Origin: Coriobacteriia bacterium
GTDB taxonomy: Bacteria; Actinomycetota; Coriobacteriia; WRKU01; WQUG01
Direction of reading: 5' to 3'
NCBI GenBank assembly: GCA_009785705.1
Contig: WQVS01000001.1
Location: 6,689 to 70,688 of the forward strand
Length of the DNA: 64,000 nt
This document shows, one piece after another, positions 1 to 64,000 of the stretch. The notes under the pieces were generated by a model. The model did not search any database and was not told the origin of the DNA. It saw only the letters and a program-made list of their open reading frames with translations. Each line of letters starts with the position of its first letter. Within the stretch, counting starts at the first letter, position 1. Both the position numbers and the translations under genes were made by a program.

Positions 1-618
1 GAGATTAAAGACCTGAACCTTGTGGTTAAAGCAGACGTACAGGGCTCTATCGAGGCTCTGCGTGATGCGCTAGAGAAAATCGACCAGTCAGAGGTGCGCA
101 TTAACATTGTTCACTCTGCCGTTGGTGGTATTACAGAGACTGACATCCAGCTAGCAACCGTGTCTAATGCTATCGTTATCGGGTTCAACGTTCGACCGAC
201 CCCTGGTGCTAAGTCACTAGCTGCTGAAGAAAAGATTGATGTACGCCTGTATCGTGTAATCTATCAGGCAATCGAAGAAATCAATGCAGCACGCGTGGGC
301 ATGCTTGCACCAGAGTTTGTGGAAGAAGACACAGCTCGCATTGAGGTACGTGAGCTCTTCCGCGTTCCAAAGATGGGTGTTATTGCAGGATCTTATGTAC
401 TAGACGGGGAAATCAACCGTGATGATAAGGTTCGTATTGTTCGCGACTCTACCGTTATATTTGAGGGTACAATTGGCTCATTGCGTCGATTTAAAGAAGA
501 CGTTAAGTCAGTGCGTGCAGGATATGAATGTGGTGTAGGCATTGAAGGATTCCAAGACCTAAAGCTAGAAGACATTATCGAAGGATATCGAATAAAAGAA
601 GTTGCTCGAAAGGCATAG
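1..618 (+). CDS. infB: Translation initiation factor IF-2, C-terminal part (5' end is outside the window)
   Basis: The reading frame is open from base 1 in the frame of ORF 22..618. The C-terminal domain sequence is typical of IF-2. Confidence 0.9.
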   Translation, partial: EIKDLNLVVKADVQGSIEALRDALEKIDQSEVRINIVHSAVGGITETDIQLATVSNAIVIGFNVRPTPGAKSLAAEEKIDVRLYRVIYQAIEEINAARVGMLAPEFVEEDTARIEVRELFRVPKMGVIAGSYVLDGEINRDDKVRIVRDSTVIFEGTIGSLRRFKEDVKSVRAGYECGVGIEGFQDLKLEDIIEGYRIKEVARKA

Positions 619-782
619 TGATTGACTAGTTGCTGGAGATATTAGGGGTGACCGCGCGCAGTTCCGCAGGAGCGGGTTTGCGACGAGGATGTTTGAGCAC
701 GACACTCCTACTTGCCTCCAGTTACAGACTCCATTTCAACTACTACCTTAGCTAGAGCAACCAGAAAGAAAGGACAATAACT

Positions 783-1157
783 ATGGCACGTCAAAACTTT
801 AGTCGCAAAAATGATGAGGCAGCACGCGCTGCAGTTGCATTAATTATTGAGCGCGAAATTAGCGATCCGCGTATCTTCATGACCACCGTTACTGGTGTAG
901 AAGTAAGCCCTGATAAGTCAGTGGCACACGTATTTGTGAGCAACGACCCGTCTCGTTATGATGATATGCTGGCAGGTCTAGATTCTGCTAAGGGACGCAT
1001 TCGTTCGCTACTAGGCAAAGCCGTTGGTTGGAGGTCAACTCCTGACCTACAGTTCCATATTGACGAGGCTCTAGACGAAGGTCAGCGCATTGCAGACATC
1101 CTGGCTTCAGCAGACGAACGCCGCGAACAATTCGCCGCAGAAGAATCCGAAGACTAG
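783..1157 (+). CDS. rbfA: Ribosome-binding factor A
   Basis: 124 aa with an RbfA-like sequence. It sits directly downstream of infB, which is the conserved gene order. Confidence 0.9.
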   Translation: MARQNFSRKNDEAARAAVALIIEREISDPRIFMTTVTGVEVSPDKSVAHVFVSNDPSRYDDMLAGLDSAKGRIRSLLGKAVGWRSTPDLQFHIDEALDEGQRIADILASADERREQFAAEESED

Positions 1158-1373
1158 CACATAACGCACCTACGCACTTAGACTCTGCGTTGTTTGAAAA
1201 TATCCATTTGTTTCTGCAGCCTAGTATGTTGCACAATGGATATTTGTAGGACTCCTTGCCTAGCGACTACACTGCGCTTTGCTCGCTAGGATATTTGCGA
1301 GCAATATCCGCTCGCTACGCTGGTGTTGATTTTAAGTGCTAGGAGTATACTGGGCAATTTGAATGTGGATGAC

Positions 1374-2474
1374 ATGAACATTACAAGAAAACAATTAACA
1401 GAAGTGCTTGCAGAAATACCTGTAGGCGCTTGTGTGCTTATCAGTGGACATACGCGTGCTGACGGGGACTCGATAGGTTCTGTCCTTGCTTTGACGCGTG
1501 CTTTTGAATTGCGTGGGATACAGGCAATTCCTCTGCTTGCAGATAATGCTACGCCACCTGCACCCTACCTTTGGATGGCGGGGTGTGAGAAGTTCACCCG
1601 CCCCGAAGAACTGCTACCGGAATCTGCCCAGTCAGAGAGTCCCAGTAACTTCGCCGCAGACGTCTTCATTGCACTGGATACGCCAGACTTTGGACGTCTT
1701 AATAAGGCTGGGGAACTCCTCCGCCAGTCAAATAAATCTATCATCATTGACCACCACCCTCCACTTAAGGAAAGCTATGCCGACTTGCGCTATACGCAGG
1801 TAGAAGCTGCAGCAACAGGTGAGCTTATCTGGGCATTACTGGGAGAAATGAACTGGCAGCGCGATGAAGCCATTGCCACTGCTTGCTACGTTTCCACACT
1901 GAGTGATACGGGCAGTTTCCAGTTCTCCAATACAAGCAAAGAGACTTTTGCCTATACCAGTGAAATGATAGAGGCAGGGGCACAACCAGCAAAGATTGCC
2001 CAGCAACTTTACGGACAAAAGCCTCTGGCAGCCCTGCACTTGGAAGGTCGTATACTTTCACGCGCAAAGCTACTTAATGGGGGAGCAGTCGTCCACTCCT
2101 ACTTATCAGATGCAGACCTGCAAGAATTAGGCGTTCCTGTTGACTATACAGAGAACCTTATTGACCTGATTCGCTGTGTACAAGACACCGATGTAGCGCT
2201 TTTCATTACGCAATCATCGAAGGGACCACGTCTATCACTGCGTAGCGATGGCAAATTTGATGTTTCGGCTGTGGCTCAGCGCTTTGGCGGCGGGGGACAT
2301 AAGCCCGCAGCAGGAATCACCTGGCCAGACAAAACAGCCACCAAAGAACAAATCTTAGATGAACTACTGCCTCATTTGCCTCAAGGTGAAGAAGGGGCTG
2401 AAATGGCGTCCTGTCAAAAGGATTGGAAGCTCGTAAGTTTGCCCGTGACAGAGGATGACACTCTTGAAATATAA
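1374..2474 (+). CDS. DHH-family phosphoesterase (NrnA-like bifunctional oligoribonuclease / pAp phosphatase)
   Basis: Has the DHH motif region (GHTRADGDSIGS) and a DHHA1-like C-terminus (GGGGH). The ORF is open from 1323 (GTG). The in-frame ATG at 1374 is preferred as the start, but the start is uncertain. Confidence 0.7.
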   Translation: MNITRKQLTEVLAEIPVGACVLISGHTRADGDSIGSVLALTRAFELRGIQAIPLLADNATPPAPYLWMAGCEKFTRPEELLPESAQSESPSNFAADVFIALDTPDFGRLNKAGELLRQSNKSIIIDHHPPLKESYADLRYTQVEAAATGELIWALLGEMNWQRDEAIATACYVSTLSDTGSFQFSNTSKETFAYTSEMIEAGAQPAKIAQQLYGQKPLAALHLEGRILSRAKLLNGGAVVHSYLSDADLQELGVPVDYTENLIDLIRCVQDTDVALFITQSSKGPRLSLRSDGKFDVSAVAQRFGGGGHKPAAGITWPDKTATKEQILDELLPHLPQGEEGAEMASCQKDWKLVSLPVTEDDTLEI

Positions 2475-3747
2475 GCGTGGGGGTACGGCTCTTTCGGGTG
2501 TTGTTTTGCTTGATAAACCCCTGGGCTGGACCAGTCATGACTTGGTCAGCAAGCTACGCCACATAACGGGCGAGGGACGTGTTGGACATTGCGGGACCCT
2601 TGATCCGCTGGCATCAGGTCTCATGATATTACTGATAGGGCATGCAACAAGACTCTCAAACGACTTTTTGCTTGAATCAAAAAGTTACCGCGCCCGCATA
2701 AGTTTTGGTTCAGCAACTACTACCGATGACACGCAGGGAGACATAGTCCAGAGCTCCGAAGTTTCGTCCAAGGTATATGACGCAGACTTCGCCAAGAGCA
2801 TACTAAAGGATTTCTTGGGAGAGCTTGACCAAATCCCCCCAGACTTCTCTGCACTTAAAAAGGGCGGAAGGGTTGCTCATCGTGAGGCGCGTAAAGGAAG
2901 ACCGCTTCACATCGAGGCGCGTAAAATCGAAGTACACAGCGCGAAACTTATTGAAATCGATAAAGCCACCCAGTCCTGGGTAGTAGATTTTGATGTCTCA
3001 AAGGGAACTTACATAAGAGCCTTAGCAAGGGACATAGGGCAGGCTTGTGGTACGCATGCTCATTTATGTGAGCTGCGTCGTCTCAGTTCTGGCAGCTTCA
3101 AACTAGAAGATGCTTACAGCATTGCAGATTTAGAGGATGCTTGTAGCCAGACTGCAGGCAAAGAGGACTCATCAGCTATAGCTGACTTCTTTCTGTCACG
3201 CGACATCTTGCTGGAATCGCTTGCTGCTGAAAGGCTTAGTGCAACTTCAGTTGCGGGAAGGCGTGTAGGTCCTTCCGTATTGACTATCGGCGTTTTTGAT
3301 GGAGTACATGAAGGTCATCAGGCCTTGCTCAAGACTGTGGTAAGTCGCGCTAAAGAAAAGAATCTGCTCTCAACAGTCCTGACCTTTGATGCACACCCTC
3401 ATGCAGCGCTTTTTCCCCTTAAGGTTCCGACCTCTCTTATGTCTTTGCAGGAAAAGGTGGCAGCACTAAAGGACGCGGGAATAGATGAGGTCATAGTTTT
3501 ACCCTTTAATCACAAGCTATCCCAAATAAGCGCAGAGGACTTTCTTCTGCAGACACTTCCTGGCTTAGTGCAGGCAGAAGAAATCGTATTGGGAAGCAAT
3601 TTTAGATTTGGCAAGGGTGCAAGCTGTGGCCCTGCGGAGATGCAAGATATTCTGGCTGACACACATATCTCTGTTAGCACAGTAGAATTGAAAAAAGATG
3701 AGTTGGGTATTCCTTATTCATCGACACGACTACGCCAGCGAAGCTAA
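2455..3747 (+). CDS. truB: Fusion protein: tRNA pseudouridine-55 synthase TruB catalytic domain plus FMN adenylyltransferase (RibF N-terminal domain). No riboflavin kinase domain is present.
   Basis: The N-terminus has the TruB motif LLDKPLGWTSHD...GHCGTLDPLASG. The C-terminus has the RibF nucleotidyltransferase motif LTIGVFDGVHEGHQ...FRFG. The ORF stops where the kinase domain would begin. Confidence 0.75.
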   Translation: MTLLKYKRGGTALSGVVLLDKPLGWTSHDLVSKLRHITGEGRVGHCGTLDPLASGLMILLIGHATRLSNDFLLESKSYRARISFGSATTTDDTQGDIVQSSEVSSKVYDADFAKSILKDFLGELDQIPPDFSALKKGGRVAHREARKGRPLHIEARKIEVHSAKLIEIDKATQSWVVDFDVSKGTYIRALARDIGQACGTHAHLCELRRLSSGSFKLEDAYSIADLEDACSQTAGKEDSSAIADFFLSRDILLESLAAERLSATSVAGRRVGPSVLTIGVFDGVHEGHQALLKTVVSRAKEKNLLSTVLTFDAHPHAALFPLKVPTSLMSLQEKVAALKDAGIDEVIVLPFNHKLSQISAEDFLLQTLPGLVQAEEIVLGSNFRFGKGASCGPAEMQDILADTHISVSTVELKKDELGIPYSSTRLRQRS

Positions 3748-3816
3748 TTTATGCTACTATGGCTCATTGTTTCATTCAGATAACAGCTTAGTGTGCAGTA
3801 GAGGTGCTACACATTT

Positions 3817-4332
3817 TTGTCACATACGCAGGCTATAATAAAAGCTAGCCGGATAGTCAACAGCAAGAAGGGTATAAGCAGTATGCTTTTTGGACAGATA
3901 GGATTTCAATGCCCCTATGATGGGCAGGTGCAGGCAGGATTTGACTGCATAGAAGATATGGTGGTTCACGAAGAGGGCAAAACAGAGATTTCTGTGCGCT
4001 GCCCGAAATGTGGAACCTTGGTGCGTATTGCTTCGCAGGCTCCCATTATTCCTCCTAATATAATCGAGCAACTTGCTCAAGAGCTTAGCGTCTCAATGAA
4101 GGATGGAAAGCTGAATTTTTCTGACCTCATGAGTCAAGTTACGGGTAGCTCCACTGCGCTCGGGATTGAATCGGAAGACGACAGCTGCAACAATTGCCAA
4201 AATATTGAAGAATTGGCAGATCGCGAACTGACCCCTAGCGAGGGCAATCAGGTCGAATACTTTGCACGCGAATTGGAAAAAATCGAATCCGTTGATGACT
4301 TCCTCACACGCGTCAACGAAGAAACCAGATAG
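3817..4332 (+). CDS. Hypothetical protein with a zinc-ribbon-like Cys pairs and an acidic C-terminus
   Basis: 171-aa ORF with CPYDG...CIED...CPKCG motifs. It fills the gap between truB and lgt. Confidence 0.4.
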   Translation: MSHTQAIIKASRIVNSKKGISSMLFGQIGFQCPYDGQVQAGFDCIEDMVVHEEGKTEISVRCPKCGTLVRIASQAPIIPPNIIEQLAQELSVSMKDGKLNFSDLMSQVTGSSTALGIESEDDSCNNCQNIEELADRELTPSEGNQVEYFARELEKIESVDDFLTRVNEETR

Positions 4333-4350
4333 GATACGATTTCTAGCATT

Positions 4351-5184
4351 ATGGGAGAAATCCTTCAATCCATACAGTCAATAGACCCTGTAGCTTTTTC
4401 TATTGGTCCCTTTGTAGCTAGATGGTATGGACTTAGTTACCTAGTGGGCTTTATTGCCGCTTCGGGACTTGCCTATCATTTTGCTAAAAAGTGGAAGGTA
4501 GACCTTAGCTTTGATGACTTGCTGACAGTGCTGATTGGCATTTCCCTCGGTGTCATCATTGGTTCTCGTATTGGCTTTGTGCTGTTTTATCAGCCTGCTC
4601 ACTTCTTGGCAAATCCTTTGCAGATTATTGCCTTTTGGGATGGTGGCATTGCGGGCATGTCTTTCCATGGTGGTCTTATCGGTGCCATCATCGGTGCCAT
4701 TATCGCAGCGCGCATTATCAAGATGCCTGCGCTGCGTCTAGGCGACCTTGTCATGATTGGTACCCCAATAGGACTTGGCCTAGGGCGCATGGCAAACTAT
4801 ATTAATGGTGAGCTGTGGGGTAGAGTCACAGAAGTTTCTTGGGGGGTTATCTTTCCTGCAGCAGGACCACTGGCACGTCATCCCTCACAGGTTTACGAAG
4901 CCCTATTGCAGGGGCTACTTATATTTGTTGTACTATTCGTGATTGCACAGATTGCGGCAAAGAAAGGAAAGCCTCCTGCGCAAGGAAGTATCGTCGGTGC
5001 TTTCTTAGTACTTTACGGTGCTGTGCGTATCTTTGCAGAATTCTTCAGAGAACCTGACAGCCAGCTAGGCTTTCTCATAAGTAACTGGTTTACCATGGGT
5101 ATGCTTCTATCGCTCCCTATGGTTCTTGTGGGTGCCTTTCTATTGTGGCGTGCTCGCAAGTCCCAAGCTCAGTCAGAGAAATAA
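4351..5184 (+). CDS. lgt: Prolipoprotein diacylglyceryl transferase
   Basis: Polytopic membrane protein carrying the Lgt signature region (HGGLIGA...GRMANYINGELWG). Confidence 0.9.
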   Translation: MGEILQSIQSIDPVAFSIGPFVARWYGLSYLVGFIAASGLAYHFAKKWKVDLSFDDLLTVLIGISLGVIIGSRIGFVLFYQPAHFLANPLQIIAFWDGGIAGMSFHGGLIGAIIGAIIAARIIKMPALRLGDLVMIGTPIGLGLGRMANYINGELWGRVTEVSWGVIFPAAGPLARHPSQVYEALLQGLLIFVVLFVIAQIAAKKGKPPAQGSIVGAFLVLYGAVRIFAEFFREPDSQLGFLISNWFTMGMLLSLPMVLVGAFLLWRARKSQAQSEK

Positions 5185-5311
5185 TACAAAATTTATCTCA
5201 AATAAACCCTTCTAGTGTGACACTTTAGCAAAATGCAGCTTTTCTGCTTTATACTGGTATGTAATGTAGGTCTGTACCTTTATATATGCTCACAATGCAA
5301 GGAGAAATCAC

Positions 5312-6940
5312 ATGAAAGACTACAGTCAGGTACCTGGTGCTTCGCTGCACCAAAACTCATCCGAATCGTCCCCGGAGATGTTACATGAAACCTTTGAAGT
5401 AGGTGCAGAATTAACGGTAGAACAGCAGACTGCACAAGGGACCGCTTCACAGACAGTAAGCACCACACAAGCACAGACGCCAACAGCACACCCCGACACT
5501 AGCTATCAAGACCCACAACAAACTCAACAGCAAGAACAACAGGTGCATCAGATGGTTTATTCGCCAGAATACTACTATCAGCAGCATCCTTCTCAGATGC
5601 AGCACTATCCTGCAGTTCACACAGCACAGCCACAGCAAGCTCAGGCCTCACAGCAGCAAATGCCTTTGTCTCAGCCCGTACAGCAACAGGCTATGGATGG
5701 TAATGCAGATGACTCAAGCAAGAAGTCAAAGAGGAATCTTTACATTGCGATTGCAGCAGCAGCCCTGCTGGTAGTGTTGGGCAGTGCAAGTGTGCTTGTT
5801 AGCACCCTCGACCTCTTTAGTTCTGGCACTAATCCGATTTCAGCAGGCTCAAACGAGTACACCAGGTCGGCAGAATCTTCACCTACGGCACTAATTGAGT
5901 TGCCAACAAACCTTACCAACCCGTCAGAGGATGAACTATCTGTTCAGGTTGCGCAAAGAGTTTTACCCAGCGTAGTAAGCGTTTCTGGTGCTATGAATAT
6001 GGGTATGGGGATGAGTGCTGGCACGCAAAGTGCAGGTGCTGGTGTTATCTTAAACACTGAAGGTTATATCGTTACCAATAATCACGTAATCGAAAATCTT
6101 GATAACATCACAGTCACTGCTGGGGCACAAACCTATCCTGCTGTACTGGTGGGAGCAGACCCTTCAACTGACCTTGCGGTATTAAAGATTGATTCAACAG
6201 ACGATTTGCCAACGATAGAGTTGGGCACCTCCAGTAACTTACTGGTTGGTCAATATGTCATGGCAGTAGGCTCCCCCTTTGGTCATGAGCAGTCAATCTC
6301 TGCGGGAATTATTTCAGGATTAGGACGCAATAACGTTATTGCAAATCAGACAACTCTTACTGCCTATGTCGACCTGATTCAAACAGATGCCGCCATTAAT
6401 CCTGGAAACTCTGGGGGCGCGCTGGTAGACAAAGAAGGTCGCCTTATTGGTATCAATTCACTTATCAATACATTCTCAGGGTCATCAGCTGGTGTAGGTT
6501 TTGCTATCCCTGTGGACACTGTAATCCATGTAGTAAACCAATTGATAGAATCGGGACACGCTTCCCATGCTTTCTTGGGTGTGGGCACACAAACTATCAC
6601 ACCTGAAATCGCTCAAGCCTACGGACTACCTGTAGATCGCGGGGCAGTAGTAAACAATATTGTAGGAGGCTCACCAGCTGACAGAGCAGGCATCCAAAGG
6701 GGAGACTTCATCTTGCGTATAGGGGACCATGAGATTAGTAGCTCAGAAGATGTGTTTTCAGCAATACGGTCAAATCGGGTGGGAGACAGTGTTGAGGTAG
6801 AGGTTTACCGCAGTGGTGAAAACGAAGTGTTTGAAGCCACTCTGGCATCAGACGACTTTATGAGCAGGGCAGAACCAGAACAACCACAGCAGCAGCAGTC
6901 ACCAACATTGCCCCCAGATCACCCCCTTCTAGGTCCTTAG
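5312..6940 (+). CDS. HtrA/DegP-family trypsin-like serine protease with a C-terminal PDZ domain. It has a Gln-rich low-complexity N-terminus and one TM segment.
   Basis: Contains the S1C motifs TNNHV and GNSGGAL and a PDZ-like C-terminus. A Q-rich tract precedes the TM segment. Confidence 0.85.
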   Translation: MKDYSQVPGASLHQNSSESSPEMLHETFEVGAELTVEQQTAQGTASQTVSTTQAQTPTAHPDTSYQDPQQTQQQEQQVHQMVYSPEYYYQQHPSQMQHYPAVHTAQPQQAQASQQQMPLSQPVQQQAMDGNADDSSKKSKRNLYIAIAAAALLVVLGSASVLVSTLDLFSSGTNPISAGSNEYTRSAESSPTALIELPTNLTNPSEDELSVQVAQRVLPSVVSVSGAMNMGMGMSAGTQSAGAGVILNTEGYIVTNNHVIENLDNITVTAGAQTYPAVLVGADPSTDLAVLKIDSTDDLPTIELGTSSNLLVGQYVMAVGSPFGHEQSISAGIISGLGRNNVIANQTTLTAYVDLIQTDAAINPGNSGGALVDKEGRLIGINSLINTFSGSSAGVGFAIPVDTVIHVVNQLIESGHASHAFLGVGTQTITPEIAQAYGLPVDRGAVVNNIVGGSPADRAGIQRGDFILRIGDHEISSSEDVFSAIRSNRVGDSVEVEVYRSGENEVFEATLASDDFMSRAEPEQPQQQQSPTLPPDHPLLGP

Positions 6941-6941
6941 T

Positions 6942-7427
6942 GTGAAGGTCACCATACTTGCCCTAGGCAAACTAAAAGAAAAATATTGGAAGGAGGCGCT
7001 AGCAGAATATCTGCGGCGCCTCTCTGCCTATGGCAAGGTAGAGCTTATAGAGCTACCGGATTATGGCGCACAAGAGGGCAGCCCTCAGCAAATAGCAGAA
7101 AAAGAAGGTAAAGATATTTTAAAGCGCTTGCAGCAGCTAAGTGCACTAGGGGGCGACACCCACATCATTGCGCTCGATAGCAAGGGTAAGCAGTTAAGTA
7201 GTGAAGATTTATCAAAGCATCTAGACGAATTAAAACTAAGAGGCAAATCAAAGTTAGTATTCATAATAGGAGGTTCACATGGTCTGCCTCCTGAAGTGCT
7301 AAAACAGGCTCATGAATCCCTGTCCTTTGGCAAGCAGACCTGGCCTCATAACATGGCGCGGGTAATGCTGGCAGAGCAAATCTACAGAGCAAATACCATT
7401 TCAAATAATCATCCCTATCATAAATAG
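6942..7427 (+). CDS. rlmH: 23S rRNA (pseudouridine1915-N3)-methyltransferase RlmH
   Basis: 161-aa SPOUT-fold RlmH-like sequence with a GTG start. Confidence 0.85.
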   Translation: MKVTILALGKLKEKYWKEALAEYLRRLSAYGKVELIELPDYGAQEGSPQQIAEKEGKDILKRLQQLSALGGDTHIIALDSKGKQLSSEDLSKHLDELKLRGKSKLVFIIGGSHGLPPEVLKQAHESLSFGKQTWPHNMARVMLAEQIYRANTISNNHPYHK

Positions 7428-7498
7428 CACCCACTTTGTCCTTATTTTTCGCAATAGTTCCGCAAGCTTAGCCCCACGTTTCGCAATATTTCTTAGAA

Positions 7499-7529
7499 CT
7501 CAGCTCCATGTTTTGCTGAGCTTATTTTT
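7499..7529 (+). terminator. Rho-independent terminator downstream of rlmH
   Basis: Stem CTCAGC / GCTGAG with a 10-nt loop, followed by CTTATTTTT. Confidence 0.5.
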
Positions 7530-7624
7530 CGAATAGTTAGCTAATGCAATAGCAGGTGTGCTACTATAACTACTTTCGCTAGATAAAGTGTCTGGCATGA
7601 TTTATCGCAAAAGGAGTGATAACT

Positions 7625-8653
7625 ATGAAGCAAAACATCAAGAAAACGCTACTCATCGCAACGGTCGTAGGTGCTTTCTTTTTTGCTTTCGCGCTCCTGG
7701 GTTGTGATGCAGATACTGAAACTGACGCCAATGGGACAGGCGGCACAAATGGGGACGCTCAGCAGGTATTCCGTATTGGAATCGTACAGCCAATCGAGCA
7801 TCCAGCACTAGACGATGTATATAGGGGCTTCTTAGCTGAACTAGCCGACCAGGGCTACATTGAAGGGGAAAATCTTGAGCTAGACTTCCAGAACGCTCAA
7901 GGCGACAGCGCAACCCTTTCAACTATTGCTGATCGTTTTGTCAATCAAGACAAAGACCTAGTGCTTTCTATTGGTACAGGGCCATCTCAAACTATGGCAG
8001 CAAAAACAACTACTATGCCAATCCTTGGTGCAGCAATCACTAGCTTCACCGTAGCAGAATTGGTTGATAGCAACGAAGTTCCTGGAGGCAACGTCACAGG
8101 AACTAGCGATATGGCACCCGTCGTCAAGCAGACTGAACTGCTGATGGAGCTGTTGCCAGATGCACAAACGGTAGGTTTCATCTACAACTCTAGTGAAGCC
8201 AACTCCGTTGAACAGGTTAGCCTAATCAAAGCAGAGCTAGAAAGTCGCGGTCTTGATACAAGAGAAGTAGCAGTGACCAACACTAATGAAGTTCAGCAAG
8301 CTATGGCTTCTTTGACGCGCGATGTAGATGTTATCTACACGCCAACTGACAATACCATCGCAAGCGCTATGGCAATGGTAGGGGAAATATCTCTAGAGTC
8401 AGGTGTACCTGTGATTCCTGGCGCATCGACTATGGTAGAAGAGGGCGGCCTTGCAACAGCAGGCGTTGACTACTATGAGCTAGGTCGTGTAACAGCACTT
8501 ATGGCGATTGATTTGCTACACGGAGCAGACCCTGCAACCATGCCAGTGCGCATCATGACTGAAGAAAGCACCATCGTAATCAATGGTGAAGTTGCTGAAG
8601 CCCTCGGCATCGAAATTCCAGCAAGCCTGCAAGATTACGTGATTACAGACTAA
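7625..8653 (+). CDS. ABC transporter substrate-binding lipoprotein (PF04392-like ABC_sub_bind family). It is an orphan: no permease or ATPase gene is adjacent.
   Basis: Signal peptide with lipobox LLGC. RBS AAGGAG lies 8 nt upstream of ATG 7625. The family signature is in the N-terminal domain. Confidence 0.7.
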   Translation: MKQNIKKTLLIATVVGAFFFAFALLGCDADTETDANGTGGTNGDAQQVFRIGIVQPIEHPALDDVYRGFLAELADQGYIEGENLELDFQNAQGDSATLSTIADRFVNQDKDLVLSIGTGPSQTMAAKTTTMPILGAAITSFTVAELVDSNEVPGGNVTGTSDMAPVVKQTELLMELLPDAQTVGFIYNSSEANSVEQVSLIKAELESRGLDTREVAVTNTNEVQQAMASLTRDVDVIYTPTDNTIASAMAMVGEISLESGVPVIPGASTMVEEGGLATAGVDYYELGRVTALMAIDLLHGADPATMPVRIMTEESTIVINGEVAEALGIEIPASLQDYVITD

Positions 8654-8869
8654 ACTGTCGTGTAATCCTGTATTATCCCTAAGAACTATTGGCTTTTGCT
8701 AAGCCTTATTTGTGTTAGTCCCAATGCGTTATTTTTAGTTAAACAACTCAGAATCTAAAGAGGTCTGCTCAAAGAAATAAGGGCAGACCTCTTGCGTTGC
8801 GCACAAAGTATGGAGTATCATGTTTTGCAATTGAATAGCTGTTGATGAAGAGGAGTACCTTTTCCAGCG

Positions 8870-9166
8870 CACAAAGAGAGAGCTAGTGATGGTGGGAATC
8901 TGGCAGAGCGGGGAACAGGGAATGGGCTTCTGAAGCATCGCTGCAACGGTTGAAAAGTGTTCTGCTCAGGAGTGCACTCAAGAAAACTTACTAGTGGCGA
9001 CGGAGGTTCCCTCGAAAGCGGAACACAGATATGAAGGGTTAGCTCAAAAAGAGATGTCCGAGTATCTGAGAGTGGGCAGCCAGACATGGGGTCTGGACCG
9101 CCAACAAGGGTGGCACCGCGGGAAGCATTTCTCGTCCCTTACAGAGATGACTGTAGGGGATTTTTC
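8870..9166 (+). promoter_or_regulatory. T-box riboswitch leader (putative Trp specifier) with an intrinsic terminator, controlling trpB
   Basis: Canonical T-box sequence AAGGGTGGCACCGCGGG at 9106-9122. A stem-III-like hairpin CCAGAC/GTCTGG lies at 9080-9096. The terminator hairpin CCCTTACAG/CTGTAGGGG at 9136-9159 is followed by TTTTT. An AGAGAGAG tract at 8875-8882 is consistent with the base of stem I. Confidence 0.6.
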
Positions 9167-9205
9167 AATTTTCCACCGCAGTTTATCTCTGAAAAGGAGT
9201 TTTCG

Positions 9206-10567
9206 ATGAAGGAGGAAACTGCCATGTCAAACACAGACACACACAAGTCACGCTTTGTACTGGAAGAAAAGGACATGCCAACAGCCTGGTATAACATTCA
9301 GGCAGACATGCCTGAAATGCCACCTTATCTTGATGGCAATAACGAGCCCGCAAGAGCCGAGCAGTTAGCAGCGATTTTCCCGCCCGCACTAATCGAGCAG
9401 GAAATGACAAAGCAGCGCTACATCGATATTCCAGGTGCCGTCATTGACGTACTGCGCACCTATCGTCCTGGGCCTCTCACGCGTGCGCGTATGTTTGAAA
9501 AGGCATTAGGGCTGCCTGACAACGTGCGCATTTACTACAAGTACGAGGGCATCAACGCCAGTGGTTCACATAAGGCGAACTCGGCGATTCCGCAGGCCTA
9601 TTACAATAAGCAGGCAGGCATCTCTAAGCTGACTACCGAAACGGGTGCAGGACAATGGGGTAGTGCCTTGTCAATGGCGGGCAGTCAGCTTGATATGGAC
9701 ATTGAAGTGTTCATGGTGGGATGCAGCTATGACCAAAAGCCCTATCGTCGCTATTTCATGGAGAGCTACGGTGCAACGGTGCATCGCTCGCCCACGAACC
9801 TGACCAGTGTTGGACGCGGCATATTGGAAAGTGACCCCGATACTCCTGGCACGCTGGGCATTGCGATTTCTGAAGCAGTAGAGATAGCAGCCAGCAACCC
9901 TGATACCAACTATGCCTTAGGCAGTGTACTGAACCATGTCATCTTGCACCAGACCATTATTGGGCTCGAGGCCATCAAGCAGATGGAACTTGCAGAAGAC
10001 GAGCCCGATGTAATAATCGGCTGTTGTGGCGGTGGCTCAAACTTTGCCGGTCTTGCCTTCCCTTACTACAAGCGTCGCCTTGAAGGCAAATCAAAAGCAC
10101 GCCTGCTAGGAGCAGAGCCAAAATCTTGCCCCACTTTGACTGCAGGTGAATATCGCTACGATTATGGTGACGAAGCAAAGATGACTCCGCAGATGATGAT
10201 GTATACTCTGGGTCACGATTTTGTGCCCCCAGGAATCCATGCAGGAGGTCTGCGCTATCACGGCGACTCGCCGCTGCTATCAGCACTAGTACACAGTGGA
10301 GAAATCGAAGCAACCGCAGTATATCAAACAGACTGCTTCAAGTATGCGCTTATGTTTGGGCGTGCAGAGGCCATGCTGCCAGCTCCCGAAAGCAGCCACG
10401 CTATAGCAGCAGCTGTAGCAGAGGCTCGCGATGCTGCAGAGAAGGGCGAAGAAAGAACCATCCTCTTCGGCCTTTCAGGTCATGGCTTCCTAGATTTGCC
10501 AGCGTATAATGCTTACAATCAGGGGGAATTGCAGGACTACGATTTTGCGACGGGAACCACACGCTAG
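9206..10567 (+). CDS. trpB: Tryptophan synthase beta chain, TrpB2 type (stand-alone)
   Basis: TrpB2 hallmarks are present (DMPTAWYNI; PLP-binding region HKANSA). Start ATG 9206 with RBS AAGGAG 6 nt upstream is chosen because the upstream part of ORF 9086 overlaps the T-box terminator. Confidence 0.85.
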   Translation: MKEETAMSNTDTHKSRFVLEEKDMPTAWYNIQADMPEMPPYLDGNNEPARAEQLAAIFPPALIEQEMTKQRYIDIPGAVIDVLRTYRPGPLTRARMFEKALGLPDNVRIYYKYEGINASGSHKANSAIPQAYYNKQAGISKLTTETGAGQWGSALSMAGSQLDMDIEVFMVGCSYDQKPYRRYFMESYGATVHRSPTNLTSVGRGILESDPDTPGTLGIAISEAVEIAASNPDTNYALGSVLNHVILHQTIIGLEAIKQMELAEDEPDVIIGCCGGGSNFAGLAFPYYKRRLEGKSKARLLGAEPKSCPTLTAGEYRYDYGDEAKMTPQMMMYTLGHDFVPPGIHAGGLRYHGDSPLLSALVHSGEIEATAVYQTDCFKYALMFGRAEAMLPAPESSHAIAAAVAEARDAAEKGEERTILFGLSGHGFLDLPAYNAYNQGELQDYDFATGTTR

Positions 10568-10653
10568 CACGCACTCTCTGTCAATTGTCCGTGTTAGACT
10601 AGTAAGACCGAATTGGACTTATATTTGAGCAAAGGTACAGGTGTTTTTCTCCT

Positions 10654-12018
10654 ATGTTTGATACGTTAGCTAATCGCTTACAGGAAGTATTTACTAATCT
10701 TAATCGCAAAGGCATTTTGACTGAGGCAGATGTTGATGCTGCCATGCGCGAAATCCGCCTAGCACTGCTTGAGGCAGATGTTAATTTTAAAGTTGTTAAG
10801 ACCTTCATAGCGCGTGTGCGTGAGCGAGCTGTGGGTGCCGACGTTATGGGCTCCCTTACTCCAGGTCAGCAGGTCGTAAAGATTGTGCTAGATGAATTGA
10901 CCAAGTTGCTTGGTGAAAAGCCTACGCGCATGGTGTTGGGCAACCGTATGCCCAGCGTTATCATGATGGTAGGTCTGCAGGGTTCTGGTAAGACTACAGC
11001 CACTTCAAAGCTGGCATGGAGACTGCGCAAGCAAGGCAAGCGTCCCCTTATGGTTGCTTGCGACGTCCATAGACCGGCAGCGATTGATCAGCTAGAGGCA
11101 CTCGGTCGCGAATTGCAGATTCCTGTCTATCGCGGACAAGGAGTATCAGCAGGCGACGCTGTAGCAACAGCAGCAGAAGGCATCAAGTATGCTGTTGATA
11201 ACATGCTAGACGTGGTCATTGTTGATACTGCAGGTCGTTTGCACGTAGACGAAGAAATGATGGCAGAAGCTACGGCAATCAAGCAGGCTGTAAAGCCCGA
11301 TCAAATACTCATGGTAGTGGACGCTATGACAGGTCAAGATGCTGTCAACGTTACCGCAGAGTTCAGCAAGGTGCTAGACTTCGATGGCCTAATCATGTCT
11401 AAGCTTGATGGTGATGCGCGTGGTGGTGCTGCACTTTCGATTCGTGAAGTAACGGGTAAACCTATCCTTTTTGCATCAGAAGGTGAGAAGCCGTCCAGTT
11501 TGGATGAGTTCCACCCAGACCGTATGGCAAAGCGCATTCTCGGCATGGGTGATGTGGTAAGTCTCATCGAAACAGCTATGGAGACTGACCTCACAGAAGA
11601 GATTTCTGAATGGGATGAAGAACGCTTAAAGAAGGGTCAGTTTACTTTTGACGACTTCTTGAAAAGCATCAAGCAGATGCGCAAGATGGGCGGTATTGGT
11701 GCCATCATGAAGATGCTTCCTGGTGGGGGAGCAGGTATTCCAGATGGAGCTATTGATGACAAGCAAATCTCGCGCATGGAAGCAATAATTTTTTCCATGA
11801 CACCTAAAGAGCGCGCTAATCCAAAGCTGCTAAATGGTTCTCGCAGAGCCCGCATTGCTGCAGGTTCAGGCACCACTGTAGTAGAAATTAATCGTCTCAT
11901 GAAGCAATTTACTGAAGCGCAAAAGATGATGAAGCAATTCAGTATGGGTGGCGGAAAAGGAAAAGGGAAAAGAGGCCGCAAAGGTCGTGGAGGTTTCCCA
12001 GGAGGCCTACCCTTCTAA
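10654..12018 (+). CDS. ffh: Signal recognition particle protein Ffh (SRP54)
   Basis: Has N, G (GSGKTT; DTAGR) and Met-rich M domains, with a Gly/Lys-rich tail. Confidence 0.95.
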   Translation: MFDTLANRLQEVFTNLNRKGILTEADVDAAMREIRLALLEADVNFKVVKTFIARVRERAVGADVMGSLTPGQQVVKIVLDELTKLLGEKPTRMVLGNRMPSVIMMVGLQGSGKTTATSKLAWRLRKQGKRPLMVACDVHRPAAIDQLEALGRELQIPVYRGQGVSAGDAVATAAEGIKYAVDNMLDVVIVDTAGRLHVDEEMMAEATAIKQAVKPDQILMVVDAMTGQDAVNVTAEFSKVLDFDGLIMSKLDGDARGGAALSIREVTGKPILFASEGEKPSSLDEFHPDRMAKRILGMGDVVSLIETAMETDLTEEISEWDEERLKKGQFTFDDFLKSIKQMRKMGGIGAIMKMLPGGGAGIPDGAIDDKQISRMEAIIFSMTPKERANPKLLNGSRRARIAAGSGTTVVEINRLMKQFTEAQKMMKQFSMGGGKGKGKRGRKGRGGFPGGLPF

Positions 12019-12039
12019 AGGTATGACGTACACACCACA

Positions 12040-12110
12040 AAAGGTGAATAGGGGACTTCAGTCAGTAGAAGGGATAGCCTTCCTTGCGCCCCCTATTCAC
12101 CTTTTGCTAC
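12040..12110. terminator. Strong bidirectional intrinsic terminator between ffh (+) and the GT2 gene (-)
   Basis: 15-bp stem AAAGGTGAATAGGGG / CCCCTATTCACCTTT followed by TTGCTACTTTT. Confidence 0.6.
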
Positions 12111-12180
12111 TTTTGATGTGCTCCTAGACAAATACATTGCATGAATGCTGCTTTCGAAAAGCCAATGCAGAGACTGAGTG

Positions 12181-12981
12181 CTACTTACGTTTCAAATTAA
12201 GTAGAATCACGGCACCTAATACATCGCGAAATTGCTTTCCGCGGTGAAAGAATCCGCGTAAGTTCCTCCCCGTGGCTTTGTGTGCCATAGTAGTTTCAAT
12301 CTCGCGTACACGGTAACCTGCTCGCAGAGCACGTACCGTTAAGGACACCTCCACTCCATAACCTCTTGCAAAGGGACGAATGTGTGTTAGGCAGGCTTGG
12401 GTTACAGCACGTTGTCCAGATAGAGGGGCCTGAAAGTCTTCGTCTTTGCCGCCTGCTCTACGAATCTCAAAGCGGGCAAGACTTTTGACTAGTCCAAAGC
12501 CTGCTTTGGCTGTTGGCCTAGGGAAGCGCGCTATGGTCATGTCGACTTCGCCTCTTAGTACAGGATTGAGCAAGTCACTCGCCTGACTAGCAGTTCCTGC
12601 TAAATCAGCATCTAGCAATAGAACGATGTCAGCATCCTCATGTTGTTTTGCAGCATGTTCTAGCACGGGCCCTTTGCCTACATTGCGAGTTGACCTAATG
12701 ACACGTGCGCCTGCATCAACTGCTAACTGTGCGGTACCGTCTTTGCTGCCATCATCGATGACCACGATGCGATTAACTTCTGGAATAGCTTTCACGGCAT
12801 TGATAGTTGCCGTAATGCGCTCTTCTTCGTTGAAGGCAGGAATGATGGCGACCACCTTTGGATTTTCAGGCAAAGTTGCACGTCTTTGTTCTAGCTGCTC
12901 AAAGGGACAATCTTTTTCGGTAGAGTTCATCTCAGCTTTCACTGTGCCTGCTTTCTTGTTTGTTGTGCTTTGCGAGCTCAT
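12181..12981 (-). CDS. Family 2 glycosyltransferase (polyprenol-phosphate sugar transferase-like)
   Basis: GT2 motifs VAIIPAFNEE...VIDDGS...DAD. Overlaps the murJ stop by 4 nt. Confidence 0.8.
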   Translation of the reverse strand: MSSQSTTNKKAGTVKAEMNSTEKDCPFEQLEQRRATLPENPKVVAIIPAFNEEERITATINAVKAIPEVNRIVVIDDGSKDGTAQLAVDAGARVIRSTRNVGKGPVLEHAAKQHEDADIVLLLDADLAGTASQASDLLNPVLRGEVDMTIARFPRPTAKAGFGLVKSLARFEIRRAGGKDEDFQAPLSGQRAVTQACLTHIRPFARGYGVEVSLTVRALRAGYRVREIETTMAHKATGRNLRGFFHRGKQFRDVLGAVILLNLKRK

Positions 12982-14744
12982 GCTTTGCTCCTGCTGAACT
13001 TTCTCTTTATGGCTTTGCTAAAGTTACCTATTTCTTCAATGCCCAGTAACTTTGCAGCAATTGCGGTAAGTGCTAAACCTATGATTCCTATAACAAGCAC
13101 TACAACTAGTCCCAACAGCCTGTCATCAGGAATCAAGCCAGTTTGAGCCAGAGACTCTGTTAAGAGTCTGGACCCATAATAAGCAACAACTCCTACAGCT
13201 AAGGCAACCACAGTCATCTTGGCGAAAACTCCCATGAAAGATTTAATATCAAATGAGCCAATCTTTCGGCGCAAGAGATAGAGCAAGGTCAGGAATAGCA
13301 GGACGAAAAAGATACCATCAGATATAGGAATACCAATTACTCCCAAAGCAATGTATGTAGTGATATTGCCTGTTAGGAAGAGGTAGCCAACGACCTGAAC
13401 AATCGTCAGTGCAAAGTTTGCAATGGCTGGTGTCCAGGTATCACTAAGCGAATAAAAGGCACGTAGCAGGTACATAAGCCCAGCGAAAAAGACTAGGCTG
13501 ACAGCCCATATCTGTAGCACTGCTACGATAGCTGGTACATCCGCTGCATCCGTACGACCACCTACGTAGAGAGAAATGAGTGGTCCAGCTAACCCGAACA
13601 TTAAGGCAGATGCCGGTAGCATAAGTAGGGTAGTGGTTCTTAGTCCAGCAACAAGCGATGTCTTGAATTCTGCCATGTTCTTATCGGTGGCAGCCTTAGA
13701 TAGCTCTGTAAAGAGTGCCGTTGCTACAGAAACAGCGATAATGCCGTAGGGCAGATTATGCCAAACGCTAGCAAAGAATATCACAGATTGACTGGCATCT
13801 CCCGTAGTTGCTGCTGTAGCATTTCGCACAGAAACTGCAACTAAGTTACAGCCAACATAGAAAATCATAGGCAGGGCAAGCTTCAGCATGGTGTGAAGCT
13901 CTGGATCGCGCAGGTCAATACCAATGTAAAGCTTAAAACCTGTCTTGCGCAGGGAAGGAATCATTACCAGAAACATTACCAACACACCTAGTGAGGTACC
14001 CACGGCAATAAGGGTGAAGGTGGTCTCGTTCAAATACATCTGGCTTGCGGCCAATAAGAAGCCAATGACAACCAAATTGTTAAAGACAGGTCCCAAAGAT
14101 GCCCATAAATACTTACGTTGAGCATTAAGCAGGGCTTGAATAATCATGCCAACGCCGTAGAACACGGCCTGGATGGCAAAGAACCTAAAGAAGAAGCTTG
14201 CCAGTTCCAGCAGTTCTTCCACATTGCCAGAATCTCCCGCAAGAAAGTATTGCGTCCACATAATGGGCTGCGGGAATAAAGTACCCAATAAGGCAATAAT
14301 GCCCAACACTACAGCAAAGAGTGTCATCAAATTGCCAGCAAAACGCCAAGAAGCTTCATCTCCGCGCTCTTTACGAATGCGCATAAAGGTAGGAATAAAG
14401 ACAGAGAAGAGAACACCGCCTGCAATCAGTTCAAAAATCATGTTAGACATGTTATTTGAAGCAGTATAAGCACTGGCGATAGCACCAGGTCCTAGCGCAA
14501 GGGCAAGTGCCCAAGCACGGACAAAGCCTGTAATTCTAGATAGAGTGGTAGCAAGCACCATAACCAAAGTTGACTTACCAACCTGCGCTTCTTCAAGGGC
14601 AGACTTTTCTTCCGGTGGTGCATCGGCCTCTAAGGCATTTTCTGCTGAGGCACCATCTGCAGAAAAGGACAACTCATCTAATGTATCTTTTTCTACAGCA
14701 GGCTCATGTTCTTGCTTTGCGTGTTCTTTCTCTGAAATTGACAT
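12978..14744 (-). CDS. murJ: Lipid II flippase MurJ (MviN) with an acidic N-terminal extension
   Basis: 588 aa with about 14 TM segments and MurJ N-terminal conservation (LATTLSRITGFVRAWALA). Confidence 0.85.
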   Translation of the reverse strand: MSISEKEHAKQEHEPAVEKDTLDELSFSADGASAENALEADAPPEEKSALEEAQVGKSTLVMVLATTLSRITGFVRAWALALALGPGAIASAYTASNNMSNMIFELIAGGVLFSVFIPTFMRIRKERGDEASWRFAGNLMTLFAVVLGIIALLGTLFPQPIMWTQYFLAGDSGNVEELLELASFFFRFFAIQAVFYGVGMIIQALLNAQRKYLWASLGPVFNNLVVIGFLLAASQMYLNETTFTLIAVGTSLGVLVMFLVMIPSLRKTGFKLYIGIDLRDPELHTMLKLALPMIFYVGCNLVAVSVRNATAATTGDASQSVIFFASVWHNLPYGIIAVSVATALFTELSKAATDKNMAEFKTSLVAGLRTTTLLMLPASALMFGLAGPLISLYVGGRTDAADVPAIVAVLQIWAVSLVFFAGLMYLLRAFYSLSDTWTPAIANFALTIVQVVGYLFLTGNITTYIALGVIGIPISDGIFFVLLFLTLLYLLRRKIGSFDIKSFMGVFAKMTVVALAVGVVAYYGSRLLTESLAQTGLIPDDRLLGLVVVLVIGIIGLALTAIAAKLLGIEEIGNFSKAIKRKFSRSKA

Positions 14745-14990
14745 AGCATCTATGATAGTTGACCTAGGTGCCTAATGCCACGAATGGGCAAGCTTCTTTG
14801 GTCGAATGTTTAGTCATGGCTCACCATCCCAGTCTGATTGCCTGAAATCTCTCGCAATTGCGCATTTGCCAGCAGTGAAGTCATCTGGGTAATGGCAACT
14901 TGATTGAAGCAATATGTCTATGAGCATAAGTTCCTCCATAGCGTCCACGTTTAGAGACAGTGCCGATTGCACTTGTTCGCTCAATGATGC

Positions 14991-15875
14991 TTACTGTTTT
15001 GGTTCAGGCAGATGGAAATTTTCATCTGCTGTGTCAACTAGTTCATGTTTGGCACTGCTAACCACACGCTTGCCCGTTTCGGCTTCTAGCCTTTCGCGGG
15101 CGACACCTGCAACCGCACCACCGCGTTGGGCAGCATCGGTATTTTCTCCCATGCCTTGAGCGTCTTCAACTCGAGCAATCTCAGTAGTAGATGCTTCGCC
15201 TAGTTGACTAAAGAGTAGCTCCAATTCAGTCATGTGATCACGAAGATTCTCCCGTTTGATACCTTTGATTTTCTTGTGTTGTGAAGGAGCTACATCAAAA
15301 GTGCCCTTAGCAATCTCGGCAGTGAGAATAGCATAGTCTCGTTCATTATCTATTCCACGCTTACCCCATTCGTCAGTTAGCTCGTGTCGAATAGCAATAC
15401 CACGAACGCGTCGCTCTATCCATGAATCAGGATAACCTTTTAGACGATAGAGCGCCTTCATTCGCTTTTGCGCAAGTTCAGGATTTTCAATTTCTTGTAC
15501 GCGCTCATAGCCCACACGAGCAAGCCAGCGTTTAAAGGGCTCAGCCTTCTTGCTGGGAATCGACTGCACTAGGCGGAAAATACCTTCGGTGTTCCAGCAT
15601 TTGAATTTTTGCTTGCCACCAGCCGTTTGAAAGGTCAGCTCAAGGGGGGTGTCAATTTGCCACGCCCCTTTGATTTCACCACTTTTGAACAACTTGGCAA
15701 TCTCGGGATCACGTCTGCGCATATCACGGACATATCTTGCTGGATCAACACTGTCTGTTAAGGCAACCACAACGTCATTAATCACAAACCACCACTCGCC
15801 CTGCCAGAGCTTGCGACGAATGTCCTTGCTTTTAAACATTACAATTTTGTCAAAGTTTTCTTCAGTATTTGTCAT
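14991..15875 (-). CDS. DinD-like DNA-damage-inducible protein with a Bro-N-like N-terminal domain
   Basis: The N-terminal Bro-N-like segment and the central region recall E. coli DinD. Nothing adjacent is clearly phage-derived. Confidence 0.5.
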   Translation of the reverse strand: MTNTEENFDKIVMFKSKDIRRKLWQGEWWFVINDVVVALTDSVDPARYVRDMRRRDPEIAKLFKSGEIKGAWQIDTPLELTFQTAGGKQKFKCWNTEGIFRLVQSIPSKKAEPFKRWLARVGYERVQEIENPELAQKRMKALYRLKGYPDSWIERRVRGIAIRHELTDEWGKRGIDNERDYAILTAEIAKGTFDVAPSQHKKIKGIKRENLRDHMTELELLFSQLGEASTTEIARVEDAQGMGENTDAAQRGGAVAGVARERLEAETGKRVVSSAKHELVDTADENFHLPEPKQ

Positions 15876-16016
15876 AGCGTATCAGCCCTATCTGCCGCGA
15901 AAATTGAAAGAATATACGAACAAACATACTCCCACAAAACAGCTATGTCAACACTAGTGAATTAGTTCATATCTCCTCCACAAAAAACAGGGGAGGACAG
16001 GTCCACCTTAACTAAT

Positions 16017-16045
16017 TTGTACAAGTTGTACACTTATGCCATAAT
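16017..16045 (+). promoter_or_regulatory. Sigma70-like promoter overlapped by tandem TTGTACA operator repeats, upstream of the toxin-antitoxin pair
   Basis: TTGTACAagTTGTACA sits at 16017-16032. The -35 TTGTAC, a 17-nt spacer and the -10 CATAAT at 16040-16045 form the promoter. RBS GGTGAGGAG precedes ATG 16087. Confidence 0.45.
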
Positions 16046-16086
16046 GAGCTTAGTCAACAGCGACCAGTGGGTGAGGAGATTGGCCT

Positions 16087-16365
16087 ATGTTAAGTCTAGC
16101 TATCGCAGAAGCCAGAGCACAGTTTTCAAGCGTTCTCGAAAGGGTGCAGTCTGGCGAAGAGGTAAAAATTACAAAAGGCAAGAAGAATGAGCCCATTGCC
16201 GTCGTTATCCCTTATGAGGCATGGATGAAGACTAAACCCAAAAAGCGCAAAATGGGCATGCTTGAACACTGGAATGTAGATGTTGAAGTTCCTAAAATGT
16301 CATATGAAGAATTAATGGGTTACCCTGAAGGCACCTTTAATCACCTAATGGTTGGTGATGAGTAG
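16087..16365 (+). CDS. Type II antitoxin (Phd/YefM-like)
   Basis: 92-aa protein. Its stop overlaps the start of the PIN toxin gene (ATGA). Confidence 0.6.
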   Translation: MLSLAIAEARAQFSSVLERVQSGEEVKITKGKKNEPIAVVIPYEAWMKTKPKKRKMGMLEHWNVDVEVPKMSYEELMGYPEGTFNHLMVGDE

Positions 16366-16763
16366 TGGACTTCCTAATGGATACTAACGTCTTGATTTGG
16401 TGGCACCTTTCTCCTCGTAAGTTGTCTCATAAAGTAAGGCGAATTCTTGAAGATCCCTACAATACTGTCTACTTTTCACCATTGAACATGTGGGAAATCT
16501 CGATTAAGTATCAACTTGGAAGACTTCCTCTTGGGGGGAAGAACCCCGAAGAATTCTTTGATGCTATAGATTTAGATGACAATTTCCTTTGCTTAAACTT
16601 GTTGCCTGGCACATTGGTGACAAGCTTTAATCTTCCACTTCGTCATAGTGATATGTTTGACAATATGTTGGTGTGGGAGTCCTTGCAGCATGATTTAGTC
16701 TTACTTACGGCAGACGAGACGCTACGCATTTATGAGCAGGATGGCCTACGCCTAGTCATCTGA
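16365..16763 (+). CDS. vapC: PIN-domain toxin VapC
   Basis: PIN fold with acidic residues (MDTNVLIWW...). Translationally coupled to the upstream antitoxin. Confidence 0.7.
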   Translation: MDFLMDTNVLIWWHLSPRKLSHKVRRILEDPYNTVYFSPLNMWEISIKYQLGRLPLGGKNPEEFFDAIDLDDNFLCLNLLPGTLVTSFNLPLRHSDMFDNMLVWESLQHDLVLLTADETLRIYEQDGLRLVI

Positions 16764-16800
16764 TTTATCAAACTTCGCCCTGGCTCGAAGTTTGATAAAT
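16763..16800 (+). terminator. Perfect 15-bp hairpin after vapC. It is a terminator, or an operator-like palindrome.
   Basis: ATTTATCAAACTTCG with loop CCCTGGCT then CGAAGTTTGATAAAT. The downstream T-tract is weak. Confidence 0.4.
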
Positions 16801-16937
16801 CGTTGCTCTTATAACCCCCTTAGTGGGCTATACTAAAATACCGTATGAACAAATCACCGTTGTTGTGATGCGGGCTGCAGTTAGGCAGCCGCAGAGCAAC
16901 CATAAGCAAACCCTTAAACAGGAGAGGTTGATATCGT

Positions 16938-18608
16938 ATGGGACTAGGCACGGACAGTAGTAAGGCTGGAACTGGTGCTGCGCTTGGCAATCGTAAAGCT
17001 AAGCATATTTTTGTAACGGGTGGCGTTGTTTCGTCACTAGGCAAAGGCATTACCGCCGCTTCTCTGGGACTACTGCTCAAATCGCGTGGCTATAAAGTCA
17101 CCATGCAAAAACTTGACCCTTATCTTAATATTGACCCAGGAATGATGAGCCCTTACCAGCATGGTGAAGTCTTCGTCACAGAAGATGGGGTAGAGACTGA
17201 CCTTGACCTAGGACATTATGAGCGCTTTGTTGATGAAGCCATGACACGCGATAGCAGCGTGACTTCTGGTTCTGTCTACTATGACCTTATTCAGCGTGAA
17301 CGCACGGGTGATTTTTCTGGTGGAACTATTCAAGTTGTGCCACATCTTACTAATGAGGTTAAGGACCGCATTAAGCGCCTAGCCTTAGATACAGACGCAG
17401 ACTTTGTCATCACCGAAGTGGGTGGCACGGTAGGCGACATCGAATCACTACCCTTCATTGAAGCTATTAGGCAGATGCGCCGTGATGTTGGACGGGAAAA
17501 TGTCTGCTACATCCATGTGACGCTCGTACCCTGGATAAAGGCTGCTCATGAAATGAAAACTAAGCCTACGCAGCATAGCGTCCAGCAATTGCGCAGTCAG
17601 GGCATACACCCAAACTTTATCATTTGTCGCTGCGAGCATGAGATAGAGCAAGACCTGCTCGATAAGGTTGCACTATTTTGTGATGTAGAGCCAGAGCGCG
17701 TTCTAACTGCACAGGACTCAGAATCGCTCTTGCTTGTGCCTCATGGACTGCAGGAACAGGGCTTTGATACGAAGGTTCTAGAACGTTTCGGTATGGCGCT
17801 TAATCAGTCCGACCTCAGCGCCTGGGATACCTTTATCGAAAAGACTAATAGCCTAAGTGACAGTGTGCGCATAGCACTGGTAGGAAAATACATAGAGCTT
17901 CCCGACGCCTACTTATCGGTGACAGAGGCCTTAAAGCATGCAGGTGTCCACCACGATCATCTTATTCAGCTGGAATGGATTGATGCAGGCAATTTAAGCC
18001 CCGAAGAAGTTAAAGATGCCTTAAAGGGCTTTGATGGCATCTTAGTCCCAGGAGGCTTTGGGGAACGTGGGGCAGAAGGCAAGGTCGCCGCAGCTCAATT
18101 TGCCAGAGAGAACAAGGTACCCTTCCTCGGCATTTGTTTTGGAATGCAAATGGCAGTCATAGAGTTTGCTCGCAACGTGGCAGACATGAAAGGTGCAGGC
18201 TTCTCAGAGTTTGACCCAGATTCCCCCTACCCAGTCATCAACCTGCTTGCAGGAAAAGAGAATTCTGACTTTACTGATGGCGACATGCGTCTGGGTGCAA
18301 AGGATATTAAAATCGCTCCTAACTCTATCGCGCATGAAATATATGCCAGCCTTGATGCTAGTGAGCGCCATCGTCATAGACATGGCGTAAACAATGAATA
18401 TCGCAAGCATCTAGAGGATGCAGGACTAGTCTTCTCAGGAACTTCAAGCTGCGATGAAGTTGTCGAAATGATAGAGCTGCCACGTAGCGTACATCCTTGG
18501 TTCGTGGGCACGCAAGGACACCCAGAGCTTAAGAGTCGTGCAACACGCCCAACCCCTGTGTTCGCCAGCTTCATACGGGCAGCAATTGACCGCAAAAACG
18601 GAAGTTAA
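16938..18608 (+). CDS. pyrG: CTP synthase
   Basis: Synthetase domain (IFVTGGVVSSLGKG) plus glutamine amidotransferase domain (GICFGMQ). There is an N-terminal extension of about 20 aa. Confidence 0.95.
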   Translation: MGLGTDSSKAGTGAALGNRKAKHIFVTGGVVSSLGKGITAASLGLLLKSRGYKVTMQKLDPYLNIDPGMMSPYQHGEVFVTEDGVETDLDLGHYERFVDEAMTRDSSVTSGSVYYDLIQRERTGDFSGGTIQVVPHLTNEVKDRIKRLALDTDADFVITEVGGTVGDIESLPFIEAIRQMRRDVGRENVCYIHVTLVPWIKAAHEMKTKPTQHSVQQLRSQGIHPNFIICRCEHEIEQDLLDKVALFCDVEPERVLTAQDSESLLLVPHGLQEQGFDTKVLERFGMALNQSDLSAWDTFIEKTNSLSDSVRIALVGKYIELPDAYLSVTEALKHAGVHHDHLIQLEWIDAGNLSPEEVKDALKGFDGILVPGGFGERGAEGKVAAAQFARENKVPFLGICFGMQMAVIEFARNVADMKGAGFSEFDPDSPYPVINLLAGKENSDFTDGDMRLGAKDIKIAPNSIAHEIYASLDASERHRHRHGVNNEYRKHLEDAGLVFSGTSSCDEVVEMIELPRSVHPWFVGTQGHPELKSRATRPTPVFASFIRAAIDRKNGS

Positions 18609-18712
18609 TGGACGCCCTCTCAGGCATCCTACAATACAAGACTTAACATTGACACTAGAAACATGAGCAAGTTACATATCACGCAGAACAAAAGAAAGCA
18701 TGAAGGTATATT

Positions 18713-20023
18713 TTGAGACTACTATGGGGAACAGCCGCAGAGCTGCTAGAACAACGCAAGGGTTATCAGGAATTGCTCGTAAGCGTAGATGGACGCAGCG
18801 ATAAGGCAAGGGCTATCTCGTATCCAGAAGTAAGCGGCTCTGTTGAAGCGGGCGACCGTATCTTGCTCAACACAACTGCTGTTGATTTGAATCTCGGTAC
18901 TGGGGGTAAACACTTTGTTGTCGCCCGTACCAATGGTGCTGATAAAGCTCCAGACAGTAATCCGCCTCAGCTTGACGAAGCTATGAATCCTGAAGCGGGT
19001 CACCTTATGAAATTGCGCTACACCCCTCATCAACACAACGTACTTAGTGTGGAGGCTCAAGAATCCCCTTATCACAAAGTAATGGAAAACCGTGACAGTC
19101 TAGAGGGAGTACCTGTCGTCTGCTGTGGCCTGCACAGTCAAGTACCCTTAGTTGCGGCAGCAGTGAAGAAAGCCATGCCCTCGCTAACAGTGGGCTATGT
19201 CATGGATGACAGCGCAGCCCTTTCCTTGAACCTCTCAAAAGTGCTGGCAGATTCAGTAGAGGCTGGCCTTATCGATGTGACAGTTTCTACAGGACAATCT
19301 TTCGGTGGAGAAATCGAGGCCATCAATCTGCATTCTGGCCTACTTGCAGCCGTTCATGTAGGGGGCTGTGACGTAGTCATTGCAGGCATAGGTCCTGGTC
19401 TTGCGGGAACGGGTACCCCTTTCGGGCACGGGGGAGTAGCCCAGGGCGAAGCCATTAACGCGACTGCATCCCTAGGTGGTGCACCCATTGTCTGCTTGCG
19501 CATGTCACAAGCTGATGCACGTGAAAGGCACCTAGGCATCAGCCACCATTCCTTAACAGCACTCTCACGAGTAGCCTTAGCTCCAGCAACCATCGCTATA
19601 CCACACATGGATGAGAGCTGCCCTGTGCACGAACGCGTCGATGCCGAATTGGACGAGCTCCCCAATGCGGTGGGTCATATGGCCTTCCAGTTGGAAGAAT
19701 CTTTCTACGACGAGGCTGCCTTGCGCGGAATAAGGGTTACTACCATGGGGCGAAACTACGCACAAGACCCTCTTTTCTATGAGGCAGCTAGTGCGGCAGG
19801 TGCTACTGCTGCTATGGTGGCAGTTATGACCATTGAAGAAGAGGCAGCTGCGGCAGTAAAAGAGGCAGAGGAAGCAGCAGAAACTGCCGTATTTGGTGGA
19901 TGTAGCGCAAAGGTAGAGGGGGGTACAGCACTGGCGTCTACAGCGACAGCAGGCTGTCCTTCAGCCAGTAGTTGTGCTTCTGCCAGCACTTGTACAAGTG
20001 ACCATGCAGGTTCATGTGGTTAG
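18713..20023 (+). CDS. Conserved hypothetical protein (possibly DUF3866-like) with an Ala-rich and Cys-rich C-terminal tail
   Basis: 436-aa ORF starting with TTG (start uncertain). The tail is ...GCPSASSCASASTCTSDHAGSCG. Confidence 0.4.
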   Translation: MRLLWGTAAELLEQRKGYQELLVSVDGRSDKARAISYPEVSGSVEAGDRILLNTTAVDLNLGTGGKHFVVARTNGADKAPDSNPPQLDEAMNPEAGHLMKLRYTPHQHNVLSVEAQESPYHKVMENRDSLEGVPVVCCGLHSQVPLVAAAVKKAMPSLTVGYVMDDSAALSLNLSKVLADSVEAGLIDVTVSTGQSFGGEIEAINLHSGLLAAVHVGGCDVVIAGIGPGLAGTGTPFGHGGVAQGEAINATASLGGAPIVCLRMSQADARERHLGISHHSLTALSRVALAPATIAIPHMDESCPVHERVDAELDELPNAVGHMAFQLEESFYDEAALRGIRVTTMGRNYAQDPLFYEAASAAGATAAMVAVMTIEEEAAAAVKEAEEAAETAVFGGCSAKVEGGTALASTATAGCPSASSCASASTCTSDHAGSCG

Positions 20024-20153
20024 AGGCTAACCATTGGCGGACTTGTCAGTAGCAATAAAGAGCGGACGGTAGGCGAGTCTAGTAAACTCGTCTTGTATAA
20101 AAGGAGTGCCTGCGCCATAAACGGTGTAGGACATAAGTGAAAGAAGGATGCAA

Positions 20154-21266
20154 ATGATTATTGGTGTACCCGCAGAAATCAAGAACAATGAATATCGCAT
20201 TGGTTTGACTCCTGCTGCGGCAGCTGACTATGTGGCTCATGGCCACTCAGTCATCATCGAAAAGGGTGCGGGCCTAGGGTCTTCTTTTCCTGACGAGCAG
20301 TACGTAGCTGCTGGTTGTGAAATGGTAGACACGGCCAAAGAGGTATTTGATCGAGCAGAAATGATTGTAAAGGTAAAAGAGCCCCAGGCAGTAGAAATTG
20401 ACATGCTGCGCGAAGGTCAAATTCTTTATACTTATTTGCATCTTGCTCCCGACCGCCCACAGACCGAAGGTCTCGTCAAGTCAGGCGCTGTCTGCATTGC
20501 TTACGAAACAGTAGAGCTACCTGACGGTTCACTGCCGTTATTGGCTCCTATGTCAGAAGTTGCAGGACGTATGGCGACACAAGTAGGCGCACACTTCCTA
20601 GAGAAGCCCTGTGGCGGACGTGGTGTTCTCATGGGTGGCGTACCCGGAGTAGCCCCAGCAAACGTAATCGTTTTGGGTGGTGGAGTAGTAGGAACCAGTG
20701 CTGCTTACATCGCAAAGGGTATGGGTGCTAACGTCACTGTTATGGATATCGACCTGGGTCGTTTGCGTTACTTGGATAATGTATGGGAAAACAAGGTAAC
20801 AACACTGTTCTCATCGCGCGGTAACCTGCTAGAAGTTCTGCCCCAGGCTGATTTAGTAATTGGTGCTATCTACATTCCTGGTGCACGTGCACCATGGCTG
20901 GTTACGCGTGATATGTTAAGCATGATGAAACCAGGAGCAGTTGCAGTAGATGTGGCGATAGACCAGGGTGGCTGTATTGAAACATCAGTACCTACAACAC
21001 ATGCTGATCCAACCTTCTTTGTGGATGGTATTTTGCACTATGGTGTAGCAAATATGCCTGGTGCTGTACCCAATACTTCAACGCGCGCACTGAACAATGC
21101 AACCTTGCGCTACGGTCTCAATATCGCTAACAAGGGCTGGAAGCAGGCCTTGCGTGATGATGCAGCACTAGCAAAGGGCGCAAACGTGATAGAGGGCAAG
21201 GTAGTGTATGAGTGTGTGGCTAATGAGCATGGACTAGAGTACACCCCACTAGAAGAATTGCTCTAG
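20154..21266 (+). CDS. ald: Alanine dehydrogenase
   Basis: Ald N-terminus (MIIGVPAEIKNNEYRIGLTP) and NAD-binding motif GGGVVG. The start is ATG 20148 or 20154. Confidence 0.9.
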   Translation: MIIGVPAEIKNNEYRIGLTPAAAADYVAHGHSVIIEKGAGLGSSFPDEQYVAAGCEMVDTAKEVFDRAEMIVKVKEPQAVEIDMLREGQILYTYLHLAPDRPQTEGLVKSGAVCIAYETVELPDGSLPLLAPMSEVAGRMATQVGAHFLEKPCGGRGVLMGGVPGVAPANVIVLGGGVVGTSAAYIAKGMGANVTVMDIDLGRLRYLDNVWENKVTTLFSSRGNLLEVLPQADLVIGAIYIPGARAPWLVTRDMLSMMKPGAVAVDVAIDQGGCIETSVPTTHADPTFFVDGILHYGVANMPGAVPNTSTRALNNATLRYGLNIANKGWKQALRDDAALAKGANVIEGKVVYECVANEHGLEYTPLEELL

Positions 21267-21344
21267 TAGTGAAATTGTTGACAATTGCTCTTTAGGGTGG
21301 CATTATAAACATAGAGAAAGCCTATCGCTATTAGCGTGGCGGGG

Positions 21345-21488
21345 CTACCTCAGTTTTATGTAGCGCCGTCCACTTGGTCGGCGCTTTGCTTTTCTACTTA
21401 TCCTTAAGATAAGCAGTGCGATTCCCAGAGCAGCCTCCAGCGTCTGTATTGCCAGCAAAGCTAGTATGAGAAATTGAAGAATGCCCAT
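21345..21488 (-). CDS. Candidate 47-aa small membrane peptide (type I toxin-like)
   Basis: Strong SD AAAGGAGGTG lies 5 nt before ATG. The peptide has an N-terminal TM helix (MGILQFLILALLAIQTLEAALGIALLILRI) and a basic tail (SRKAKRRPSGRRYIKLR). It is absent from the ORF track because it is under 60 aa. Confidence 0.35.
   Translation of the reverse strand: MGILQFLILALLAIQTLEAALGIALLILRISRKAKRRPSGRRYIKLR
21362..21395 (+). terminator. Intrinsic terminator of ald
   Basis: Hairpin GCGCCG with loop tccacttggt then CGGCGC, followed by TTTGCTTTTCT. Confidence 0.6.
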
Positions 21489-21630
21489 CTAATCACCTCC
21501 TTTATCAAGGGATAAAAGAGGTAGCAAAACCCGCCTAGCGATAGGCTTGCTAGCTATCATAGGTGGACTACTTTGATTGTGCAAGTAAATAAACGCCAAT
21601 TGACAAAATTGTCAGTAAAATTAATTTGAG

Positions 21631-22557
21631 ATGAATACCTATTTAGAAGATTTTTTAGCTTACTTGAATATCGAGCAGGGGGTTTCGCCTCATACGCTTG
21701 AGGCTTATCGTCGTGATATTGCTGACTTTATTCAGTGGGCTGACTCTCTGGGCAGGACAAGGCTTGAAGATGTGCAGCGCAGTGACATTGATTCTTACAT
21801 CGCTGCGCTTAAGACTGGTAAGCAGCCCTTATCAGCCAATTCAATCGAACGCAGATTATCTGCAATTAATAGTTTCTATAAATATCTTGCGCGGGAAGGT
21901 TTCTCAGTTAACTCTCCTGTATCGCAACTTGCGCGTAGAAAAAAGGATCAACGACTTCCTAATTATCTGAGTATTGCGCAGGTAGAAGCCCTGTTTGCTG
22001 CTCTGGATCCCGACCTTGCTACAAATCCTGCATTAGGATTGCGCAATAGGGCTATGGTAGAACTTCTCTATTCAAGTGGTCTGCGCGTAAGTGAATTATG
22101 TAACTTGCGCATCGACCAAGTAAATATTGATGAGCAGTTCTTGCGCACTATGGGCAAAGGCTCGAAAGAGCGCATTGTGCCTTTAGGTGCTGTTGCTCTG
22201 CAGTGGCTAGAGCGCTATCTGCTACAGGGAAGGTCTGCTCTAAAGCCCAAGCGAGGTCTGCCCGCAACGGCAGATGAAGTATTCTTAACCGTAAAAGGTA
22301 AGCCCATCTATCGCCAGGCAGTCTATGCCGTGGTGCGCACTGCAGGGGAACAGGCAGGCATCAAAGGATTACACCCTCACGTTCTGCGCCATACCTTTGC
22401 CACGCATCTGCTAAACGGAGGAGCAGACCTCCGTGCACTGCAAGAAATGTTGGGTCACAGCGACCTATCAACTACACAGGTATACACTCACCTAAGCAAG
22501 GAACATTTAAAAGAAGAATACATAGCAGCACATCCCCGCGCAAAAAGAGGTACCTGA
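21631..22557 (+). CDS. xerD: Tyrosine recombinase of the XerC/XerD family
   Basis: C-terminal catalytic box HPHVLRHTFATHLL...LGHSDLSTTQVYTHL and an N-terminal core-binding domain. Confidence 0.85.
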   Translation: MNTYLEDFLAYLNIEQGVSPHTLEAYRRDIADFIQWADSLGRTRLEDVQRSDIDSYIAALKTGKQPLSANSIERRLSAINSFYKYLAREGFSVNSPVSQLARRKKDQRLPNYLSIAQVEALFAALDPDLATNPALGLRNRAMVELLYSSGLRVSELCNLRIDQVNIDEQFLRTMGKGSKERIVPLGAVALQWLERYLLQGRSALKPKRGLPATADEVFLTVKGKPIYRQAVYAVVRTAGEQAGIKGLHPHVLRHTFATHLLNGGADLRALQEMLGHSDLSTTQVYTHLSKEHLKEEYIAAHPRAKRGT

Positions 22558-22560
22558 AGT

Positions 22561-22592
22561 TCTTATACCTATGTTGCAGCATAGGTTCTATG
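22561..22592. other. dif/att-like inverted repeat (7-bp arms, 6-bp spacer) directly after xerD. It could instead be the xerD terminator.
   Basis: ACCTATG ttgcag CATAGGT, with extended arms ttatACCTATG / CATAGGTtcta. Confidence 0.3.
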
Positions 22593-22733
22593 AAATTTGA
22601 ATCTATCAAAAGGTAGGCAACAGCAATCTGGTAATAACCCTCTCTGTTTGTAATAAAAAGAAGGCAAAATCTTGTGCTTCATAATAAAATATAGTGCAAT
22701 ACAGCTCCATCCGGCACTTTCGAGAGGACACAA

Positions 22734-25664
22734 ATGACCGCCACCATAACAAATAAAGCCACAGCAGACCGTATCCTAGCCGCCGAAACTTTCGTCACTG
22801 AATGGACAGACCGCGGACAGGAAAACGCAGACACACAAACTTTCTGGAACCAGTTCCTCGAAGAGGTCATGGGCATCTCGCGCGTACACCACCATATCGA
22901 CTATGAAAAGAAAGTCCGCATTGGCCGCTCCAGCAACAGAATCGATGCCTACATCCCAGAATCCCGTATCCTCATTGAACAAAAATCTTACCTTACCGAC
23001 CTTACTAAACCACAACACCAGTCAGACGACACCACTCTCACGCCCTACGAACAAGCATTACGCTACGCAGCAAATCTACCGCAATCAGAACAGCCTAAAT
23101 ACATCATTACCTGTAACTTCAGCGAATTCCACATCTACGACCGTAACCACGACCCAGCAGGAACTGACCCCACCATAATCACCCTGCAAGAACTTCCCCA
23201 GCAATTACAAGCCTTCACCTTCATAACGGAGCCCATTGACACTAGAATCACCCGCCAGCAACAACTAAACTTTGACGCAGCACGACTCATAGGTAATCTC
23301 TACGACGACATCAAGCACCAATACACTGGCAGCGAGCCTAGCAGCGACCCAACAGACACCCCCACCTGCACCCAGCGCGACCTAGCGACATTGATGGTCA
23401 GACTGCTATTCTGCCTCTATTCAGAAGACAGCGGTCTGTTCGAACAGGGTCTCTTCCGCAAATACTTACTGCACATCCCCGCAGGACAAGGGCACTTCCG
23501 CCGTGCGCTCATAGACCTCTTCCGCACCCTCAACACACCCTACGACCAGCGCGACACCCTGCCAACAGAAACCCTGGCCCAGTTTCCCTACATCAACGGC
23601 GGCCTTTTCGCAGACAGCATCGAAATCCCCATCTTTACCAATGACATCAAATTCAAGCTATTGCACGAGGCTGGCGAAAACTTCAACTGGTCAGAAATCT
23701 CACCGGTCATCTTTGGCTCGATATTTGAATCCATCCTCTCGGGCGATGAACGCCGCGCAGGAGGCATGCACTACACCAGCGTAGATAACATCCACAAAGT
23801 AATCGACCCGCTCTTTCTAAACGACCTAAGGCAGCGACTAAACAAAGCAGGTACTAACAAGACTGCACTCACCAAGCTGCAAACCGAGCTCGCCACCCTA
23901 AACTTCCTAGACCCCGCCTGTGGCAGCGGAAACTTCCTAACTCAAACCTATCTAGAGTTGCGGTCCATAGAGAACGAAATCCTAAAGCGTCTCATAGGCG
24001 ACCAAATGACCATGGACCTAGCCACTTTTACAGATGCGGAGGAGGAGGGCGGCCCATCATTGGTCAAAGTAAATGTCGGTCAGTTCTACGGTATAGAAAT
24101 AAACGACTTTGCTGTGTCGGTGGCTAACGCAGCCCTATGGATTGCAGACCACCAAGCCAACCAGCAAACTGCCAAGATTATTGGCCGCCCCGTAGTAAAT
24201 CTGCCACTGATTGACTATCACCACATAGTAGTAGGCAATGCCCTGCGCATGGACTGGAACGAAGTGCTGCCAGCCAGTGAGTGCAGCTACATCATGGGCA
24301 ACCCTCCGTTTTTGGGTTACTCGAACCAAAGTCCAGAACAAAAGGCTGACATGCTAGCAGTTTGCACAGATGAAAACGGTAAGCCACTGAGAGGTGCGGG
24401 CAAAATAGACTACGTGGCTGGCTGGTACTTCAAGACTGCCAGATTCGTGGGGGGGGGGGGCATCTCTGCCGCCCTTGTATCGACAAGCTCAATCACGCAA
24501 GGCGAGCAAGTTGTCTTGTTGTGGCAACCACTAATTGAGGAATTCGGCATGTCGATTGACTTTGCATATCGGACTTTTAACTGGACTGTTGACCACGCAA
24601 ACGCAGCTGCTGTCCACTGTGTAATTATCGGCTTTTCATGCGCTAATTCTTATCTTCGTTGTCCTAACGAATCTCACCTCCGTCATTGCGACCCCCGAGC
24701 CGCAATCTTGGACTCACAGTCAAGAGGCTCTCGCACAAAAATCATATACGACGGTTGTGAAGCTATAGTTGCCCAGAACATCAATCCGTACTTGCTTGAT
24801 GCACCAAATATATTTATCAAGATTCGAACGAAACCTCTTTCAGATGTTCCAAAAATGATAACTGGTAATCGTCCCGCAGATGGTGGTCATCTAATTATCG
24901 AAGACGTTGATTTGGCAGATTTTATCAAGAATGACCCATTGTCAGAAAAGTACATTCGCAAGTTTATGGGAGCAGCAGAATTTATCAACAACAGAAAGCG
25001 TTGGTGTTTGTGGCTTGTTGGTGTTCCGCCAAAAGAACTGCGCAGCATGCCAGAAGTCATGAAGCGAATTGCTGCATGTAGGGAAGACCGTCTGAGTGCA
25101 AAAGATATTGGTCGTCAAAGACTTGCTGAAACACCAACTTTATTTAGAGAAGTGAATAGTCCTCAATCTTTTATAATCATTCCTCGACACTCGTCTGAAG
25201 GCAGGAAATATATTCCTTTGGGGTTTGCTGGTTCTGATGTTATTGTTAATGATGCTGTAATGATTATTCCGGATGCAACACTTTATCACTTTGGAGTCCT
25301 AATTTCTCAATTTCACAATGTTTGGGTGCGGACTGTGGCTGGGCGACTAGAAAGTCGTTATCGCTATTCGAAAAATGTTGTCTACAACAATTTCATCTGG
25401 CCAGACCCAACTGACCTGACCCAAAAAGCAAAAATCGAACAACTCGCCCAATCAGTCTTAGATGCTCGAGCCACCTACTCAGACAGCTCACTAGCAGACC
25501 TCTACGATCCCCTAACTATGCCACCCGACCTACTAAAAACCCACAAAGCCCTCGACAAAGCCGTTGAACAAGCCTACGGAGTCAACTTCCGCGGCAACGA
25601 ACCCGCCATAGTCCAACACCTCTTCCAACTTTATTCTCGAAAGGTTCGGGAGGATTTAGAATGA
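22734..25664 (+). CDS. Type IIL (MmeI-family) single-polypeptide restriction-modification enzyme. It combines an N-terminal PD-ExK nuclease, a gamma-class N6-adenine methyltransferase and a C-terminal target-recognition domain (TRD).
   Basis: 976 aa. D-x9-E-x-K (DAYIPESRILIEQK) near the N-terminus. MTase motif I DPACGSGNFL and motif IV NPPF. The C-terminal domain has a distinct, AT-richer composition. Confidence 0.8.
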   Translation: MTATITNKATADRILAAETFVTEWTDRGQENADTQTFWNQFLEEVMGISRVHHHIDYEKKVRIGRSSNRIDAYIPESRILIEQKSYLTDLTKPQHQSDDTTLTPYEQALRYAANLPQSEQPKYIITCNFSEFHIYDRNHDPAGTDPTIITLQELPQQLQAFTFITEPIDTRITRQQQLNFDAARLIGNLYDDIKHQYTGSEPSSDPTDTPTCTQRDLATLMVRLLFCLYSEDSGLFEQGLFRKYLLHIPAGQGHFRRALIDLFRTLNTPYDQRDTLPTETLAQFPYINGGLFADSIEIPIFTNDIKFKLLHEAGENFNWSEISPVIFGSIFESILSGDERRAGGMHYTSVDNIHKVIDPLFLNDLRQRLNKAGTNKTALTKLQTELATLNFLDPACGSGNFLTQTYLELRSIENEILKRLIGDQMTMDLATFTDAEEEGGPSLVKVNVGQFYGIEINDFAVSVANAALWIADHQANQQTAKIIGRPVVNLPLIDYHHIVVGNALRMDWNEVLPASECSYIMGNPPFLGYSNQSPEQKADMLAVCTDENGKPLRGAGKIDYVAGWYFKTARFVGGGGISAALVSTSSITQGEQVVLLWQPLIEEFGMSIDFAYRTFNWTVDHANAAAVHCVIIGFSCANSYLRCPNESHLRHCDPRAAILDSQSRGSRTKIIYDGCEAIVAQNINPYLLDAPNIFIKIRTKPLSDVPKMITGNRPADGGHLIIEDVDLADFIKNDPLSEKYIRKFMGAAEFINNRKRWCLWLVGVPPKELRSMPEVMKRIAACREDRLSAKDIGRQRLAETPTLFREVNSPQSFIIIPRHSSEGRKYIPLGFAGSDVIVNDAVMIIPDATLYHFGVLISQFHNVWVRTVAGRLESRYRYSKNVVYNNFIWPDPTDLTQKAKIEQLAQSVLDARATYSDSSLADLYDPLTMPPDLLKTHKALDKAVEQAYGVNFRGNEPAIVQHLFQLYSRKVREDLE
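24449..24460 (+). repeat. G12 homopolymeric tract inside the RM gene coding sequence, encoding V-G-G-G-G
   Basis: Direct count from the sequence: agattcGTGGGGGGGGGGGGcatc. It is in frame as assembled. Confidence 0.9.
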
Positions 25665-26647
25665 ACGAGAGCGAGAGAGTAAGAATAGCAATTGAATGTG
25701 GGTGGCTAGTAGCTGGACTTCCAGCTGTCTCTTTTTCGCATTCATTATGCAATCTTTTGTCTGGATTCGGTAAGGCTGAAGAGGTATACCCTATGATATG
25801 TGGATGGACTGCATTTCACAGAAAAAATAATCCCATTGAACGAGCATATCACTATACAAGCATAGAAGGAATGGAAGGAATTTTACTTACACCTGTAAGC
25901 GTGAAAACATCATTAATCTCAAACCTTTGCGCGAATACTGATTTCTCAGATATGTTTGCAATGGGCGTTAAGCCAGTTGGTAGTAGCAACGACTCTTCGG
26001 AGGGCGGAGCATACTGTAAAGAGATTTTTGAGCTCATGCTGAGTGATATGCTAGAGGAAAAATTGATAACAGAATCATTTGTACAGCTTGTCAGTGATGT
26101 TATCTCTAGAGGAGATACATATAAAAAATGGCCAGAAATTCTTGAATATATGGCATGCTTTTCAGCAGCACGTGACAGCGAAACCATGTGGAAAGGCTAC
26201 AGTAATGGACAAGGAGTAGCTCTAGGGTTTGATTTTCAGAATTCCGAGCTACTTTTCCCACTGATGTACTTGCGGACAGAGCAAGAATTTTGTGTGCGCA
26301 AGGCGTGCGAGGCATTATGCAAAATATTCAATGAAGAATATATGCAGGGTAAGGATGAGGTTGAAAGGGCCATCAGCGCAGCATTTGAACTTTTTTCTGG
26401 GCGCTTCAAGAAGGAGGATTCTGTAGATGAGCAAGAGTGGCGGCTACGAATCATAGATGAAGATAATGAGTTTGGCGATAGAGTTAGCGATGAGCGCTTA
26501 TTGGTTGCCTTGCCAAAGTCCTATCTTAAAGAGATAATTTGTAGTCCAGGAACTTCTAACGAGCAGGTGGAAGAAATACGTCGAAGGCTCGAATCAGCAG
26601 GCTACAGCATAAATGTATCCACTTCGTTGCTGACAGTTGCGAATTGA
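25661..26647 (+). CDS. DUF2971-like hypothetical protein, translationally coupled to the RM gene
   Basis: Its start overlaps the RM stop (ATGA). It has a YHYTSIEGMEGIL-type motif typical of DUF2971. AT-rich composition. Confidence 0.4.
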   Translation: MNESERVRIAIECGWLVAGLPAVSFSHSLCNLLSGFGKAEEVYPMICGWTAFHRKNNPIERAYHYTSIEGMEGILLTPVSVKTSLISNLCANTDFSDMFAMGVKPVGSSNDSSEGGAYCKEIFELMLSDMLEEKLITESFVQLVSDVISRGDTYKKWPEILEYMACFSAARDSETMWKGYSNGQGVALGFDFQNSELLFPLMYLRTEQEFCVRKACEALCKIFNEEYMQGKDEVERAISAAFELFSGRFKKEDSVDEQEWRLRIIDEDNEFGDRVSDERLLVALPKSYLKEIICSPGTSNEQVEEIRRRLESAGYSINVSTSLLTVAN

Positions 26648-26792
26648 TGATTGTGGATATAGTTCTGGCAAGACCTATGAGTTCCAGTGCGAACACTGTG
26701 CGCGATGTTTCATGCAAAAATGCTCGTAAGATATTCCCTGCTTCATGCCACATAATACAGAAATTGACATTAGCCGATGTGGATCAGATGCT

Positions 26793-27281
26793 ATGCTAAT
26801 CAAGAAACTTATTTTCACTGCTTTGGGAGTTTTGCTACTAGCGGTCACTTTAGCAGGATGTATTTCTTTCGATGTTTCTCGTGAACCTGTGGTGGCTGAT
26901 GAATTTATTGCTGCTGCAGAAGTCCTCTCATTTGAGACTTACGAGATACCAAGGGACGAAATTGAACACTTGGTTGAAGCTGGAGCAGTCAGTTCTTTTT
27001 CTGCCAACCGCGGAACAGCATCGGTGGGCTTTGACATCTATAGCGATGAAGATAGTGCAGAAGATAATTTTGACTTTTATCGTACAGGGGTAGTGAGCTT
27101 ATTTCCATCGCCTTCGTTTGAGGAGCTTGATGGATGTTCTGCATGGGACTTTCATCAAAGACGGAGTTCTACTGCTTTGGTAGTGGCTATTCGTGTTGAC
27201 AATACGGTGTTCTTTGCTAGTGCAGAAACCATTGAAGACGTTGCGGCAGTAGATGCACTTATTGCTGCCATTGGATACTAA
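26793..27281 (+). CDS. Hypothetical lipoprotein
   Basis: Signal peptide with lipobox LAGC. The ORF is open from 26745. The start is uncertain. Confidence 0.4.
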   Translation: MLIKKLIFTALGVLLLAVTLAGCISFDVSREPVVADEFIAAAEVLSFETYEIPRDEIEHLVEAGAVSSFSANRGTASVGFDIYSDEDSAEDNFDFYRTGVVSLFPSPSFEELDGCSAWDFHQRRSSTALVVAIRVDNTVFFASAETIEDVAAVDALIAAIGY

Positions 27282-27616
27282 ATGGAAAATAGAGTGTCAT
27301 GGGGACGTATAACCTGACGCTTTTTGCTGGACTTGTAGCGAATAGCTTGAATCAGCATAAGCCGCAGGTGAGAGGAGTGGGCAGACTGCCCTATCCACTG
27401 TATCAGGCACTGTCCTAACCACTGACACTATCTTTGGTAGCACCGTCGACCACCGCATTGCAAAAGATTAGATGTATTGCGGGGTGTTAGTGCAGACACA
27501 TTTTGCTGGCTTGCGGGGATGGACAGTTCTTCCTCTGTCAGACCAGAGAACCCTTCTTCACTGAATGAACATGTGTTGCATATTGCGCTACTAAGAGAAG
27601 AGACCTATAATCGTTC

Positions 27617-27797
27617 CTAGTGTGTAGATGCCTGCAGAGTGGTGTAGGTTTTCTACTTTGAAATAGAAGAGTGCCAAAGAGAGATGCTTGACTACTATAC
27701 CGCGTCCCTTGGCCCTTACCTTAGTCCACTTACGTAGTTCGGATAACTGCGTTTGTATATAAAGTTTCTCGGTTACGATTTACGCGAAAGGAGAAGG
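27617..27797 (+). promoter_or_regulatory. Conserved non-coding element, copy 1, in the long leader of the tupABC-moco operon. It is a candidate Mo/W-cofactor-responsive riboswitch or regulator binding region.
   Basis: Shares the blocks CTAGTGTGTAGATGC, TTTTCTACTTT and GAAAGGA with the element at 37664-37817. It also shares a 49-nt core (27733-27781), identical except for one base. Confidence 0.4.
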
Positions 27798-28017
27798 CCC
27801 CTGCTTGCTGGGCTTCAATTGTCGAAAAGCAAGTAATTACCCGGAAAACTGAATACTGATTATGAATGGGCGTTATTGATTCCCATGACTGACCTGTGAT
27901 TATCGGCAGACTTTGTTATTCGCTGATTTTCTAGTCTTGAGTCGTGCCAGTCGTGCGTCTTTGTATCTCACTTTCATCATCGCATAATGAATTTTGATAC
28001 ATATTAAAGGAGTAGAT

Positions 28018-28902
28018 ATGTCTAGTTTTTCACGCACTAAAAAAGGAATTATAAGGCTCGTCACACTCAGTATTCTCGCAGGACTTTTGCTCATTTTTGC
28101 TGCCTGCACAAGTCCAGAAGAAAGCCCTGAGGTAGAAGAAGTTGCTACCGCCCCTGTTGAAGTAACTAACATGGTTTTAGCTTCAACTACTTCCACACAG
28201 GACTCGGGACTTTTCGAAGCTCTTATTCCCGCCTTTGAAGATGCTCATCCAGAAGTAAACGTTCAAGTTATTGCTGTTGGTAGCGGGGAAGCCATGGAAA
28301 TGGGTCGCAGAGGCGACGCTGACCTCCTTCTCGTTCACTCACCTGCAGCAGAAATCACCTTCATGGAAGAAGGCTATGGTTTAGAGCGCAGTCCTGTAAT
28401 GTATAACGATTTCATCATCATAGGGCCAGAAGATGACCCTGCCGATGTCGCAAGTAGTGCTGATGCAGCTGAAGCTTTTGCGCGCATTGCAGAATCAGAA
28501 TCCACCTTCGTTTCTCGTGGGGACGATTCAGGAACACATGCAAGAGAGATGTCCATTTGGGACTTGGCTGAGATAGAGCCAGAGGGCGATTGGTATCAGG
28601 AATCTGGACAAGGCATGGGCGCAACACTGCAAATAGCCGAAGAATTCCAAGCCTATACGCTTACTGATAGAGCAACTTATCTGAATCTCAATAATGAAGG
28701 CGTGCTAGAACTACCTATCTTAAGTGAGGGCTCAAATGAGCTTCTGAATTTCTATCATGTGATAACTCTCGTTGATGCAAGAGAACAAGCAGCAGCGCAA
28801 GCTTTTGCCGACTGGATTATCAGCCCTGCAGGTCAAGAAGTCATCGCTGGCTTTGGTGTAGAGGACTTTGGTGCTCCTCTCTTTACCCCGAACGCTGACT
28901 AG
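28018..28902 (+). CDS. tupA: Tungstate ABC transporter substrate-binding protein TupA
   Basis: TupA-specific TTSTQDSGL motif and a signal peptide. RBS AAAGGAG precedes ATG 28018. Confidence 0.85.
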   Translation: MSSFSRTKKGIIRLVTLSILAGLLLIFAACTSPEESPEVEEVATAPVEVTNMVLASTTSTQDSGLFEALIPAFEDAHPEVNVQVIAVGSGEAMEMGRRGDADLLLVHSPAAEITFMEEGYGLERSPVMYNDFIIIGPEDDPADVASSADAAEAFARIAESESTFVSRGDDSGTHAREMSIWDLAEIEPEGDWYQESGQGMGATLQIAEEFQAYTLTDRATYLNLNNEGVLELPILSEGSNELLNFYHVITLVDAREQAAAQAFADWIISPAGQEVIAGFGVEDFGAPLFTPNAD

Positions 28903-28952
28903 CAATTAAGGAATTGACCTTATATGACTAATCAGCAGAAAAGACAAGGCAC

Positions 28953-29681
28953 ATGAATCTTTCAGGACTACGCCTTTTTAGCGATGCCTTCGCGGATGGA
29001 TTTTCTTTGCTCGCGCAGGGTACCGTTGACTTGTGGAACATCATCCTTACTTCTCTGCAGGTCTCAGGTTTCGCAACAGGCATTGCTGTTGTTATCGGTA
29101 TTCCTGCTGGTTACTGGTTAGGGTCACGCAGAAATGTCCGCAGATTCACAGCTCTTGTCATAGCGAATGCTGGAATGGGCCTGCCACCTATCGTGGCAGG
29201 CCTTTTTGTATCGATGCTGCTTTCAAGAAGTGGTGTTTTTGGTGAACTGGGCTTGCTCTACACCAGACCAGCAATAGTTATTGTTCAAGTCGTTATCGCA
29301 ACTCCTGTCGTAGTGGCACTTACAGCGTCAGGTATATCTGCAGTTCCTGCACAACTTCGTCTGCAGGCGCGCTCACTGGGGGCAGGTCGCTTCCAAGAAA
29401 TTGCTCTTGCAGTGCGCGAGGCACGTCTCTCTATCCTGGGTGCTATTGCAGGTGGTTTTGGTGCAGTCATTAGTGAGGTAGGTGCTGTGCAAATGGTGGG
29501 GGGTAATCTGGCTGGACAGACTCAGGTTATGACAACAGCAATCATGCAGTATACGCGCATGGGCAGATTTGGCGTTGCTATGGCACTTTCAGTGATACTA
29601 CTCTCCATCATCATAGTAGTCAATGTCATCATAACTCGTGAACAGCTTCGTGATGAACGCTATACGAAGGCGCTCTCATGA
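28953..29681 (+). CDS. tupB: Tungstate ABC transporter permease TupB
   Basis: Type-I ABC permease fold with an EAA-like loop. Confidence 0.8.
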   Translation: MNLSGLRLFSDAFADGFSLLAQGTVDLWNIILTSLQVSGFATGIAVVIGIPAGYWLGSRRNVRRFTALVIANAGMGLPPIVAGLFVSMLLSRSGVFGELGLLYTRPAIVIVQVVIATPVVVALTASGISAVPAQLRLQARSLGAGRFQEIALAVREARLSILGAIAGGFGAVISEVGAVQMVGGNLAGQTQVMTTAIMQYTRMGRFGVAMALSVILLSIIIVVNVIITREQLRDERYTKALS

Positions 29682-30571
29682 TGGTAGATATGGCAAAGAC
29701 AGTAGCAATAGCAACAACAGCGGCGACTACTGCAAGGGCAACATCAGTGAAAACTGCAACAAAAGATATGAGAGTAATCAGTTCGCAAGAAGCTGACTAC
29801 AAGCTAGTGGCAGAAGGTCTTGCACTCCACTATCCTGATTTCTCTCTACAGATTGAGCGCTTCGGTCTCAAATCGGGTGAGATTGTAGCCCTTCTCGGGC
29901 CATCAGGTAGCGGCAAATCAACTTTGCTCATGTGTATGGCAGGACTCGAAAGCCCCAAAGAGGGCACAGTCTTTTTGGACGGGATCCAGCTTAGTCGCAG
30001 TCTTGCACAAAAGAGCATAGCAACCGTATTTCAGACGCCCTATCTCTTCAAGGGAAACGTTGGTTATAACGTGGCCTATGGTCTACGCATGCGCAAATTG
30101 CCAAAACAAGAGATTAAAGCGCGGGTAGCAGAGGTACTTGACCTAGTGGGACTCAAGGGCTGGGAACGCAGGTCAATCCTTGGACTTTCAGGGGGAGAAG
30201 CTCAGCGTGTTGCTCTTGCAAGGGGGTTGGTGCTTAGTCCCCAAGTCATGATGCTGGACGAACCCCTCTCATCTCTTGATGAGGCCTTGCGCAAAACGCT
30301 GTCAGTAGAATTCTCAGAAATCCTACGCAGCCAAAAGATTACGGTGCTCTACGTGACCCATTCAAAACAGGAAGCTTTCACTGTTTCAGATAGTGTGGCC
30401 ATTATGAAGTCAGGCCGCATTTTGGTGCATGACAGGCTGAAAAATCTGTTTAATGACCTGCAAGACGAATGGGTACAGGATTTCTTAGCTCCCGATGATT
30501 GGTGGCTAAAATTCAAAGAATCGGGGAACCAAGCAAGCAGTCAGGCTAAACAAACAAAGGAGTCACAATGA
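29678..30571 (+). CDS. tupC: Tungstate ABC transporter ATP-binding protein TupC
   Basis: Walker A GPSGSGKST, signature LSGGEAQRV and Walker B MLDEP. Confidence 0.8.
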   Translation: MMVDMAKTVAIATTAATTARATSVKTATKDMRVISSQEADYKLVAEGLALHYPDFSLQIERFGLKSGEIVALLGPSGSGKSTLLMCMAGLESPKEGTVFLDGIQLSRSLAQKSIATVFQTPYLFKGNVGYNVAYGLRMRKLPKQEIKARVAEVLDLVGLKGWERRSILGLSGGEAQRVALARGLVLSPQVMMLDEPLSSLDEALRKTLSVEFSEILRSQKITVLYVTHSKQEAFTVSDSVAIMKSGRILVHDRLKNLFNDLQDEWVQDFLAPDDWWLKFKESGNQASSQAKQTKESQ

Positions 30572-31863
30572 CACATACCAGCCTTAGTTTTGACAGAGCA
30601 CTTAAGCGTTGGCTTTCAACGATAGAGAGACTAGACCCAGAGACGGTACTCTTGGATGAATCTTTGGGACGTATTCTTGCCGCCGACCTCTCCAGTGATA
30701 TTGATGTGTCACCCTTCGACAATTCGGCGATGGATGGATTTGCTCTGCGCGCAAGAGACATTGCAAAGGCGAGTCCTGCCACACCTATCGATTTAGAGGT
30801 AGTTACCTGTATCGCTGCGGGCGACTATTGGGAGGGAACTCTTCAAGCAAGACAGGCCGCACGCATCATGACGGGTGCCCCGCTACCAGCAGGTGCCGAC
30901 ATCGTTGTTAAAGTTGAAGATACGACGAAGGCTGATAGTGACCAGCATGTTCGTTTTAGCTCGGCTGCATCCAGAGGCCTCAACATTCGCCTTAGGGGCG
31001 AAGAGATTAAAGCGGGGGAGCGCGTACTTGCTTCTGGCGAATATCTTGGCCCTGCAGCGGTCGGACTTTTAGCAGCAACGGGATATGTACAGGTGCCCGT
31101 GTTCAGGCAACCCACTGTAGCCATTATCTCAACAGGGGAAGAACTCATCCCTGTGGGTGACACACCAACACGCGGCAAGATTCGTAACAGCAATTCACAT
31201 TCACTAGCGGCTCAGGCTCAGGCCGCAGGTGCAAGGGTGCGCCAGTATGCAAGCATTCCCGACACACTTGAGGACACCGTTGCAACGTTTAGGCAGGCAA
31301 GCACAGAATGCGACATCATCATATCAAGCGGTGGCGTATCAGTAGGAGACTTCGACTTTGTGGAAGAGGCTGTCCAATCACTGGGTGATTTGCACTTCTC
31401 CACCGTCAAAATGCGGCCAGGCAAACCTCAGGTAACAGGCATGATTAACAAACTCCCTTTCTTTGGATTGCCTGGAAATCCCACTTCTGCCTATTTGGGC
31501 TTTGAGCTCTTTGTTCGTCCAGCGATTCTCAAAATGGCAGGACATACTCGCTTGCAAAGACCTGTCCAAACAGCAGTACTAAGTCACGACATTAAAAAAC
31601 GTCAGGGCTTGCGCTATTTCATGCGCGGCAGAGTACGTCTAGCAGATATTCAGGAACCAGCAGAACCTTCTTCTTCTGCGAACGCACAGGACAGGGCGCA
31701 CAGTCATCTTGTGCAGGTCACGGGAAATCAGTCAAGCGCACTGCTAGGTTCACTCCATGAAGCTAATTGTCTTCTTGTTCTGCCTGAAGAAGAGACAGAG
31801 CTAAAAGCAGGAACAGTTGTTAAATGTATTCGTCTTGATATGGAAGAAAGGGTGGAACTGTAA
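30568..31863 (+). CDS. moeA: Molybdopterin molybdenum/tungsten transferase MoeA
   Basis: MoeA motifs (SPFDNSAMDGFA; GGVSVGD). Confidence 0.9.
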   Translation: MTHTSLSFDRALKRWLSTIERLDPETVLLDESLGRILAADLSSDIDVSPFDNSAMDGFALRARDIAKASPATPIDLEVVTCIAAGDYWEGTLQARQAARIMTGAPLPAGADIVVKVEDTTKADSDQHVRFSSAASRGLNIRLRGEEIKAGERVLASGEYLGPAAVGLLAATGYVQVPVFRQPTVAIISTGEELIPVGDTPTRGKIRNSNSHSLAAQAQAAGARVRQYASIPDTLEDTVATFRQASTECDIIISSGGVSVGDFDFVEEAVQSLGDLHFSTVKMRPGKPQVTGMINKLPFFGLPGNPTSAYLGFELFVRPAILKMAGHTRLQRPVQTAVLSHDIKKRQGLRYFMRGRVRLADIQEPAEPSSSANAQDRAHSHLVQVTGNQSSALLGSLHEANCLLVLPEEETELKAGTVVKCIRLDMEERVEL

Positions 31864-32966
31864 TGACACCTTTGGTGAGCAAGGGACGCACTATAGACTA
31901 TTTGCGCATCTCACTAACGGACCGCTGTGATTTGCGCTGTGTATATTGCATGGGTGCTGATGGAATAGAGGACAAGCTAGACAGAGAATTGATAATGTCT
32001 CTAGAGGACGTGGCGCAATTTGCCCGTATCGCCTGTGCAGAAGGCATTAAATATATTCGTTTGACAGGCGGTGAACCCTTAGTGCGACTAGGCATCGTTG
32101 ACCTAGTAAGGGAACTATCACAGATTCCTCAACTTGAAGACTTGTCGATGACCAGTAATGGACAGCTTTTTGGTAAATATGCTGAAGACCTGAAGAATGC
32201 TGGTTTATCTCGCATTACTTTTTCTCTAGATTCTACTGATGCGACTACCTATGAAAAGCTTACACGTGGGGGAGACCTAGTAAAGGTCTATTCAGCTATC
32301 GATGAGGCATTAAGATTGGGGTATAGCCCCGTCAAAATTAATGCGCTTGCTTACCAGCTGACAGAAGACGATTTGCTCAATTTTATACGTATGACAGAGG
32401 AGAAGCCCATACATGTCCGCTTCATCGAGTACATGCCCATAGGCTTTGTGGGCAGGGAGGCGCGCAAGTGTCCAACCCCACCCCCTTGCTTAGCCCTTTC
32501 AGCTCAGTCTACTGCAGCTGCAGACTGCTCAAATAATGCGACAGAAAGCAGGCCAGAAGCACATCAAAGCAAGCCTTTGCTGACTATGGGCCAAATTCGA
32601 GATGCAATCAATGAGCTTGCTTCTACAAGGGGCTTAAGTGAACTGAAGCCTTTAAAGAGAGAAAAGGCCCCCTTAGGGCATGGGCCAGCTAGCTCCTATG
32701 CTTTTGATGAGGCACAAGGCAGCTTTGGTTTTATCGCTGTGCATTCGCAAAATTTCTGTGCAGACTGTAACAGGCTGCGCCTTACTGCTGATGGAAAAAT
32801 TCGCTCCTGTCTCTTTTCAGATCTAGAGATTCCTATAGGGGCAGCACTGCAAACGAAAAACAGGGACAGTCTGCGAGCAAGCTTATTGCAGGCTGTAGCT
32901 AGCAAGCCATTATCATATGCACAACAGCAGGGTACAAAGCGCACTATGTCAGCCATCGGTGGCTGA
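31863..32966 (+). CDS. moaA: GTP 3',8-cyclase MoaA (radical SAM)
   Basis: CDLRCVYC radical SAM cluster motif and a C-terminal second-cluster region. It also has an insertion of about 40 aa. Confidence 0.9.
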   Translation: MTPLVSKGRTIDYLRISLTDRCDLRCVYCMGADGIEDKLDRELIMSLEDVAQFARIACAEGIKYIRLTGGEPLVRLGIVDLVRELSQIPQLEDLSMTSNGQLFGKYAEDLKNAGLSRITFSLDSTDATTYEKLTRGGDLVKVYSAIDEALRLGYSPVKINALAYQLTEDDLLNFIRMTEEKPIHVRFIEYMPIGFVGREARKCPTPPPCLALSAQSTAAADCSNNATESRPEAHQSKPLLTMGQIRDAINELASTRGLSELKPLKREKAPLGHGPASSYAFDEAQGSFGFIAVHSQNFCADCNRLRLTADGKIRSCLFSDLEIPIGAALQTKNRDSLRASLLQAVASKPLSYAQQQGTKRTMSAIGG

Positions 32967-33096
32967 GCTGTTTTGGTGGCACCTAGGTGATGTATCGTAA
33001 GGCTCACGTAGATTTTGCTTCACCTTTCGATGCATCACCTATGCACTCGCCAAAACAGCTCATATTACCTATAGATTTTATTAGGGAAGGATTATT

Positions 33097-34074
33097 ATGT
33101 TTACTCATCTTGACTCTAAGGGACAAGCTTCCATGGTTGATGTGGGGGATAAGCTCACTACTCACCGGGTGGCAATCGCTTCCTCCTTTATCCAGATGAA
33201 CAGTGCTACTCTGAATGCCATCAAGGGTGACGCTCTGAAAAAGGGCGATGTGTTAGCAACTGCACGTATCGCAGGGATTCAGGCAGCAAAGCGCTGTTCA
33301 GAACTTATCCCTCTCTGTCATCCTCTGCTCATAAGTAGGGTGGCAATAGACTTTGAATTTGTCGAAAGGGTACAGAGGGATACCAAAGCTGTTCAAGAAG
33401 GCGCTAAACCCGAACAAGACAACAAGCCCTGCGGAATACGCTGCTTTGCGACAGTCACACTGACAGGTCAAACGGGCGTAGAGATGGAGGCTCTAACAGC
33501 AGCCTCTGTGACAGTACTTACCATCTTTGACATGGCGAAAGCAGTCGATAAAAACATGAGTATCGACGCTATACGCCTTGAATACAAATCGGGGGGTAAA
33601 AGCGGTATCTTTGCAACAGGTCAGGCAGGAATGGTATTAGCCATCAACCTCTCAAAAGAAACTGGGGAGCAAAAGGTCAGTACCACAGAAGCGGTAGATT
33701 TCATTGAAGGGCATGGAATAGAGAGCGATGCCCATGCAGGGGATTGGCACAGACAGATTTCGCTTCTTGACCAATCATCAGTAGACCAGCTTATTGCAAA
33801 GGGCCTAACACTTAAGCCGGGCGACTTTGCTGAAAACATCACAACATCAGGATTTTCACTTCAGACCTTGCCTGTCGGCAGCAGACTGCGCCTAGGTCAA
33901 GCTCTGCTCGAAATCACCCAAATTGGAAAAGAATGTCATACTCGCTGCGCCATCTATCAGCAGGCAGGTGACTGCGTCATGCCACGTGACGGAGTATTTG
34001 CAGCAGTTATTGAGGGCGGCAAGGTAAGAGCTGGTGACACCATGTATCTGCTACAACAACAAAAGGAAATCTAA
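33097..34074 (+). CDS. moaC: Fusion: cyclic pyranopterin monophosphate synthase MoaC plus a MOSC domain
   Basis: The N-terminal ~160 aa are MoaC (SHLD...MVDV; CHPL). The C-terminal ~150 aa form a MOSC beta-barrel ([10 protein letters not shown]...GDFAENITT). Confidence 0.8.
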
Positions 34075-34541
34075 TGAGGTTAGCAATAATAACTTGCTCT
34101 GACACACGTAGCCTTGCTGAAGATGAAGCAGGCCACGCCCTGGCAAAGCGCATCACAGCTCGCAAGTGGGAGCTGTGCCAGCACATGGTAGTGAAAGATG
34201 ACATGCAGACAATTGAAGCTCGCTTAAAGCACTGCTCCGACGCACTAAAGGCTGATGTGATTCTGACCTGTGGCGGAACAGGTCTTAGCTCTCGTGATGT
34301 TACTCCAGAGGCTACCTTGGCTGTTGCAGATAGAGTAGTACCTGGTATAAGCGAAGCAATACGCCAGGCATCTCTTGATATCACAAAGTGCGCAATGCTT
34401 TCACGCGCAGTGAGCGTGCAACGTGGCACAACTCTTATAATAAACTTACCTGGTTCTAAGAACGCGGCGCTTGAATGCCTTTACGTGTGTATTGACCAAC
34501 TAGAGCACGCAGCAGATATGATGGCAGGGAAAGGACACTAG
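34074..34541 (+). CDS. mog: Molybdopterin adenylyltransferase MogA/MoaB
   Basis: MogA fold with the GGTG motif (LTCGGTGLSSRDVTPEA). Confidence 0.8.
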   Translation: MRLAIITCSDTRSLAEDEAGHALAKRITARKWELCQHMVVKDDMQTIEARLKHCSDALKADVILTCGGTGLSSRDVTPEATLAVADRVVPGISEAIRQASLDITKCAMLSRAVSVQRGTTLIINLPGSKNAALECLYVCIDQLEHAADMMAGKGH

Positions 34542-34550
34542 GCAGCTAGT

Positions 34551-36143
34551 ATGAGCAATATTGAAAATTTAAGTAAGCATTCGCTTCCTCTTACGGCAGT
34601 AATACTTGCAGGTGGACGTTCGCTGCGTATGGGTGTTGATAAAACACAGGTTGACCTTAGCGGAATACCCTTGCTTGCGCATGCAGTAAACAATGCTTCA
34701 GATTTTGCTAGTCAGATTATTATTGTGACAAATCGTCCCGATTCGATTGTCATAGACGACTTTCAAATAGAGGTCGAAATTGTCACCGATGAAATTGCTT
34801 ACCAGGGGCCCTTAGGTGGTCTGTCCACTGCTCTTAAGGTTGCACAAAATGAATGGGTTGTTGCTCTGGCAGCTGACATGCCTTGGGTGTCGAAGGAGGT
34901 CATTTCTGCTCTCTGGGACGCACGCGGTGATGGTAGTGCTGGGAACAACTCCAGTGGTCTCTCAGGCAATTCTGCCGATAGCCCTGTTGATAATGTCGCC
35001 ACCAACAACTTCGATGTAGTGGTTCCCGTTTCAGACAATGGTCCAGAACCTCTTCTTGCTCTCTACAGGCGGGACAGCATGCTTCAGGCTGCACAAGAGG
35101 TCTTAGACTCAGGTAAACGCCGCATCATCGCAGCCTACCCCGCCTTGCATGTACATGAGATAAACCTTGAATCCCTGCAACAAGTTGACCCCCATCTCAT
35201 ATCTTTCTACAACGTTAATACGCAGACTGACCTTATGGCAGCGCGCAAGTATGAGCAGGCGCGAAAAGCAGCAGATGAAAGAAGTCGTTCCTCAGATACA
35301 AAGGATACAGATACTGACAACAGTGCAGATGAGCTATTGGCTGCTCAAGAAATTATCCCTCACGATTTCAAGCGAGGAGACATACGAGTACTATCCCTAG
35401 AGGAAACAGGTCGCAGCATCCCTACAGAATCTCCCTTTACCATCTATCTCAATGACGTCGAGATTGCCACTGTACAGGCAAGCGATGATGACCTTGAAGA
35501 CATGGCAGTTGGATTCTTGCTTGCAGAGGGTCTATTGCACGACAGGTCTGCGTTCAAGTCAGTTGACCTCGATGCAAAGAGGGGTCTTATCTATGTAGGC
35601 TCAGATGAACTTGTCCCCGAAGATTTGGTATACCGTACACGCTACATTACCTCTGGTTGTGGCAAAGGAATAACTTTCTCAAGTCTTGGTCATGCCCGTG
35701 GCCTGGAAAAGATTACCCAGGAGCTGAAAGTTTCACCGCATGACCTCTACTACTGGATGAGTGAGCTGTCCAAACGCAGTGCAGAACATAGGGAACGGGG
35801 AGGCTACCACTCCTGCGGACTTGTTCTTTCGGGGGAGCTGCAGCTAGTTCGTGAAGATATAGGACGCCATAATGCTGTTGATAAATTGCTTGGTCAGGCC
35901 TGGCTAGAAGGCATGCCCATTGGGCAGGGGATAGTGCTGGTGAGCGGACGCATCTCCTATGAAATGATTGTTAAGGCGGCAAAAAGTAAGATTCCCTTTA
36001 TTGCGTCAAGGTCAGCTGCAACAGATTTGGCAGCAGAGATTGCCCAGGACTTAGGTATTACTTTAGTGGGTTATGTGCGCGGAGGGAAGATGGTTGCCTA
36101 CACTCATCCAGAGCGCATAGCAAATGAGGGATCAGATGCCTGA
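34551..36143 (+). CDS. Fusion: MobA (Mo-cofactor guanylyltransferase) plus FdhD (sulfurtransferase for formate dehydrogenase)
   Basis: The N-terminus has the MobA motif LAGGRSLRMGVDK. After a low-complexity linker comes an FdhD domain (GRHNAVDKLLGQAWLEG with a Cys-bearing loop). Confidence 0.8.
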   Translation: MSNIENLSKHSLPLTAVILAGGRSLRMGVDKTQVDLSGIPLLAHAVNNASDFASQIIIVTNRPDSIVIDDFQIEVEIVTDEIAYQGPLGGLSTALKVAQNEWVVALAADMPWVSKEVISALWDARGDGSAGNNSSGLSGNSADSPVDNVATNNFDVVVPVSDNGPEPLLALYRRDSMLQAAQEVLDSGKRRIIAAYPALHVHEINLESLQQVDPHLISFYNVNTQTDLMAARKYEQARKAADERSRSSDTKDTDTDNSADELLAAQEIIPHDFKRGDIRVLSLEETGRSIPTESPFTIYLNDVEIATVQASDDDLEDMAVGFLLAEGLLHDRSAFKSVDLDAKRGLIYVGSDELVPEDLVYRTRYITSGCGKGITFSSLGHARGLEKITQELKVSPHDLYYWMSELSKRSAEHRERGGYHSCGLVLSGELQLVREDIGRHNAVDKLLGQAWLEGMPIGQGIVLVSGRISYEMIVKAAKSKIPFIASRSAATDLAAEIAQDLGITLVGYVRGGKMVAYTHPERIANEGSDA

Positions 36144-37548
36144 TTTTATCTATCTAGACCAAGCTGCGACTAGCTGGCCAAAACCGCAAGCTGTCGCTGA
36201 TACCATGCTTGATGCCCTGAATATTCCTGGTAGCCCCAGTCGCAGTGCGCATATAGGAGCACGGAGGGCAGAGCAGCTACTGACTCAATCACGGAAAACA
36301 GCCGCAGCATTTTTGGGAGTAAAGAATCCTCATAACTTAATTTTTGTCCCGGGTGCGACCTTTGGATTGAATGTGGTTCTTAGAGGTGCTTACCAGCAGT
36401 TTTCAAATACGCGTAACAAAAACATAGTTAGTGAAAATGCTAAGAATGCCAAGAAAGATGTTAGCACCTCAGGCGCTACAGCTGCCATCGCGAGCATTGC
36501 TTACAGTGGTGGCGAACACAATGCTGTCACGCGCACCCTAGCAGAATGTGTACAAGCTCAGAAATCTGTTCAGGACCTTAATCGAAATCAAGTCAAGACA
36601 GAAGCAGAAACAGAAATCGAAGCAGAAGCAAAAGCAGAAGCAAGAAATTCTCAAGCACTCATTGAAATCCCCCTAGAATCTAATGGACGACTTTGCCTTA
36701 GGCGTACTGAAGAAATACTTAAAGATACGCGTCCCTTCGCTTTTGTTTGTCAGCATGCCTCTAATGTTACGGGCATTATTAATCCTATTGAGAAGATTGC
36801 CCAGGTATGTTCAAGGCTAGATATTGCCCTTATTGTTGATGCTTCGCAGACTGCAGGGCATTTGCCTATGCAGTTAGACGACCTAGCTCAGATAGGCATG
36901 AGTGCTTGGGTATGTCCGGGGCACAAGGGCCTTATGGGACCAGCAGGAAGCGGTCTCGTATACTTAGCAGAAAACTTTAAGCCGCGCCCGCTAGTGACGG
37001 GTGGTACAGGTAGCGGTGAACACTTCATTGATTATGGTGACGAATGCGACACTATAGAGCGACCCGCTGATTACGAGGCAGGAACCCTGGCGCTTCCAGC
37101 AATAGCAGGACTAGCAGCAGGAATATCTTGTATAGCTGAAAGCTTTGAGGAAGATTCCTGTTATGTCAACGGACTGACGGAGCAAATGCTAAATGGTCTT
37201 GCAAGCATTAAGGGGATACAAATCTTAGGCCTACCTTGTGCTGATGGCAAAGAGGACATCCAGGCCCAAGGTAATAGCCATTCTTCCTATCGCCTGCCGC
37301 TGGTCTCAATTGTGGCAGATGACATTCCCTCGAGTGAACTCGCCTTTCTGCTAGATGCTCGCTACATAGCAGCGCGTGCAGAATTTCATTGTGCACCTCT
37401 TACTCATAGGTACCTAAACACCTACCCCGATGGGGCTCTGCGTCTTAGCTGGAACGTCAGTAATGCTCCCAGAGAAATCGAGGCGGCCATAGCTGCCATC
37501 AAGGAAATAGTGAATTGCAAATCAAGGGATAGTTATGTGCATGACTGA
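36136..37548 (+). CDS. Cysteine desulfurase-family class V aminotransferase with an Ala/Glu-rich insertion. It is the likely sulfur donor for FdhD.
   Basis: NifS/IscS-like N-terminus (YLDQAATSWPKP), a PLP Lys region (GHKGLMGPAGSG) and a C-terminal Cys loop. The start is ATG 36124 or 36136. Confidence 0.7.
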   Translation: MPDFIYLDQAATSWPKPQAVADTMLDALNIPGSPSRSAHIGARRAEQLLTQSRKTAAAFLGVKNPHNLIFVPGATFGLNVVLRGAYQQFSNTRNKNIVSENAKNAKKDVSTSGATAAIASIAYSGGEHNAVTRTLAECVQAQKSVQDLNRNQVKTEAETEIEAEAKAEARNSQALIEIPLESNGRLCLRRTEEILKDTRPFAFVCQHASNVTGIINPIEKIAQVCSRLDIALIVDASQTAGHLPMQLDDLAQIGMSAWVCPGHKGLMGPAGSGLVYLAENFKPRPLVTGGTGSGEHFIDYGDECDTIERPADYEAGTLALPAIAGLAAGISCIAESFEEDSCYVNGLTEQMLNGLASIKGIQILGLPCADGKEDIQAQGNSHSSYRLPLVSIVADDIPSSELAFLLDARYIAARAEFHCAPLTHRYLNTYPDGALRLSWNVSNAPREIEAAIAAIKEIVNCKSRDSYVHD

Positions 37549-37663
37549 CCTTTGCTTGCAAATAGGACTTCAGCAGCAAGGAAATAGCTTTGCTATTGCT
37601 TAAAAATATTTTAGAGAGTATATGAACTATTGTGTCAATTGAGTAAAAGGCTTAGAATGGTTA

Positions 37664-37817
37664 CTAGTGTGTAGATGCTTGCTTTTTCAGAAGTTTTCTA
37701 CTTTTAATGTGCCGCCCTTCAAATGCTAAAGGCACCCTACATAGGTAACATGCGTAGTTCGGATAACTGCGTTTGTATATAAAGTTTCTAGGTTACGATT
37801 TTTGTGAGAAGAAAGGA
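37664..37817 (+). promoter_or_regulatory. Conserved non-coding element, copy 2, in the leader of the fdh operon
   Basis: Same conserved blocks as copy 1. The 49-nt core at 37753-37801 differs from copy 1 only at 37790 (A versus C). Confidence 0.4.
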
Positions 37818-37947
37818 CTCACTACCTGCAAAAATTATGCCAGTGCGAAGCTGGATGATTTCTGTCAAATTTCATTTTGCGGGTAAACCATGAAACAACT
37901 GAATATTTGGTTCTTAAATGAACTGCATCTTCTTGGAAGGAGAATGT

Positions 37948-40900
37948 ATGCACGAGATGACTCGTCGTAATTTCCTTAAGGTGCTCGGTGCTGCTTTCGC
38001 AGTAAGCTCGTTGACTGGTTTAGCTAAACCAAAGACCGGCTTTGCTGCTGGAGCAGAAACTCTAGAGTTCCGTATTAAGGATGCCACAGAGACAACTTCA
38101 ATTTGCTGTTTCTGTAGTTTAGGCTGTGGCGGTATCGCTTCAGTTGTAGAGGGGAAACTAGTTTCCTTTGAGGGTGACCCAGATAGCCCCATTAATGAGG
38201 GTGGTCTGTGTTCTAAGGGTGCTGCGCAGTTTAACGTGGTCAATGTTTATAATCCAGAAACAGGCGACATGACTCTTAACCCGAAACGTTTGACAAAGCC
38301 CAAGTATCGCGCAGCAGGCGCAAGCGAATGGGAAGAAGTCGAATGGGATTGGATTATCAGGCGCATTGCAGAAAAGGTTAAAGAAACGCGCGATGCAAGC
38401 TTTGAAACCATCAGTAATGGAGTCACCGTAAATCGTACGCAGGCAATTGCGCACCTTGGTTGTGGCGCACTGCCCTGTGAAGATTTGGGCCCACTTCAAA
38501 AACTGCAACGTGCACTAGGCATTATTTATATTGAGCATCAAGCTCGCCTGTGACACAGCTCAACTGTTGCCGGTCTTGGCAACTCGTTTGGGCGCGGTGT
38601 AATGACAAATCACTATACTGATATGCAAAACACCGATGTCTTTATTGTCTGCGGTTCAAACAACGCAGAAAATCATCCCGCTAGCATGAGGCACGTTAAT
38701 CGTGCGCGTGAAAAGGGTGCAAAGCTCGTCGTTATTGACCCGCGCTTCACCCGTACGGCTGCTACTGCGGATCATTACTACCAGATGCGTTCTGGAACTG
38801 ATATTGCGCTCTTCGGTGGAATCATCAACTACCTTCTGCAAAATGACCTGTACAACAGATCTTATGTAGAAGAATATACAAACGCATCGTATCTTGTTAA
38901 TCCAGAATATGACTTCTCAGACGGTATGTTCAGTGGATTTTCAGGGGAAGAAGGTCCAGCAGCCTACGATAGAGCTAGCTGGAGCTATCAAATTGAAGGT
39001 ACGACAGAATGGGATACCTCAGAAGACGGACAATATGCCTGGGTAGCAGGTGAGGGTGTGCCAGAATTTACGACACCCGCTGTACCTGAGGTTAAAAAAG
39101 ATCCCAGCATGCAAGACCCAAACTGCGTTATGCAGCTCATGAAAAAGCACTATGAGCGCTACACGCCAGAAACGGTGTCACGTACCGTCGGTATGTCAGA
39201 ATCAGATTTCTTGGAAATCTGTGAAATCTACGCAAGTACTGCAGCAGATGACCGTAGCCTAAATTGGCTGTATGCCATGGGTATTACTCAACATTCAAAG
39301 GGCTCGCAAAATGTACGCGCGAAATCAATGATTCAATTGTTGCTGGGCAACATGGGTATTGCTGGTGGTGGTATTGCAGCACTACGTGGTAAGTGCAATA
39401 TTCAAGGTTCAACAGACTTTGGTCTACTGCACAACATTTTGCCTGGTTATAATCCTGTGCCATCAGAGGGTGGAACGCCTACTCTGCGTGCCTATAATGA
39501 GGGCACAGCACACAGCGGATTCTGGGCAAATAGACCACGTTTCATAGTGTCAAAACTCAAAGAATTCTGGGGCGACCATGCAACGATAGACAATGATTAC
39601 TGCTTTGACTATCTGCCAAAGCTCGGCTCAAAGACAAACTACTCCTTCATGGAAATCTTCGAGGAAGCACATGCGGGCAAAATCAAAGGCCTTTTCTCTT
39701 GGGGTATGAATCCTGTAGTAGGTGGACCGAACTCTAATCGTACTCGTGGTGGTCTTGCAAAACTTGATTGGCTAGTCAGTGTTGATGTCTTTGAGAATGA
39801 CACCTCTAACTTCTGGTCAGTACCACTTGAAGAGGGTGGAGAAGCGACTCCGGAAAGTATCGATACAGAAGTATTCTTGCTTCCAGCAGCTTCACACATT
39901 GAATCAGAGGGAACCATCACTAACTCTGGCCGTTGGGCACAGTGGCGTTATGCTGCCCTTAATCCCATAGGTGAAGCCTTGCGTGACGGTGAAATCATGA
40001 CCCGTCTTTTCCGCGCTTATCAAGAGGTCTATGCAGAGGGTGGAGTATTTCCAGACCCCATCATGAACTTGACCTGGGATTATGTTGATGAAAATGGAAA
40101 CTTTGATTCGCGTAGAGTTGCTCAGGCAATTAACGGTTACACCGTTGAAGATAGACAGCTGCTTTCTGGCTTTGGTCAACTGCAGGCAAACGGTACGACA
40201 GCCTGTATGAACTGGATTTACTCTGGCTATTACAGTAACAATGAAGATCCCTTGAATCCTGCTGTTCAGCCTTGCGGTGCACGCGATGCAAGTGATAGAA
40301 CGGTATCAGGACTTGGGGGCGGACTAAAGCAGTTCCCGCAATGGGCTTTTGCTTGGCCACTTAATCGTCGTATTGTATACAACCGTGCTTCGACGCATAA
40401 GGACACAGGACTTGCACGTAATCCTGAAAGAATCCTCGTGCAGTGGAACGGAAACAATTGGGATAGAAACGACGTGCCAGACTTTGCTTTCCAGAGACCC
40501 GTGGGTACTGACCCAGTGATAGGGGAACCGACCTTTGAGGGAATCCATCCAGAAAACTGTCCTGCCTTCTTTATGAACGCAGAGTATGTTGCGCGCCTCT
40601 TTGCGCCTGGCATGGTCGATGGACCCTTTGCAGAGCATTATGAACCCTACGAATCTCCCATCAATAATCCGCTGTCAGGACGCCAAAACATTCCTACGGC
40701 ACTTGTTTTCGAAGAAGCAAGCAGACTAGGCACTGCAAGCGAGTTCCCCATTGTCGCAACGACTTGGCGTGTAGTAGAGCATTGGCAGAGTGGTACCATT
40801 ACCCGAAATTTGCCTTATCTAGGCGAAGCTATGCCGCACATGTTTGTTGAAATTTCTGAAGAGCTTGCTGAGGAAAAGGGCATCTCAACAGGGGACAGGG

Positions 40901-41136
40901 TAGAGGTCTTTAACAATCGAGGAGTCGTTGAAGTATATGCCATGGTGACAAAGCGCATGAAGACCTTGAAGGTTGACGGCAAAAATGTTCACCAACTAGG
41001 CATGCCTTGGCACTGGGGTCAGGTTGGCATGGCTCGCGGGGCAAGTGCAAATACGCTTACACCGAGCGTAGGAGACGGAAATACCTTTATCCCGGAATAC
41101 AAAGCATTCCTGGTAGATATCAGGAAGGTGGGGTGA
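37948..41136 (+). CDS. fdhA: Formate dehydrogenase catalytic subunit (Mo/W-bisPGD). It contains selenocysteine and is Tat-exported. The in-frame UGA at 38551-38553 is read as Sec.
   Basis: Twin-arginine signal MTRRNFLKVLGAAFA. Two ORFs (ending 38553, restarting 38602) lie in the same frame. The context ...HQARL-U-HSSTVAGLGNSFGRGVMTNH matches the Sec site of FdnG/FdhF. A [4Fe-4S] Cys motif is at the N-terminus. Confidence 0.85.
38554..38600 (+). ncRNA. Bacterial SECIS-like hairpin immediately 3' of the Sec UGA
   Basis: GTTGCC-GGTCTT-GGCAAC at 38566-38583, with GGUC in the apical loop, 13 nt after the UGA. Confidence 0.5.
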
Positions 41137-41141
41137 TGTAG

Positions 41142-42101
41142 ATGGCTAGTAGTATAGCGATTTTATTTGATGCTTCAAAATGTACCGGCTGCAAGGGCTG
41201 TCAGGTTGCTTGTAAGCAATGGAACCAACTTCCCGCACCGCTGGACTTCGGTGACGCACCCTTTTCTGGGTCCTATGAATCTCCTGCGGAGAACTCGGGT
41301 GATACGTGGCTTAGGGTAACTTTTGATGAGATTGAACCCAGAGAAGACGAAGTAACGATTGCCTTTGGTAGAGACGCCTGTAGACATTGTGCGGATGCGC
41401 CCTGTGTTAGCGTCTGCTCTTCAGGGGCATGCCACAAAACCAGTAATGGTGCTGTAGCTATTGATTCATCGAAGTGCTTTGGTTGCCAGTATTGCATCGC
41501 AGCCTGTCCCTTTGATTCGCCAAAGTTTTGTGAGCGCGAGAAAAAGGCTAAGAAGTGCAGTCTTTGTCAGGACCGTTTGCAAAATGGACTTACTCCCTCG
41601 TGCATGAAGTCATGTACAGCAGACGCACTTGATTTTGGGGCAAGGTCAGACATGATTGCAAAGGCTCAAAGAAGGGCACTGGAAATCAAGTCAAAGTTCC
41701 CCAATGTTGAAGTCTATGGCGTTAATCAAATGGGTGGTCTCGGAGTAATCTCCATCCTTCCCTTTGGGGCGGACAGCCACAGAGAAATGGTGAACCCGCA
41801 AGCACCGCTTATGACACAGATAGGGAACATGCTTCCTACTGTGGCAGGCGTAGGTGTTCTAGGTGCTTTAGGAGTAACAGCACTGGCCTTTATGGGTGGT
41901 CGTGGTTCAGGTTACAGCGAAGAGCAGTACACCTATGACAATGTTCGCAGGGTTACCTGTGATGGTGGTAAGCCCATGGATCCTAATGCTCCTATTGTGA
42001 AACTTGGATTGAAAAAAGAAGAGAAGGCCGACACAAAAGAAGTTAAAGCAAGCAAGAAGACGGTAAAGGCTTCCGAAGGTGAGGTGAAGAAAAATGACTA
42101 G
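41142..42101 (+). CDS. fdhB: Formate dehydrogenase iron-sulfur subunit (FdnH-like, four [4Fe-4S] motifs, C-terminal TM anchor)
   Basis: Several CxxCxxCxxxCP motifs, then one TM helix and a Lys-rich tail. Confidence 0.85.
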   Translation: MASSIAILFDASKCTGCKGCQVACKQWNQLPAPLDFGDAPFSGSYESPAENSGDTWLRVTFDEIEPREDEVTIAFGRDACRHCADAPCVSVCSSGACHKTSNGAVAIDSSKCFGCQYCIAACPFDSPKFCEREKKAKKCSLCQDRLQNGLTPSCMKSCTADALDFGARSDMIAKAQRRALEIKSKFPNVEVYGVNQMGGLGVISILPFGADSHREMVNPQAPLMTQIGNMLPTVAGVGVLGALGVTALAFMGGRGSGYSEEQYTYDNVRRVTCDGGKPMDPNAPIVKLGLKKEEKADTKEVKASKKTVKASEGEVKKND

Positions 42102-42771
42102 GTATATTAGACGTCATAATTTCTGGGCTCGCTTCGTGCATTGGGCATATGCCGTTTTTGGTATTGTTTTGCTTATTACAGGCCTAGCTCTTTTCGTGCC
42201 AGGATTAGGTAAGGTTTTAGGGTTTGAAGTTTTGCAGGCCTCATCTTGGGTGCACAGAATTGTGGGAATCCTTTTTGTAGCAGTGCCGATTATTGGTTAC
42301 CTTGCAAAGCCCAGCAACTTGAAGCACATTTTCCAAAATCTGTTCCGCAGGTGGGATAAGGATGATGTTGACTTCATGAAGTTCTTCCCGCTTTACCTGT
42401 TTAATCCTAAAAAGTACCATATGCCAAAGCAGCACTATATTAAGTCAGGACAAAGAGCATCTGACATTGTTATGTACCTGCTTATCTTGATATTTATGAT
42501 TTCTGGTGTCTTGATGCTTATCGGTACGGGCATTCTTCCTGTGTGGATTTTCGCTATTGCGAAGTTTGCTCATCAGATTGCCTTTGTTATCTTTGCCATT
42601 CTTTTGGTGGTGCACATCTTCTTGGGTGCAGGAATCTTCCAGCCTTATCGCCGCTTGCCGCGCGGTATGTTCGGAGACGGACTTGTTTCAGAGTCTGATG
42701 CGCTGTATCACTGGGGTCACTGGGCAGAGGAAGAGCTTGCCAGTGGCGAAAATGTTGTAGAAAAGTCTTAA
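42094..42771 (+). CDS. fdhC: Formate dehydrogenase cytochrome b subunit (FdnI-like)
   Basis: Four TM helices with conserved His heme ligands (HWAY..., HRIVG, HQIAF, HIFLG). Confidence 0.75.
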   Translation: MTRYIRRHNFWARFVHWAYAVFGIVLLITGLALFVPGLGKVLGFEVLQASSWVHRIVGILFVAVPIIGYLAKPSNLKHIFQNLFRRWDKDDVDFMKFFPLYLFNPKKYHMPKQHYIKSGQRASDIVMYLLILIFMISGVLMLIGTGILPVWIFAIAKFAHQIAFVIFAILLVVHIFLGAGIFQPYRRLPRGMFGDGLVSESDALYHWGHWAEEELASGENVVEKS

Positions 42772-42888
42772 GTGTTTGTTGGTGGCTGCTAGAGTCACAG
42801 ACAGCAGGCAACTAGCTTAAGTTTTTCTGAAGTGTGCGGGTCACTGAGTCCTACCTTCTTAGTGACCCGCCTGTCGAGAGGGGCGCAT

Positions 42889-43434
42889 GTGATTGTCCAA
42901 ACAGACATAGATTCGATTAAGAGATATCGCGATAGACTAGGTGAAGAACTGTATGAACATCTAGCCGAATTGTGGTTTGAAAGTGAGAAAAATCCTGACC
43001 TACAGACAGAGAAGAGCATCGGGAAGTCAGATGTCACTGAGTCAGCCCCAGTGGACTTTGCTGCTGAAAAAGGTGACTGTCCTCTCTGTGGTTATGGAGC
43101 AGAGATGGGAATATTGCTTGACTCAGGAAAAGAGACTGAGGGAAGTGCGCGAAAGCTGTGGTGTGCCTACTGCGAGCACGTGTGGAATTATGAAAGAATT
43201 CGCTGTACGCGTTGCGGAACGCGTAACCAGGACGCTTTGAGCTATCACTTTGACGAAGATGATAGTGCACGCAGAATTTACTACTGTAGTGAATGTCAGG
43301 GAACCCAGAAGGTTCTTAATGAAAAGGACTTAGAAAATCCAGCAGAGGTTGACCTGCGTCTTGAGGGCATTTTGATGGAAGGCCTTGAGCAGGCTGTGCA
43401 AGAACACTGTGCCGACAAAAGAGGAGCCGATTAA
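42889..43434 (+). CDS. fdhE: FdhE-like formate dehydrogenase accessory protein (four CxxC rubredoxin-like knuckles)
   Basis: CPLCG...CAYCEH...CTRCG...CSECQ. GTG start 42889 follows RBS GAGAGGGG. It is shorter than E. coli FdhE. Confidence 0.6.
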   Translation: MIVQTDIDSIKRYRDRLGEELYEHLAELWFESEKNPDLQTEKSIGKSDVTESAPVDFAAEKGDCPLCGYGAEMGILLDSGKETEGSARKLWCAYCEHVWNYERIRCTRCGTRNQDALSYHFDEDDSARRIYYCSECQGTQKVLNEKDLENPAEVDLRLEGILMEGLEQAVQEHCADKRGAD

Positions 43435-43462
43435 GGCCGTGGCAGAAAATGGTAGCGATAGA

Positions 43463-43987
43463 ATGATTCCTGTTATTTCGCTGGTGGGGCGTAAAAATTC
43501 TGGTAAAACCACCTTTATCTCGTCTCTGATACCGTTGCTTGAAGCAAGGGGTTTTAGAGTCGCCTGTGTCAAACAGCACAAGCATGATGTGCCTGTTGAC
43601 ATTGTAGGTAAAGATTCTTGGCTGTATTCTCAGGCTGGTGCAAGTTGTTCGATTATGTCGACATCAAAGCAGTTATCGCTGGTGCACCAGCGTGAACAGA
43701 TGGCAGACCTTGAAGAGTTATCCTGTATTGCTGCCCAATCAGGATGTAACATCTTGCTGGCTGAAAGCTTTAACAGCTCTCCCTGTATCCGGGGGGTAGA
43801 GCGCTATGTAATCGCGCGGAAGGAAAGGCTTGAAGAGCCTCGTTTTTCGCCTGAGCAATGTAGCGGAATAATCAGTGATGACCCTGTTCTTGCTGAGCAG
43901 TGGAGACAGGCAGGAAGTCTTGTGTTTGAGCTGAATGAAGTAGAAAGTTTCGCAAATTTCCTCTGCGAAGAATACGGCACCTATTAA
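43463..43987 (+). CDS. mobB: Molybdopterin-guanine dinucleotide biosynthesis adapter MobB
   Basis: P-loop GRKNSGKTT and a MobB-like fold. Confidence 0.8.
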   Translation: MIPVISLVGRKNSGKTTFISSLIPLLEARGFRVACVKQHKHDVPVDIVGKDSWLYSQAGASCSIMSTSKQLSLVHQREQMADLEELSCIAAQSGCNILLAESFNSSPCIRGVERYVIARKERLEEPRFSPEQCSGIISDDPVLAEQWRQAGSLVFELNEVESFANFLCEEYGTY

Positions 43988-44177
43988 AGCTCATTTTGCA
44001 ACTTAAAGGGAGGTTTGCGAAATGGATGTTTTGAGGCGCCTTTTCAATACATCCTAAATATCCCTGTTTTCATAAAAAATGCGCACTACAACGCTTGTCC
44101 CCGTAGATAATGTCTAGTAAACTTGTCCGTAATATGTGTTGTCATGAAAATGAAGCGTACGATATGGGGAAGATGCT

Positions 44178-45491
44178 ATGAAGTTAGTTCATGCACTGAT
44201 TGATGCGTTTAGGAACAGTCGAACTAGGGCCAGAGCAATCATTTGGCTCGGAACAGTTATGACTGCGCTTATGCTTGTAGTTGCCTTAGGTGTTAGTGTT
44301 ACTACTACCTATTGGTTCTGCGCAGCAGTATGTCACTATCCACAATGGGATACGGTGACCTCTTACGATAATTCAACTCACACAGGTGTTGCCTGTATTG
44401 CTTGTCACAAGCAGCCAGGTGGAGATCCAATCTCATTCCTTCTCTTTAAAGTTGAAGCTCTTCTAAAGATGCCTCCATCAATTGCGGGAACAGTAGAGAT
44501 ACCACTCAATCCGCTGAGTGATCTCGCCATGAATCCGGCAAAACAGCCCAGTAAATACTGTACTCAGTGTCACAGGATGGAGAACCGCGGTGGACTTAAT
44601 CAGCGCGGCGAAACCAACACAAGTGACGGCATTATCATGGATCACTGGGCACATACAGACTTAAACATCTCTTGTACTGCCTGTCACAACCGTGTAGGTC
44701 ACTACCAAGGTGGCGACTGGGTGAATGTACATGAGCCTACAGAGTATGCTCCTGGTAGATTTAATCAACCTGATCACGATGACTTTATGCTAATGACTGC
44801 TTGTTATCGCTGTCACCGCTTTGATGAGCATGACGGTCAGCTAGTAAGTACTCCTTATCCAATCGGTCAGTTCCCTGGTGCTACAGGTGAATGTTCAATT
44901 TGTCACACGAGCTACTTTGACTTGATTCCTGACAATCACCGCGTACCTCGTTTTGTTGAAGATATCCATGGTCCTTGGGCAATGGAGATTGAAGAAAATG
45001 TAAGAGACTTCATTGATGGTCCGCGCCCGACTTACAATGACCAAGTAAACAAAAACACAGATGTAGAGTCACTGGCACTGCGTGGTGTGCCTAATGTGCG
45101 TGCTATTAACTACTGCTATACCTGTCACACAACAAGATTCTGTGATGACTGCCATGGTGGAATCAGAATGCCTCACCCTGCTGGCTACTTCATGCAACCA
45201 CACGTTGATGATGCTAGAGATTATCCAGACAGTTGTGCAATCTGCCACGTAACGTCTGCTGTGAATGACACACAGGCAGCGACAGGCAACAGAGGAGAAA
45301 TCACTGATGCTTCGACCTGTAGTGCTTGTCACCACGGATATCCAAACCTTGACTGGGACTTCGACACTGAAGTCAGCTGGGAATGGATTGGACACATTCC
45401 TGCAACGCAACAGCTAGGTGCAACGGTCTGCTTCGACTGTCACTCGCCAACATCATGTGCTGTATGCCACGTAGGACTGAACCAAGACTAG
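44178..45491 (+). CDS. Membrane-anchored multiheme cytochrome c (about 11-12 CxxCH motifs)
   Basis: One N-terminal TM segment. The motifs are CIACH, CTQCH, CTACH, CYRCH, CSICH, CYTCH, CDDCH, CAICH, CSACH, CFDCH, CAVCH, plus one CxxxCH. Confidence 0.8.
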   Translation: MKLVHALIDAFRNSRTRARAIIWLGTVMTALMLVVALGVSVTTTYWFCAAVCHYPQWDTVTSYDNSTHTGVACIACHKQPGGDPISFLLFKVEALLKMPPSIAGTVEIPLNPLSDLAMNPAKQPSKYCTQCHRMENRGGLNQRGETNTSDGIIMDHWAHTDLNISCTACHNRVGHYQGGDWVNVHEPTEYAPGRFNQPDHDDFMLMTACYRCHRFDEHDGQLVSTPYPIGQFPGATGECSICHTSYFDLIPDNHRVPRFVEDIHGPWAMEIEENVRDFIDGPRPTYNDQVNKNTDVESLALRGVPNVRAINYCYTCHTTRFCDDCHGGIRMPHPAGYFMQPHVDDARDYPDSCAICHVTSAVNDTQAATGNRGEITDASTCSACHHGYPNLDWDFDTEVSWEWIGHIPATQQLGATVCFDCHSPTSCAVCHVGLNQD

Positions 45492-45523
45492 AGACCGCTA
45501 GCTAATTCCACTGTAAGGGGGAT

Positions 45524-45567
45524 AGGCGCCTACACTTCGGGACTTCCCGCACTGTAGGCGCCTTTTA
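45524..45567 (+). terminator. Strong two-tier hairpin terminator after the cytochrome c gene
   Basis: Outer stem AGGCGCCTACA / TGTAGGCGCCT, inner stem CGGGA/TCCCG, then TTTTATTA. The next ORF's ATG (45570) follows immediately with no RBS. Confidence 0.6.
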
Positions 45568-45569
45568 TT

Positions 45570-47447
45570 ATGAGCTTCAAAACTTCACCAGATTTAGTAC
45601 TGTTACACGCGCCATCGATTTATGATTTCCGTAAAAAGCCACAGATGTTTGGACCTATTTCAGACCTTGTGCCCTCAACACCCATTTTTGAAATATATCC
45701 ATTAGGACTTACCACTATTGGTGAATATTTAGAGCGCAATGGGCATACAGTGCGCTTATTCAATTTGGCAAACTTGATGCTGCAGAGCGAAAAGTTTGAT
45801 GTTGAACGTTTCATCAGTAGACTTAATGCAAAGGCCTTTGGTCTTGCCTTGCACTGGATGCCGCACAGTCACGGTACCATTGAGATTGCACGCTTGCTTA
45901 AAAAGTATCACCCTGATGTACCCGTTATCTTTGGCGGTCTCTCTTCAAGCGTCTTTCACGAAGACCTGATTACTAACTATCCTTGTATTGACTACGTTTT
46001 CCGCGGAGACTCAACAGAAGAGCCTGTTCGCCGCTTGATGGAAGCCATCAAGGGCAGTAACGGTAAACCCTCTAATGAGACCTTGGCATCAATTCCTAAT
46101 TTGACCTGGCGTGATAAGAGCGGCGATATGGTCGTAAATGAACTCAGCTTTGTGCCGCCAGATTTCAATGCGCCTTCTTTGGATTTCAGCTTCAACATGA
46201 AGAGCGTTATTCGCGACCGTGACCTCTTTGGAGTTGTGCCTTACAAGCAGTGGATTAACTATCCCATGGCTGCAACTATATGTTGTCGTGGCTGTACTCA
46301 CAATTGCGTTACTTGTGGAGGGTCGCAGGCATCTTATCAAAAGCACTATAACCGAAGAAGAGTCGCCTATCGTGATCCAGAACTTATAGCGCGCGATATC
46401 GCACATGCGCAAAAATACATCCCTGGTGCAATTTTTGTCCTGAATGACTTTATGCAGGCAGGGGATGACTATGTCAAGGTGTTCATTGAGTCCTTGGGCA
46501 AGATCAACTTGCGTGCTCCCATTGGTTTTGAGGTGTTTACTCCGCCAGATGAGAAACTCTATGAACTGCTTGCTGCCAATCTCAACGATTGGACCATCGA
46601 GGTTAGTGCAGAGAGTCACGACGATGAAATCCGTAAGCTCTTTGGTAAAGGGCACTACACGACTGCAGAGGTCGAAAAAAGCATCAAACAAGCCTTTGAA
46701 TATGGTGCAACGCGCTTTGATTTGTACTATCTAATTGGTATTCCAGGTCAGAATGCTCAATCAGTTCTTGATAACGTTGATTATATTGGCAATCTGTATG
46801 AGAGCCTTGATTACGATAAGCGCCTTATCAGTAATATTGCCGCTATGACACCCTTCCTGGATCCAGGCTCAATCGCTTATGATAATCCAGAAGAGCATGG
46901 CTACAAGCTGCGAGCAACTACGGTAGAAGAACATCGCCAGTTGCTGGTACAGCCTTCATGGAAATATGTCATGAACTATGAAAGCATCCACTTGCCACCA
47001 GATGAGCTCGTAGATGTTACCTATGAGGCAGGTCTACGTCTAAACGAAATGAAGCGCAAGTCAGGTCTTATTGATGACAAGACTGCAGATGAGGTTAAAA
47101 ACCGCATTGAAGAAGCAAAGGTTTCTATGGCGCGTGTTGATGAGGTTATGCGTGACGCAGAACTGGCTACTCCAGAAGAGCGCGAAGCAAAGATTGGTGA
47201 TTTGCGCCGTGAAATGGAAGAGCTATCTGAATCTACTATCTGCGAAAAGACAGAACTTCGCTGGCCTGTTAACTTCAGAATTTCTAACCTGTGGGAATGC
47301 ATCAAGATTTGGGTTGTAGAGAACGTAAAAAATATCTTAATCCCAGAGAAAAATCCTGCAGCATCTGCAATCCACGAAAAGTGGAGAACAGAGAAAGGTA
47401 TTCCTACCATACAAGAATTACCTCAGGAAGTATCTGACGACCGCTAG
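45570..47447 (+). CDS. B12-binding-domain radical SAM protein of unknown function
   Basis: N-terminal cobalamin-binding-like domain. Radical SAM core CxxxCxxC (CTHNCVTC) around aa 245. Long C-terminal extension. The start is uncertain. Confidence 0.7.
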   Translation: MSFKTSPDLVLLHAPSIYDFRKKPQMFGPISDLVPSTPIFEIYPLGLTTIGEYLERNGHTVRLFNLANLMLQSEKFDVERFISRLNAKAFGLALHWMPHSHGTIEIARLLKKYHPDVPVIFGGLSSSVFHEDLITNYPCIDYVFRGDSTEEPVRRLMEAIKGSNGKPSNETLASIPNLTWRDKSGDMVVNELSFVPPDFNAPSLDFSFNMKSVIRDRDLFGVVPYKQWINYPMAATICCRGCTHNCVTCGGSQASYQKHYNRRRVAYRDPELIARDIAHAQKYIPGAIFVLNDFMQAGDDYVKVFIESLGKINLRAPIGFEVFTPPDEKLYELLAANLNDWTIEVSAESHDDEIRKLFGKGHYTTAEVEKSIKQAFEYGATRFDLYYLIGIPGQNAQSVLDNVDYIGNLYESLDYDKRLISNIAAMTPFLDPGSIAYDNPEEHGYKLRATTVEEHRQLLVQPSWKYVMNYESIHLPPDELVDVTYEAGLRLNEMKRKSGLIDDKTADEVKNRIEEAKVSMARVDEVMRDAELATPEEREAKIGDLRREMEELSESTICEKTELRWPVNFRISNLWECIKIWVVENVKNILIPEKNPAASAIHEKWRTEKGIPTIQELPQEVSDDR

Positions 47448-47711
47448 CATCCTGTAAGGAACTCACACGCAAGTATGTATTGCCCCTAATGGGGAGGCGA
47501 TTGTGCTAGGTGGATACTTCTGAATGCCTGCAGCTTATAATTTAAAGTAGCCAGAAATGCGAGAAACGCAGGCACAACTAAGGGTAAATTTGTTATACTT
47601 GAGCAGTTGAATTTAGCGCGTAGAAATGCACTTCGATCCGTATAAGCAGCATATTCTGTGTTGCTTTGGTGCATTTAGGACAGTACACAGTTTGACAAGA
47701 AAGGATTTATC

Positions 47712-48224
47712 ATGTCCGACGATCTTTTTTTTGAAGGCGATGAGCCTGTAGAGGAAACAAAGAAAAAAGCTCCTGTAAAGAAAAAGCCTGTTGCAAAGAG
47801 CGGCGGCAAAGCTCCTGCAAAGAAGGGCTCAGGACCTGCAAGGAAGGCTCCTGTAAATAGGAAACCCGCTGCAAATGAGGCAGCTTTTGAGTTTACTCCT
47901 GTGGTAGTAATACTCATTGCTGTTATTGCAATTTTGATTGGTTTCTTAGGTGGTCTACTTGCAGCAAATGCAATGCTACCTTCGGTTAATACTGCTCCTC
48001 CTGCTAACCAGCAAATGCCTCCGCAAGACGGTGGTATGGGTGGCGGCGGAATGGGCGGCATGGGCGGAGGCATGGGTGGTGCTCCGATTCTTGACGATGA
48101 GCAAATGATGGGTGACATGCCAGAAGGTCATCCTCCTCTTGATGAAGACGGTAACGTTATCATGCCTGGGGACGGCGAAGGTGCTTCAGCAGAAGGTGCT
48201 GACGAAGATTCAGAAGGATATTAA
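47712..48224 (+). CDS. Hypothetical single-pass membrane protein with a Lys/Ala/Pro-rich N-terminus and a Gly/Met-rich segment
   Basis: RBS GAAAGGA lies 6 nt before the ATG. The N-terminus has KKKAPVKKKPVAKSGGKAPAKKG. A TM helix follows, then MGGGGMGGMGGGMGG and an acidic tail. The antisense ORF 47675..48118 is rejected. Confidence 0.45.
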   Translation: MSDDLFFEGDEPVEETKKKAPVKKKPVAKSGGKAPAKKGSGPARKAPVNRKPAANEAAFEFTPVVVILIAVIAILIGFLGGLLAANAMLPSVNTAPPANQQMPPQDGGMGGGGMGGMGGGMGGAPILDDEQMMGDMPEGHPPLDEDGNVIMPGDGEGASAEGADEDSEGY

Positions 48225-48233
48225 GAGTTTATT

Positions 48234-48560
48234 ATGGTTAAGGCAATTGACAAGAGTAATAGTCCTCTTTGGATTCGTATTTTGGTATGGATTCTAGTTG
48301 CTGGCCTCATGGCAGCAGCAGTGTTTATGGCCATTGGTGTAATCACTTCAATCGCGACTTGGGGCGACCCTCCGCCTCCGATGACAATTACTGCTGATGA
48401 TTTACCTCCAGAGATTTTGGCAGAGCTCGAAGCTCAGATGGCAGAGGCAAACCAAAACGAAGGTGGAGTCGTCACTGGCAATGAGGACGATGACGAAGGA
48501 ATTGTCTTTGGAACAGATCTGACCGCCGAAGATGACGACAATCAGGACGAATCCGAATAG
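48234..48560 (+). CDS. Hypothetical small membrane protein with an acidic C-terminus
   Basis: 108 aa with one TM helix. The tail is Asp/Glu-rich. Confidence 0.35.
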   Translation: MVKAIDKSNSPLWIRILVWILVAGLMAAAVFMAIGVITSIATWGDPPPPMTITADDLPPEILAELEAQMAEANQNEGGVVTGNEDDDEGIVFGTDLTAEDDDNQDESE

Positions 48561-48613
48561 CTGACCTTATGGGTTAGGTAACGCATACGAGTAGTTAGGA
48601 ATCAGGGCAAATT

Positions 48614-49165
48614 ATGGGTGGCTGGGAGATAGCTTTAATCATAATCATTGCCCTGATTTTTTTTGGTCCTGATAAAATTCCTCAAATTGTAAAAACTATT
48701 AAAAAAGGTATAGGCTTCTATGCTGATGCACGCAATCAGGTTCAAGAGGTAGTCAATACCCAAATAATATCTCCTGAAGAATTGGCGGCACTAAAAGATC
48801 CTTTAGGAATGGGTGGCAATAAAGTTACTCCTCAATCCCTCTTAACTCCAGAGAGAAAAAGTCTTTATAGTCAGACGACCCCAGCTCCTCCTGCGAACAC
48901 AGCACCTACAGCTCAAGCTGCTACTCAACCTGTAGCCTTTGAATCTGCGCAGGTGCAATCAGCAGGCTTAGAAGCTTCTCAAAAATCAGTCATAGATTCT
49001 GTCTCTGATGCGGCAAAGCCAGTAGCAGTATCTGTTCCAGCAGTGCAGGAATCACAACCTACTGCATCAAAGTCTAGTACGGCAGCAGAAAGTATTTGGG
49101 CAAGCTTAGAACAGGCAGCTCCATCAGCCGCAGGGACTCCTTCAGGCGAAGCTAAAGAGGCTTAG
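48614..49165 (+). CDS. tatA: Sec-independent translocase component TatA/TatB family (long C-terminal tail, TatB-like)
   Basis: TM helix plus the hinge motif FGPDKIPQ and an amphipathic helix. The tail is Ala/Pro/Ser-rich. Confidence 0.75.
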   Translation: MGGWEIALIIIIALIFFGPDKIPQIVKTIKKGIGFYADARNQVQEVVNTQIISPEELAALKDPLGMGGNKVTPQSLLTPERKSLYSQTTPAPPANTAPTAQAATQPVAFESAQVQSAGLEASQKSVIDSVSDAAKPVAVSVPAVQESQPTASKSSTAAESIWASLEQAAPSAAGTPSGEAKEA

Positions 49166-49171
49166 GCAGAT

Positions 49172-50164
49172 ATGGCAAAAACACAAGCTAGCGAAACACA
49201 AGAGGAAGCAAAGAAAGACCCCAAAAGTCTTCCCTTCTTCGCACACTTTAATGAGCTGCGCAAAAGGCTCACCAATTACGTCATAGTTCTTGTTGTGCTT
49301 AGCTTCTTCTTCTACTGGGAGCCTGCCCATATGGTCATTATGGATATCTTCTTCAAAGATGTCCTTCCACATCTCCCAGATGGATTTGCACTTATGGGAA
49401 TGTTTGATGCGATGACCTTTCGCTTTACCGTAGGCCTTTATGGCGCATTAATCGTTACTAGTCCTCTCCTGCTTTATCATATCTTTGCCTTCTTTGCTCC
49501 TGCAATGAAGGGGCGTGAGCGCAAATGGGTTTTGCCTACAGTACTTGCCGCAGGGGGCCTCTTTGTTACAGGAGTTGTCTTTGCTTACTTCCTTATAATG
49601 CCTATGACAATCGAATTTCTATTATCGCAGCATACTGCCTATACCTATGAGGTACCTAGAGGGCAAGACTGGCTTTCTGGTGTTGCCTTGGTGCTTCTTG
49701 CCTTTGGTATAAGCTTCGAGCTACCCTTAGTAATTTTCGCCTTTATAGGGCTAGGTATTATTGGTTACCCTACCATCAGAGAATCGTGGCGTGTGGCATA
49801 CATTTCACTCTTCATTTTTGCAGCCGTGATAACTCCAGATAGAGGGCCCGTTACAACGCTTGCCCTAGGACTTTCTCTGATTGTTTTGTACGAGAGTGGG
49901 CTTTTGGCATCACGTCTATTCTTGGCAGAGCGCATAGATCAGCAATACGTTGATGCTTATGAGCAAATGCTGCTCTATGATAATGCTCCTACAGATGACA
50001 AGGAAAAGTTAGCAGCAAGGGCAAAGCTCAAAAAGCAAGCGGAGGCCGCTGAAAAGCGTATAGCAGCACGAGAAGCGCGTAAGGCAGATGAATCTGAAGA
50101 TTCGGCTCAAGACTCAGGCGGCGAGCAAAGCTCAGCAGAAGGAGAGAGCAACACCAATGCATGA
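49172..50164 (+). CDS. tatC: Sec-independent translocase TatC
   Basis: Six TM helices with a TatC N-terminal motif (FFAHFNELRKRL). It has a charged C-terminal extension. Confidence 0.9.
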   Translation: MAKTQASETQEEAKKDPKSLPFFAHFNELRKRLTNYVIVLVVLSFFFYWEPAHMVIMDIFFKDVLPHLPDGFALMGMFDAMTFRFTVGLYGALIVTSPLLLYHIFAFFAPAMKGRERKWVLPTVLAAGGLFVTGVVFAYFLIMPMTIEFLLSQHTAYTYEVPRGQDWLSGVALVLLAFGISFELPLVIFAFIGLGIIGYPTIRESWRVAYISLFIFAAVITPDRGPVTTLALGLSLIVLYESGLLASRLFLAERIDQQYVDAYEQMLLYDNAPTDDKEKLAARAKLKKQAEAAEKRIAAREARKADESEDSAQDSGGEQSSAEGESNTNA

Positions 50165-50594
50165 GATGAGCATTATGCAATCTGTCTTTGATGCAGCCTT
50201 TGAAGCTTTGGAAAAAGCAGGAGAGACGCGCATCACAGAGATTAGTCTCACGGTAGGGGAGCAAACAGACATCCAAGAAATCCCCTTAAATTTTGCCTTT
50301 GAAGCATTGAAGCAAAATACACCAGCACGCAATGCGACTCTTAAGATGACGATGTTAACGACCAGGTCACACTGCAATGATTGCGCGGCAGAGTTTGACC
50401 ATGACCGCTTTTCAACCCTGTGTCCCAGTTGCGGATCAATAGATATAACAATGCTGACAGGTCGTGAACTGCGCATAGACGGCATGGAAGCAGACAGTGA
50501 ACCCTTTAAGGAAGTCGCTGAAGAAAGCGACCCTTACGCCAGTATGATAGAGGAAGCTCGCGCAGACGCAGCAGCTATTTTGAAGGAAGCATAA
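50157..50594 (+). CDS. hypA: Hydrogenase/urease nickel incorporation protein HypA
   Basis: N-terminal MHE Ni-binding motif (MHEMSI...) and zinc site CNDC...CPSCG. RBS GGAGAG upstream. Confidence 0.8.
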   Translation: MHEMSIMQSVFDAAFEALEKAGETRITEISLTVGEQTDIQEIPLNFAFEALKQNTPARNATLKMTMLTTRSHCNDCAAEFDHDRFSTLCPSCGSIDITMLTGRELRIDGMEADSEPFKEVAEESDPYASMIEEARADAAAILKEA

Positions 50595-51256
50595 TGACTC
50601 ACATTGATATAAACAAGCCTATACTAGATAAAAATGACAAGCTAGCACAATCAAATAGAGAGCTGCTGCAAGAAAAGAAGGTTTTTGCCCTAGACCTCAT
50701 GGCCAGTCCGGGAGCAGGGAAGACCACGACAATCCTAGCAACGATTGAAGCTTTAAAGGACCGTTACAAGATTGCCGTTATAGAGGGCGACATTGCTTCA
50801 AATGTGGACGCACTCAAAATTAAAGCAGCAGGGATTCCTGCCATACAAATTAATACAGGCGGGATTTGCCATCTGGAATCAGACATGATTCGAAGTGCCC
50901 TTGACCAGCTGCCTTTAGATGAGCTGGATTTCATCATCATAGAAAATGTGGGGAATCTAGTCTGCACAACAGAATTCTACCTGGGTGAAGATGCAAAGGT
51001 AATGATACTGTCTGTCCCAGAAGGCGATGATAAGCCCCACAAATATCCGGGAATATTTCAAACCTCAAAAGCAGTACTCATAAGCAAGATAGACACTTTG
51101 CCTGTATTTGACTTTGATAGGGAAGACTTCGAGACAACAGTAAAGTCGCTTAACCCAAAGGCTCCTATTTTCCCTGTATCTGCAAAAACAGGTGAAGGCA
51201 TGGAAGAGTGGATTGATTGGCTCACTGCTCAAATCGACAAAGTTAAATTTGCTTAA
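50594..51256 (+). CDS. hypB: Nickel-dependent hydrogenase maturation GTPase HypB
   Basis: G-domain motifs GSPGAGKTT and ENVGNLVC. Confidence 0.85.
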   Translation: MTHIDINKPILDKNDKLAQSNRELLQEKKVFALDLMASPGAGKTTTILATIEALKDRYKIAVIEGDIASNVDALKIKAAGIPAIQINTGGICHLESDMIRSALDQLPLDELDFIIIENVGNLVCTTEFYLGEDAKVMILSVPEGDDKPHKYPGIFQTSKAVLISKIDTLPVFDFDREDFETTVKSLNPKAPIFPVSAKTGEGMEEWIDWLTAQIDKVKFA

Positions 51257-51373
51257 TTCGTCAACTCTTTGCTCTATCAACCCCTTTCTGCAATAACCCA
51301 CTGAACTTCCCTGAGTCAGTTGTCGCATTATTTCTTAGAGCTCAACACCAAAAATTACCTTATATTTATATCG

Positions 51374-51402
51374 CATAAAACTTGACAATAGGACGCTTAG
51401 AT
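51374..51402 (+). promoter_or_regulatory. Putative sigma70-type promoter of the dnaK operon
   Basis: TTGACA at 51374-51379. A 15-17-nt spacer separates it from TATAAG/TAAGAT. Confidence 0.3.
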
Positions 51403-51498
51403 TATAAGATAGTCCCTAGTAAAGTTTATCTGTGTATAAAACCATGACAAAATAATCCAATTTAAAACAAAGATTAGAAGCAGAAAGGGAGTATTATT

Positions 51499-53412
51499 AT
51501 GTCGAAAGTACTAGGAATTGATTTAGGTACCACCAATAGTGCAATGGCACTTATCGAGGGTGGAGAGCCTACTATAGTTATCAACGCAGAAGGAGACCGC
51601 ACCACACCTAGTGTTGTGGCCTTTCGCAAAGAGGGTGACCGACTAGTCGGCAAGCCCGCAAAGAATCAGGCAGTAACCAATCCGGTAAACACCATTGGCT
51701 CAATCAAACGCTTCATTGGTCGCAAGTATTCAGAAGTCAGTGGAGAGCTAAAAACAGTCAGCTACAAAGTTGTATCTGGTAAGGGTGGTCGTGTAGAGGT
51801 AGAGATTGATGGCAAGAACTACACTCCAGAAGAGATTAGTGCCATGACTCTGCAAAAGCTGAAGACAGATGCAGAAAAGTATCTGGGTGAGAAAATTACC
51901 GAAGCAGTTATTACCGTACCAGCCTACTTCAACGATGCACAGCGCCAAGCAACAAAAGATGCTGGCAAGATTGCTGGTCTCGAGGTAAAGCGTATTGTAA
52001 ATGAGCCTACTGCTGCAGCTCTTGCCTATGGTCTGGACAAAGCAGGTAAGGAACAAAAGGTTCTTATTTTTGATCTAGGTGGCGGTACTTTTGATGTATC
52101 TGTGCTAGAACTAGGCGACAACGTCGTAGAGGTAATGGCAACCAGTGGTGACAACCAACTAGGTGGAGACGACTGGGATCAAAAGGTTATCGACTGGATG
52201 GCAGATAAGTTCAAGGCTGACCAGGGCGTAGATTTGCGCGATGACAAAATGGCCTTGCAGCGCCTAAAGGAAGCAGCGGAACGTGCAAAGATGGAACTCT
52301 CATCAGCTCAAAGCGCGCACATCAACCTGCCCTTTATTACTGCTGATGCCAGTGGACCAAAGCATCTTGACTACACATTGTCACGTGCAGACTTTGAAAA
52401 ACTAACCAGTGACCTACTAGAGCGCACTAAGAAGCCTGTTCAGCAGGCTATGAAGGACGCAGGCGTTAAGATGGGCGAGATTGACGAGGTAATCCTTGTC
52501 GGAGGCTCTACCAGAATGCCAGCCGTTCAAGATATGGTGAAGAAGCTTACAGGTAAAGACCCTCACATGGGAGTAAACCCAGATGAGGTAGTAGCACTGG
52601 GCGCTGCCGTTCAGGGTGGTGTACTGTCAGGTGACTTTGGTAAGGGCGACATCTTGCTATTGGATGTTACTCCACTATCTCTAGGTGTAGAGACCATGGG
52701 TGGTATTAGCACAAAGATGATTGAGCGCAATACTACGATTCCAACACGCAAGACAGAGACCTACTCTACCGCTGCTGATGGGCAGACCAGTGTAGAGATT
52801 CACGTCTTGCAGGGTGAACGTGAGATGGCTGCAGCAAATAAGACCTTGGGTCGCTTTACACTGGCAAACATCCCAGCAGCGCCCCGCGGTGTACCGCAGA
52901 TTGAGGTTACCTTTGACATTGATGCAAACGGTATTGTAAACGTATCAGCAAAGGACCGTGGAACTGGACAAGAGCAAAAGATTACCATCACAGGCTCAAC
53001 AGGTCTTTCCGATGATGAAGTTGATGCCATGGTGGCAGACGCCGAGGCAAATGCTGACGAAGACGCGAAGATGAAAGAGGGCGTTGAGGCTCGCAACACC
53101 GCTGACTCATTGGTATACCAAACAGAAAAGACTATTGAGGACTTGGGCGACAAGGTTCCTGCAGAAACTAAGGATGAAGTTGAAGCTGCTGTTGCAGAGC
53201 TAAAGACTGCACTAGAAAGCGACGACCTTGATGAAATCAAGGCGAAGACTGAAACTTTGACCACAGCAAGCTTTAAGTTGGCAGAGATTGCCTACCAGCA
53301 GGTTCAGGATGAAACTGCTGCCGAAGGTGGCGATGCTGAAGCTGCCACCAACGATGAGGGCGAAGAGGTTGTCGACGGAGACTTTGAAGTAGTTGAAGAA
53401 GATGACAAGTAA
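51499..53412 (+). CDS. dnaK: Chaperone DnaK (Hsp70)
   Basis: Full-length Hsp70 signatures (IDLGTTNS; DLGGGTFD; acidic C-terminus). Confidence 0.97.
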
Positions 53413-53983
53413 AAAGACAGATAAACATACATCTGAAGCAAATACTGAAGCTGCTGCTAGTGCAGCAGCTTCAGCTGCAAGCACAGAACAAGATACTCCG
53501 GTATTTGACGATCAGTCAGAAGTTGAGGCACTGCTTGCTCAAATGGAAGAGTTCCGCGATAAGGCTCTGCGTGCTCAGGCAGAATTTGAGAATAGCAAAA
53601 AGCGAATGCAGACACAGCAAGCAACAGCGCTTCTTCGTGCAAGCGAACGTGTGGTAACTGCACTGATTCCTGCAATGGATGATATTGAATTCGCTGTTGC
53701 TCATGCACAGGAATCTGGCAATGACATGCTGGAAGGTTTGCAGGCAATACAGGCAAAGCTGGTAGCAGTTTTTGCTACAGAACAGGTAGAGATTATAAAT
53801 CCCTTAGGGCAGACCTTTGACCATAATACTGCACAAGCTGTTCAAATGATTGAAGATGACAACGCTCCTGATCAGAGTGTTTCTCAGGTACTGCAAAAAG
53901 GCTACGTCATGGGCAAGGACAGCGATAATCCGCGTGTCTTACGCCCAGCCATGGTCGTGGTTTCCACAAATACAAATTCATAA
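53402..53983 (+). CDS. grpE: Nucleotide exchange factor GrpE
   Basis: GrpE coiled-coil and beta-domain. The ORF is open from TTG 53393. ATG 53402 is the likely start. Confidence 0.85.
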
Positions 53984-54003
53984 GGATTGGAGGGTAGAGA
54001 GTC

Positions 54004-54954
54004 ATGGCAGAAAAAAAGAATTATTACGACCTGCTAGGGGTCTCAAAAACCGCCGATGCTGATGAAATCAAGAAGGCATTTCGCAAGAAGGCGCGTGAAC
54101 ATCATCCTGATACGGGTGGCGACGAAGATGCCTTCAAGCAGGTCAACGAAGCGTATGAGATTCTCTCGGATAAAGAGAAGCGTGCTCAGTACGATCAATT
54201 TGGGCAATACTTTGGTGAGAATAGACCCGGTCCAGGTTATGGCGCTGGTGGCAATCCCTTTGCTGGCGGTAATCCTTTTGGAGGTTCCAGTGGGGGTTAC
54301 CAACGTGTAGACTTTGACATGAGTGATATCTTTGGTTCTATGTTTGGCGGCGCTACTGGTCGTGGTGGTGGTCCCTTTGGAAGACGAGGACCCACTAAAG
54401 GTCAAGACTACCAAATGAGCATTAACGTTAGTTTTGATGAGTCTTTAACGGGTGCAACTCGGAAAGCTCATATTGCAGCATCGACTCCTGGTGGGGCAGG
54501 TAAAGACATATCAGTAAACATTCCTGCTGGTGTAATCGATGGTCAAAAGTTGAAATTTCGTGGCAAGGGTGGCGTAAGTGATTCGGGTGGTCCGCGCGGT
54601 GACTTAGTTATTGCCGTAAGCATTGCTCAGCATCCACACTTTAAGCGTGATAAAGCAGATGTACTGCTTGATTTGCCTCTCTCAGTAAGTGAGGCAGCAC
54701 TGGGAACCAGCGTAACGGTGCCACTACCTTTGTCTGATGGTGGGGCGAAAGCAAAGTTGAAAATTCCCGCAGGTACGCAGACAGGAAAAGTCTTCAGAAT
54801 GAAGGGCAAAGGCGCCCCGAAGCTAAAAGGGAAGGGACATGGCGATCTTTTGGTGAAAGCAGTAATAGAGATGCCAAAGAAACTAAGCTCAAAACAGAAG
54901 AAGTTATTAAAAGAACTACAAGAATTTGACGACGATTTAAGAGCTCATTTTTAG
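54004..54954 (+). CDS. dnaJ: DnaJ-class chaperone lacking the Cys-rich zinc-finger domain (type II / CbpA-like)
   Basis: J-domain with HPD, a G/F-rich region and C-terminal substrate-binding domains. There are no CxxCxGxG repeats. Confidence 0.85.
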   Translation: MAEKKNYYDLLGVSKTADADEIKKAFRKKAREHHPDTGGDEDAFKQVNEAYEILSDKEKRAQYDQFGQYFGENRPGPGYGAGGNPFAGGNPFGGSSGGYQRVDFDMSDIFGSMFGGATGRGGGPFGRRGPTKGQDYQMSINVSFDESLTGATRKAHIAASTPGGAGKDISVNIPAGVIDGQKLKFRGKGGVSDSGGPRGDLVIAVSIAQHPHFKRDKADVLLDLPLSVSEAALGTSVTVPLPLSDGGAKAKLKIPAGTQTGKVFRMKGKGAPKLKGKGHGDLLVKAVIEMPKKLSSKQKKLLKELQEFDDDLRAHF

Positions 54955-54972
54955 AATAGAGAGCAGAGACTC

Positions 54973-55365
54973 ATGAGACGCGAAAAACACCGCCCAGTGT
55001 ACATGATAGGGATAGCAGCAGAGCTTGCAGGTGTACATCCACAAACCTTGCGCATCTACGAACGCAAGCAACTAGTAGAGCCAAAGCGTACAGGCGGGAA
55101 TACGCGCCTCTATTCTGATGCCGACATAGAGCGCCTGAAGCTGATTCAGGAGCTAACTCAAGAAGAGGGCATCAATCTGGCAGGTGTGGTGCGCATCATA
55201 GAGCTAGAGGAAGAGCGTGACCGCCTACAAGATGAGCTAGAAATCCTACGAGAAGAAATTCGAGAAATGAAACGCGAAGCCATCAAGGCCGAATTGCTGG
55301 CGGTAAGAAGTAAAGCAATAGTGCCCCTAGGAAATGTAGCAGTAACTAGAATAGAGCGCACTTAG
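54973..55365 (+). CDS. hspR: MerR-family heat-shock repressor HspR
   Basis: MerR HTH (MIGIAAELAGVHPQTLRIYERKQL) and a coiled-coil C-terminus. It is the terminal gene of the dnaK operon, as in Actinobacteria. Confidence 0.85.
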   Translation: MRREKHRPVYMIGIAAELAGVHPQTLRIYERKQLVEPKRTGGNTRLYSDADIERLKLIQELTQEEGINLAGVVRIIELEEERDRLQDELEILREEIREMKREAIKAELLAVRSKAIVPLGNVAVTRIERT

Positions 55366-55523
55366 CGGCGAATCCTTGCACTAGAGAGAGGATGAGAAAT
55401 TGCTCATATGATTTGAGTACACTTTGCCTCTTTCTGTCTTTTGGTGCGAAGCTTTGCTACTTGGGTCACTCAGCAGATAAAAGTTAGGTTATACTGTTAT
55501 ACGCGTTTTCGACACCTCTCTTT

Positions 55524-55609
55524 GCCGGAGTGGCGGAATGGCAGACGCGGTGGATTCAAAATCCATTGGGGGCAACCCCGTGAGGGTTCAAATCCCTCCT
55601 CCGGCACCA
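55524..55609 (+). tRNA. tRNA-Leu (anticodon CAA) with an encoded CCA end
   Basis: Manual fold. Acceptor stem GCCGGAG/CTCCGGC. Anticodon loop TTCAAAA. Long variable arm GGGGGCAACCCCGT. T-arm GAGGG-TTCAAAT-CCCTC. Discriminator A then CCA. Confidence 0.85.
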
Positions 55610-55660
55610 CCTCAAAATTTTGCTAAAATGGAAAGCCTTTCCTCCGGCACCACCTCAAAA
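55597..55660 (+). repeat. Direct repeat of the tRNA-Leu 3' end (21 bp, two copies 43 bp apart). It is an att-scar-like signature.
   Basis: TCCTCCGGCACCACCTCAAAA occurs at 55597-55617 and again at 55640-55660. Confidence 0.6.
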
Positions 55661-55851
55661 ATTGCAAAATTCATCTTCCCGATTCCAGCGATTAGCCTCA
55701 TAGACAACTCTTGAGGATACATTATTGTGTGTTGTCCTGCACATATTTATGTATGCAAATCATGCTTAAAATGTGAACATCTTGTGATAAAATAATCTAC
55801 GTATGAAAAGACATAGGAAGATGCGCGCACGCGCGAAGGAGGATGTCTATC

Positions 55852-58713
55852 ATGGATCGTCACATTGCAAGAAGTGTTACCTTCAAGAAATTATTCAGTT
55901 TTTTCTTAGCCATTGCTCTACTTACTTCAAGTCTAACTTCGGTGGCAGCGGCATTGCCAGACGCTTCACTATCTGGTGAAATAAGCCCCGCTACAAATAC
56001 TTTGCTTATCACTGACAGGCAGGTTGACCCAGACACCTCAAATGATATGGGCTTTATTAATGTGCCCAGAGTGCATGATGGGCGCATCTGGACAGACAAA
56101 AGCGTTACTCCTGGCCTAGAAGAAGATGACTTTACGGTCACGCTTTCAGCTCTTAGTCAGTCTTTTTCAACTATAGAGGGCTATGCAATTCCAGCAGACA
56201 CCGTATTTGTCATTGATGTGTCAGGCAGCATGGCAAATACTGATCCTGGAGCAGAGCTTTCCCGAATAACTTTTCTGATTGAAGCGCTCAATGAAGCTAT
56301 TGGCATACTTCAAGATGCTAACCCTCAGAATCGTCTTGCAGTTGTTGCTTATGGTGGCGTCAGTGGGGGATATGCAAGAGTGCAGCATGTTCTTGCTTTA
56401 GGTCGCTATACTGCAGTTGGTAGCAATTTTTTCTCAGTATCTGGATCAACAGTAACAGTTAATGCAAGTCCTGTACCTGGTTCGGGAGGAAATCGTGTTG
56501 TTTCCTCTCTTAGGGTCGAAGGGTCAACTCCTACACAGTGGGGCATCTATGAAGGCGCTCAAATTTTAGAGCAAGCTAGCACTACAGTAGTTGTGCCTAT
56601 GACAGACATTGATGGTACGGTTACCGATGTCACTGTTACGCGCAGACCAAACCTTGTACTTATGACTGATGGTGAACCAACCATGGGTTGGTCAAACTAT
56701 GCTTTTGACTCTGGTGTTGCTAGCAACCCTGTTATTCCTGGGTCCAGTGGAAATCAAATCGTAAGCCCCTTAGCCCCTGCAGGCTTTGTGGGGGATGGAT
56801 TGTATGGCGAGCTGGGTGTGAGCCTACTGACTGTACTAACAGCATCGCATAGAAAACAGTTAGTGCTTGACCACTATTTCCCCACAGGGACACCTAGTGG
56901 ACAAGCTGGGCAACCAGGACCCTCGGTAGGATTTTATACTATTGGCCTTGGTGCTCAGCCCACACAGGCAGCCACAGATCTTATCCGCGCAACGATGGAT
57001 CCCTTTAATGTCGCCACAGACAATAATGCTGATGCAATACATTCCAATATTCGAAGTAGCATGAATCTGCCCTCTGGTTATACGACAAACCCTTATGCAA
57101 GCCCTAGCGACCCTAGCATGGGTGATTTGCTCAGAAATTTTGCAGCAACTTCCGGGGCAAGTGCTGATTTCAATGCACAGCGCAGAATTGCTCATGGTAA
57201 TTATATTTGGGATGCGGCTCCAATAGAGGTCATAAATACTGTTGACTTAACGCTTCCTGACTTAGACTATGCCGATGCTTTTTTTGAGGCAACAAATCTT
57301 GATACGCTAAGAGATGCCTTTATGTCTATCACAACTGATATCCAAACCCAGAGCATCGAGATGGTCACTGATGTTCCTGGCGATAATCCAGATTTTGATG
57401 GCTGGCTTGTATTTTCTGACGTACTGGGAGAATACATGGAGTTCAGGGACGATCTTCAGCTATTCTTTGATGATATTCTGTATGCCAGAGACACTTTTGA
57501 CCTTTCCAACACAACGATATTGGACACCTACGCGCCTATTCTTTATGAGCACATGAATTATGGTGTAACTTCTTCTGCCCCAGAATATGTACCTCAAACA
57601 ATGATAGATCAGCTTCTTCAATTCAATATTGACGCTGGCAATACGAAGAGTGTTGTTTACTACGCAGATGCTAATAGAAACTTTATTGGCGCCACAAATC
57701 CCGGGGACGCAGCAGCTCGCGTGGAAGCATTCCCTATGATAGGAATCTTATCTGAACCTGTTGTATCTGGAGGGCAGACAAATTTGATGTACATTACAGT
57801 TCATGTACTTACTGCTCTTGAGGGAGGCACCTTTACAGAAGTTTATTCTCCTGCTGTTGGACCCAGCGGTGCTCATGTCCCTACTAATCGTACCTTGGTA
57901 GAGGGTGACCAAATAGTCCGTTGGTATATCCCTGCAAGTCTTATTCCTATGCGCAGCGTTGATGCGGAATCTGGTGAAGTAAGTGGAAACATAGATCCGA
58001 TTCGAATTAGCTACACTGTTGGATTAAATCAGGAACAAGTTCTTAATGGGGTATCTATTGAATATCTATATGCAAATGCGGCACCTGATGATTCAACTTA
58101 TTTCTATTCAAATAGATGGCGAAATAATGAAGATGTCACTCTGTCTTTTGAGAGACCCAATGCTCACAATCCTTTCTATCAACCTGGGAGGCCTGGCTTT
58201 AGTGAAGGAAGAGGCGTAATAATAAAGTCTGCGAACAATACCAAAACTGCTGGTCATTCGTCCTACGAACGCTCCCTTCCTTATGGTAACGACATTATCG
58301 ATTTAAACTGGCTAGGCAATAATGGTCGACTAACAATTCAATTACCTCAAGAGGAGGTCCCGCCACCACCTGAACCTCCCTTCGTAGACCCTCCATCAGA
58401 AGAGGAAACAACACCTCCACCACCTGAACCTCCCTTTGTGGAACCGCCACCTCCACCTGATGAGGAGACTCCACCTGCGCCTCCACCACCTCCACCAGGA
58501 GAAACCCCACCCCCAGGGGATGATGTAACACCTCCTCCAGATGATTCACAGGACTCAAGTCCAACATCATCAACAGTAGGGCCATCAACAGGCGATGACC
58601 TTCAGGCATATCACTATCTTGCATTGATGTTTTTAAGTGCTGCCTATATAAGTAGCATGTTTGCTTATGGGATTCGAAAAAAGCGACGCCACCTGGGACC
58701 TCGTGAATCCTAA
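55852..58713 (+). CDS. Large secreted vWA-domain surface protein with a Pro-rich stalk and a C-terminal TM anchor plus basic tail
   Basis: Signal peptide. MIDAS-like motif VFVIDVSGSM. C-terminal (PPPPEPPFV)n repeats. Hydrophobic segment followed by RKKRRHL. No canonical LPXTG. RBS AGGAGG sits 9 nt before ATG 55852; the ORF is also open from 55843. Confidence 0.7.
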   Translation: MDRHIARSVTFKKLFSFFLAIALLTSSLTSVAAALPDASLSGEISPATNTLLITDRQVDPDTSNDMGFINVPRVHDGRIWTDKSVTPGLEEDDFTVTLSALSQSFSTIEGYAIPADTVFVIDVSGSMANTDPGAELSRITFLIEALNEAIGILQDANPQNRLAVVAYGGVSGGYARVQHVLALGRYTAVGSNFFSVSGSTVTVNASPVPGSGGNRVVSSLRVEGSTPTQWGIYEGAQILEQASTTVVVPMTDIDGTVTDVTVTRRPNLVLMTDGEPTMGWSNYAFDSGVASNPVIPGSSGNQIVSPLAPAGFVGDGLYGELGVSLLTVLTASHRKQLVLDHYFPTGTPSGQAGQPGPSVGFYTIGLGAQPTQAATDLIRATMDPFNVATDNNADAIHSNIRSSMNLPSGYTTNPYASPSDPSMGDLLRNFAATSGASADFNAQRRIAHGNYIWDAAPIEVINTVDLTLPDLDYADAFFEATNLDTLRDAFMSITTDIQTQSIEMVTDVPGDNPDFDGWLVFSDVLGEYMEFRDDLQLFFDDILYARDTFDLSNTTILDTYAPILYEHMNYGVTSSAPEYVPQTMIDQLLQFNIDAGNTKSVVYYADANRNFIGATNPGDAAARVEAFPMIGILSEPVVSGGQTNLMYITVHVLTALEGGTFTEVYSPAVGPSGAHVPTNRTLVEGDQIVRWYIPASLIPMRSVDAESGEVSGNIDPIRISYTVGLNQEQVLNGVSIEYLYANAAPDDSTYFYSNRWRNNEDVTLSFERPNAHNPFYQPGRPGFSEGRGVIIKSANNTKTAGHSSYERSLPYGNDIIDLNWLGNNGRLTIQLPQEEVPPPPEPPFVDPPSEEETTPPPPEPPFVEPPPPPDEETPPAPPPPPPGETPPPGDDVTPPPDDSQDSSPTSSTVGPSTGDDLQAYHYLALMFLSAAYISSMFAYGIRKKRRHLGPRES

Positions 58714-58756
58714 ATAAAGGCCAAGCAGGATAGGTTCAGGGTCCTGTCTGTACAGT

Positions 58757-59599
58757 TTATGTTTTAGCGTCTCTGGACGGATGCATTTCAGGTAAATGTT
58801 TCCAGAGGCGCTTTGGCATGAATTGCTGGCGACGTTTCTCATTAATTCTTTCAGGAATGCATATTGCATCGTAGAATGCCTTCCATAAATCTTGATATTC
58901 TTCATTATCAAGGCTGACTTCTGGGGGTTGAGCATCTTCTACTTGACTAAGCATCCACTGACCACTTTCTGATATACCTGCAATCTGATGAACTTCGTCA
59001 TAAATGATGAAGGCTTGTATATTAAATCTTGCAGCGAAGTGGTCCATTACTAAGGGTAGGACGTTGTGCTTTGGGTTGATGGTAGCGTAATAAATTTCTC
59101 CTGAATTAGACTTAGGGTCAGAAGAGGGGACAGGGATGGTACTAAGCTTAGAATGAGCAGGTTCCGAATAGGGGGATTTGGTAGTCGCTACCTTTGCGAA
59201 GCGGACAAACATTATCATGCGCTGTTGTTCCATTCCAACACTGCGGTATAGCTCTTCAATGGGTAAGATGTCAGGATGCGAGATGTCGTCTAGAGCAACG
59301 CGGCCACGAGAAAAGCCTTGACGTAAGTAGCGATATATAAGCATCTCTTTGTCAGTTGTTGAGGCACAGTAGCAGGCACAAATCTTTTGCCAGGCTAAAC
59401 GACCCATCTTTTTGTGGATGCCCTTACGCACGCGACTCCAATGCTCTTCGACCGTAACAACGGGGTGAAGTACTTGTTCTAGCTGGTACTGCAAGCCTTG
59501 TTCGCAGGCAATATTATCTGGTTGTTCATTTCGTGTATATGCGTCAAAGATGCAGCAAAGCAATCCTTCCAGAGTATTGTCGTAGGTATATATCAGCAT
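58757..59599 (-). CDS. TIGR03915-like 'probable DNA metabolism protein' (partner of the radical SAM gene upstream)
   Basis: N-terminus MLIYTYDNTLEGLLCCIFDAY matches the family's characteristic start. It lies immediately downstream of the radical SAM gene on the same strand. Confidence 0.55.
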   Translation of the reverse strand: MLIYTYDNTLEGLLCCIFDAYTRNEQPDNIACEQGLQYQLEQVLHPVVTVEEHWSRVRKGIHKKMGRLAWQKICACYCASTTDKEMLIYRYLRQGFSRGRVALDDISHPDILPIEELYRSVGMEQQRMIMFVRFAKVATTKSPYSEPAHSKLSTIPVPSSDPKSNSGEIYYATINPKHNVLPLVMDHFAARFNIQAFIIYDEVHQIAGISESGQWMLSQVEDAQPPEVSLDNEEYQDLWKAFYDAICIPERINEKRRQQFMPKRLWKHLPEMHPSRDAKT

Positions 59600-59682
59600 T
59601 GTTTATTTCAACTTTGTTCGCGCGAGACAATTGGTGTACCTAGATGCGATAGAGAGCTCCAATTGGGGATACTTTACATTTC

Positions 59683-61125
59683 TCAAAACAATACCAACTG
59701 CCTTGAGGCTTCTTCTAGCTTGCGGGCCTGTTGAAAACTGCGCTTACGTGCCTCTTCACTGGTTAGACCCTGATAGATGGCTTGATGCTCAAATTTCAAA
59801 CCTTCACGATATTTTCCCTTTGCAGTAATAAACCACTGCGCGCGCTTCAGCACAATGCGCAGTGCTGCAAGGGCACTAAAGTCTAGGGCGCCTGACCTGC
59901 GTGCGCGCACAATCTTCTGTGCACCAGTAGGGCCAATACCTGGCACACGCACCAACTCTTCAATGGGGGCACGATTAACTTCAATAGGGAAGCGGTCTAA
60001 GTTGCGTAAGGCCCAAAGACACTTTGGGTCAAGTAGAGGATCAAGATGCGGCATGTCAGGAGAAAGTAGCTCATCTAATTCAAAGTTATAGAAGCGCAGC
60101 AGCCAGTCTGACTGATACAATCTATGTTCGCGCACTAACTGTACGCTACCATTGCTTTGTCCGTTTGGTTCGTACTGAATAAGGGAACTGTCTCCCACAG
60201 GAACATAGGCAGAATAAAACACGCGCTTCATATTGAACTTGTCGTATAGATTGACGGAAGTTCGCAAGATGTCATAGTCACTGTCGGGGCTTGCTCCAAT
60301 AATCATCTGTGTTGCTTGACCAGCAGGGGCAAAGCGTGCTGGCCTACCTAGTTTCCGCTGTGCGGGCATACAGTCATCAAGCCCTGTGCAGGTTCCGCGC
60401 ACTTCGCAAGTGCTACATCCTGCCGCAAGTCGTAAGGCAGACAAATCGTCACTCTTCCCAATCCTGCGACCACTATCATTGTTACGACTTTCACGTCGCC
60501 CTTTCCACTCCAGTAAGTACTGCCTGCTTTCCCCAATAGAGTCGCGAATTTGCCCCATAGGAGCAAAAATTGCTGAAGGATTCTTGTCGGGTGCTAATTT
60601 CTGCAGGCTTGCAGAGCTGGGCATCTCAATATTAATGCTGAGACGGTCAACCAGATATCCTAGTTGACTGATAATTTCAGGAGAGGCTCCGGGAATCCCT
60701 TTGGCATGAATATAACCATTGAAACCATAGTCATTGCGCAAAATACTCAAGGCAGCAATCATGCGAGCAGTTGCATAATCAGGGTCACCACTCACTCCAG
60801 AAGAAAGAAACAGCCCCTCAATATAGTTGCGACGATAGAATTCGATAACTAAATCAGCCAGCTCACGCGGTTCGAAGCTAGCGCGTGACTGGTCTTTGCT
60901 TACACGATTAGTGCAGTAAGCACAGTTATATTTGCAATCATTGCTCATAAGCACCTTAAGCAAAGCAATGCAGCGCCCGTCAGCAGAAAAGCTGTGACAA
61001 ATTCCCGCTGAGCAAGCATTCCCCAGCTGTCCTGGCAGGGCACTACGGTTTACTCCACTAGAAGTGCAGGCAGCATCATATTTGGCTGCCCCTGTAAGTA
61101 TTTCTAACTTTTGTTCGATATTCAT
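59683..61125 (-). CDS. Putative DNA modification/repair radical SAM protein (TIGR03916-like) with a C-terminal helix-hairpin-helix
   Basis: CKYNCAYC radical SAM motif near the N-terminus. C-terminal HhH (VPGIGPTGAQKIV). The ORF is open from 61176. ATG 61125 (MNIEQK...) is the likely start. Confidence 0.65.
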   Translation of the reverse strand: MNIEQKLEILTGAAKYDAACTSSGVNRSALPGQLGNACSAGICHSFSADGRCIALLKVLMSNDCKYNCAYCTNRVSKDQSRASFEPRELADLVIEFYRRNYIEGLFLSSGVSGDPDYATARMIAALSILRNDYGFNGYIHAKGIPGASPEIISQLGYLVDRLSINIEMPSSASLQKLAPDKNPSAIFAPMGQIRDSIGESRQYLLEWKGRRESRNNDSGRRIGKSDDLSALRLAAGCSTCEVRGTCTGLDDCMPAQRKLGRPARFAPAGQATQMIIGASPDSDYDILRTSVNLYDKFNMKRVFYSAYVPVGDSSLIQYEPNGQSNGSVQLVREHRLYQSDWLLRFYNFELDELLSPDMPHLDPLLDPKCLWALRNLDRFPIEVNRAPIEELVRVPGIGPTGAQKIVRARRSGALDFSALAALRIVLKRAQWFITAKGKYREGLKFEHQAIYQGLTSEEARKRSFQQARKLEEASRQLVLF

Positions 61126-61189
61126 ACTTTCAATAATATACAAACAAATATTCACTGTCAAACATGCGTTTGTCATTCAAGTAGCAAAT

Positions 61190-61384
61190 GATTATGCTAC
61201 ACTTGCTGCATCTGAAAACTCGGGAGCTGTCCTATTTAAACAGTGATGGCTGAGAGGCGGATACTACTGCATCCTTGTGCCCCATAGGGAAAGGAGGAGT
61301 CTGACCATTCTGGTCAATCAGACTCAGTAGCCGCGACCGAAAATACGGTGCCGGTAATGCGGCACACGGAGAAAGGAATATCTT
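61190..61384 (+). promoter_or_regulatory. Structured 5' leader of the ThiT-like gene. It is a candidate riboswitch; TPP-like elements are only partly matched.
   Basis: Contains GGCTGAGAGG and CATAGGGAAAGG, reminiscent of the thi-box CUGAGA and UAGGGAA. Hairpin GAGTCTGACCA...TGGTCAATCAGACTC. Hairpin GTGCCGgtaatGCGGCAC just before RBS GGAGAAAGG. Confidence 0.3.
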
Positions 61385-62005
61385 ATGAGAGATGTCCGCA
61401 TTCGACTAATTGCAGAAATTGGTCTAGCCGTAGCCCTATCCCTTGCGCTAAATGCAGTTTTTACTCTACTTATACCTTTTAGGATGCCTGCTGGCGGTAG
61501 TCTTTCCCTAATAATGCTACCAATTGTAGTGCTAGCACTTACACGCGGTTCCCTTGTGGGAATCACAGCGGGACTTCTTGTAGGCTTCTCTGACCTTATG
61601 TTTGGACCCTACATTATTTCGATTCCGCAGATGCTGCTAGATTACCCCATTGCCTACGGATTAGTGGGACTTGCAGGCCTTTTTGCTTTAAGGCCACTGA
61701 GTCAGGAAAAGGCTGCATCAAATCATGCAGGAGGGCAACCCGACCCGGCAGCAAAGCAGGTACCTTCAATAGCAAAATTAGTATTTTATGCCGTGCTGGG
61801 AACTGCGATTGGGGGTTTGGCACGTTTTGCTGCACATGTATTTTCAGGAGTCATCTTTTTTGGTCAGTATGCCCCAGATGTTCAAAACGTATGGCTTTGG
61901 TCTGCTCTCTATAATATTAGCTTCATGGGTCCCAACACAGTGGCAGTGGCAATCTGTGCAGCGCTAGCATTTCCCTTAATATATCGTGTAGTGCGGACAG
62001 CTTAG
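61385..62005 (+). CDS. thiT: ECF-type S-component, ThiT/YuaJ-like thiamine transporter
   Basis: Six TM helices. Block similarity to L. lactis ThiT (IRLIAEIGLAVALS...; LTRGSLVGITAGLLVGF...; GVIFFGQYAP...). Confidence 0.6.
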   Translation: MRDVRIRLIAEIGLAVALSLALNAVFTLLIPFRMPAGGSLSLIMLPIVVLALTRGSLVGITAGLLVGFSDLMFGPYIISIPQMLLDYPIAYGLVGLAGLFALRPLSQEKAASNHAGGQPDPAAKQVPSIAKLVFYAVLGTAIGGLARFAAHVFSGVIFFGQYAPDVQNVWLWSALYNISFMGPNTVAVAICAALAFPLIYRVVRTA

Positions 62006-62099
62006 CATTTAGATAGTCTGCATAGTCTGCGCTGTCTTCTGTCACTATAGTTACAGTGCGCCCCAGAAAAGCTTAGCTGCTTTCCGGCTGCGCTATACT

Positions 62100-63257
62100 A
62101 TGCCCATGGATTTTGTGGGAAAATTAAAAATCGATCGCCGTACAAAAGACCTTGTTAAGCGTCTTGAGCCTACTGATATTGCGCTGATTGATCACGTCGA
62201 CATGGATCGTGTTGCAGCCGAAAGTCTTATTGCTTCTGGTGTGCAAATAGTTATCAATGCGCAACCCTCAATATCGGGGGAATATCCTAATGTGGGACCA
62301 CTTCTCTTGATGCAGGCGGGGGTTGCACTTCTTGATAATATTGGGCAAGAACCTTTTGAAAACCTCAAGGAAGGTCAAAAGGTTTCGGTCAGTGATAGAG
62401 GCAATCTTTACAGGGGAAGTGAAGCTACCAGAAAAGGTTTTATAGCTTCGGGCACTTTCCAGACCCCTGAATCTATCGATAAGGCCTACCAGGAAGCGCA
62501 AAAACAGGTTAGTGCGCGCTTGGAAGAGTTTGCACAAAACACTCTAAGTTATCTGTCAAAAGAGAAAAATATCATCTCTGATGACCAGTGGATACCTCCA
62601 GTCACAGTTCCAATAGAGGATAAACATGTCCTAGTGGTTGTGCGTGGCTATCACTATAAGGAAGACCTAAAGGTATTGCGCTCCTATATTCGCGAAATGA
62701 AACCTGTGCTCATTGGGGTTGATGGTGGTGCTGATGCTCTGCTTGAAGCAGGTTTTAAGCCACACATTATAGTGGGCGATATGGACTCGGTTTCTCCTGA
62801 AGCATTAAAATCAGGGGCGGAGTTAATTGTCCATGCTTACGCAGATGGACGTGCCCCCGGCTTAGAGCCACTGCAGGAATTGGGTCTTGCCAATAGCGAG
62901 AAGACCTTTGTCTGGCCACTGACGGCCACCAGTGAAGATCTGGCTCTCTTGCTTGCCTGGGAAAAGGGCGCAGATCTTATTGTGGCGGTAGGTACGCACA
63001 ATAATCTGATTGAATATTTGGACAAGGGGCGCAAGGGTATGGCTTCAACCTTTCTAGTGCGCTTGAAGACGGGGCCAAAATTAGTGGATGCTAAGGGTGT
63101 TAGTAGGCTCTATAGGTCTAGTGTTTCACCCGGAATGCTCTTTCCTTTAATTTTTGCAGGATTGGTGGTACTACTGACCTTGTTCTCTGTATCCCCGGAT
63201 GCACGTAGCATTTTCCATCTTGTTGTATTGCAGATGCGCTTATTGTTGGGTTTATAA
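62100..63257 (+). CDS. steA: SteA-like putative cytokinetic-ring protein (thiamine pyrophosphokinase-like domain plus C-terminal TM)
   Basis: TPK-like core GVDGGADALLEAGFKPHIIVGDMDS. C-terminal membrane helix. Followed by a SteB-like gene. Confidence 0.5.
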   Translation: MPMDFVGKLKIDRRTKDLVKRLEPTDIALIDHVDMDRVAAESLIASGVQIVINAQPSISGEYPNVGPLLLMQAGVALLDNIGQEPFENLKEGQKVSVSDRGNLYRGSEATRKGFIASGTFQTPESIDKAYQEAQKQVSARLEEFAQNTLSYLSKEKNIISDDQWIPPVTVPIEDKHVLVVVRGYHYKEDLKVLRSYIREMKPVLIGVDGGADALLEAGFKPHIIVGDMDSVSPEALKSGAELIVHAYADGRAPGLEPLQELGLANSEKTFVWPLTATSEDLALLLAWEKGADLIVAVGTHNNLIEYLDKGRKGMASTFLVRLKTGPKLVDAKGVSRLYRSSVSPGMLFPLIFAGLVVLLTLFSVSPDARSIFHLVVLQMRLLLGL

Positions 63258-63365
63258 GCTAAGGTTGCCCTATGTTTATGCAAGTGAAGATTTTTAGTAG
63301 ACACAACACATGCCGCACTTACTTTTTCTATGACAGTGTTCATCGATTTTTGAGAGGTATCTCGT

Positions 63366-64000
63366 ATGTATAACATGCGCTATCATTTGGCATCACTGAT
63401 TGCAGTGTTTCTTGCACTGTCGATAGGTCTGCTCTTGGGCGGCCTTCTTGCAGAAAGCACCCCTGAGACAGTGCATGATACCCTGCTTGAAGGCATCGAG
63501 CGTGACATTGCACAAACACGAGAAACTAACGAGCGTGTATTGGCAGAAAATATCCTGGCCTTTACCTTTGCAGACATGTTGCTGGATGGCTTTACTGCAG
63601 ACAGGCTAGAGGACTACACAATTCTTTTACTGGGCGAAGAGGGACAAGAACTACAGCTAGCAGTAGACAGTCTTGAGAGTGCGGGGGCAAGAGTGATTCG
63701 CGCTACTCCAGAATTTGATGCAGCAAATGATTTGTGGACACTGCAAGATGATGTCGATTTGGATGTATTGAAATTTCACGGAATCGTTAATGTGTACCAA
63801 CCAGATAGCGAGACGAACGAATTTCTCAGCAGTTACTTTATCTACTTGAGAGAAGTACAAGAAGAACGTGAAGTTCCCTTGCTGTTTGCAACTATTGATG
63901 ACGTGGAAAGTGAGCTTGTATCCTACGCATGGGAAGAGGGTTTCTCTGGTACGAATCAGCTGGGAAATCGCTATGGAACCTATACTCTAGTAGTTTTACT
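63366..64000 (+). CDS. SteB/MctB-like membrane protein (3' end is outside the window)
   Basis: RBS GAGAGG lies 7 nt before ATG 63366. N-terminal TM (LASLIAVFLALSIGLLLGGLL). The frame is open to the window end. Confidence 0.45.
   Translation, partial: MYNMRYHLASLIAVFLALSIGLLLGGLLAESTPETVHDTLLEGIERDIAQTRETNERVLAENILAFTFADMLLDGFTADRLEDYTILLLGEEGQELQLAVDSLESAGARVIRATPEFDAANDLWTLQDDVDLDVLKFHGIVNVYQPDSETNEFLSSYFIYLREVQEEREVPLLFATIDDVESELVSYAWEEGFSGTNQLGNRYGTYTLVVL

What the first reader, a model, noticed from the sequence alone, without database searches (positions are those of the whole stretch)
24449..24460. G12 homopolymer inside an MmeI-family restriction-modification gene: candidate phase-variable switch
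Twelve consecutive G's code for V-G-G-G-G at about aa 572. This lies after MTase motifs I (DPACGSGNFL) and IV (NPPF) and before the target-recognition domain. A +/-1 slip would truncate the protein before its TRD, switching both restriction and methylation OFF. A tract this long in an R-M coding sequence is the classic slipped-strand-mispairing design of phasevarions, and is not expected by chance in a roughly 50% GC genome.
Basis: partly seen in the sequence, partly recalled or inferred. Interest (0 to 1): 0.75.

Follow-up and report, generated by a model that had tools for sequence, protein, structure and literature searches.

The report
Poly-G on/off switch in restriction enzyme
A run of twelve G's sits inside a single-protein restriction-and-methylation gene of an uncultured gut-type actinobacterium, and other public assemblies of the same strain carry 11 or 13 G's that break the gene, so it is very probably a slippage on/off switch of a kind already known from Campylobacter and Helicobacter.

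Summary
G12 lies at 24449-24460 and encodes V572-G-G-G-G576 of a complete 976-aa MmeI-family (Type IIG/IIL) restriction-methyltransferase gene (22734-25664, + strand). It is the only G/C run longer than 6 in the 64 kb.

Two other public assemblies of the same strain match the window with zero mismatches over 9,991 and 21,800 bases, apart from one base in this tract. One has G13 and one has G11. Each splits the gene into a 601-aa or 599-aa N-terminal piece and a 371-aa C-terminal piece.

None of the 119 closest homologues has GGGG here. The loop length is conserved, and the tract uses the rarest Gly codon three times in a row. A 57-78% identical homologue in another Coriobacteriia MAG carries an independent G14 tract at a different loop and is out of frame there.

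Poly-G switching of Type IIG enzymes is established (Cj0031, JHP1272), so this is a new member of a known kind. It is not shown whether the length differences arose in vivo or from sequencing/PCR stutter, how fast the tract switches, or whether methylation changes regulate other genes.

The parts
22734..25664 (+). MmeI-family Type IIG/IIL restriction endonuclease-methyltransferase gene, 976 aa, intact (ON) at G12
   Evidence: All five Pfam MmeI domains are present: N 17-195, helicase spacer 216-292, MTase 369-636, TRD 689-891, C 896-969. PADLOC REase_MTase_IIG matches full length at 1066 bits. The protein aligns to MmeI structure 5HR4 over aa 19-969, E=4.6e-193. It is identical to NCBI MCL2402641.1, 'MAG: methylase [Coriobacteriia bacterium]'.
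24449..24460 (+). G12 homopolymer (GTG GGG GGG GGG GGC, V572-G576): the proposed slipped-strand switch
   Evidence: Sequence read. G13 is found in Logan SRR10512955_318086 (L001) and G11 in ENA ERZ27257300 k141_11172 (L002), with no other difference over 9,991 and 21,800 bases. Predicted products: G9, G12 and G15 are in frame; G10 and G13 give 600/601 aa; G11 and G14 give 599/600 aa.
22944..22985 (+). PD-ExK endonuclease motif D71...E82-Q-K84
   Evidence: It aligns to the D...E-x-K segment of MmeI in the 5HR4 alignment. The peptide RIDAYIPESRILIEQK starts at aa 69.
23910..23936 (+). MTase motif I DPACGSGNF (aa 393-401), AdoMet binding
   Evidence: It is conserved against MmeI.
24300..24311 (+). 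MTase motif IV NPPF (aa 523-526), catalytic
24798..25406 (+). Target recognition domain (aa 689-891), lost from the N-terminal product in the G11 and G13 forms
   Evidence: Pfam MmeI_TRD, E=1.3e-71. This is the most divergent part of the protein against homologues, at 30-50% identity.
24532..24538 (+). Back-to-back stop codons of the two shifted frames: TAA 24532-24534 (G11 frame) and TGA 24536-24538 (G13 frame)
   Evidence: These stops match the ends of P0123 (599 aa) and P0001 (601 aa).
24537..24551 (+). SD-like GAGGA (24537-24541) followed by in-frame ATG 24549-24551 (M606): a possible re-initiation site that would start the 371-aa C-terminal ORF. Inferred, not shown.
   Evidence: This is the only one of 15 internal in-frame ATGs with an SD-like motif upstream. 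Met at 606 occurs in 0 of 119 homologues and Glu at 603 in 3 of 119. Gene callers placed a 371-aa ORF here in both OFF assemblies.
25661..26647 (+). Downstream gene whose ATG overlaps the MmeI stop (ATGA). It could be co-expressed with, or subject to polarity from, the switch.
   Evidence: ORF coordinates. Weak DUF2971 match. PADLOC defence candidate PDC-S31, E=3.5e-6.

Best explanation
The G12 tract is a hypermutable contingency switch inside a lone MmeI-family (Type IIL) restriction-modification gene of an uncultured Coriobacteriia bacterium. At G12 (and at G9 or G15) the gene encodes the full 976-aa enzyme: nuclease, spacer, N6-adenine methyltransferase, TRD and C-terminal domain. Slipped-strand mispairing during replication adds or removes one G. 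Translation then runs 23-25 out-of-frame codons and stops, at 599 aa for G11 or 601 aa for G13. The truncated product lacks the remaining strands of the methyltransferase fold, the TRD and the C-terminal domain. In this family one TRD directs both methylation and cleavage, so both activities should go OFF together, and a further slip restores them. The population would therefore be a mixture of restricting/methylating and non-restricting/unmethylated cells. Shown here: the tract, the intact domain architecture, and the existence of G11, G12 and G13 alleles on an otherwise identical background, with their predicted products. Inferred: an in vivo origin and high rate of the length changes, loss of both activities in the OFF forms, and the selective benefit. 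The likely benefits are bet-hedging between phage defence and DNA uptake or autoimmunity cost, and possibly methylation-dependent gene regulation.
For: (1) The anatomy is that of a complete MmeI-family enzyme with catalytic motifs.
(2) Three assemblies of the same strain differ only in tract length. L001 matches window 17276-27265 with 0 mismatches and 1 gap, giving G13. L002 matches window 12734-34534 with 0 mismatches and 1 gap, giving G11. The one protein cluster holds the 976-aa, 601-aa, 599-aa and 371-aa forms.
(3) The tract is lineage-specific. None of the 119 best homologues has GGGG anywhere, and the consensus at this position is M-Q-G-T-x with the same loop length.
(4) GGG is the rarest Gly codon in the window (12.7%) yet is used three times in a row after GTG. 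Given the peptide, that coding has a probability of about 4.5e-4.
(5) The tract arose independently elsewhere. A 57-78% identical homologue in another Coriobacteriia MAG (L028, WRBW01000080.1) has G14 in a different MTase loop and changes frame exactly there. Removing one G restores a continuous ORF.
(6) There are precedents. The G9 tract of Cj0031 splits a Type IIG gene into two ORFs, switches in vitro and in vivo, and is absent from other alleles (PMC4889913). Helicobacter pylori JHP1272 and HP1353-1354 are Type IIG/IIL enzymes switched by homopolymers (PMC3936762). In Bifidobacterium breve, another actinobacterium, error-corrected sequencing of a culture grown from one colony found a G11 tract as about 37% G11 and 60% G12 (PMC9187656).
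Against: No reads were available. It is unknown whether the three assemblies come from the same or different samples. Long G runs are prone to PCR and Illumina length errors, and the B. breve paper itself stresses this. The assembly differences therefore do not prove in vivo heterogeneity. Across 55 more distant homologue loci, G/C runs of 8 or more are only marginally enriched inside MmeI genes (5 of 10 runs in 22% of the sequence, p=0.045), so this is not a family-wide design. No enzymatic activity, recognition site or methylome is known for this protein.
Confidence: 0.75

Rival explanations
1. The tract is stably G12 (or another single length) in the organism, and the G11/G12/G13 differences are technical. 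PCR stutter, Illumina homopolymer miscalls and different assembler choices would produce them from the same or similar read sets.
For: All sequences are short-read metagenome assemblies (MEGAHIT-style k141 contig names and Logan contigs). Long G tracts are a known weak point of polymerase-based methods (PMC9187656). Sample relationships could not be established.
Against: Three different consensus lengths on long contigs (about 10 kb, 110 kb and 130 kb) with no other discrepancy in 10-22 kb are hard to obtain unless reads of several lengths are abundant. The Logan G13 contig was seen in 2 samples. A G12 tract is intrinsically unstable wherever it has been measured, including in an actinobacterium. 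The independent out-of-frame G14 tract in L028 is a second instance of the same pattern.
Confidence: 0.12
2. The tract is real and mutable but not a selected switch. It would be a neutral or mildly deleterious accident in a horizontally acquired R-M gene that is drifting toward a pseudogene, with the OFF alleles as the first step of decay.
For: R-M genes are often lost. The gene sits next to a tyrosine recombinase gene, in a stretch with an atypical GC skew of -0.20. Two of three assemblies are OFF, and the L028 homologue is also OFF.
Against: Apart from the single-base slip, the OFF alleles carry no other mutation over the whole 2.9-kb gene. Loop length is preserved, so G12 gives exactly the family-typical protein. 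The tract is built from the rarest Gly codon. A long tract arose independently in a related gene. In Cj0031, too, the tract is restricted to a subset of alleles although the gene is a working switch.
Confidence: 0.15
3. The main selected effect is epigenetic (a phasevarion). ON/OFF methylation of the enzyme's motif would change expression of many genes, and restriction would be secondary or lost.
For: Phase-variable Type III, Type I and one Type IIG methyltransferase are linked to altered gene expression (PMC4889913 abstract and text).
Against: Nothing here tests it. The nuclease motif D71/E82/K84 is intact, so restriction is probably retained. For Cj0031 the association between motif sites and expression changes was weak.
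Confidence: 0.2

Closest known systems
Cj0031 (CjeNIII-type) phase-variable Type IIG R-M enzyme of Campylobacter jejuni NCTC11168 (PMC4889913)
   Same: Both are single-polypeptide restriction-methyltransferases with an intragenic poly-G tract in the middle of the gene. A +/-1 change splits the gene into two ORFs (cj0031/cj0032 there; 599 or 601 aa plus 371 aa here). In both cases the tract is absent from other alleles or homologues.
   Different: Cj0031 has G9 in a 1243-aa enzyme of a different Type IIG lineage, in a 30% GC epsilonproteobacterial pathogen. Its switching and methylation motif are shown experimentally. Here the tract is G12, in a bona fide MmeI-family enzyme from an uncultured Coriobacteriia MAG, and the only evidence is comparison of assemblies.
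Helicobacter pylori JHP1272 / HP1353-HP1354 (Hpy99XIV), Type IIG/IIL enzymes with homopolymer switches (PMC3936762)
   Same: A homopolymer inside a Type IIL-like gene turns it on and off. Different laboratory stocks carry different tract lengths.
   Different: The H. pylori enzymes have two tracts, and the second changes specificity by adding an extra recognition domain. Only one tract is present here, and no alternative TRD was found.
MmeI (PDB 5HR4), prototype of the family
   Same: The two proteins are collinear over aa 19-969 (E=4.6e-193), with the same five domains and conserved nuclease and MTase motifs.
   Different: MmeI has no homopolymer. Its corresponding loop reads I-Q-T-N-A-N (about residues 525-530 of the chain). 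The window protein also has a roughly 24-aa Cys/His-rich insertion between the MTase domain and the TRD.
Bifidobacterium breve UCC2003 pilus-gene G-tracts (PMC9187656)
   Same: These are intragenic G10-G11 tracts in a gut actinobacterium that split an ORF in two. Mixed tract lengths were measured within a clonal culture.
   Different: The target genes encode sortase-dependent pili, not R-M enzymes.

Membership tests
MmeI family (Type IIG/IIL restriction-modification) | One polypeptide with an N-terminal nuclease, helicase-like spacer, gamma-class N6-adenine MTase, TRD and C-terminal domain, in that order | tested here: met
   Five Pfam MmeI domains in order, each above its cut-off. Full-length PADLOC REase_MTase_IIG match. 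Collinear alignment with 5HR4.
MmeI family (Type IIG/IIL restriction-modification) | Catalytic motifs present: PD-ExK nuclease (D...E-x-K), MTase motif I (DPACGxGNF) and motif IV (NPPF) | tested here: met
   D71/E82/K84, DPACGSGNF at aa 393 and NPPF at aa 523.
MmeI family (Type IIG/IIL restriction-modification) | Stand-alone enzyme: no separate methyltransferase or specificity subunit | tested here: met
   The neighbouring genes are a tyrosine recombinase, alanine dehydrogenase, a DUF2971/PDC-S31-like protein, small ORFs and a phosphate-binding protein. None is an MTase or S gene.
MmeI family (Type IIG/IIL restriction-modification) | Methylates one strand of an asymmetric site and cuts about 20/18 nt away | not testable with these tools
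   This needs enzyme assays or a methylome.
SSR-driven phase-variable (contingency) gene | A long simple repeat inside the ORF or promoter, far beyond chance expectation | tested here: met
   G12 against 0.0016 expected in the window. The next-longest G/C run is 6.
SSR-driven phase-variable (contingency) gene | Repeat length differs between otherwise identical genomes or within a population | tested here: met
   G11, G12 and G13 occur with 0 mismatches elsewhere over 9,991 and 21,800 bases. Caveat: these are assemblies, not reads, so a technical origin is not excluded.
SSR-driven phase-variable (contingency) gene | Length changes toggle the reading frame between a full-length and a truncated product | tested here: met
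   976 aa at G12, 599 aa at G11 and 601 aa at G13.
SSR-driven phase-variable (contingency) gene | High-frequency, reversible switching measured in a clonal lineage | not testable with these tools
   The organism is uncultured and no read data were accessible.
Phasevarion (phase-variable regulon) | ON/OFF methylation changes the expression of multiple genes | not testable with these tools
   This needs a methylome and transcriptome of ON and OFF variants.
BREX (PglX) or DISARM (DrmMI) methyltransferase | The MTase belongs to the PglX or DrmMI family and sits in a cluster with brx/pglZ or drm genes | tested here: not met
   PglX models give only local hits (E about 1e-5) and DrmMI models only partial hits, against E=0 full length for Type IIG. 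The flanking genes are metabolic or transport genes.

The most novel reading that the evidence does not exclude
Poly-G switches may have evolved repeatedly and independently in MmeI-family enzymes of uncultured gut Coriobacteriia: G12 in one MTase loop here, G14 in another loop in L028. To my knowledge that would be the first SSR-driven phase-variable R-M systems described in Actinomycetota symbionts. This one may also carry a built-in restart. Both shifted frames stop at 24532-24538, directly on an SD-like GAGGA, with a lineage-specific ATG at M606 just downstream. OFF cells could then still translate a 371-aa TRD-plus-C-terminal fragment and keep the translationally overlapped downstream defence-candidate gene expressed.
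Probability: 0.2. Interest if true: 0.55.

Novelty: new member of a known kind. Interest (0 to 1): 0.4.

Why it matters
Phase-variable R-M systems have been studied almost entirely in host-adapted pathogens such as Neisseria, Haemophilus, Helicobacter and Campylobacter. A poly-G switch in a true MmeI-family enzyme of an uncultured Coriobacteriia symbiont, with ON and both OFF alleles already present in public assemblies, extends the phenomenon to commensal or symbiotic Actinomycetota.

It also matters in practice. The gene will be annotated as intact, as a pseudogene or as two genes depending on the assembler. Methylation-based binning or host-phage linkage for this organism would be unstable, because the motif may be only partly methylated in a population.

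It does not change how such switches are understood to work.

Tried and rejected
- **Plasmid and phage megablast.** Searching the gene against plasmid and phage collections gave no match, so there is no annotated close relative.
- **JGI metagenome contig scans.** Two scans, one with both flanks and a variable gap and one with the left flank alone, gave 0 hits.
- **Exact look-up of the 976-aa ON protein.** It is not in the encoding-contig index, although it is in the protein collection as MCL2402641.1.
- **GTDB representative genomes.** The window's own genome is absent. The best relative is L028, at 57-78% identity.
- **Invertible promoter next to the recombinase gene.** No inverted repeat brackets the 176-nt region upstream of the MmeI gene. 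The only clean pair (21315-21330 / 21536-21551) lies upstream of the recombinase gene. Rejected as part of this switch.
- **att-like direct repeats bounding an island.** None was convincing.
- **BREX or DISARM membership.** Rejected.
- **Family-wide enrichment of homopolymers in MmeI genes.** It is only marginal (p=0.045 for runs of 8 or more, p=0.12 for runs of 9 or more). Only 3 of 119 intact homologues could even encode a G/C tract of 8 or more.
- **Mosaic or recombinant origin from close homologues.** No near-identical segments were found.
- **Literature search for sample identifiers** (SRR10512955, 3300010049, Ga0123356, Lab288P1bin96). Nothing was found, so sample relationships and habitat remain unverified.
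- **PMC11741434 on epigenetic phase variation in the gut microbiome.** The version held has no text on SSRs or Type IIG enzymes.
Full report
**1. The observation**

Window 24449-24460 is an uninterrupted run of twelve G's. It lies in the + strand ORF 22734-25664 (976 aa). The codons are GTG GGG GGG GGG GGC, which encode V572-G573-G574-G575-G576.

It is the only G or C run longer than 6, and the only homopolymer longer than 8, in the 64-kb window. Dinucleotide-preserving shuffles expect 0.53 G8 words against the 5 overlapping ones seen, and no shuffle reached 5. A first-order Markov estimate gives 0.0016 G/C runs of 12 or more per window and about 0.06 per 2.5 Mb. The window is about 47% GC.

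**2. The gene**

The protein has all five Pfam MmeI domains in order:
- N-terminal nuclease, aa 17-195
- helicase-like spacer, aa 216-292
- methyltransferase, aa 369-636
- TRD, aa 689-891
- C-terminal domain, aa 896-969

It matches the PADLOC Type IIG REase-MTase model end to end at 1066 bits. It aligns collinearly with the solved MmeI structure 5HR4 over aa 19-969 (E=4.6e-193).

The nuclease D...E-x-K motif (D71, E82, K84), MTase motif I (DPACGSGNF, aa 393) and motif IV (NPPF, aa 523, window 24300-24311) are all present. No separate methyltransferase, specificity subunit, or BREX/DISARM partner is nearby. The neighbours are CTP synthase, DUF3866, alanine dehydrogenase, a XerC/D-like tyrosine recombinase, a DUF2971/PDC-S31-like protein, small ORFs, a phosphate ABC transporter and molybdopterin genes. 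It is therefore a lone Type IIL-style R-M enzyme.

The exact protein is in NCBI as MCL2402641.1, 'MAG: methylase [Coriobacteriia bacterium]'.

**3. Where the tract sits in the protein**

In the 5HR4 alignment the tract corresponds to the short loop I-Q-T-N-A-N of MmeI. That loop lies between the segment W-Y-x-K-A-A-x-Y-I and the segment I-R-C-A-F-V-S-T-N-S.

Among the 119 best homologues the consensus is M-Q-G-T-x, with the same loop length as here. Position 574 is Gly in 45 of 119, but position 575 is Thr in 96 of 119. None of the 119 has GGGG anywhere in the protein. So the tract was made by substitutions in a variable loop without changing its length. G12 gives exactly the family-typical protein.

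The coding is unusual. GGG is the rarest Gly codon in the window's genes (12.7%) yet is used three times in a row after GTG. Given the peptide, the probability of that coding is about 4.5e-4.

From general knowledge of gamma-class MTases such as M.TaqI, the turn between motifs V and VI is often Gly-rich. This would explain why four glycines are tolerated there. That point was not tested here.

**4. Direct evidence that the length varies**

The protein search returned a 601-aa protein (P0001) that is 100% identical to the first 576 residues and then diverges. Its contig is Logan SRR10512955_318086 (L001, 9,991 bases, seen in 2 samples). It equals window 17276-27265 with 0 mismatches and a single 1-base gap, because the tract is G13.

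The same 90% cluster also holds a 599-aa form (P0123) and a 371-aa C-terminal form (P0122). P0123 comes from ENA assembly ERZ27257300, contig k141_11172 (129,927 bases). The 21,800 bases fetched (L002) equal window 12734-34534 with 0 mismatches and one gap, because the tract is G11.

Three assemblies of what is evidently one strain therefore carry G11, G12 and G13 and differ nowhere else. Predicted products by tract length:

| Tract length | Product |
|---|---|
| G9, G12, G15 | in frame |
| G10, G13 | 600 or 601 aa |
| G11, G14 | 599 or 600 aa |

The caveat is that these are assemblies, not reads. I could not establish whether they derive from the same sample. Long G runs are also subject to PCR and sequencing stutter.

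**5. An independent second case**

Among 55 loci encoding relatives in GTDB representative genomes, the closest is L028. It comes from another Coriobacteriia MAG (WRBW01000080.1) and is 78% identical over aa 332-426 and 57% over aa 427-973.

L028 has a G14 tract at L028:302-315. The tblastn match changes frame exactly there, and a TGA follows immediately. Deleting one G gives a continuous ORF with F-G-F-G-G-G-G-V in a longer variable loop, equivalent to about aa 427-440 of the window protein. At the window's tract position L028 reads Y-I-C-E-T-C-I, with no repeat. Two related genes have therefore acquired long poly-G tracts at different loops, and the second is assembled in an OFF frame.

Weaker hints:
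- An Eggerthellaceae MAG contig (L040) ends 5 nt before a G9 tract inside its homologue.
- L016 has an in-frame G9.
- L018 and L051 share an in-frame C8.

Across all 55 loci the enrichment of G/C runs of 8 or more inside the MmeI genes is only marginal (5 of 10 runs in 22% of the sequence, p=0.045). This is a lineage-specific feature, not a family-wide one.

**6. Mechanism**

Shown: the tract, the intact enzyme at G12, and the existence and products of the G11 and G13 alleles.

Inferred from established knowledge of slipped-strand mispairing and of the MmeI family, in which one TRD directs both methylation and cleavage (as summarised in PMC3936762):
- Replication slippage changes the tract by one base.
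- The N-terminal product then lacks the rest of the MTase fold (aa 577-636), the TRD and the C-terminal domain.
- Methylation and restriction therefore go OFF together, and a further slip restores them.

Because both activities are in one polypeptide, switching OFF leaves no orphan nuclease.

The likely benefit is bet-hedging. Candidate trade-offs are phage defence against DNA uptake or self-restriction cost, and escape from phages that have acquired the methylation mark. A gene-regulatory (phasevarion) effect is possible but untested.

**7. Comparison with what is known**

Cj0031 of C. jejuni is the closest functional analogue. It is a Type IIG gene with a G9 tract in mid-gene that splits it into cj0031 and cj0032. 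It is phase-variable in vitro and in vivo, and the tract is absent from other alleles (PMC4889913).

H. pylori JHP1272 and HP1353-1354 are Type IIG/IIL enzymes with homopolymer on/off switches. Their tract lengths differ between laboratory stocks (PMC3936762).

For Actinomycetota, Bifidobacterium breve pilus genes carry G10-G11 tracts. Error-corrected sequencing found about 37% G11 and 60% G12 in cultures grown from one colony (PMC9187656). This shows how unstable such tracts are in that phylum.

The present case is therefore a new member of a known kind. What is new is the family (a bona fide MmeI homologue), the host lineage (uncultured Coriobacteriia) and the apparent independent recurrence.

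**8. An extra feature worth testing**

The two shifted frames end back to back, at TAA 24532-24534 (G11 frame) and TGA 24536-24538 (G13 frame). They are followed immediately by GAGGA (24537-24541) and an in-frame ATG at 24549 (M606).

This is the only one of 15 internal in-frame ATGs with an SD-like motif upstream. Met at 606 occurs in 0 of 119 homologues, where Ile or Val is usual, and Glu at 603 in only 3 of 119. Gene callers placed the 371-aa ORF there in both OFF assemblies.

This could be a termination-reinitiation site. In OFF cells it would yield a fragment made of the TRD and C-terminal domain. It might also keep ribosomes on the mRNA up to the downstream gene, whose ATG overlaps the MmeI stop (25661-25664). 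It may equally be coincidence, and I rate it as speculative.

**9. Verdict**

My confidence that this is a genuine slippage-driven ON/OFF switch of the R-M enzyme is about 0.75. The main rival is technical length noise (about 0.12). A non-adaptive decay reading is about 0.15.

Interest is moderate at 0.4. The reading is correct and now backed by evidence, but the mechanism is well known.

Noticed in passing
window 24532-24551: The stop codons of both shifted frames (TAA 24532, TGA 24536) sit directly on or before an SD-like GAGGA (24537-24541) and a lineage-specific in-frame ATG (24549, M606; Met in 0 of 119 homologues). This is a possible translational restart that would give a 371-aa fragment containing the TRD and C-terminal domain in OFF variants.
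   Followed up: partly
window 25661-26647: The downstream 328-aa gene starts with an ATGA overlap on the MmeI stop codon. It has a weak DUF2971 match and matches the PADLOC defence candidate PDC-S31 (E=3.5e-6). It may be co-expressed with the switch or affected by polarity from it.
   Followed up: partly
window 25156-28283 (L062, L063): Two short contigs from other samples are 100% identical to the window: JGI 3300010049 Ga0123356_10077927 and ENA ERZ27264051 k141_3999755. Both begin at 25156/25157, inside the TRD-coding part of the MmeI gene. That suggests an assembly-graph branch there, which could reflect strain variation in the upstream part of the gene.
   Followed up: no
window about 24651-24761 (aa about 640-676): A Cys/His-rich insertion of about 24 aa (SCANSYLRCPNESHLRHCDPRAAILDSQSRG) lies between the MTase domain and the TRD. 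It is absent from MmeI and from the L028 homologue. It could be a small metal-binding knuckle or just a variable linker.
   Followed up: no
L028:302-315 (WRBW01000080.1, Coriobacteriia MAG Lab288P1bin96): A G14 tract lies in a different MTase-domain loop of a 57-78% identical MmeI homologue, and the gene is frameshifted at the tract as assembled. G13 would be in frame.
   Followed up: yes
L040:1-14 (CANOHY010000017.1, Eggerthellaceae MAG): The contig ends 5 nt upstream of a G9 tract (coding W-G-G-V) inside an MmeI homologue. This may be an assembly break at a heterogeneous tract.
   Followed up: no
window 21315-21330 and 21536-21551: A 16-nt inverted repeat (94% complementary, 205 nt apart) lies between the alanine dehydrogenase gene and the XerC/D-like recombinase gene, and brackets a 47-codon minus-strand ORF. 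It could be a small invertible element or a recombinase site.
   Followed up: no
window 22001-24000: A strongly negative GC skew (-0.20) and high AT skew (+0.20) cover the recombinase gene and the 5' half of the MmeI gene, unlike the rest of the window. This is compatible with horizontal acquisition.
   Followed up: no
window about 27733-27781 and 37753-37801: A 49-nt sequence downstream of the R-M locus recurs at 98% identity about 10 kb away (blastn side hits). Its nature is unknown.
   Followed up: no

Follow-up and report, generated by a model that had tools for sequence, protein, structure and literature searches.

A candidate cis-regulatory leader RNA shared by the tungstate/molybdenum cofactor and formate dehydrogenase operons of uncultured Coriobacteriia

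Introduction

The closest described system to the RNA considered here is the Moco/Tuco riboswitch (RF01055), reported by Regulski et al. 2008 (PMC2408646). The Moco RNA motif comprises up to five helices (P1–P5) and a central multistem junction that holds most of its conserved nucleotides; covarying helices around conserved unpaired nucleotides are typical of riboswitches (PMC2408646). Like the leader described below, the Moco/Tuco riboswitch precedes Mo/W ABC transporters, Moco-biosynthesis operons and Moco-enzyme genes, and it can occur in several copies per genome with differing expression platforms; many members act by occluding the ribosome-binding site. Its control of genes depends on Moco or Tuco production. 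In riboswitches generally, a small molecule is bound directly and selectively, and the fold of the expression platform and that of the ligand-bound aptamer exclude each other. Translational riboswitches that sequester the Shine-Dalgarno (SD) sequence share with the new leader an upstream sensor followed by a hairpin of a pyrimidine strand and the SD, which is found in 12 of 13 leaders. A further candidate leader near Moco-related genes, the Moco-II RNA motif, was reportedly described by Weinberg et al. in 2017 and is said to be rare and narrowly distributed.

Results

Twin leaders at the heads of two operons

A reading of the sequence alone had proposed that one element stands twice in the window (the whole 64-kb stretch of DNA analysed here), before a tungstate/Moco operon and before a formate dehydrogenase (fdh) operon, and it is indeed present at both loci. 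The two 49-nt cores (27733–27781 and 37753–37801) are identical at 48 of 49 positions, the sole difference being C versus A, and CGTAGTTCGGATAACTGCGTTTGTATATAAAGTTTCT (37 nt) matches exactly at 27733–27769 and 37753–37789, both on the + strand (two copies versus zero expected by chance); no further match with up to three mismatches was found in the window, and 100 shuffles gave none. CTAGTGTGTAGATGC, TTTTCTACTTT, a purine block of the GAAAGGA type and, in copy 2, the GTGCC...GGCAC hairpin were all recovered as claimed. Run over the 64 kb, a covariance model of ten homologous leaders returned only 27617–27797 and 37664–37817. The copies are direct repeats that flank a 10-kb tup-Moco operon on both sides. 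Copy 1 is followed by tupABC, moeA, moaA, moaC/MOSC, moaB, mobA-fdhD and a cysteine desulfurase gene, and copy 2 by a selenocysteine-containing fdhA and then fdhB, fdhC, an FdhE-like gene and mobB, in agreement with the operon contents first given; together the two operons build one tungsten/molybdenum formate dehydrogenase (FDH). A defence and integrase island adjoins copy 1.

Two details of the sequence-only reading were not borne out. The element extends beyond 27797, where it had been thought to stop: shared sequence and structure run on through a helix, P6, and a tail, A(A/C)AACUGAAUA, after which a related anti-SD block lies beside each start codon (Table 1), and the conserved and folded leader at the head of both operons is ~240 nt long. 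The supposed direct repeat of TCGGATAAC and TCGGTTAC has no repeat unit, its first copy being the loop and 3' arm of helix P3. The order of parts is P1, P2, P3 (with its CGGAU loop), a ~30-nt strand, an SD-like purine block, P6, the tail and an SD-sequestering hairpin.

Table 1 Features of the two leader copies in the window
Feature	Position	Strand	Sequence or remark
Copy 1 putative promoter	27583–27611	+	-35 TTGCGC 27583–27588, 17-nt spacer, -10 TATAAT 27606–27611
Copy 1 P1 outer stem	27624–27656	+	GUAGA 27624–27628 : UCUAC 27652–27656
Copy 1 P1 inner stem	within 27624–27656	+	CCUGCA 27631–27636 : UGUAGG 27643–27648
Copy 1 P2	27660–27727	+	hairpin domain, sequence and length variable; then conserved UWGKU block
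Copy 1 P3	27728–27756	+	AC-UU-ACGUAGUU [CGGAU] AACUGCGU-UU-GU; apical loop 27740–27744
Copy 1 near-invariant single strand	27753–27781	+	UUGUAUAUAAAGUUUCUCGGUUACGAUUU; 3' part of the 49-nt core
Copy 1 purine block	27786–27797	+	GAAAGGAGAAGG; SD look-alike, no conserved start codon behind it
Copy 1 GC-rich stem overlapping P6	27795–27815	+	AGGCCC 27795–27800 : GGGCUU 27810–27815
Copy 1 P6	27802–27835	+	UGCUUGC 27802–27808 : GCAAGUA 27829–27835
Copy 1 tail	27836–27855	+	AUUACCCGGAAAACUGAAUA; A(A/C)AACUGAAUA at 27845–27855
Copy 1 putative expression platform	27955–28020	+	GCGUCUUUGUAUC 27955–27967 : SD region AAAGGAG 28006–28012; tupA ATG 28018
Copy 2 putative promoter	37630–37658	+	-35 TTGTGT 37630–37635, 17-nt spacer, -10 TAGAAT 37653–37658
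Copy 2 P1	37671–37701	+	GUAGA 37671–37675 : UCUAC 37697–37701
Copy 2 P2 hairpin	37709–37735	+	GUGCC : GGCAC; fold versus shuffles z = -1.8
Copy 2 P3	37748–37776	+	loop CGGAU 37760–37764
Copy 2 core and purine block	37753–37817	+	core 37753–37801; GAGAAGAAAGGA 37806–37817
Copy 2 small hairpin		+	GUGAG 37804–37808 : CUCAC 37818–37822
Copy 2 P6	37823–37885	+	UACCUGCAAAA 37823–37833 : UUUUGCGGGUA 37875–37885
Copy 2 P6 fdh-specific apical domain		+	includes hairpin CCAGU[GCGAA]GCUGG 37840–37854
Copy 2 tail	37886–37905	+	AACCAUGAAACAACUGAAUA; A(A/C)AACUGAAUA at 37895–37905
Copy 2 predicted SD-sequestering hairpin	37924–37950	+	UGCAUCUUCUU : AGGAGAAUGU; fdhA ATG 37948

The leader is old and confined to two gene contexts

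The sample comprises 13 distinct leaders from about 8–9 related uncultured Coriobacteriia, and all 13 stand upstream of tupA (in tupABC-Moco operons) or fdhA, the genomic context of the Moco motif; a generic repeat or mobile DNA before unrelated genes, which the sequence-only reading had named as the finding that would speak against it, was not seen. The relatives that bear the leader have TupA proteins 73–84% and FdhA-N proteins 67–89% identical, and the genes farther upstream differ between them. Wherever a relative offers enough sequence, both copies are found at these two positions, and the single GTDB genome carrying the element has exactly two. Identity between paralogues (0.80–0.94; for the core, 0.94 in the window, 0.84 in L003 and 0.80 in L008) spans that between orthologues (0.84–0.90), and because paralogues are as diverged as orthologues, both copies must be old and under selection; concerted evolution and recent duplication were rejected on the same ground. 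With two copies per genome or locus and none in the viral, plasmid and phage collections searched, mobile DNA or a dispersed repeat of the REP or MITE kind was likewise rejected, and the defence/integrase island is missing from relatives that keep the leader. The one other pattern match, from a metagenome (L024), lies inside an ORF, scored 13 bits with the covariance model and was set aside as a chance hit. As far as sampled, the family is confined to one uncultured Coriobacteriia clade, mostly from termite-gut samples.

A conserved putative promoter precedes a sense-strand RNA

Each copy follows a putative promoter (consensus TTGYGY-N17-TAnAAT), the end of which lies ~7 nt upstream of the first block that the copies share. 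A -10 box (TATAAT, TAGAAT or TAAAAT) and a TTG-type -35 box are kept in 10/10 close leaders, across which promoter spacing and promoter–P1 distance are constant; a simple consensus scan misses the promoter of copy 1 because its -35 box is weak. Judging from these boxes, transcription would start at ~27618 in copy 1 and ~37665 in copy 2, which would place the element in a 5' UTR, on the sense strand and downstream of a putative promoter, as is general for riboswitches. Scored on the + strand, 175 of 180 cells are paired, versus 157 of 180 on the - strand, where the G·U pairs of P3 turn into A·C. A structured RNA and a promoter with an operator had both been offered as readings of the element; covariation, sense-strand G·U pairs and the upstream promoter uphold the former, and the element is best read as a sense-strand transcribed leader rather than a promoter plus operator.

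Three helices covary around conserved unpaired nucleotides

In the covarying helices P1, P3 and P6, 94–100% of cells are paired, compared with 27–56% when the registers are slid. The outer stem of P1 is 100% paired across ten leaders, with double changes in three of its five pairs (GUAGA:UCUAC, GCAGA:UCUGC, GUGGA:UCCAC and AUGGA:UCCAU); the divergent members L025, L027 and L031 have unrelated hairpins in its place. P3 has 11 pairs, seven of them with double compensatory changes, and is 94.4% paired over 13 leaders, versus 32–52% in slid registers. Its apical loop is near-invariant, reading CGGAU in 10 of the 13, UGGAU in two and CAGAU in one (L003_fdh). Taken jointly, P1 and P3 are 97.2% paired with eight double-changed pairs (27–56% paired in slid registers), values reached by 0 of 500 shuffles, a statistic inflated by phylogenetic relatedness since the 13 sequences come from one narrow clade. 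P6 has seven pairs, four of them double-changed, and is 96.7% paired in the 13 leaders of both classes (GCUCGC:GCGAGC in L031); its apex is unlike in the tup and fdh versions. The sequence of P2 is unconserved, and eight of nine representatives fold better than their own shuffles (z -4.6 to +0.2); P2 is kept as a hairpin, not as a sequence. Covarying helices and conserved unpaired nucleotides thus occur together, as in an aptamer-like domain. Whole-element folds of single sequences are no more stable than shuffles (z = +0.16 and +0.72), and the case therefore rests on covariation.

Several further pairings were considered. A helix P4 (UUUCUC:GAGAAG) was rejected at 69% paired. A candidate P5 (GUUUC..GGUU : AAYC..GAAAC), predicted by alifold in fdh leaders, is 81% paired with no double changes, and a common register sought for it in the tup leaders was not found. 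A tup-specific GGCCC:GGGYU stem was discarded as a covarying competitor of P6, as it shows wobble changes only. The tail AACUG was also considered as a partner of the 5' arm of P3 or of CGAUU, but by eye such pairs are broken in several sequences.

Between P3 and P6 lies the ~30-nt strand UUGUAUAUAAAGUUUCUNGGUUACGAUUU, for which a pairing partner was sought and, with the P4 and P5 candidates tested, none established. GUUUCUNGGUUACGAUU is near-invariant across 13/13 leaders, the exceptions being an initial AUUUC in the L008 and L014 tup leaders, C at one U in L003_tup and GGUAACG in L027; the length of the AUAUA(A)AG linker differs by 0–2 nt. The SD look-alike GAAAGGAG follows, kept as GAAAGGRG in 11 of 13 leaders and shifted in W_fdh and L003_fdh. 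In copy 2 it is enclosed by a small hairpin, whose 5' arm it overlaps by three nucleotides and which covaries (G-C in three sequences, A-U in two). An upstream ORF behind the purine block was rejected, its candidate start being CUG, UUA, GUG or GUA and its stops unconserved; a 34-aa ORF called in L003 has no counterpart in the window. Immediately 3' of P6, AAYC...A(A/C)AAYYGAAWA is present in 13/13 leaders. This tail is a second shared block, overlooked in the first reading.

A predicted hairpin covers the ribosome-binding site

Local minimum-free-energy folds bury the SD in 12 of the 13 leaders. GCGUCUUUG is kept in four tup leaders; for copy 2, alifold predicts a hairpin of ten invariant pairs, with which single-sequence folds agree in 8/8 fdh leaders. 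L031 builds its SD hairpin from other sequence (UUCCU:AGGAG), and the sequence in L008 also differs. These folds point to SD sequestration as the output of the leader. Constrained partition functions gave no consistent effect of P6 on SD accessibility, thermodynamic modelling gave no coupling of the sensor helices to SD accessibility, and no conserved alternative pairing that would open the SD hairpin was found; the distance from sensor to platform, 60–170 nt, is long for a simple switch. Speculatively, the 5' strand of P1 (AGAUGC) might pair with the anti-SD GCRUCU; eight of ten leaders would allow this, and the two remaining ones show one A·C. The like-looking platforms of the two operons suggest control in the same direction. 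Simple cofactor feedback would predict otherwise for a pair made up of a biosynthesis operon and an enzyme gene.

The leader matches no described RNA family

Membership in the Moco riboswitch class, one of the suggestions of the sequence-only reading, is refuted. RF01055 had no match in the window at its gathering score (36 bits), nor did any other Rfam family match the element at gathering, and a permissive-filter search of 27282–28017 and 37549–37947 with the 4227 families of Rfam 15, RF01055 included, returned nothing even at E<=10; the same search finds RF01055, as a positive control, immediately ahead of tupA in a more distant relative (L015, 9883–10012; 56.9 bits), where the new leader sits here. 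The element matches no described RNA family, which favours the other suggestion, that of a new class. The architectures differ as well: the Moco motif has ~135 nt and one junction, whereas the new leader has ~240 nt, with P1, P2 and P3 in series and a long-range P6, and the five helices around a multistem junction are not found in it. The conserved nucleotides lie in the junction of the Moco motif but in the ~30-nt strand between P3 and P6 of the new leader, and the Moco motif is spread over many phyla, whereas the new leader occurs in one narrow clade. As for Moco-II, if that motif is included in Rfam 15, the new leader did not match it.

Discussion

Taken with the repeat and its conservation, its restriction to two contexts, its strand, helices P1, P3 and P6 and its absence from known families, the best reading, which we consider probable, is that of a cis-regulatory leader RNA that is new, has a narrow distribution and is a candidate riboswitch. 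Transcription would start ~7 nt past a conserved sigma-70-type -10 box, and the leader would fold into a common sensor domain, from P1 through the tail AACUGAAUA, followed by a hairpin in which the pyrimidine strand UGCRUCUYUU covers the true ribosome-binding site of both operons. It would thereby act after transcription initiation to co-regulate two parts of a single regulon, the FDH structural genes and the genes that take up tungstate, make Moco and mature FDH. Exposure of the ribosome-binding site would depend on an effector bound by the conserved domain. The gene context and the equivalent position in a relative suggest responsiveness to tungstate or Moco, and candidate effectors would be formate, tungstate, and the tungsten or molybdenum cofactor or one of its precursors. 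The effector is most probably a small molecule, that is, the leader would be a riboswitch, mainly because a more distant relative has a Moco/Tuco riboswitch in front of its equivalent operon, just where the leader stands here, and because the element is not accompanied by a regulator gene. A more specific proposal, which we put forward tentatively and hold to be possible rather than probable, is that of a new riboswitch class whose aptamer, from P3 through the invariant strand and P6 to the tail, would directly sense the W/Mo cofactor, a pterin precursor, tungstate or formate and which would have displaced the Moco/Tuco riboswitch in this clade.

The alternative that survives best, albeit as an unlikely one, is a structured leader read by an RNA-binding protein or small RNA (sRNA) instead of a metabolite. 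Such a factor would recognize the CGGAU loop of P3 and the ~30-nt strand, and would alter SD exposure, termination or stability. Near-invariance of the loop, and of a strand without a detectable intramolecular partner, would suit it, as would one site in exactly two mRNAs of a single regulon and a very narrow phylogenetic range, which, like a long invariant strand, is typical of protein-bound leaders. Protein-dependent leaders of the PyrR, TRAP and LicT/RAT type similarly repeat the same RNA site before the operons of one pathway, and the invariant loop and single strand could be a protein site; unlike in those systems, however, no cognate regulator gene is linked here, the leader lacks a conserved terminator/antiterminator pair with overlapping arms, and their motifs were unmatched in Rfam. 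In none of the species is the leader linked to a candidate regulator gene, the upstream neighbours varying everywhere, and covarying helices around conserved unpaired nucleotides are the typical architecture of a riboswitch, the kind of metabolite-binding RNA that controls the equivalent operon of the relative. CsrA is not expected in Actinomycetota, and a CsrA-type GGA loop was rejected, the L003_fdh loop being CAGAU.

Control at the level of DNA, with the core serving as a second promoter (TATATAAAG as its -10 box), as an operator of the ModE/TunR or response-regulator type, or as both, appears highly improbable. The core is AT-rich with TATATA, hexamers of the TAnnnT type can be read in it (TAAAGT, TAGATT, TAAGTT), and an invariant stretch of 30 nt could equally be a protein–DNA site. 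However, the consensus scan calls no promoter in the core, which has no conserved -10 box with the usual A2 and T6; the distance between GTTTGTATATA and GGTTACGATT ranges from 8 to 10 nt between species; and the sole dyad, P3, evolves through G·U pairs and double changes that keep RNA pairing and break DNA symmetry. Moreover, since the conserved promoter lies ~115 nt upstream, the core would itself be transcribed. ModE and TunR sites are dyad-symmetric or consist of repeated half-sites with fixed spacing that overlap the promoter; a ModE-like half-site (TATATA beside CGAT) was rejected for its wrong spacing. Regulators that sense Mo or W carry a Mop/TOBE effector domain and are often encoded nearby, but the annotated ORFs in the window and in the flanks of the relatives include no Mo/W regulator (ModE, TOBE or TunR-like), and none was seen near the leader in any species. 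Spacing, promoter calls and the RNA-type evolution of the dyad lend no support to the operator suggested by the sequence-only reading.

Still less credible is that P3 and a U-rich tail form an intrinsic terminator, yielding an attenuated P1-P2-P3 transcript of ~140 nt, with termination and antitermination at P3 as the control, or a stand-alone small RNA in two copies. A terminator scan does flag P3 with UUGUAUAUAA in both copies (three and two sites, versus 0.4 and 0.3 expected), and the tail of L031, UCUUUUUUAUAAG, is a good U-tract; yet that of L025, UGGUAUAUAAG, is U-poor, two more pairs (AC:GU) carry P3 into the supposed U-tract, a conserved antiterminator was looked for and not found, and more than 100 nt of strong conservation downstream, across the invariant strand, P6 and the tail, would be pointless behind an efficient terminator. 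A functionless by-product of recent segmental duplication, gene conversion or a mobile repeat is effectively refuted: the direct repeats that bracket the 10-kb operon, the greater likeness of the window cores than of those in L003 or L008, and the island beside copy 1 would suit it, but the constant positions in relatives, the equal divergence of paralogues and orthologues, the empty mobile-element searches, the lack of the island in leader-bearing relatives, and conserved blocks with compensatory changes amid unalignable spacers all speak against it.

If the leader is a riboswitch of a new class, a single aptamer would govern both the supply of the cofactor and the selenocysteine-containing enzyme that consumes it, and, were the effector tungstate or formate, the ligand would be of a new kind for riboswitches. 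To our knowledge, direct ligand binding by the Moco riboswitch has never been shown, the cofactor being unstable; a second, unrelated RNA on the same regulon would open a separate route to understanding RNA-based sensing of the Mo/W cofactor pathway. That one cis-regulatory RNA stands at the genomic position of another in a relative bears on the turnover of riboswitch classes. Turnover of formate and CO2 is central to termite-gut metabolism, and the element marks a putatively co-regulated module with which uncultured Coriobacteriia of the termite gut would make active tungsten-dependent formate dehydrogenase. With the covariance model, further members of the RNA family can now be sought in metagenomes.

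Two copies of one element upstream of the tup and fdh operons

The element shared by the two intergenic regions is best described as a new, narrowly distributed family of cis-regulatory leader RNAs, common to both operons. The 37-nt string CGTAGTTCGGATAACTGCGTTTGTATATAAAGTTTCT occurs at two sites, with no third in the window at ≤3 mismatches (shuffles 0/100). Its 49-nt core differs by a single base between copy 1, before tupA, and copy 2, before fdhA, and the flanking blocks CTAGTGTGTAGATGC, TTTTCTACTTT and GAAAGGA are present at both intergenic regions, which confirms the shared modular element and the one-base difference described by the sequence-only reading. The annotated genes also agree with the tungstate/Moco and fdh operons that it named; both operons build a tungsten/molybdenum, selenocysteine-containing formate dehydrogenase. 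The fdhA product carries a twin-arginine signal (MTRRNFLK), and ORF lists break the gene into two.

The TupA protein of the window has a 100% identical counterpart in a 'Coriobacteriia bacterium' MAG, and an ENA metagenome contig matches the window. Syntenic loci were recovered from several uncultured Coriobacteriia (termite-gut JGI samples wherever the origin was evident) on contigs selected by TupA (84–73% identity) and the FdhA N-terminus (FdhA-N; 87–67%) relative to the window. In total, 13 distinct leaders were available: five tup leaders (window, L003, L008, L014 and L013) and eight fdh leaders (window, L003, L008, L020, L022, L025, L027 and L031), of which L025, L027 and L031 are divergent and the other ten form the close set.

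Coordinates of features in the window and in related contigs
Feature	Contig	Position	Remark
37-nt string	window	27733; 37753	both + strand
49-nt core	window	27733-27781; 37753-37801	
P1 5' strand AGAUGC	window	27626-27631; 37673-37678	
Anti-SD strands GCGUCUUUGU and UGCAUCUUCU	window	27955-27964; 37924-37933	
tup-Moco operon	window	28018-37548	after copy 1; tupA-tupB-tupC-moeA-moaA-moaC/MOSC-moaB-mobA/fdhD-cysteine desulfurase
TupC	window	29678-30571	297 aa
fdh operon	window		after copy 2; fdhA, fdhB, cytochrome b subunit, FdhE-like gene, mobB
fdhA	window	37948-41136	selenoprotein
In-frame TGA of fdhA	window	38551-38553	QARL-U-HSSTVAGLG
TatA + TatC	window	48614-50164	
Thiamine transporter (Thia_YuaJ)	window	61385-62005	
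Segment 5' of tup promoter	window	21631-27582	XerC/D-type integrase, 976-aa MmeI-type restriction-methylase, DUF2971 protein, 178-aa ORF
Non-coding stretch	window	27282-27582	300 nt, after 178-aa ORF
Two tandem fdhABC operons	L027	10001-19912	leader at first only
Their upstream regions	L027	9646-10000; 14795-15109	
RNase P RNA (RF00010)	L008; L014	7189-7650; 1894-2342	about 295 bits; ~2.4 kb 5' of tupA
Moco/Tuco riboswitch (RF01055)	L015	9883-10012	56.9 bits
Same RF01055 sequence	L016		upstream of tupA at 6279

Covarying helices

Paired with each other, the first shared blocks make up hairpin P1, which covaries (GUAGA:UCUAC, GCAGA:UCUGC, GUGGA:UCCAC, AUGGA:UCCAU), and the left portion of the core forms P3, ACGYAGUU[CGGAU]AACUGYGU, with two extra pairs beyond an internal loop. 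Aligned over ten sequences, P1 and P3 together reach 97.2% pairing, with double compensatory changes at 8/18 pairs; 0/500 shuffles matched these values, and registers shifted by 1–3 columns were 27–56% paired. Over all 13 sequences, double changes occur at 7/11 pairs of P3; for instance, L027 has C-G in place of A-U, and L031 has C-G in place of U-A and G-C in place of A-U. The sequence of the spacer between these helices (P2) is unconserved, yet it folds into a hairpin in 8/9 representatives.

The element extends beyond the limit first set for it, four further features 3' of the purine block being common to both leaders. Among them, P6 (7 pairs, double changes at 4/7, 96.7% paired) reads UACUUGC:GCAAGUA in tup and UACCUGCA:UGCAGGUA in fdh leaders, with the variants UGUUUGC:GCAAACA (L008), UGCCUGC:GCAGGCA (L022) and GCUCGC:GCGAGC (L031). 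Class differences are confined to its apex: tup leaders have ~20 nt there, and fdh leaders have ~40 nt (window) that include a GCGAA-loop hairpin. Directly 3' of P6, the tail AAYC...A(A/C)AAYYGAAWA is found in 13/13 leaders. The divergent leaders have other hairpins in place of P1 and P2, and keep P3 with its CGGAU loop, GUUUCUNGGUUACGAUUY, GAAAGGAG, P6 and the tail; judged by this conservation, the retained parts are the putative deeply conserved sensor.

Proposed regulatory output and relation to the Moco riboswitch

A pyrimidine strand beside the start codon (UGCAUCUCUU in fdh, GCGUCUUUG in tup) is predicted to pair with the Shine-Dalgarno sequence (SD), which local folds bury in 12/13 leaders, L031 and L008 using other sequences. 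Given how similar the two platforms are, the operons are more likely controlled in the same direction than in opposite ones, which keeps tungstate or formate as candidate effectors beside the cofactor. The anti-SD strands are alike, and the P1 5' strand AGAUGC is complementary to both; the match is complete in 8/10 close leaders, L014_tup and L020_fdh each having one A·C, and could represent a long-range anti-anti-SD pairing.

For the ~30-nt near-invariant strand, neither alifold-suggested nor local helices proved a pairing partner: GUUUC + GGUU against AACC + GAAAC, suggested for fdh leaders, is 81% paired over both classes with no double changes and has no register common to tup leaders, and pairing reaches 69% for a local helix that involves the purine block. 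Whole-element folding energies were no better than shuffles, and predicted SD accessibility did not respond consistently when P6 was forced or blocked. We infer SD occlusion as the probable output and an effector as the putative input. A uORF behind the SD-like purine block was rejected as unconserved.

That the leader is a metabolite-binding riboswitch is a tentative reading. Rfam 15 gave no family match over the whole window at gathering thresholds, or on both intergenic regions at E≤10. The same search recovers RF01055 in L015, a more distant Coriobacteriia MAG (GCA_016938135.1; TupA 59% identical), immediately before, and overlapping the start of, tupA in a similarly organised tup-Moco operon. 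The Moco class, one option of the sequence-only reading, is thus wrong for these leaders; in the relative the operon is riboswitch-controlled, and in this clade an unrelated RNA holds that place. The Moco motif has a central junction with up to five helices, lies ahead of transporters, biosynthesis genes and Moco-using enzymes, and uses variable platforms, RBS occlusion among them (Regulski et al., PMC2408646). The regulon logic of the new leader is alike, whereas its sequence and architecture are unlike. A leader dependent on a protein or sRNA is less probable again; no ModE, TOBE or TunR-like regulator gene was found in the window or the relatives' flanks.

Among the products of the L015 operon are a Se_S_carrier protein and a TupC with a TOBE domain, and a LysR/PBP_like regulator lies ~3.7 kb upstream of its tupA. 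The window's TupC is without that C-terminal TOBE domain, and its ABC domain is preceded by an N-terminal extension of ~45–60 aa. Thiamine transporter genes of the Thia_YuaJ type are often preceded by a TPP riboswitch; at gathering thresholds the Rfam scan found none in the window.

Promoter and strand

A -10 box (TATAAT, TAGAAT or TAAAAT) is present in 10/10 close leaders, with a TTG-type -35 at 17–18 nt, and in all ten ~7 nt separate the end of the promoter from the first shared block. Owing to its weak -35, this promoter is missed by a simple consensus scan; the transcription start site, presumably ~7 nt past the -10, is therefore placed from conservation.

On the + strand 175/180 helix cells pair, as against 157/180 on the - strand, where 18 G·U cells turn into A·C. 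This favours a + strand RNA and argues against a DNA palindrome; control at the DNA level, the promoter-plus-operator option of the sequence-only reading, is accordingly improbable. With covarying P1, P3 and P6 and G·U pairs on the sense strand only, its first option, a structured leader RNA, was right, and both copies are likely structured sense-strand cis-regulatory leaders. This likelihood was judged separately from those of the specific explanations, the rest of which falls to variants of the leader reading. P3 with the U-rich stretch that follows it scores terminator-like in the window, but the U-tract of L025 is poor and conservation runs far downstream of P3, making a P3 terminator or small RNA very improbable.

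Age and distribution

Identity over P3 and the core is 0.80–0.94 between copies within a genome and 0.84–0.90 between orthologues; given these similar ranges, the duplication is older than the divergence of these species. The high identity in the window mostly reflects constraint, not recent copying, as most positions are invariant everywhere, and a functionless duplication is scarcely credible.

A degenerate pattern built on the two most conserved blocks occurred in 1/185,579 species genomes, the termite-gut Coriobacteriia MAG WRBC01000004.1, with exactly two copies, ahead of tupA and fdhA. JGI metagenomes yielded eight stretches, 7/8 being tup or fdh leaders; the eighth, L024, is a chance match within an ORF. 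Viral contigs, plasmids and phages gave none. Genes 5' of the tup leader are species-specific (an integrase and MmeI-type RM island in the window, recO in L003, an aldo-keto reductase in L008), so the element belongs with the downstream operons. It is neither dispersed nor in mobile DNA, and the proposed control element withstood this comparison with a generic repeat.

The segment adjoining the window's tup promoter does so in this genome only and looks like an inserted defence island. In L027, the desulfurase gene is separated from the fdh leader by an inserted HTH_31-HipA toxin-antitoxin pair, and the two tandem fdh operons might be a differently controlled W/Mo isoenzyme pair.

Follow-up and report, generated by a model that had tools for sequence, protein, structure and literature searches.

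Tungsten and molybdenum homeostasis is regulated by ModE and TunR-type proteins (HTH plus periplasmic-binding-like domain), which act on operators in promoter DNA; the ModE box reads ATCGnTATATA-N6-TATATAnCGAT. At the RNA level, no reporter of molybdenum/tungsten-cofactor status other than the Moco/Tuco riboswitch (RF01055) is known to us so far, and we know of no published in vitro demonstration of ligand binding by this riboswitch, the reason for which we believe to be the instability of the cofactor. For other ligands, several unrelated riboswitch classes recognize the same molecule, as in SAM-I to SAM-VI and preQ1-I/II/III, and ligand binding by these classes has been demonstrated. RF01055 controls genes for tungstate or molybdate transport, cofactor synthesis and cofactor-dependent enzymes, often by sequestration of the ribosome-binding site (PMC2408646; PMC11725836). 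It folds into a multistem junction of helices P1 to P5, with a GAAA tetraloop on P4 and the receptor in P2 (Regulski et al. 2008, PMC2408646), and its Tuco type is found upstream of tupABC and WOR1 in Eubacterium limosum (PMC11725836).

The present analysis concerns a 64-kb stretch of DNA from an uncultured gut actinobacterium of the Coriobacteriia, hereafter the window, in which two copies of a leader element each precede the first gene of a W/Mo-related operon. In our reading, positions 37664-37817 are the 5′ half of a ~285-nt structured 5′-untranslated leader (~37665-37950) of the fdhA(Sec)BC mRNA, and both leaders, together with their counterparts in related termite-gut-type Coriobacteriia, constitute a new family of cis-acting regulatory RNA. 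The new class is probably a riboswitch for W/Mo-cofactor status acting on translation, with an inferred ligand and switching mechanism; we estimate the probability of this reading as a whole at roughly 0.6. Like RF01055, it is a cis-acting 5′-leader RNA found before W/Mo transporter, cofactor-biosynthesis and cofactor-enzyme genes, in several copies per genome and on different operons; control of translation via sequestration of the ribosome-binding site, which has been proposed for many RF01055 members, would be a further likeness.

Two leader copies and the operons that follow them

The original prediction described 37664-37817 as the second copy of a leader element, with a core lying 10,020 nt after that of the first, upstream of a selenocysteine-containing formate dehydrogenase operon. 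Both points are borne out. The 37-mer CGTAGTTCGGATAACTGCGTTTGTATATAAAGTTTCT is identical at 27733-27769 and 37753-37789 (offset 10,020; 0 matches in 100 shuffles), the extended cores (27733-27781 vs 37753-37801) share 48 of 49 bases, and a second common block, CTAGTGTGTAGATGCyTGC...GTTTTCTACTTTnAA, lies upstream of the core at 27618-27662 and 37664-37709. No third copy of the 37-mer was found in the 64-kb window at up to 3 mismatches, and a covariance model of the core retrieved exactly two copies from the window (93.2 and 90.1 bits; next match 8.8 bits). Copy 2 is followed on the plus strand, which also carries all parts of the two leaders and operons described below, by fdhA (37948..41136), fdhB (41142-42101) and fdhC (42094-42771), in that order. 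The product of fdhA is the alpha subunit of a selenocysteine formate dehydrogenase, with an in-frame TGA at 38551-38553, and in all relatives gene callers report it as two fragments, of 201 and 844 aa. A homologous leader, 10 kb upstream of the fdh copy, precedes the tupABC-moeA-moaA-moaC-mog-mobA/fdhD-csd operon (28007..37548; Shine-Dalgarno (SD) sequence 28007-28012; tupA ATG 28018), whose genes are, in order, tupA, tupB, tupC, moeA, moaA, moaC-MOSC, mog/moaB, mobA-fdhD and a cysteine desulfurase gene.

A putative sigma-A promoter for the fdh operon lies at 37630..37658 (-35 TTGTGT 37630-37635, 17-nt spacer, -10 TAGAAT 37653-37658) and would place the start of transcription at ~37664-37667. 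The assignment is drawn from positional conservation, since the layout TTGYNN-16/18 nt-TAnAAT recurs 8-12 nt before P1, the first hairpin of the leader, in 12 of the 13 leaders that contain P1. A scan with the sigma-70 consensus flagged no promoter, and missed that of the fdh operon because its -35 hexamer matches at only 3/6 positions. The corresponding copy 1 promoter consists of TTGCGC (27583-27588) and TATAAT (27606-27611). Two other promoter readings were rejected: a sigma-54 promoter formed by GGCAC/TGGCC-N-TTAG just 5′ of hairpin P3 has a poor and non-conserved -12 element, and a second promoter within the core (TTGTAT-N-TACGAT) has a spacer that varies from 14 to 17 nt among homologues. 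The interval singled out by the original prediction is too narrow: it starts near the putative transcription start, and its end, 37817, falls inside the conserved leader, which reaches 37950 and has about twice the length of that interval.

Homologous leaders (loci are given L numbers) were found 5′ of fdhA on 8 further contigs and 5′ of tupA on 6 others. Every one of these contigs comes from a Coriobacteriia MAG or a metagenome, the metagenomes presumably being termite-gut samples. The homologues belong to one narrow clade, the N-terminal FdhA fragment being 78-92% identical, and the flanking intergenic DNA and hairpin P2 are unalignable in the same comparisons. One metagenome match, L029, was discarded as a chance hit (hairpin missing, 21 bits), and no element was seen at L035 (TupA 74% identical), where the sequence ends 175 nt upstream of tupA. 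The covariance models could serve to annotate such leaders in Coriobacteriia MAGs, in which they are now unannotated intergenic DNA.

Anatomy of the leader and conservation of its helices

The fdh leader opens with a 5′-terminal hairpin, P1 (37671..37701; GUAGA-U-GCUUGC...GAAGU-UUU-UCUAC). It is followed by P2 (37709..37735; GUGCC-N17-GGCAC), which at -7.0 kcal/mol and z ~-1.8 is marginal when taken alone. The hairpin predicted for this variable segment is present, as is the longer one of copy 1 (~27673-27713). Hairpins of unrelated sequence occupy the P2 position in relatives, and a deletion removes it in L005 and L015; as an insertion that is optional and varies in length, P2 does not by itself provide strong evidence. 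Next comes P3 (37752..37772), an 8-bp hairpin, GCGUAGUU-CGGAU-AACUGCGU, with a conserved YRGAU loop and only 3 G-C pairs in its stem, which is wholly re-coded as GGCUU-UGGAU-AAGCC in L022, L023 and L025. P3 abuts a junction, UUGUAUAUAAAGUUUCUAGGUUACGAUUU (37773..37801), that is invariant or nearly so in 16 leaders (consensus UUUGUAUAUAAAGUUUCUmGGUUACGAUUU), the distance from GUAUAU to AAGUUUCU differing by 0-3 A residues among leaders. Within the junction lie two 5′ strands, P4a (GUUUC, 37784-37788) and P4b (GGUU, 37791-37794), which RNAalifold pairs with 37892-37896 and 37886-37889, respectively. The 49-nt core is thus not self-contained: it comprises the 3′ arm of P3, the junction and the 5′ strands of a long-range helix. 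The pairs of P4 never vary in fdh leaders, and hence P4 carries no covariation support; in tup leaders the helix is weak or irregular (-1.6 to -6.9 kcal/mol).

Downstream of the junction, a large internal loop holds segment X, GAGAAGAAAGGA (37806..37817), a purine-rich, SD-like stretch with a putative regulatory role, of which GARAGGRGAAGG is found in all leaders. Helix P5 (37823..37885) pairs UACCUGCAAA (37823-37832) with UUUGCGGGUA (37876-37885) and encloses P6 (37840-37854; CCAG-UGCGAAG-CUGG), whose stem differs on inspection among relatives (CCAG/CUGG vs UGGC/GCCA vs CUGAC/GUUAG). The block at 37886..37905 contains the 3′ strands of P4b (AACC) and P4a (GAAAC) and then the conserved AACUGAAUA. 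P7 (37910..37923; GUUC-UUAAAU-GAAC) is re-coded as CUCA-UUA-UGAG in L026, while L005 and L007 have longer hairpins in its place. The leader ends with a hairpin predicted by RNAalifold to sequester the SD, UGCAUCUUCUU-GGA-AGGAGAAUGUA (37924..37950), which is almost invariant in 9 leaders and contains both the fdhA SD (37937-37942) and the ATG (37948-37950).

The tup-moa leader of copy 1 (27583..27857) is a homologue of the fdh leader, with P1 at 27624-27656, P3 at 27732-27752, the junction at 27753-27781 and X at 27786-27797. Further 3′, a GCCC..GGGC hairpin (27797-27813) carries a loop, UGCUUGC (27802-27808), that pairs with GCAAGUA (27829-27835) and is the counterpart of P5; a 3′ block, UACC/GAAAAC/UGAAUA, follows at 27838-27855. 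This tup-specific pairing covaries among relatives (UGCUUGC/GCAAGUA, UGUUUGC/GCAAACA, UACUUGC/GCAAGUA). A covariance model trained on fdh leaders only (R2) can be aligned along its entire length of 169 positions with each of the tup leaders (39-86 bits), in which the P5 pairs are compensated; in the tup leader of the window it covers 27719-27857 at 81.3 bits. The two copies therefore share a fold beyond the 49-nt core, which answers the question of a common fold raised with the original prediction.

Three helices keep their pairing through double substitutions across homologues. P1 is paired in 95.4% of cells in 12 leaders, with both-side changes in 6 of its 9 pairs; P3 in 91.4% in 16 leaders, with such changes in 6 of 8 pairs; and P5 in 84.4% in the 9 fdh leaders, with such changes in 6 of 10 pairs. 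For each, 0 of 500 shuffles reached the covariation score, a control that ignores relatedness, and slid controls were paired in at most 59% (P1), 55.5% (P3) and 59.5% (P5) of cells; the covariation events themselves are few and phylogenetically non-independent. P1 is absent from L022-type tup leaders. Whole-leader folding energy is unremarkable, with z at -1.4 to -1.6 (fdh) and -0.3 (tup), and a blind all-against-all covariation scan of the core alignment was too noisy with 16 related sequences. Taken with the G·U pairs described below, the covariation makes it very probable that the element is a transcribed, structured, cis-acting RNA. The compensatory structure that the original prediction suspected from two copies is present in the homologous leaders, where the outcome named as fatal to it, a core conserved only as DNA with no structure beyond chance, is the opposite of what was found.

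ModE/TunR-type regulators have the same targets (tup/mod transporters, moa genes, molybdo- or tungsto-enzymes), and the element could in principle be their promoter or operator DNA, responding to tungstate or molybdate, with the hairpins as palindromic binding sites. Both copies do precede operons usually controlled in this way, the TATATA...ACGAT of the core resembles half a ModE box, P3 is an imperfect palindrome, and a LysR-type HTH_1+PBP_like regulator is encoded near the tup operon in L038. The element, however, is located 3′ of the conserved -10 box, and what is preserved in it is RNA secondary structure, in which it differs from ModE/TunR operators. Its pairing is specific to the plus strand because of G·U pairs, which number 16 cells in P3 and 14 in P1 and would be mismatches in duplex DNA: read on the minus strand, pairing falls from 91% to 81% in P3 and from 95% to 83% in P1. 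Moreover, stems are wholly replaced with pairing kept (P3 in L022; P1 in L032, L015 and L026), which disfavours a sequence-specific operator. The single TATATA has no second half-site or inverted partner, the variable 0-3 A residues between GUAUAU and AAGUUUCU alter the spacing, and among the genes of the window there is no ModE, TOBE or PBP_like regulator. A DNA-level operator is accordingly very improbable.

The short frame noted by the original prediction between the element and fdhA is present (ATG 37837, 18 codons, TGA 37891-37893). None of the homologues has kept it, and it can therefore be left out of the mechanism. Attenuation through a leader peptide was rejected on the same grounds, the frame being unique to the window, with no conservation of position, length or start codon. 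A second ATG, at 37890, reads ACG in L013, L015 and L027 and is lost in L026, so that the conservation of the 37886-37905 block is not coding; in L013 there is no ATG before -30. A scan marked P3, together with the UUUGUAUAU that follows it, as terminator-like. P3 was rejected as an intrinsic terminator, the downstream U-tract not being conserved: the UUUG that follows it reads CUGG in L005 and CUUG in L007 and is absent in L015, where the 3′ arm runs into GUAUAU. No conserved intrinsic terminator was found in the leaders.

These features bear on the possibility that the repeat has no dedicated function and merely reflects a recent segmental duplication, gene conversion or a small repeat or mobile element, with the short frame acting as an attenuator and the only regulation. 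The near-identity of the cores and the identical P3 stems in this genome fit such an origin, as would the presence of the frame at 37837 and the terminator-like call on P3. In several related genomes, however, both the tup and the fdh contexts bear the element, with compensated divergence of the stems; the duplication is therefore old and under selection. The two copies stand alone, without terminal repeats or a transposase, short upstream frames keep neither position, length nor start codon, and L005, L015 and L007 have lost the U-tract that follows P3. We consider a functionless repeat exceedingly improbable.

Relation to the Moco/Tuco riboswitch

The structured leader stands where RF01055 would be expected, before tupABC-moeA-moaA-moaC-mog-mobA/fdhD-csd and fdhABC. 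No Rfam family matched the leaders at its gathering threshold, and only chance matches of snoRNA/miRNA level appeared up to E 10. RF01055 was not found at its gathering score (36 bits) in the window or in 9 related loci, and cmscan of RF01055 on 37500-38000 and 27450-28050 with permissive filters gave no match up to E 10; the positive controls scored 103.6 bits (E. coli moaA) and 56.9 bits (L038). In GCA_016938135.1, a more distantly related Coriobacteriia genome (locus L038; TupA 59% identical), a canonical RF01055 of the P3-less type precedes the orthologous tup-moa operon and abuts the tupA start (56.9 bits vs the gathering score of 36), in the same position as the new element, which was not found at that locus; conversely, RF01055 was not found at any examined locus bearing the new element. 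The likeness to the SAM and preQ1 classes is that, in a neighbouring lineage, orthologous genes carry a structurally unrelated RNA in place of the known riboswitch; the difference is that here the ligand is deduced only from gene context and orthologous replacement.

The two RNAs differ in their helices and junction sequences. P1, P3, P5 and P6 of the new element have no counterpart in the RF01055 consensus, and the CGAGCC/AGGG/CCUCCC junction, the GGAAAGG, the P2 receptor and the P4 GAAA tetraloop of RF01055 are missing from the new leader, which lacks any GNRA tetraloop/receptor pair and is also much longer, with extra hairpins between the conserved domain and the SD. Unlike RF01055, it is known so far from one Coriobacteriia clade only. 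A trace of kinship might nevertheless be sought at the 3′ end, and would make the leader a highly diverged or rearranged descendant of the known family instead of a new class. The RF01055 of L038 ends in CCUCCC-GUUAC-UUG-GAAAGGAG and the junction of the window's tup leader reads UUUCUCG-GUUAC-GAUUUACGC-GAAAGGAG, so that a pyrimidine run, GUUAC and GAAAGGAG come in the same order in both, and regulon and position match those of RF01055 in the related genome. Yet conservation of GUUAC within RF01055 is only weak (lower case ‘gUauU’ in the consensus, GUAUC in E. coli), and GAAAGGAG consists mostly of a ribosome-binding site; both leaders escape cmscan although the positive controls score, and the defining RF01055 features, like counterparts of the supported helices, are missing. 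Descent from RF01055 is in our view quite improbable.

A more far-reaching reading, which we regard as possible rather than probable, is that the leaders form a riboswitch class without structural precedent, devoted to the tungsten branch of pterin-cofactor metabolism, which would have replaced the classical Moco/Tuco riboswitch in one Coriobacteriia lineage and would join a shared aptamer to two expression platforms. The sensed species could then be Tuco, a metal-free pterin intermediate or the tungstate oxyanion, and the uptake and biosynthesis genes would share one signal with the W/Se-dependent formate dehydrogenase, possibly with opposite sign. Such an RNA would show one sensor joined to different expression platforms, for uptake/biosynthesis and for an enzyme operon. 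Formate and H2 turnover is believed to be central in the termite gut, and the leader would add an extra regulatory layer to formate metabolism. If an unrelated RNA does the same job as RF01055, it also offers a second, independent handle on the species that is sensed, be it the cofactor, an intermediate or the oxyanion.

Ribosome-binding site and possible modes of control

The leader has the generic layout of a riboswitch, being a 5′ UTR element in which covarying helices surround conserved unpaired nucleotides. From the 5′ end, P1, the optional P2, P3 with its YRGAU loop, the junction and the SD-like X would follow one another, and the 5′ strands of the junction would pair just 3′ of P5, closing a domain with the invariant bases in its large internal loop. 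The closed domain may be the aptamer of a riboswitch for tungsten/molybdenum-cofactor status, the candidate ligands being Tuco or Moco, an intermediate of the cofactor pathway and perhaps the tungstate ion. A riboswitch is somewhat favoured over a protein-dependent leader; were it one, its ligand would quite likely belong to the W/Mo-cofactor pathway.

Control would be exerted on translation initiation. The SD region is invariant and predicted to be paired in all leaders; the SD hairpin never varies among them and has no covariation support. The mean pairing probability of the SD is ~0.8-1.0 across 14 leaders; 26 control genes from the window average 0.69, and 23% of them also show a high value. 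In 8 of the 14 leaders, no upstream segment pairs better with the anti-SD strand than X, a purine-against-pyrimidine complementarity of the kind that easily arises by chance. In a tentative model, the SD and the start codon would be held in the conserved hairpin by an anti-SD strand (37926-37934), for which X, as an SD mimic buried or released by the aptamer, would compete; we consider the switch in this exact form less likely than not.

The same structured leader could instead depend on a sensor acting in trans, either an RNA-binding protein (for example one responsive to W/Mo or formate) or an sRNA, which would bind at the P3 loop and the invariant junction and thereby govern translation or the stability of the mRNA. 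The longest conserved stretch (~29 nt), most of which is predicted to be unpaired, is kept at the level of primary sequence, as is the YRGAU loop of P3, and both are typical of protein or sRNA sites. GGA motifs recur in the P3 loop, X and the SD, the 5′ strand of P1 (GAUGC) is complementary to the anti-SD GCAUC in fdh leaders, and the two copies of the window share identical P3 stems though their orthologues differ, which could reflect co-evolution with a shared trans factor or gene conversion. On the other hand, no candidate regulator gene adjoins either operon in the window or in the loci of relatives, an orthologous operon has a metabolite riboswitch at exactly the position of the element, and the conserved bases of the element cluster in an internal loop that covarying helices close, as is usual for aptamers. 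A CsrA-type site is disfavoured by L027, in which the GGA of the P3 loop reads AGA. We know of no CsrA in this lineage. A trans-acting sensor is, on balance, unlikely, and a ligand-binding leader remains the preferred reading.

Two further candidate pairings were noticed around the junction. A helix between GGUAAC, 5′ of P3, and the GGUUAC of the junction shows a possible compensatory change in L007; its register is ambiguous and several sequences are mismatched. Another, between UUUCU of the junction and AGAAG of X, shows a compensatory change from U:A to C:G in L030, in pyrimidine and purine runs that pair in several registers.

Two leaders on tungsten-cofactor and formate dehydrogenase operons

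The conserved element found before tupA (copy 1) and fdhA (copy 2) best fits the description of a cis-regulatory leader RNA of a new class, a candidate riboswitch shared by a tungsten-cofactor operon and a formate dehydrogenase operon. A second copy offset by 10,020 nt had been noted, and indeed a 37-mer lying within block B (below) occurs exactly twice in the window, at 27733 and 37753, a count reached by 0 shuffles; a covariance-model search likewise finds exactly two element copies. Alignment of the copies reveals a common block A (CTAGTGTGTAGATGCyTGC...GTTTTCTACTTTnAA) and a 49-nt block B (CGTAGTTCGGATAACTGCGTTTGTATATAAAGTTTCTmGGTTACGATTT; 48/49 positions identical), parted by a segment of variable length. 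The GTGCC-N17-GGCAC hairpin proposed for copy 2 does occur, spanning 37709-37735 with a folding energy of -7.0 kcal/mol (z about -1.8), and the extent first assigned to this copy, 37664-37817, proved too short, as conservation of the fdh leader runs well past 37817. The 5′ ends of both copies are almost identical (27618-27636 vs. 37664-37682), and the core stem and loop of hairpin P3 are fully so (27733-27751 and 37753-37771), the outermost P3 pair being A-U in one and G·U in the other (27732-27752 vs. 37752-37772). Between tup and fdh leaders of relatives, 3-4 differences are found in the P3 stem (L027 vs. L030; L020 vs. L032). The likeness of the copies within this genome suggests that gene conversion has acted between the leaders, or that both have co-evolved with one partner.

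Copy 1 is followed by tupA, encoding a tungstate-type binding protein whose homologues carry the name “tungstate transport system substrate-binding protein,” and then by tupB, tupC, moeA, moaA, moaC-MOSC, mog/moaB, mobA-fdhD and a cysteine desulfurase gene. Copy 2 stands before the gene for a formate dehydrogenase alpha subunit bearing a Tat signal; an in-frame TGA lies in this gene at 38551-38553, and fdhB, fdhC, an FdhE-like gene and mobB come next. The TGA is taken as selenocysteine; gene callers break the gene into 201 aa and 844 aa in every relative, and no SECIS family of Rfam attains its gathering score downstream of it. The segment shortly before the tup leader region (21631-26647) contains a XerD-like recombinase gene, a 976-aa ORF that, judged by its sequence, looks like a restriction/methylase enzyme, and, as a separate feature, a weak match to DUF2971 (E 4e-4, with a score right at the 22-bit Pfam cut-off). 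The related tup locus L030 has recO and era in this place, and the segment may be an inserted island ending near the copy 1 promoter. Elsewhere in the window, a long-arm tRNA (55524-55606, 60.3 bits) follows a dnaK-grpE-dnaJ-MerR cluster, and a thiamine transporter gene (Thia_YuaJ/ThiT) is followed by a thiamin-pyrophosphokinase-like gene (61385-62005), with no TPP riboswitch upstream at Rfam gathering score.

Homologues were gathered from FdhA N-terminal homologues and their contigs, from TupA homologues, and from one exact-pattern scan each of genome and metagenome collections. These scans required exact patterns, so diverged copies will have been missed; L030 and L032 were recovered only via their proteins. 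The element precedes fdhA in eight loci (L027, L020, L005, L021, L015, L026, L013 and L007), which share 78-92% identity with the window in the N-terminal fragment of FdhA, and tupA in L030, L032, L034, L022, L023 and L025. No copy precedes the more divergent fdhA of L016 (65%) or the second, tandem fdhABC operon of L007, and the remaining sequence of the truncated L035 has none either. In L007 (8081-9645 and 14795-15112), the fdh leader is separated from the cysteine desulfurase gene by an inserted HTH/HipA toxin-antitoxin pair, and the tandem fdhABC operon comes afterwards. The leader is also kept in L020, L021 and L026, where the cysteine desulfurase gene has the opposite orientation to fdhA, and L032 encodes a bacterial RNase P RNA (189-650, 298 bits) some 2 kb before its tup leader. 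The ENA metagenome contig ERZ27257300 k141_11172, with proteins labelled “MAG: Coriobacteriia bacterium,” is identical to the window. JGI metagenomes and the MAGs Lab288P1bin60 and Lab288P1bin96 supplied related contigs; these MAGs probably derive from termite guts.

Evidence for a transcribed, structured leader

Promoter position, covariation, strand specificity and non-coding conservation together support an RNA leader, which bears out the original prediction overall. Of the 13 leaders that possess block A, 12 have promoter-like boxes (TTGYNN-16/18 nt-TAnAAT) 8-12 nt before it, including TTGCGC-17-TATAAT for copy 1 and TTGTGT-17-TAGAAT for copy 2. The L022-type tup leaders are devoid of block A and of the length-variable hairpin P2, and there TTGCAA-17-TACyCT lies directly before the remainder. 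The whole element would therefore lie downstream of the transcription start. A consensus promoter scan left the window promoters unflagged because their -35 boxes are weak, and promoter and start are thus inferred from positional conservation.

Compensatory structure, as originally suggested, is found in helices P1, P3 and P5 across 9-16 leaders, all of one clade, so that covariation events are few and non-independent. Paired cells amount to 91.4% for P3 (16 leaders; 6/8 pairs changed on both sides; slid controls ≤55.5%), 95.4% for P1 (12 leaders; 6/9; ≤59.3%) and 84.4% for P5 (nine fdh leaders only; 6/10; ≤59.5%), and for each helix the observed covariation score was reached by 0/500 shuffles. 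In L022, L023 and L025 the P3 stem is fully re-coded (GGCUU/AAGCC vs. GUAGUU/AACUGC), its YGGAU loop and closing U-A pairs being kept. G·U occupies 16 cells in P3 and 14 in P1, and reading the minus strand lowers pairing to 81% and 83%, respectively. Such G·U tolerance and complete stem replacement are not expected of a duplex-DNA protein site, and these features contradict a DNA operator; neutral duplication is contradicted by covariation, strand specificity and promoter position. Coding conservation was also discarded: the ATG at 37890, in block GGUAAACCAUGAAACAACUGAAUA, is ACG in L013, L015 and L027 and lost in L026. The 18-codon uORF noted at 37837 does exist but has no counterpart in homologues, which speaks against uORF attenuation.

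Predicted fold and a tentative translational switch

RNAalifold applied to the fdh leaders predicts, from 5′ to 3′, P1, P3 and a long interrupted helix (P4a, P4b) stacked on P5, which encloses P6. In P4a/P4b, GUUUC and GGUU of the near-invariant junction within the core (37773-37801) would pair with GAAAC and AACC (37886-37896); P5 (37823-37832 with 37876-37885) is directly stacked under P4, and P6 is a hairpin with a GCGAA-type loop. A large internal loop is predicted to hold the invariant ACGAUUU and the purine-rich, SD-like segment X (GARAGGAGAAG; 37806-37817). After this domain come AACUGAAUA, the P7 hairpin (re-coded in L026) and a hairpin that hardly changes between leaders, UGCAUCUCUU-GGA-AGGAGAAUGUA, in which the SD lies and which borders the start codon. 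Because neither P4 nor the SD hairpin shows any variation, covariation lends them no support and they stand as predictions.

A structure-aware comparison favours a fold common to both leader types. A covariance model of 169 positions, built from the nine fdh leaders alone, spans all 169 in the window tup leader (27719-27857, 81.3 bits) and aligns full-length to L034, L030, L032, L022 and L025 (85.6 to 38.8 bits). P5 pairs are compensated between fdh (uaCCuGca/ugCaGGua) and tup (UACUUGC/GCAAGUA) leaders. The tup order matches that of fdh, with X, a UGCUUGC/GCAAGUA helix, AAYY, GAAAAC and UGAAUA, and the helix covaries (UGUUUGC/GCAAACA in L032; UACUUGC/GCAAGUA in L030 and L034). The 5′ strand of this helix forms the loop of a small GCCC/GGGY hairpin, so the pairing is possibly a pseudoknot. 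The GGUU partner changes in tup leaders only from C to U (AACC, UACC, AAUCC, AAUC, AAUU), preserving G-C or G·U pairs in a weaker duplex.

Folding predictions pair the SD in 14/14 leaders, with mean pairing probabilities of about 0.8-1.0 over its bases, compared with a mean of 0.69 for 26 control genes of the window, 23% of which reach 0.9. X resembles the SD (GAAAGGAGAAG vs. GGAAGGAGAAU) and, in 8/14 leaders, pairs better with the anti-SD strand than any other upstream segment; in the remaining ones, GAUGC of the P1 5′ strand pairs with anti-SD GCAUC. No conserved intrinsic terminator was found in the leaders by scan or alignment. The pairing pattern fits a three-part translational switch, gated by the putative aptamer, in which X and SD would compete for the anti-SD strand; the X/anti-SD complementarity is of low complexity, however, and we give this step about one chance in three. 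AGAUGC in the P1 5′ strand complements GCAUCU in the fdh anti-SD region (37674-37679 and 37926-37931) and GCGUCU in its tup counterpart (27627-27632 and 27959-27964); in L022-type tup leaders, which have no P1, the downstream motif is interrupted (GCGUUUCU). This complementarity may reflect a putative long-range 5′-3′ interaction. The sensor may instead be a protein or sRNA acting in trans, which the invariant unpaired junction would suit, although no linked regulator gene was found.

Relation to the Moco/Tuco riboswitch

Neither leader matches any Rfam family at gathering threshold or at E up to 10, and RF01055, the Moco/Tuco riboswitch, occurs in 0/9 related loci; as a positive control, the E. 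coli moaA leader yields 103.6 bits with the RF01055 model. The outgroup locus L038, from a more distant Coriobacteriia MAG (GCA_016938135.1, JAFGVD010000008.1; TupA 59% identical), carries a canonical RF01055 at 9883-10012 (56.9 bits) that abuts the tupA start codon of an orthologous tupABC-mobA/fdhD-moeA-mobB-moaA-moaC... operon, and the new element is absent from this tup locus. Orthologous operons in different lineages therefore carry the new leader or the Moco/Tuco riboswitch at one and the same site. P3 is deleted in the L038 riboswitch, a form associated with the tungsten cofactor by Regulski et al. (PMC2408646). Tuco riboswitches also stand before tupABC and before a tungstoenzyme operon in Eubacterium limosum, where RBS sequestration was proposed as their mode of action (PMC11725836). 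The literature searched holds no description of the present element, to which the Moco/Tuco riboswitch is functionally analogous. Descent from RF01055 is possible in principle, as a pyrimidine run, GUUAC and GAAAGGAG follow one another in this order both at the 3′ end of the L038 riboswitch and in the new junction; however, neither model score nor architecture places the element in that family. A few kb upstream of the L038 riboswitch lie a gene for a LysR-type HTH_1+PBP_like (TunR-like) regulator and a TetR gene.
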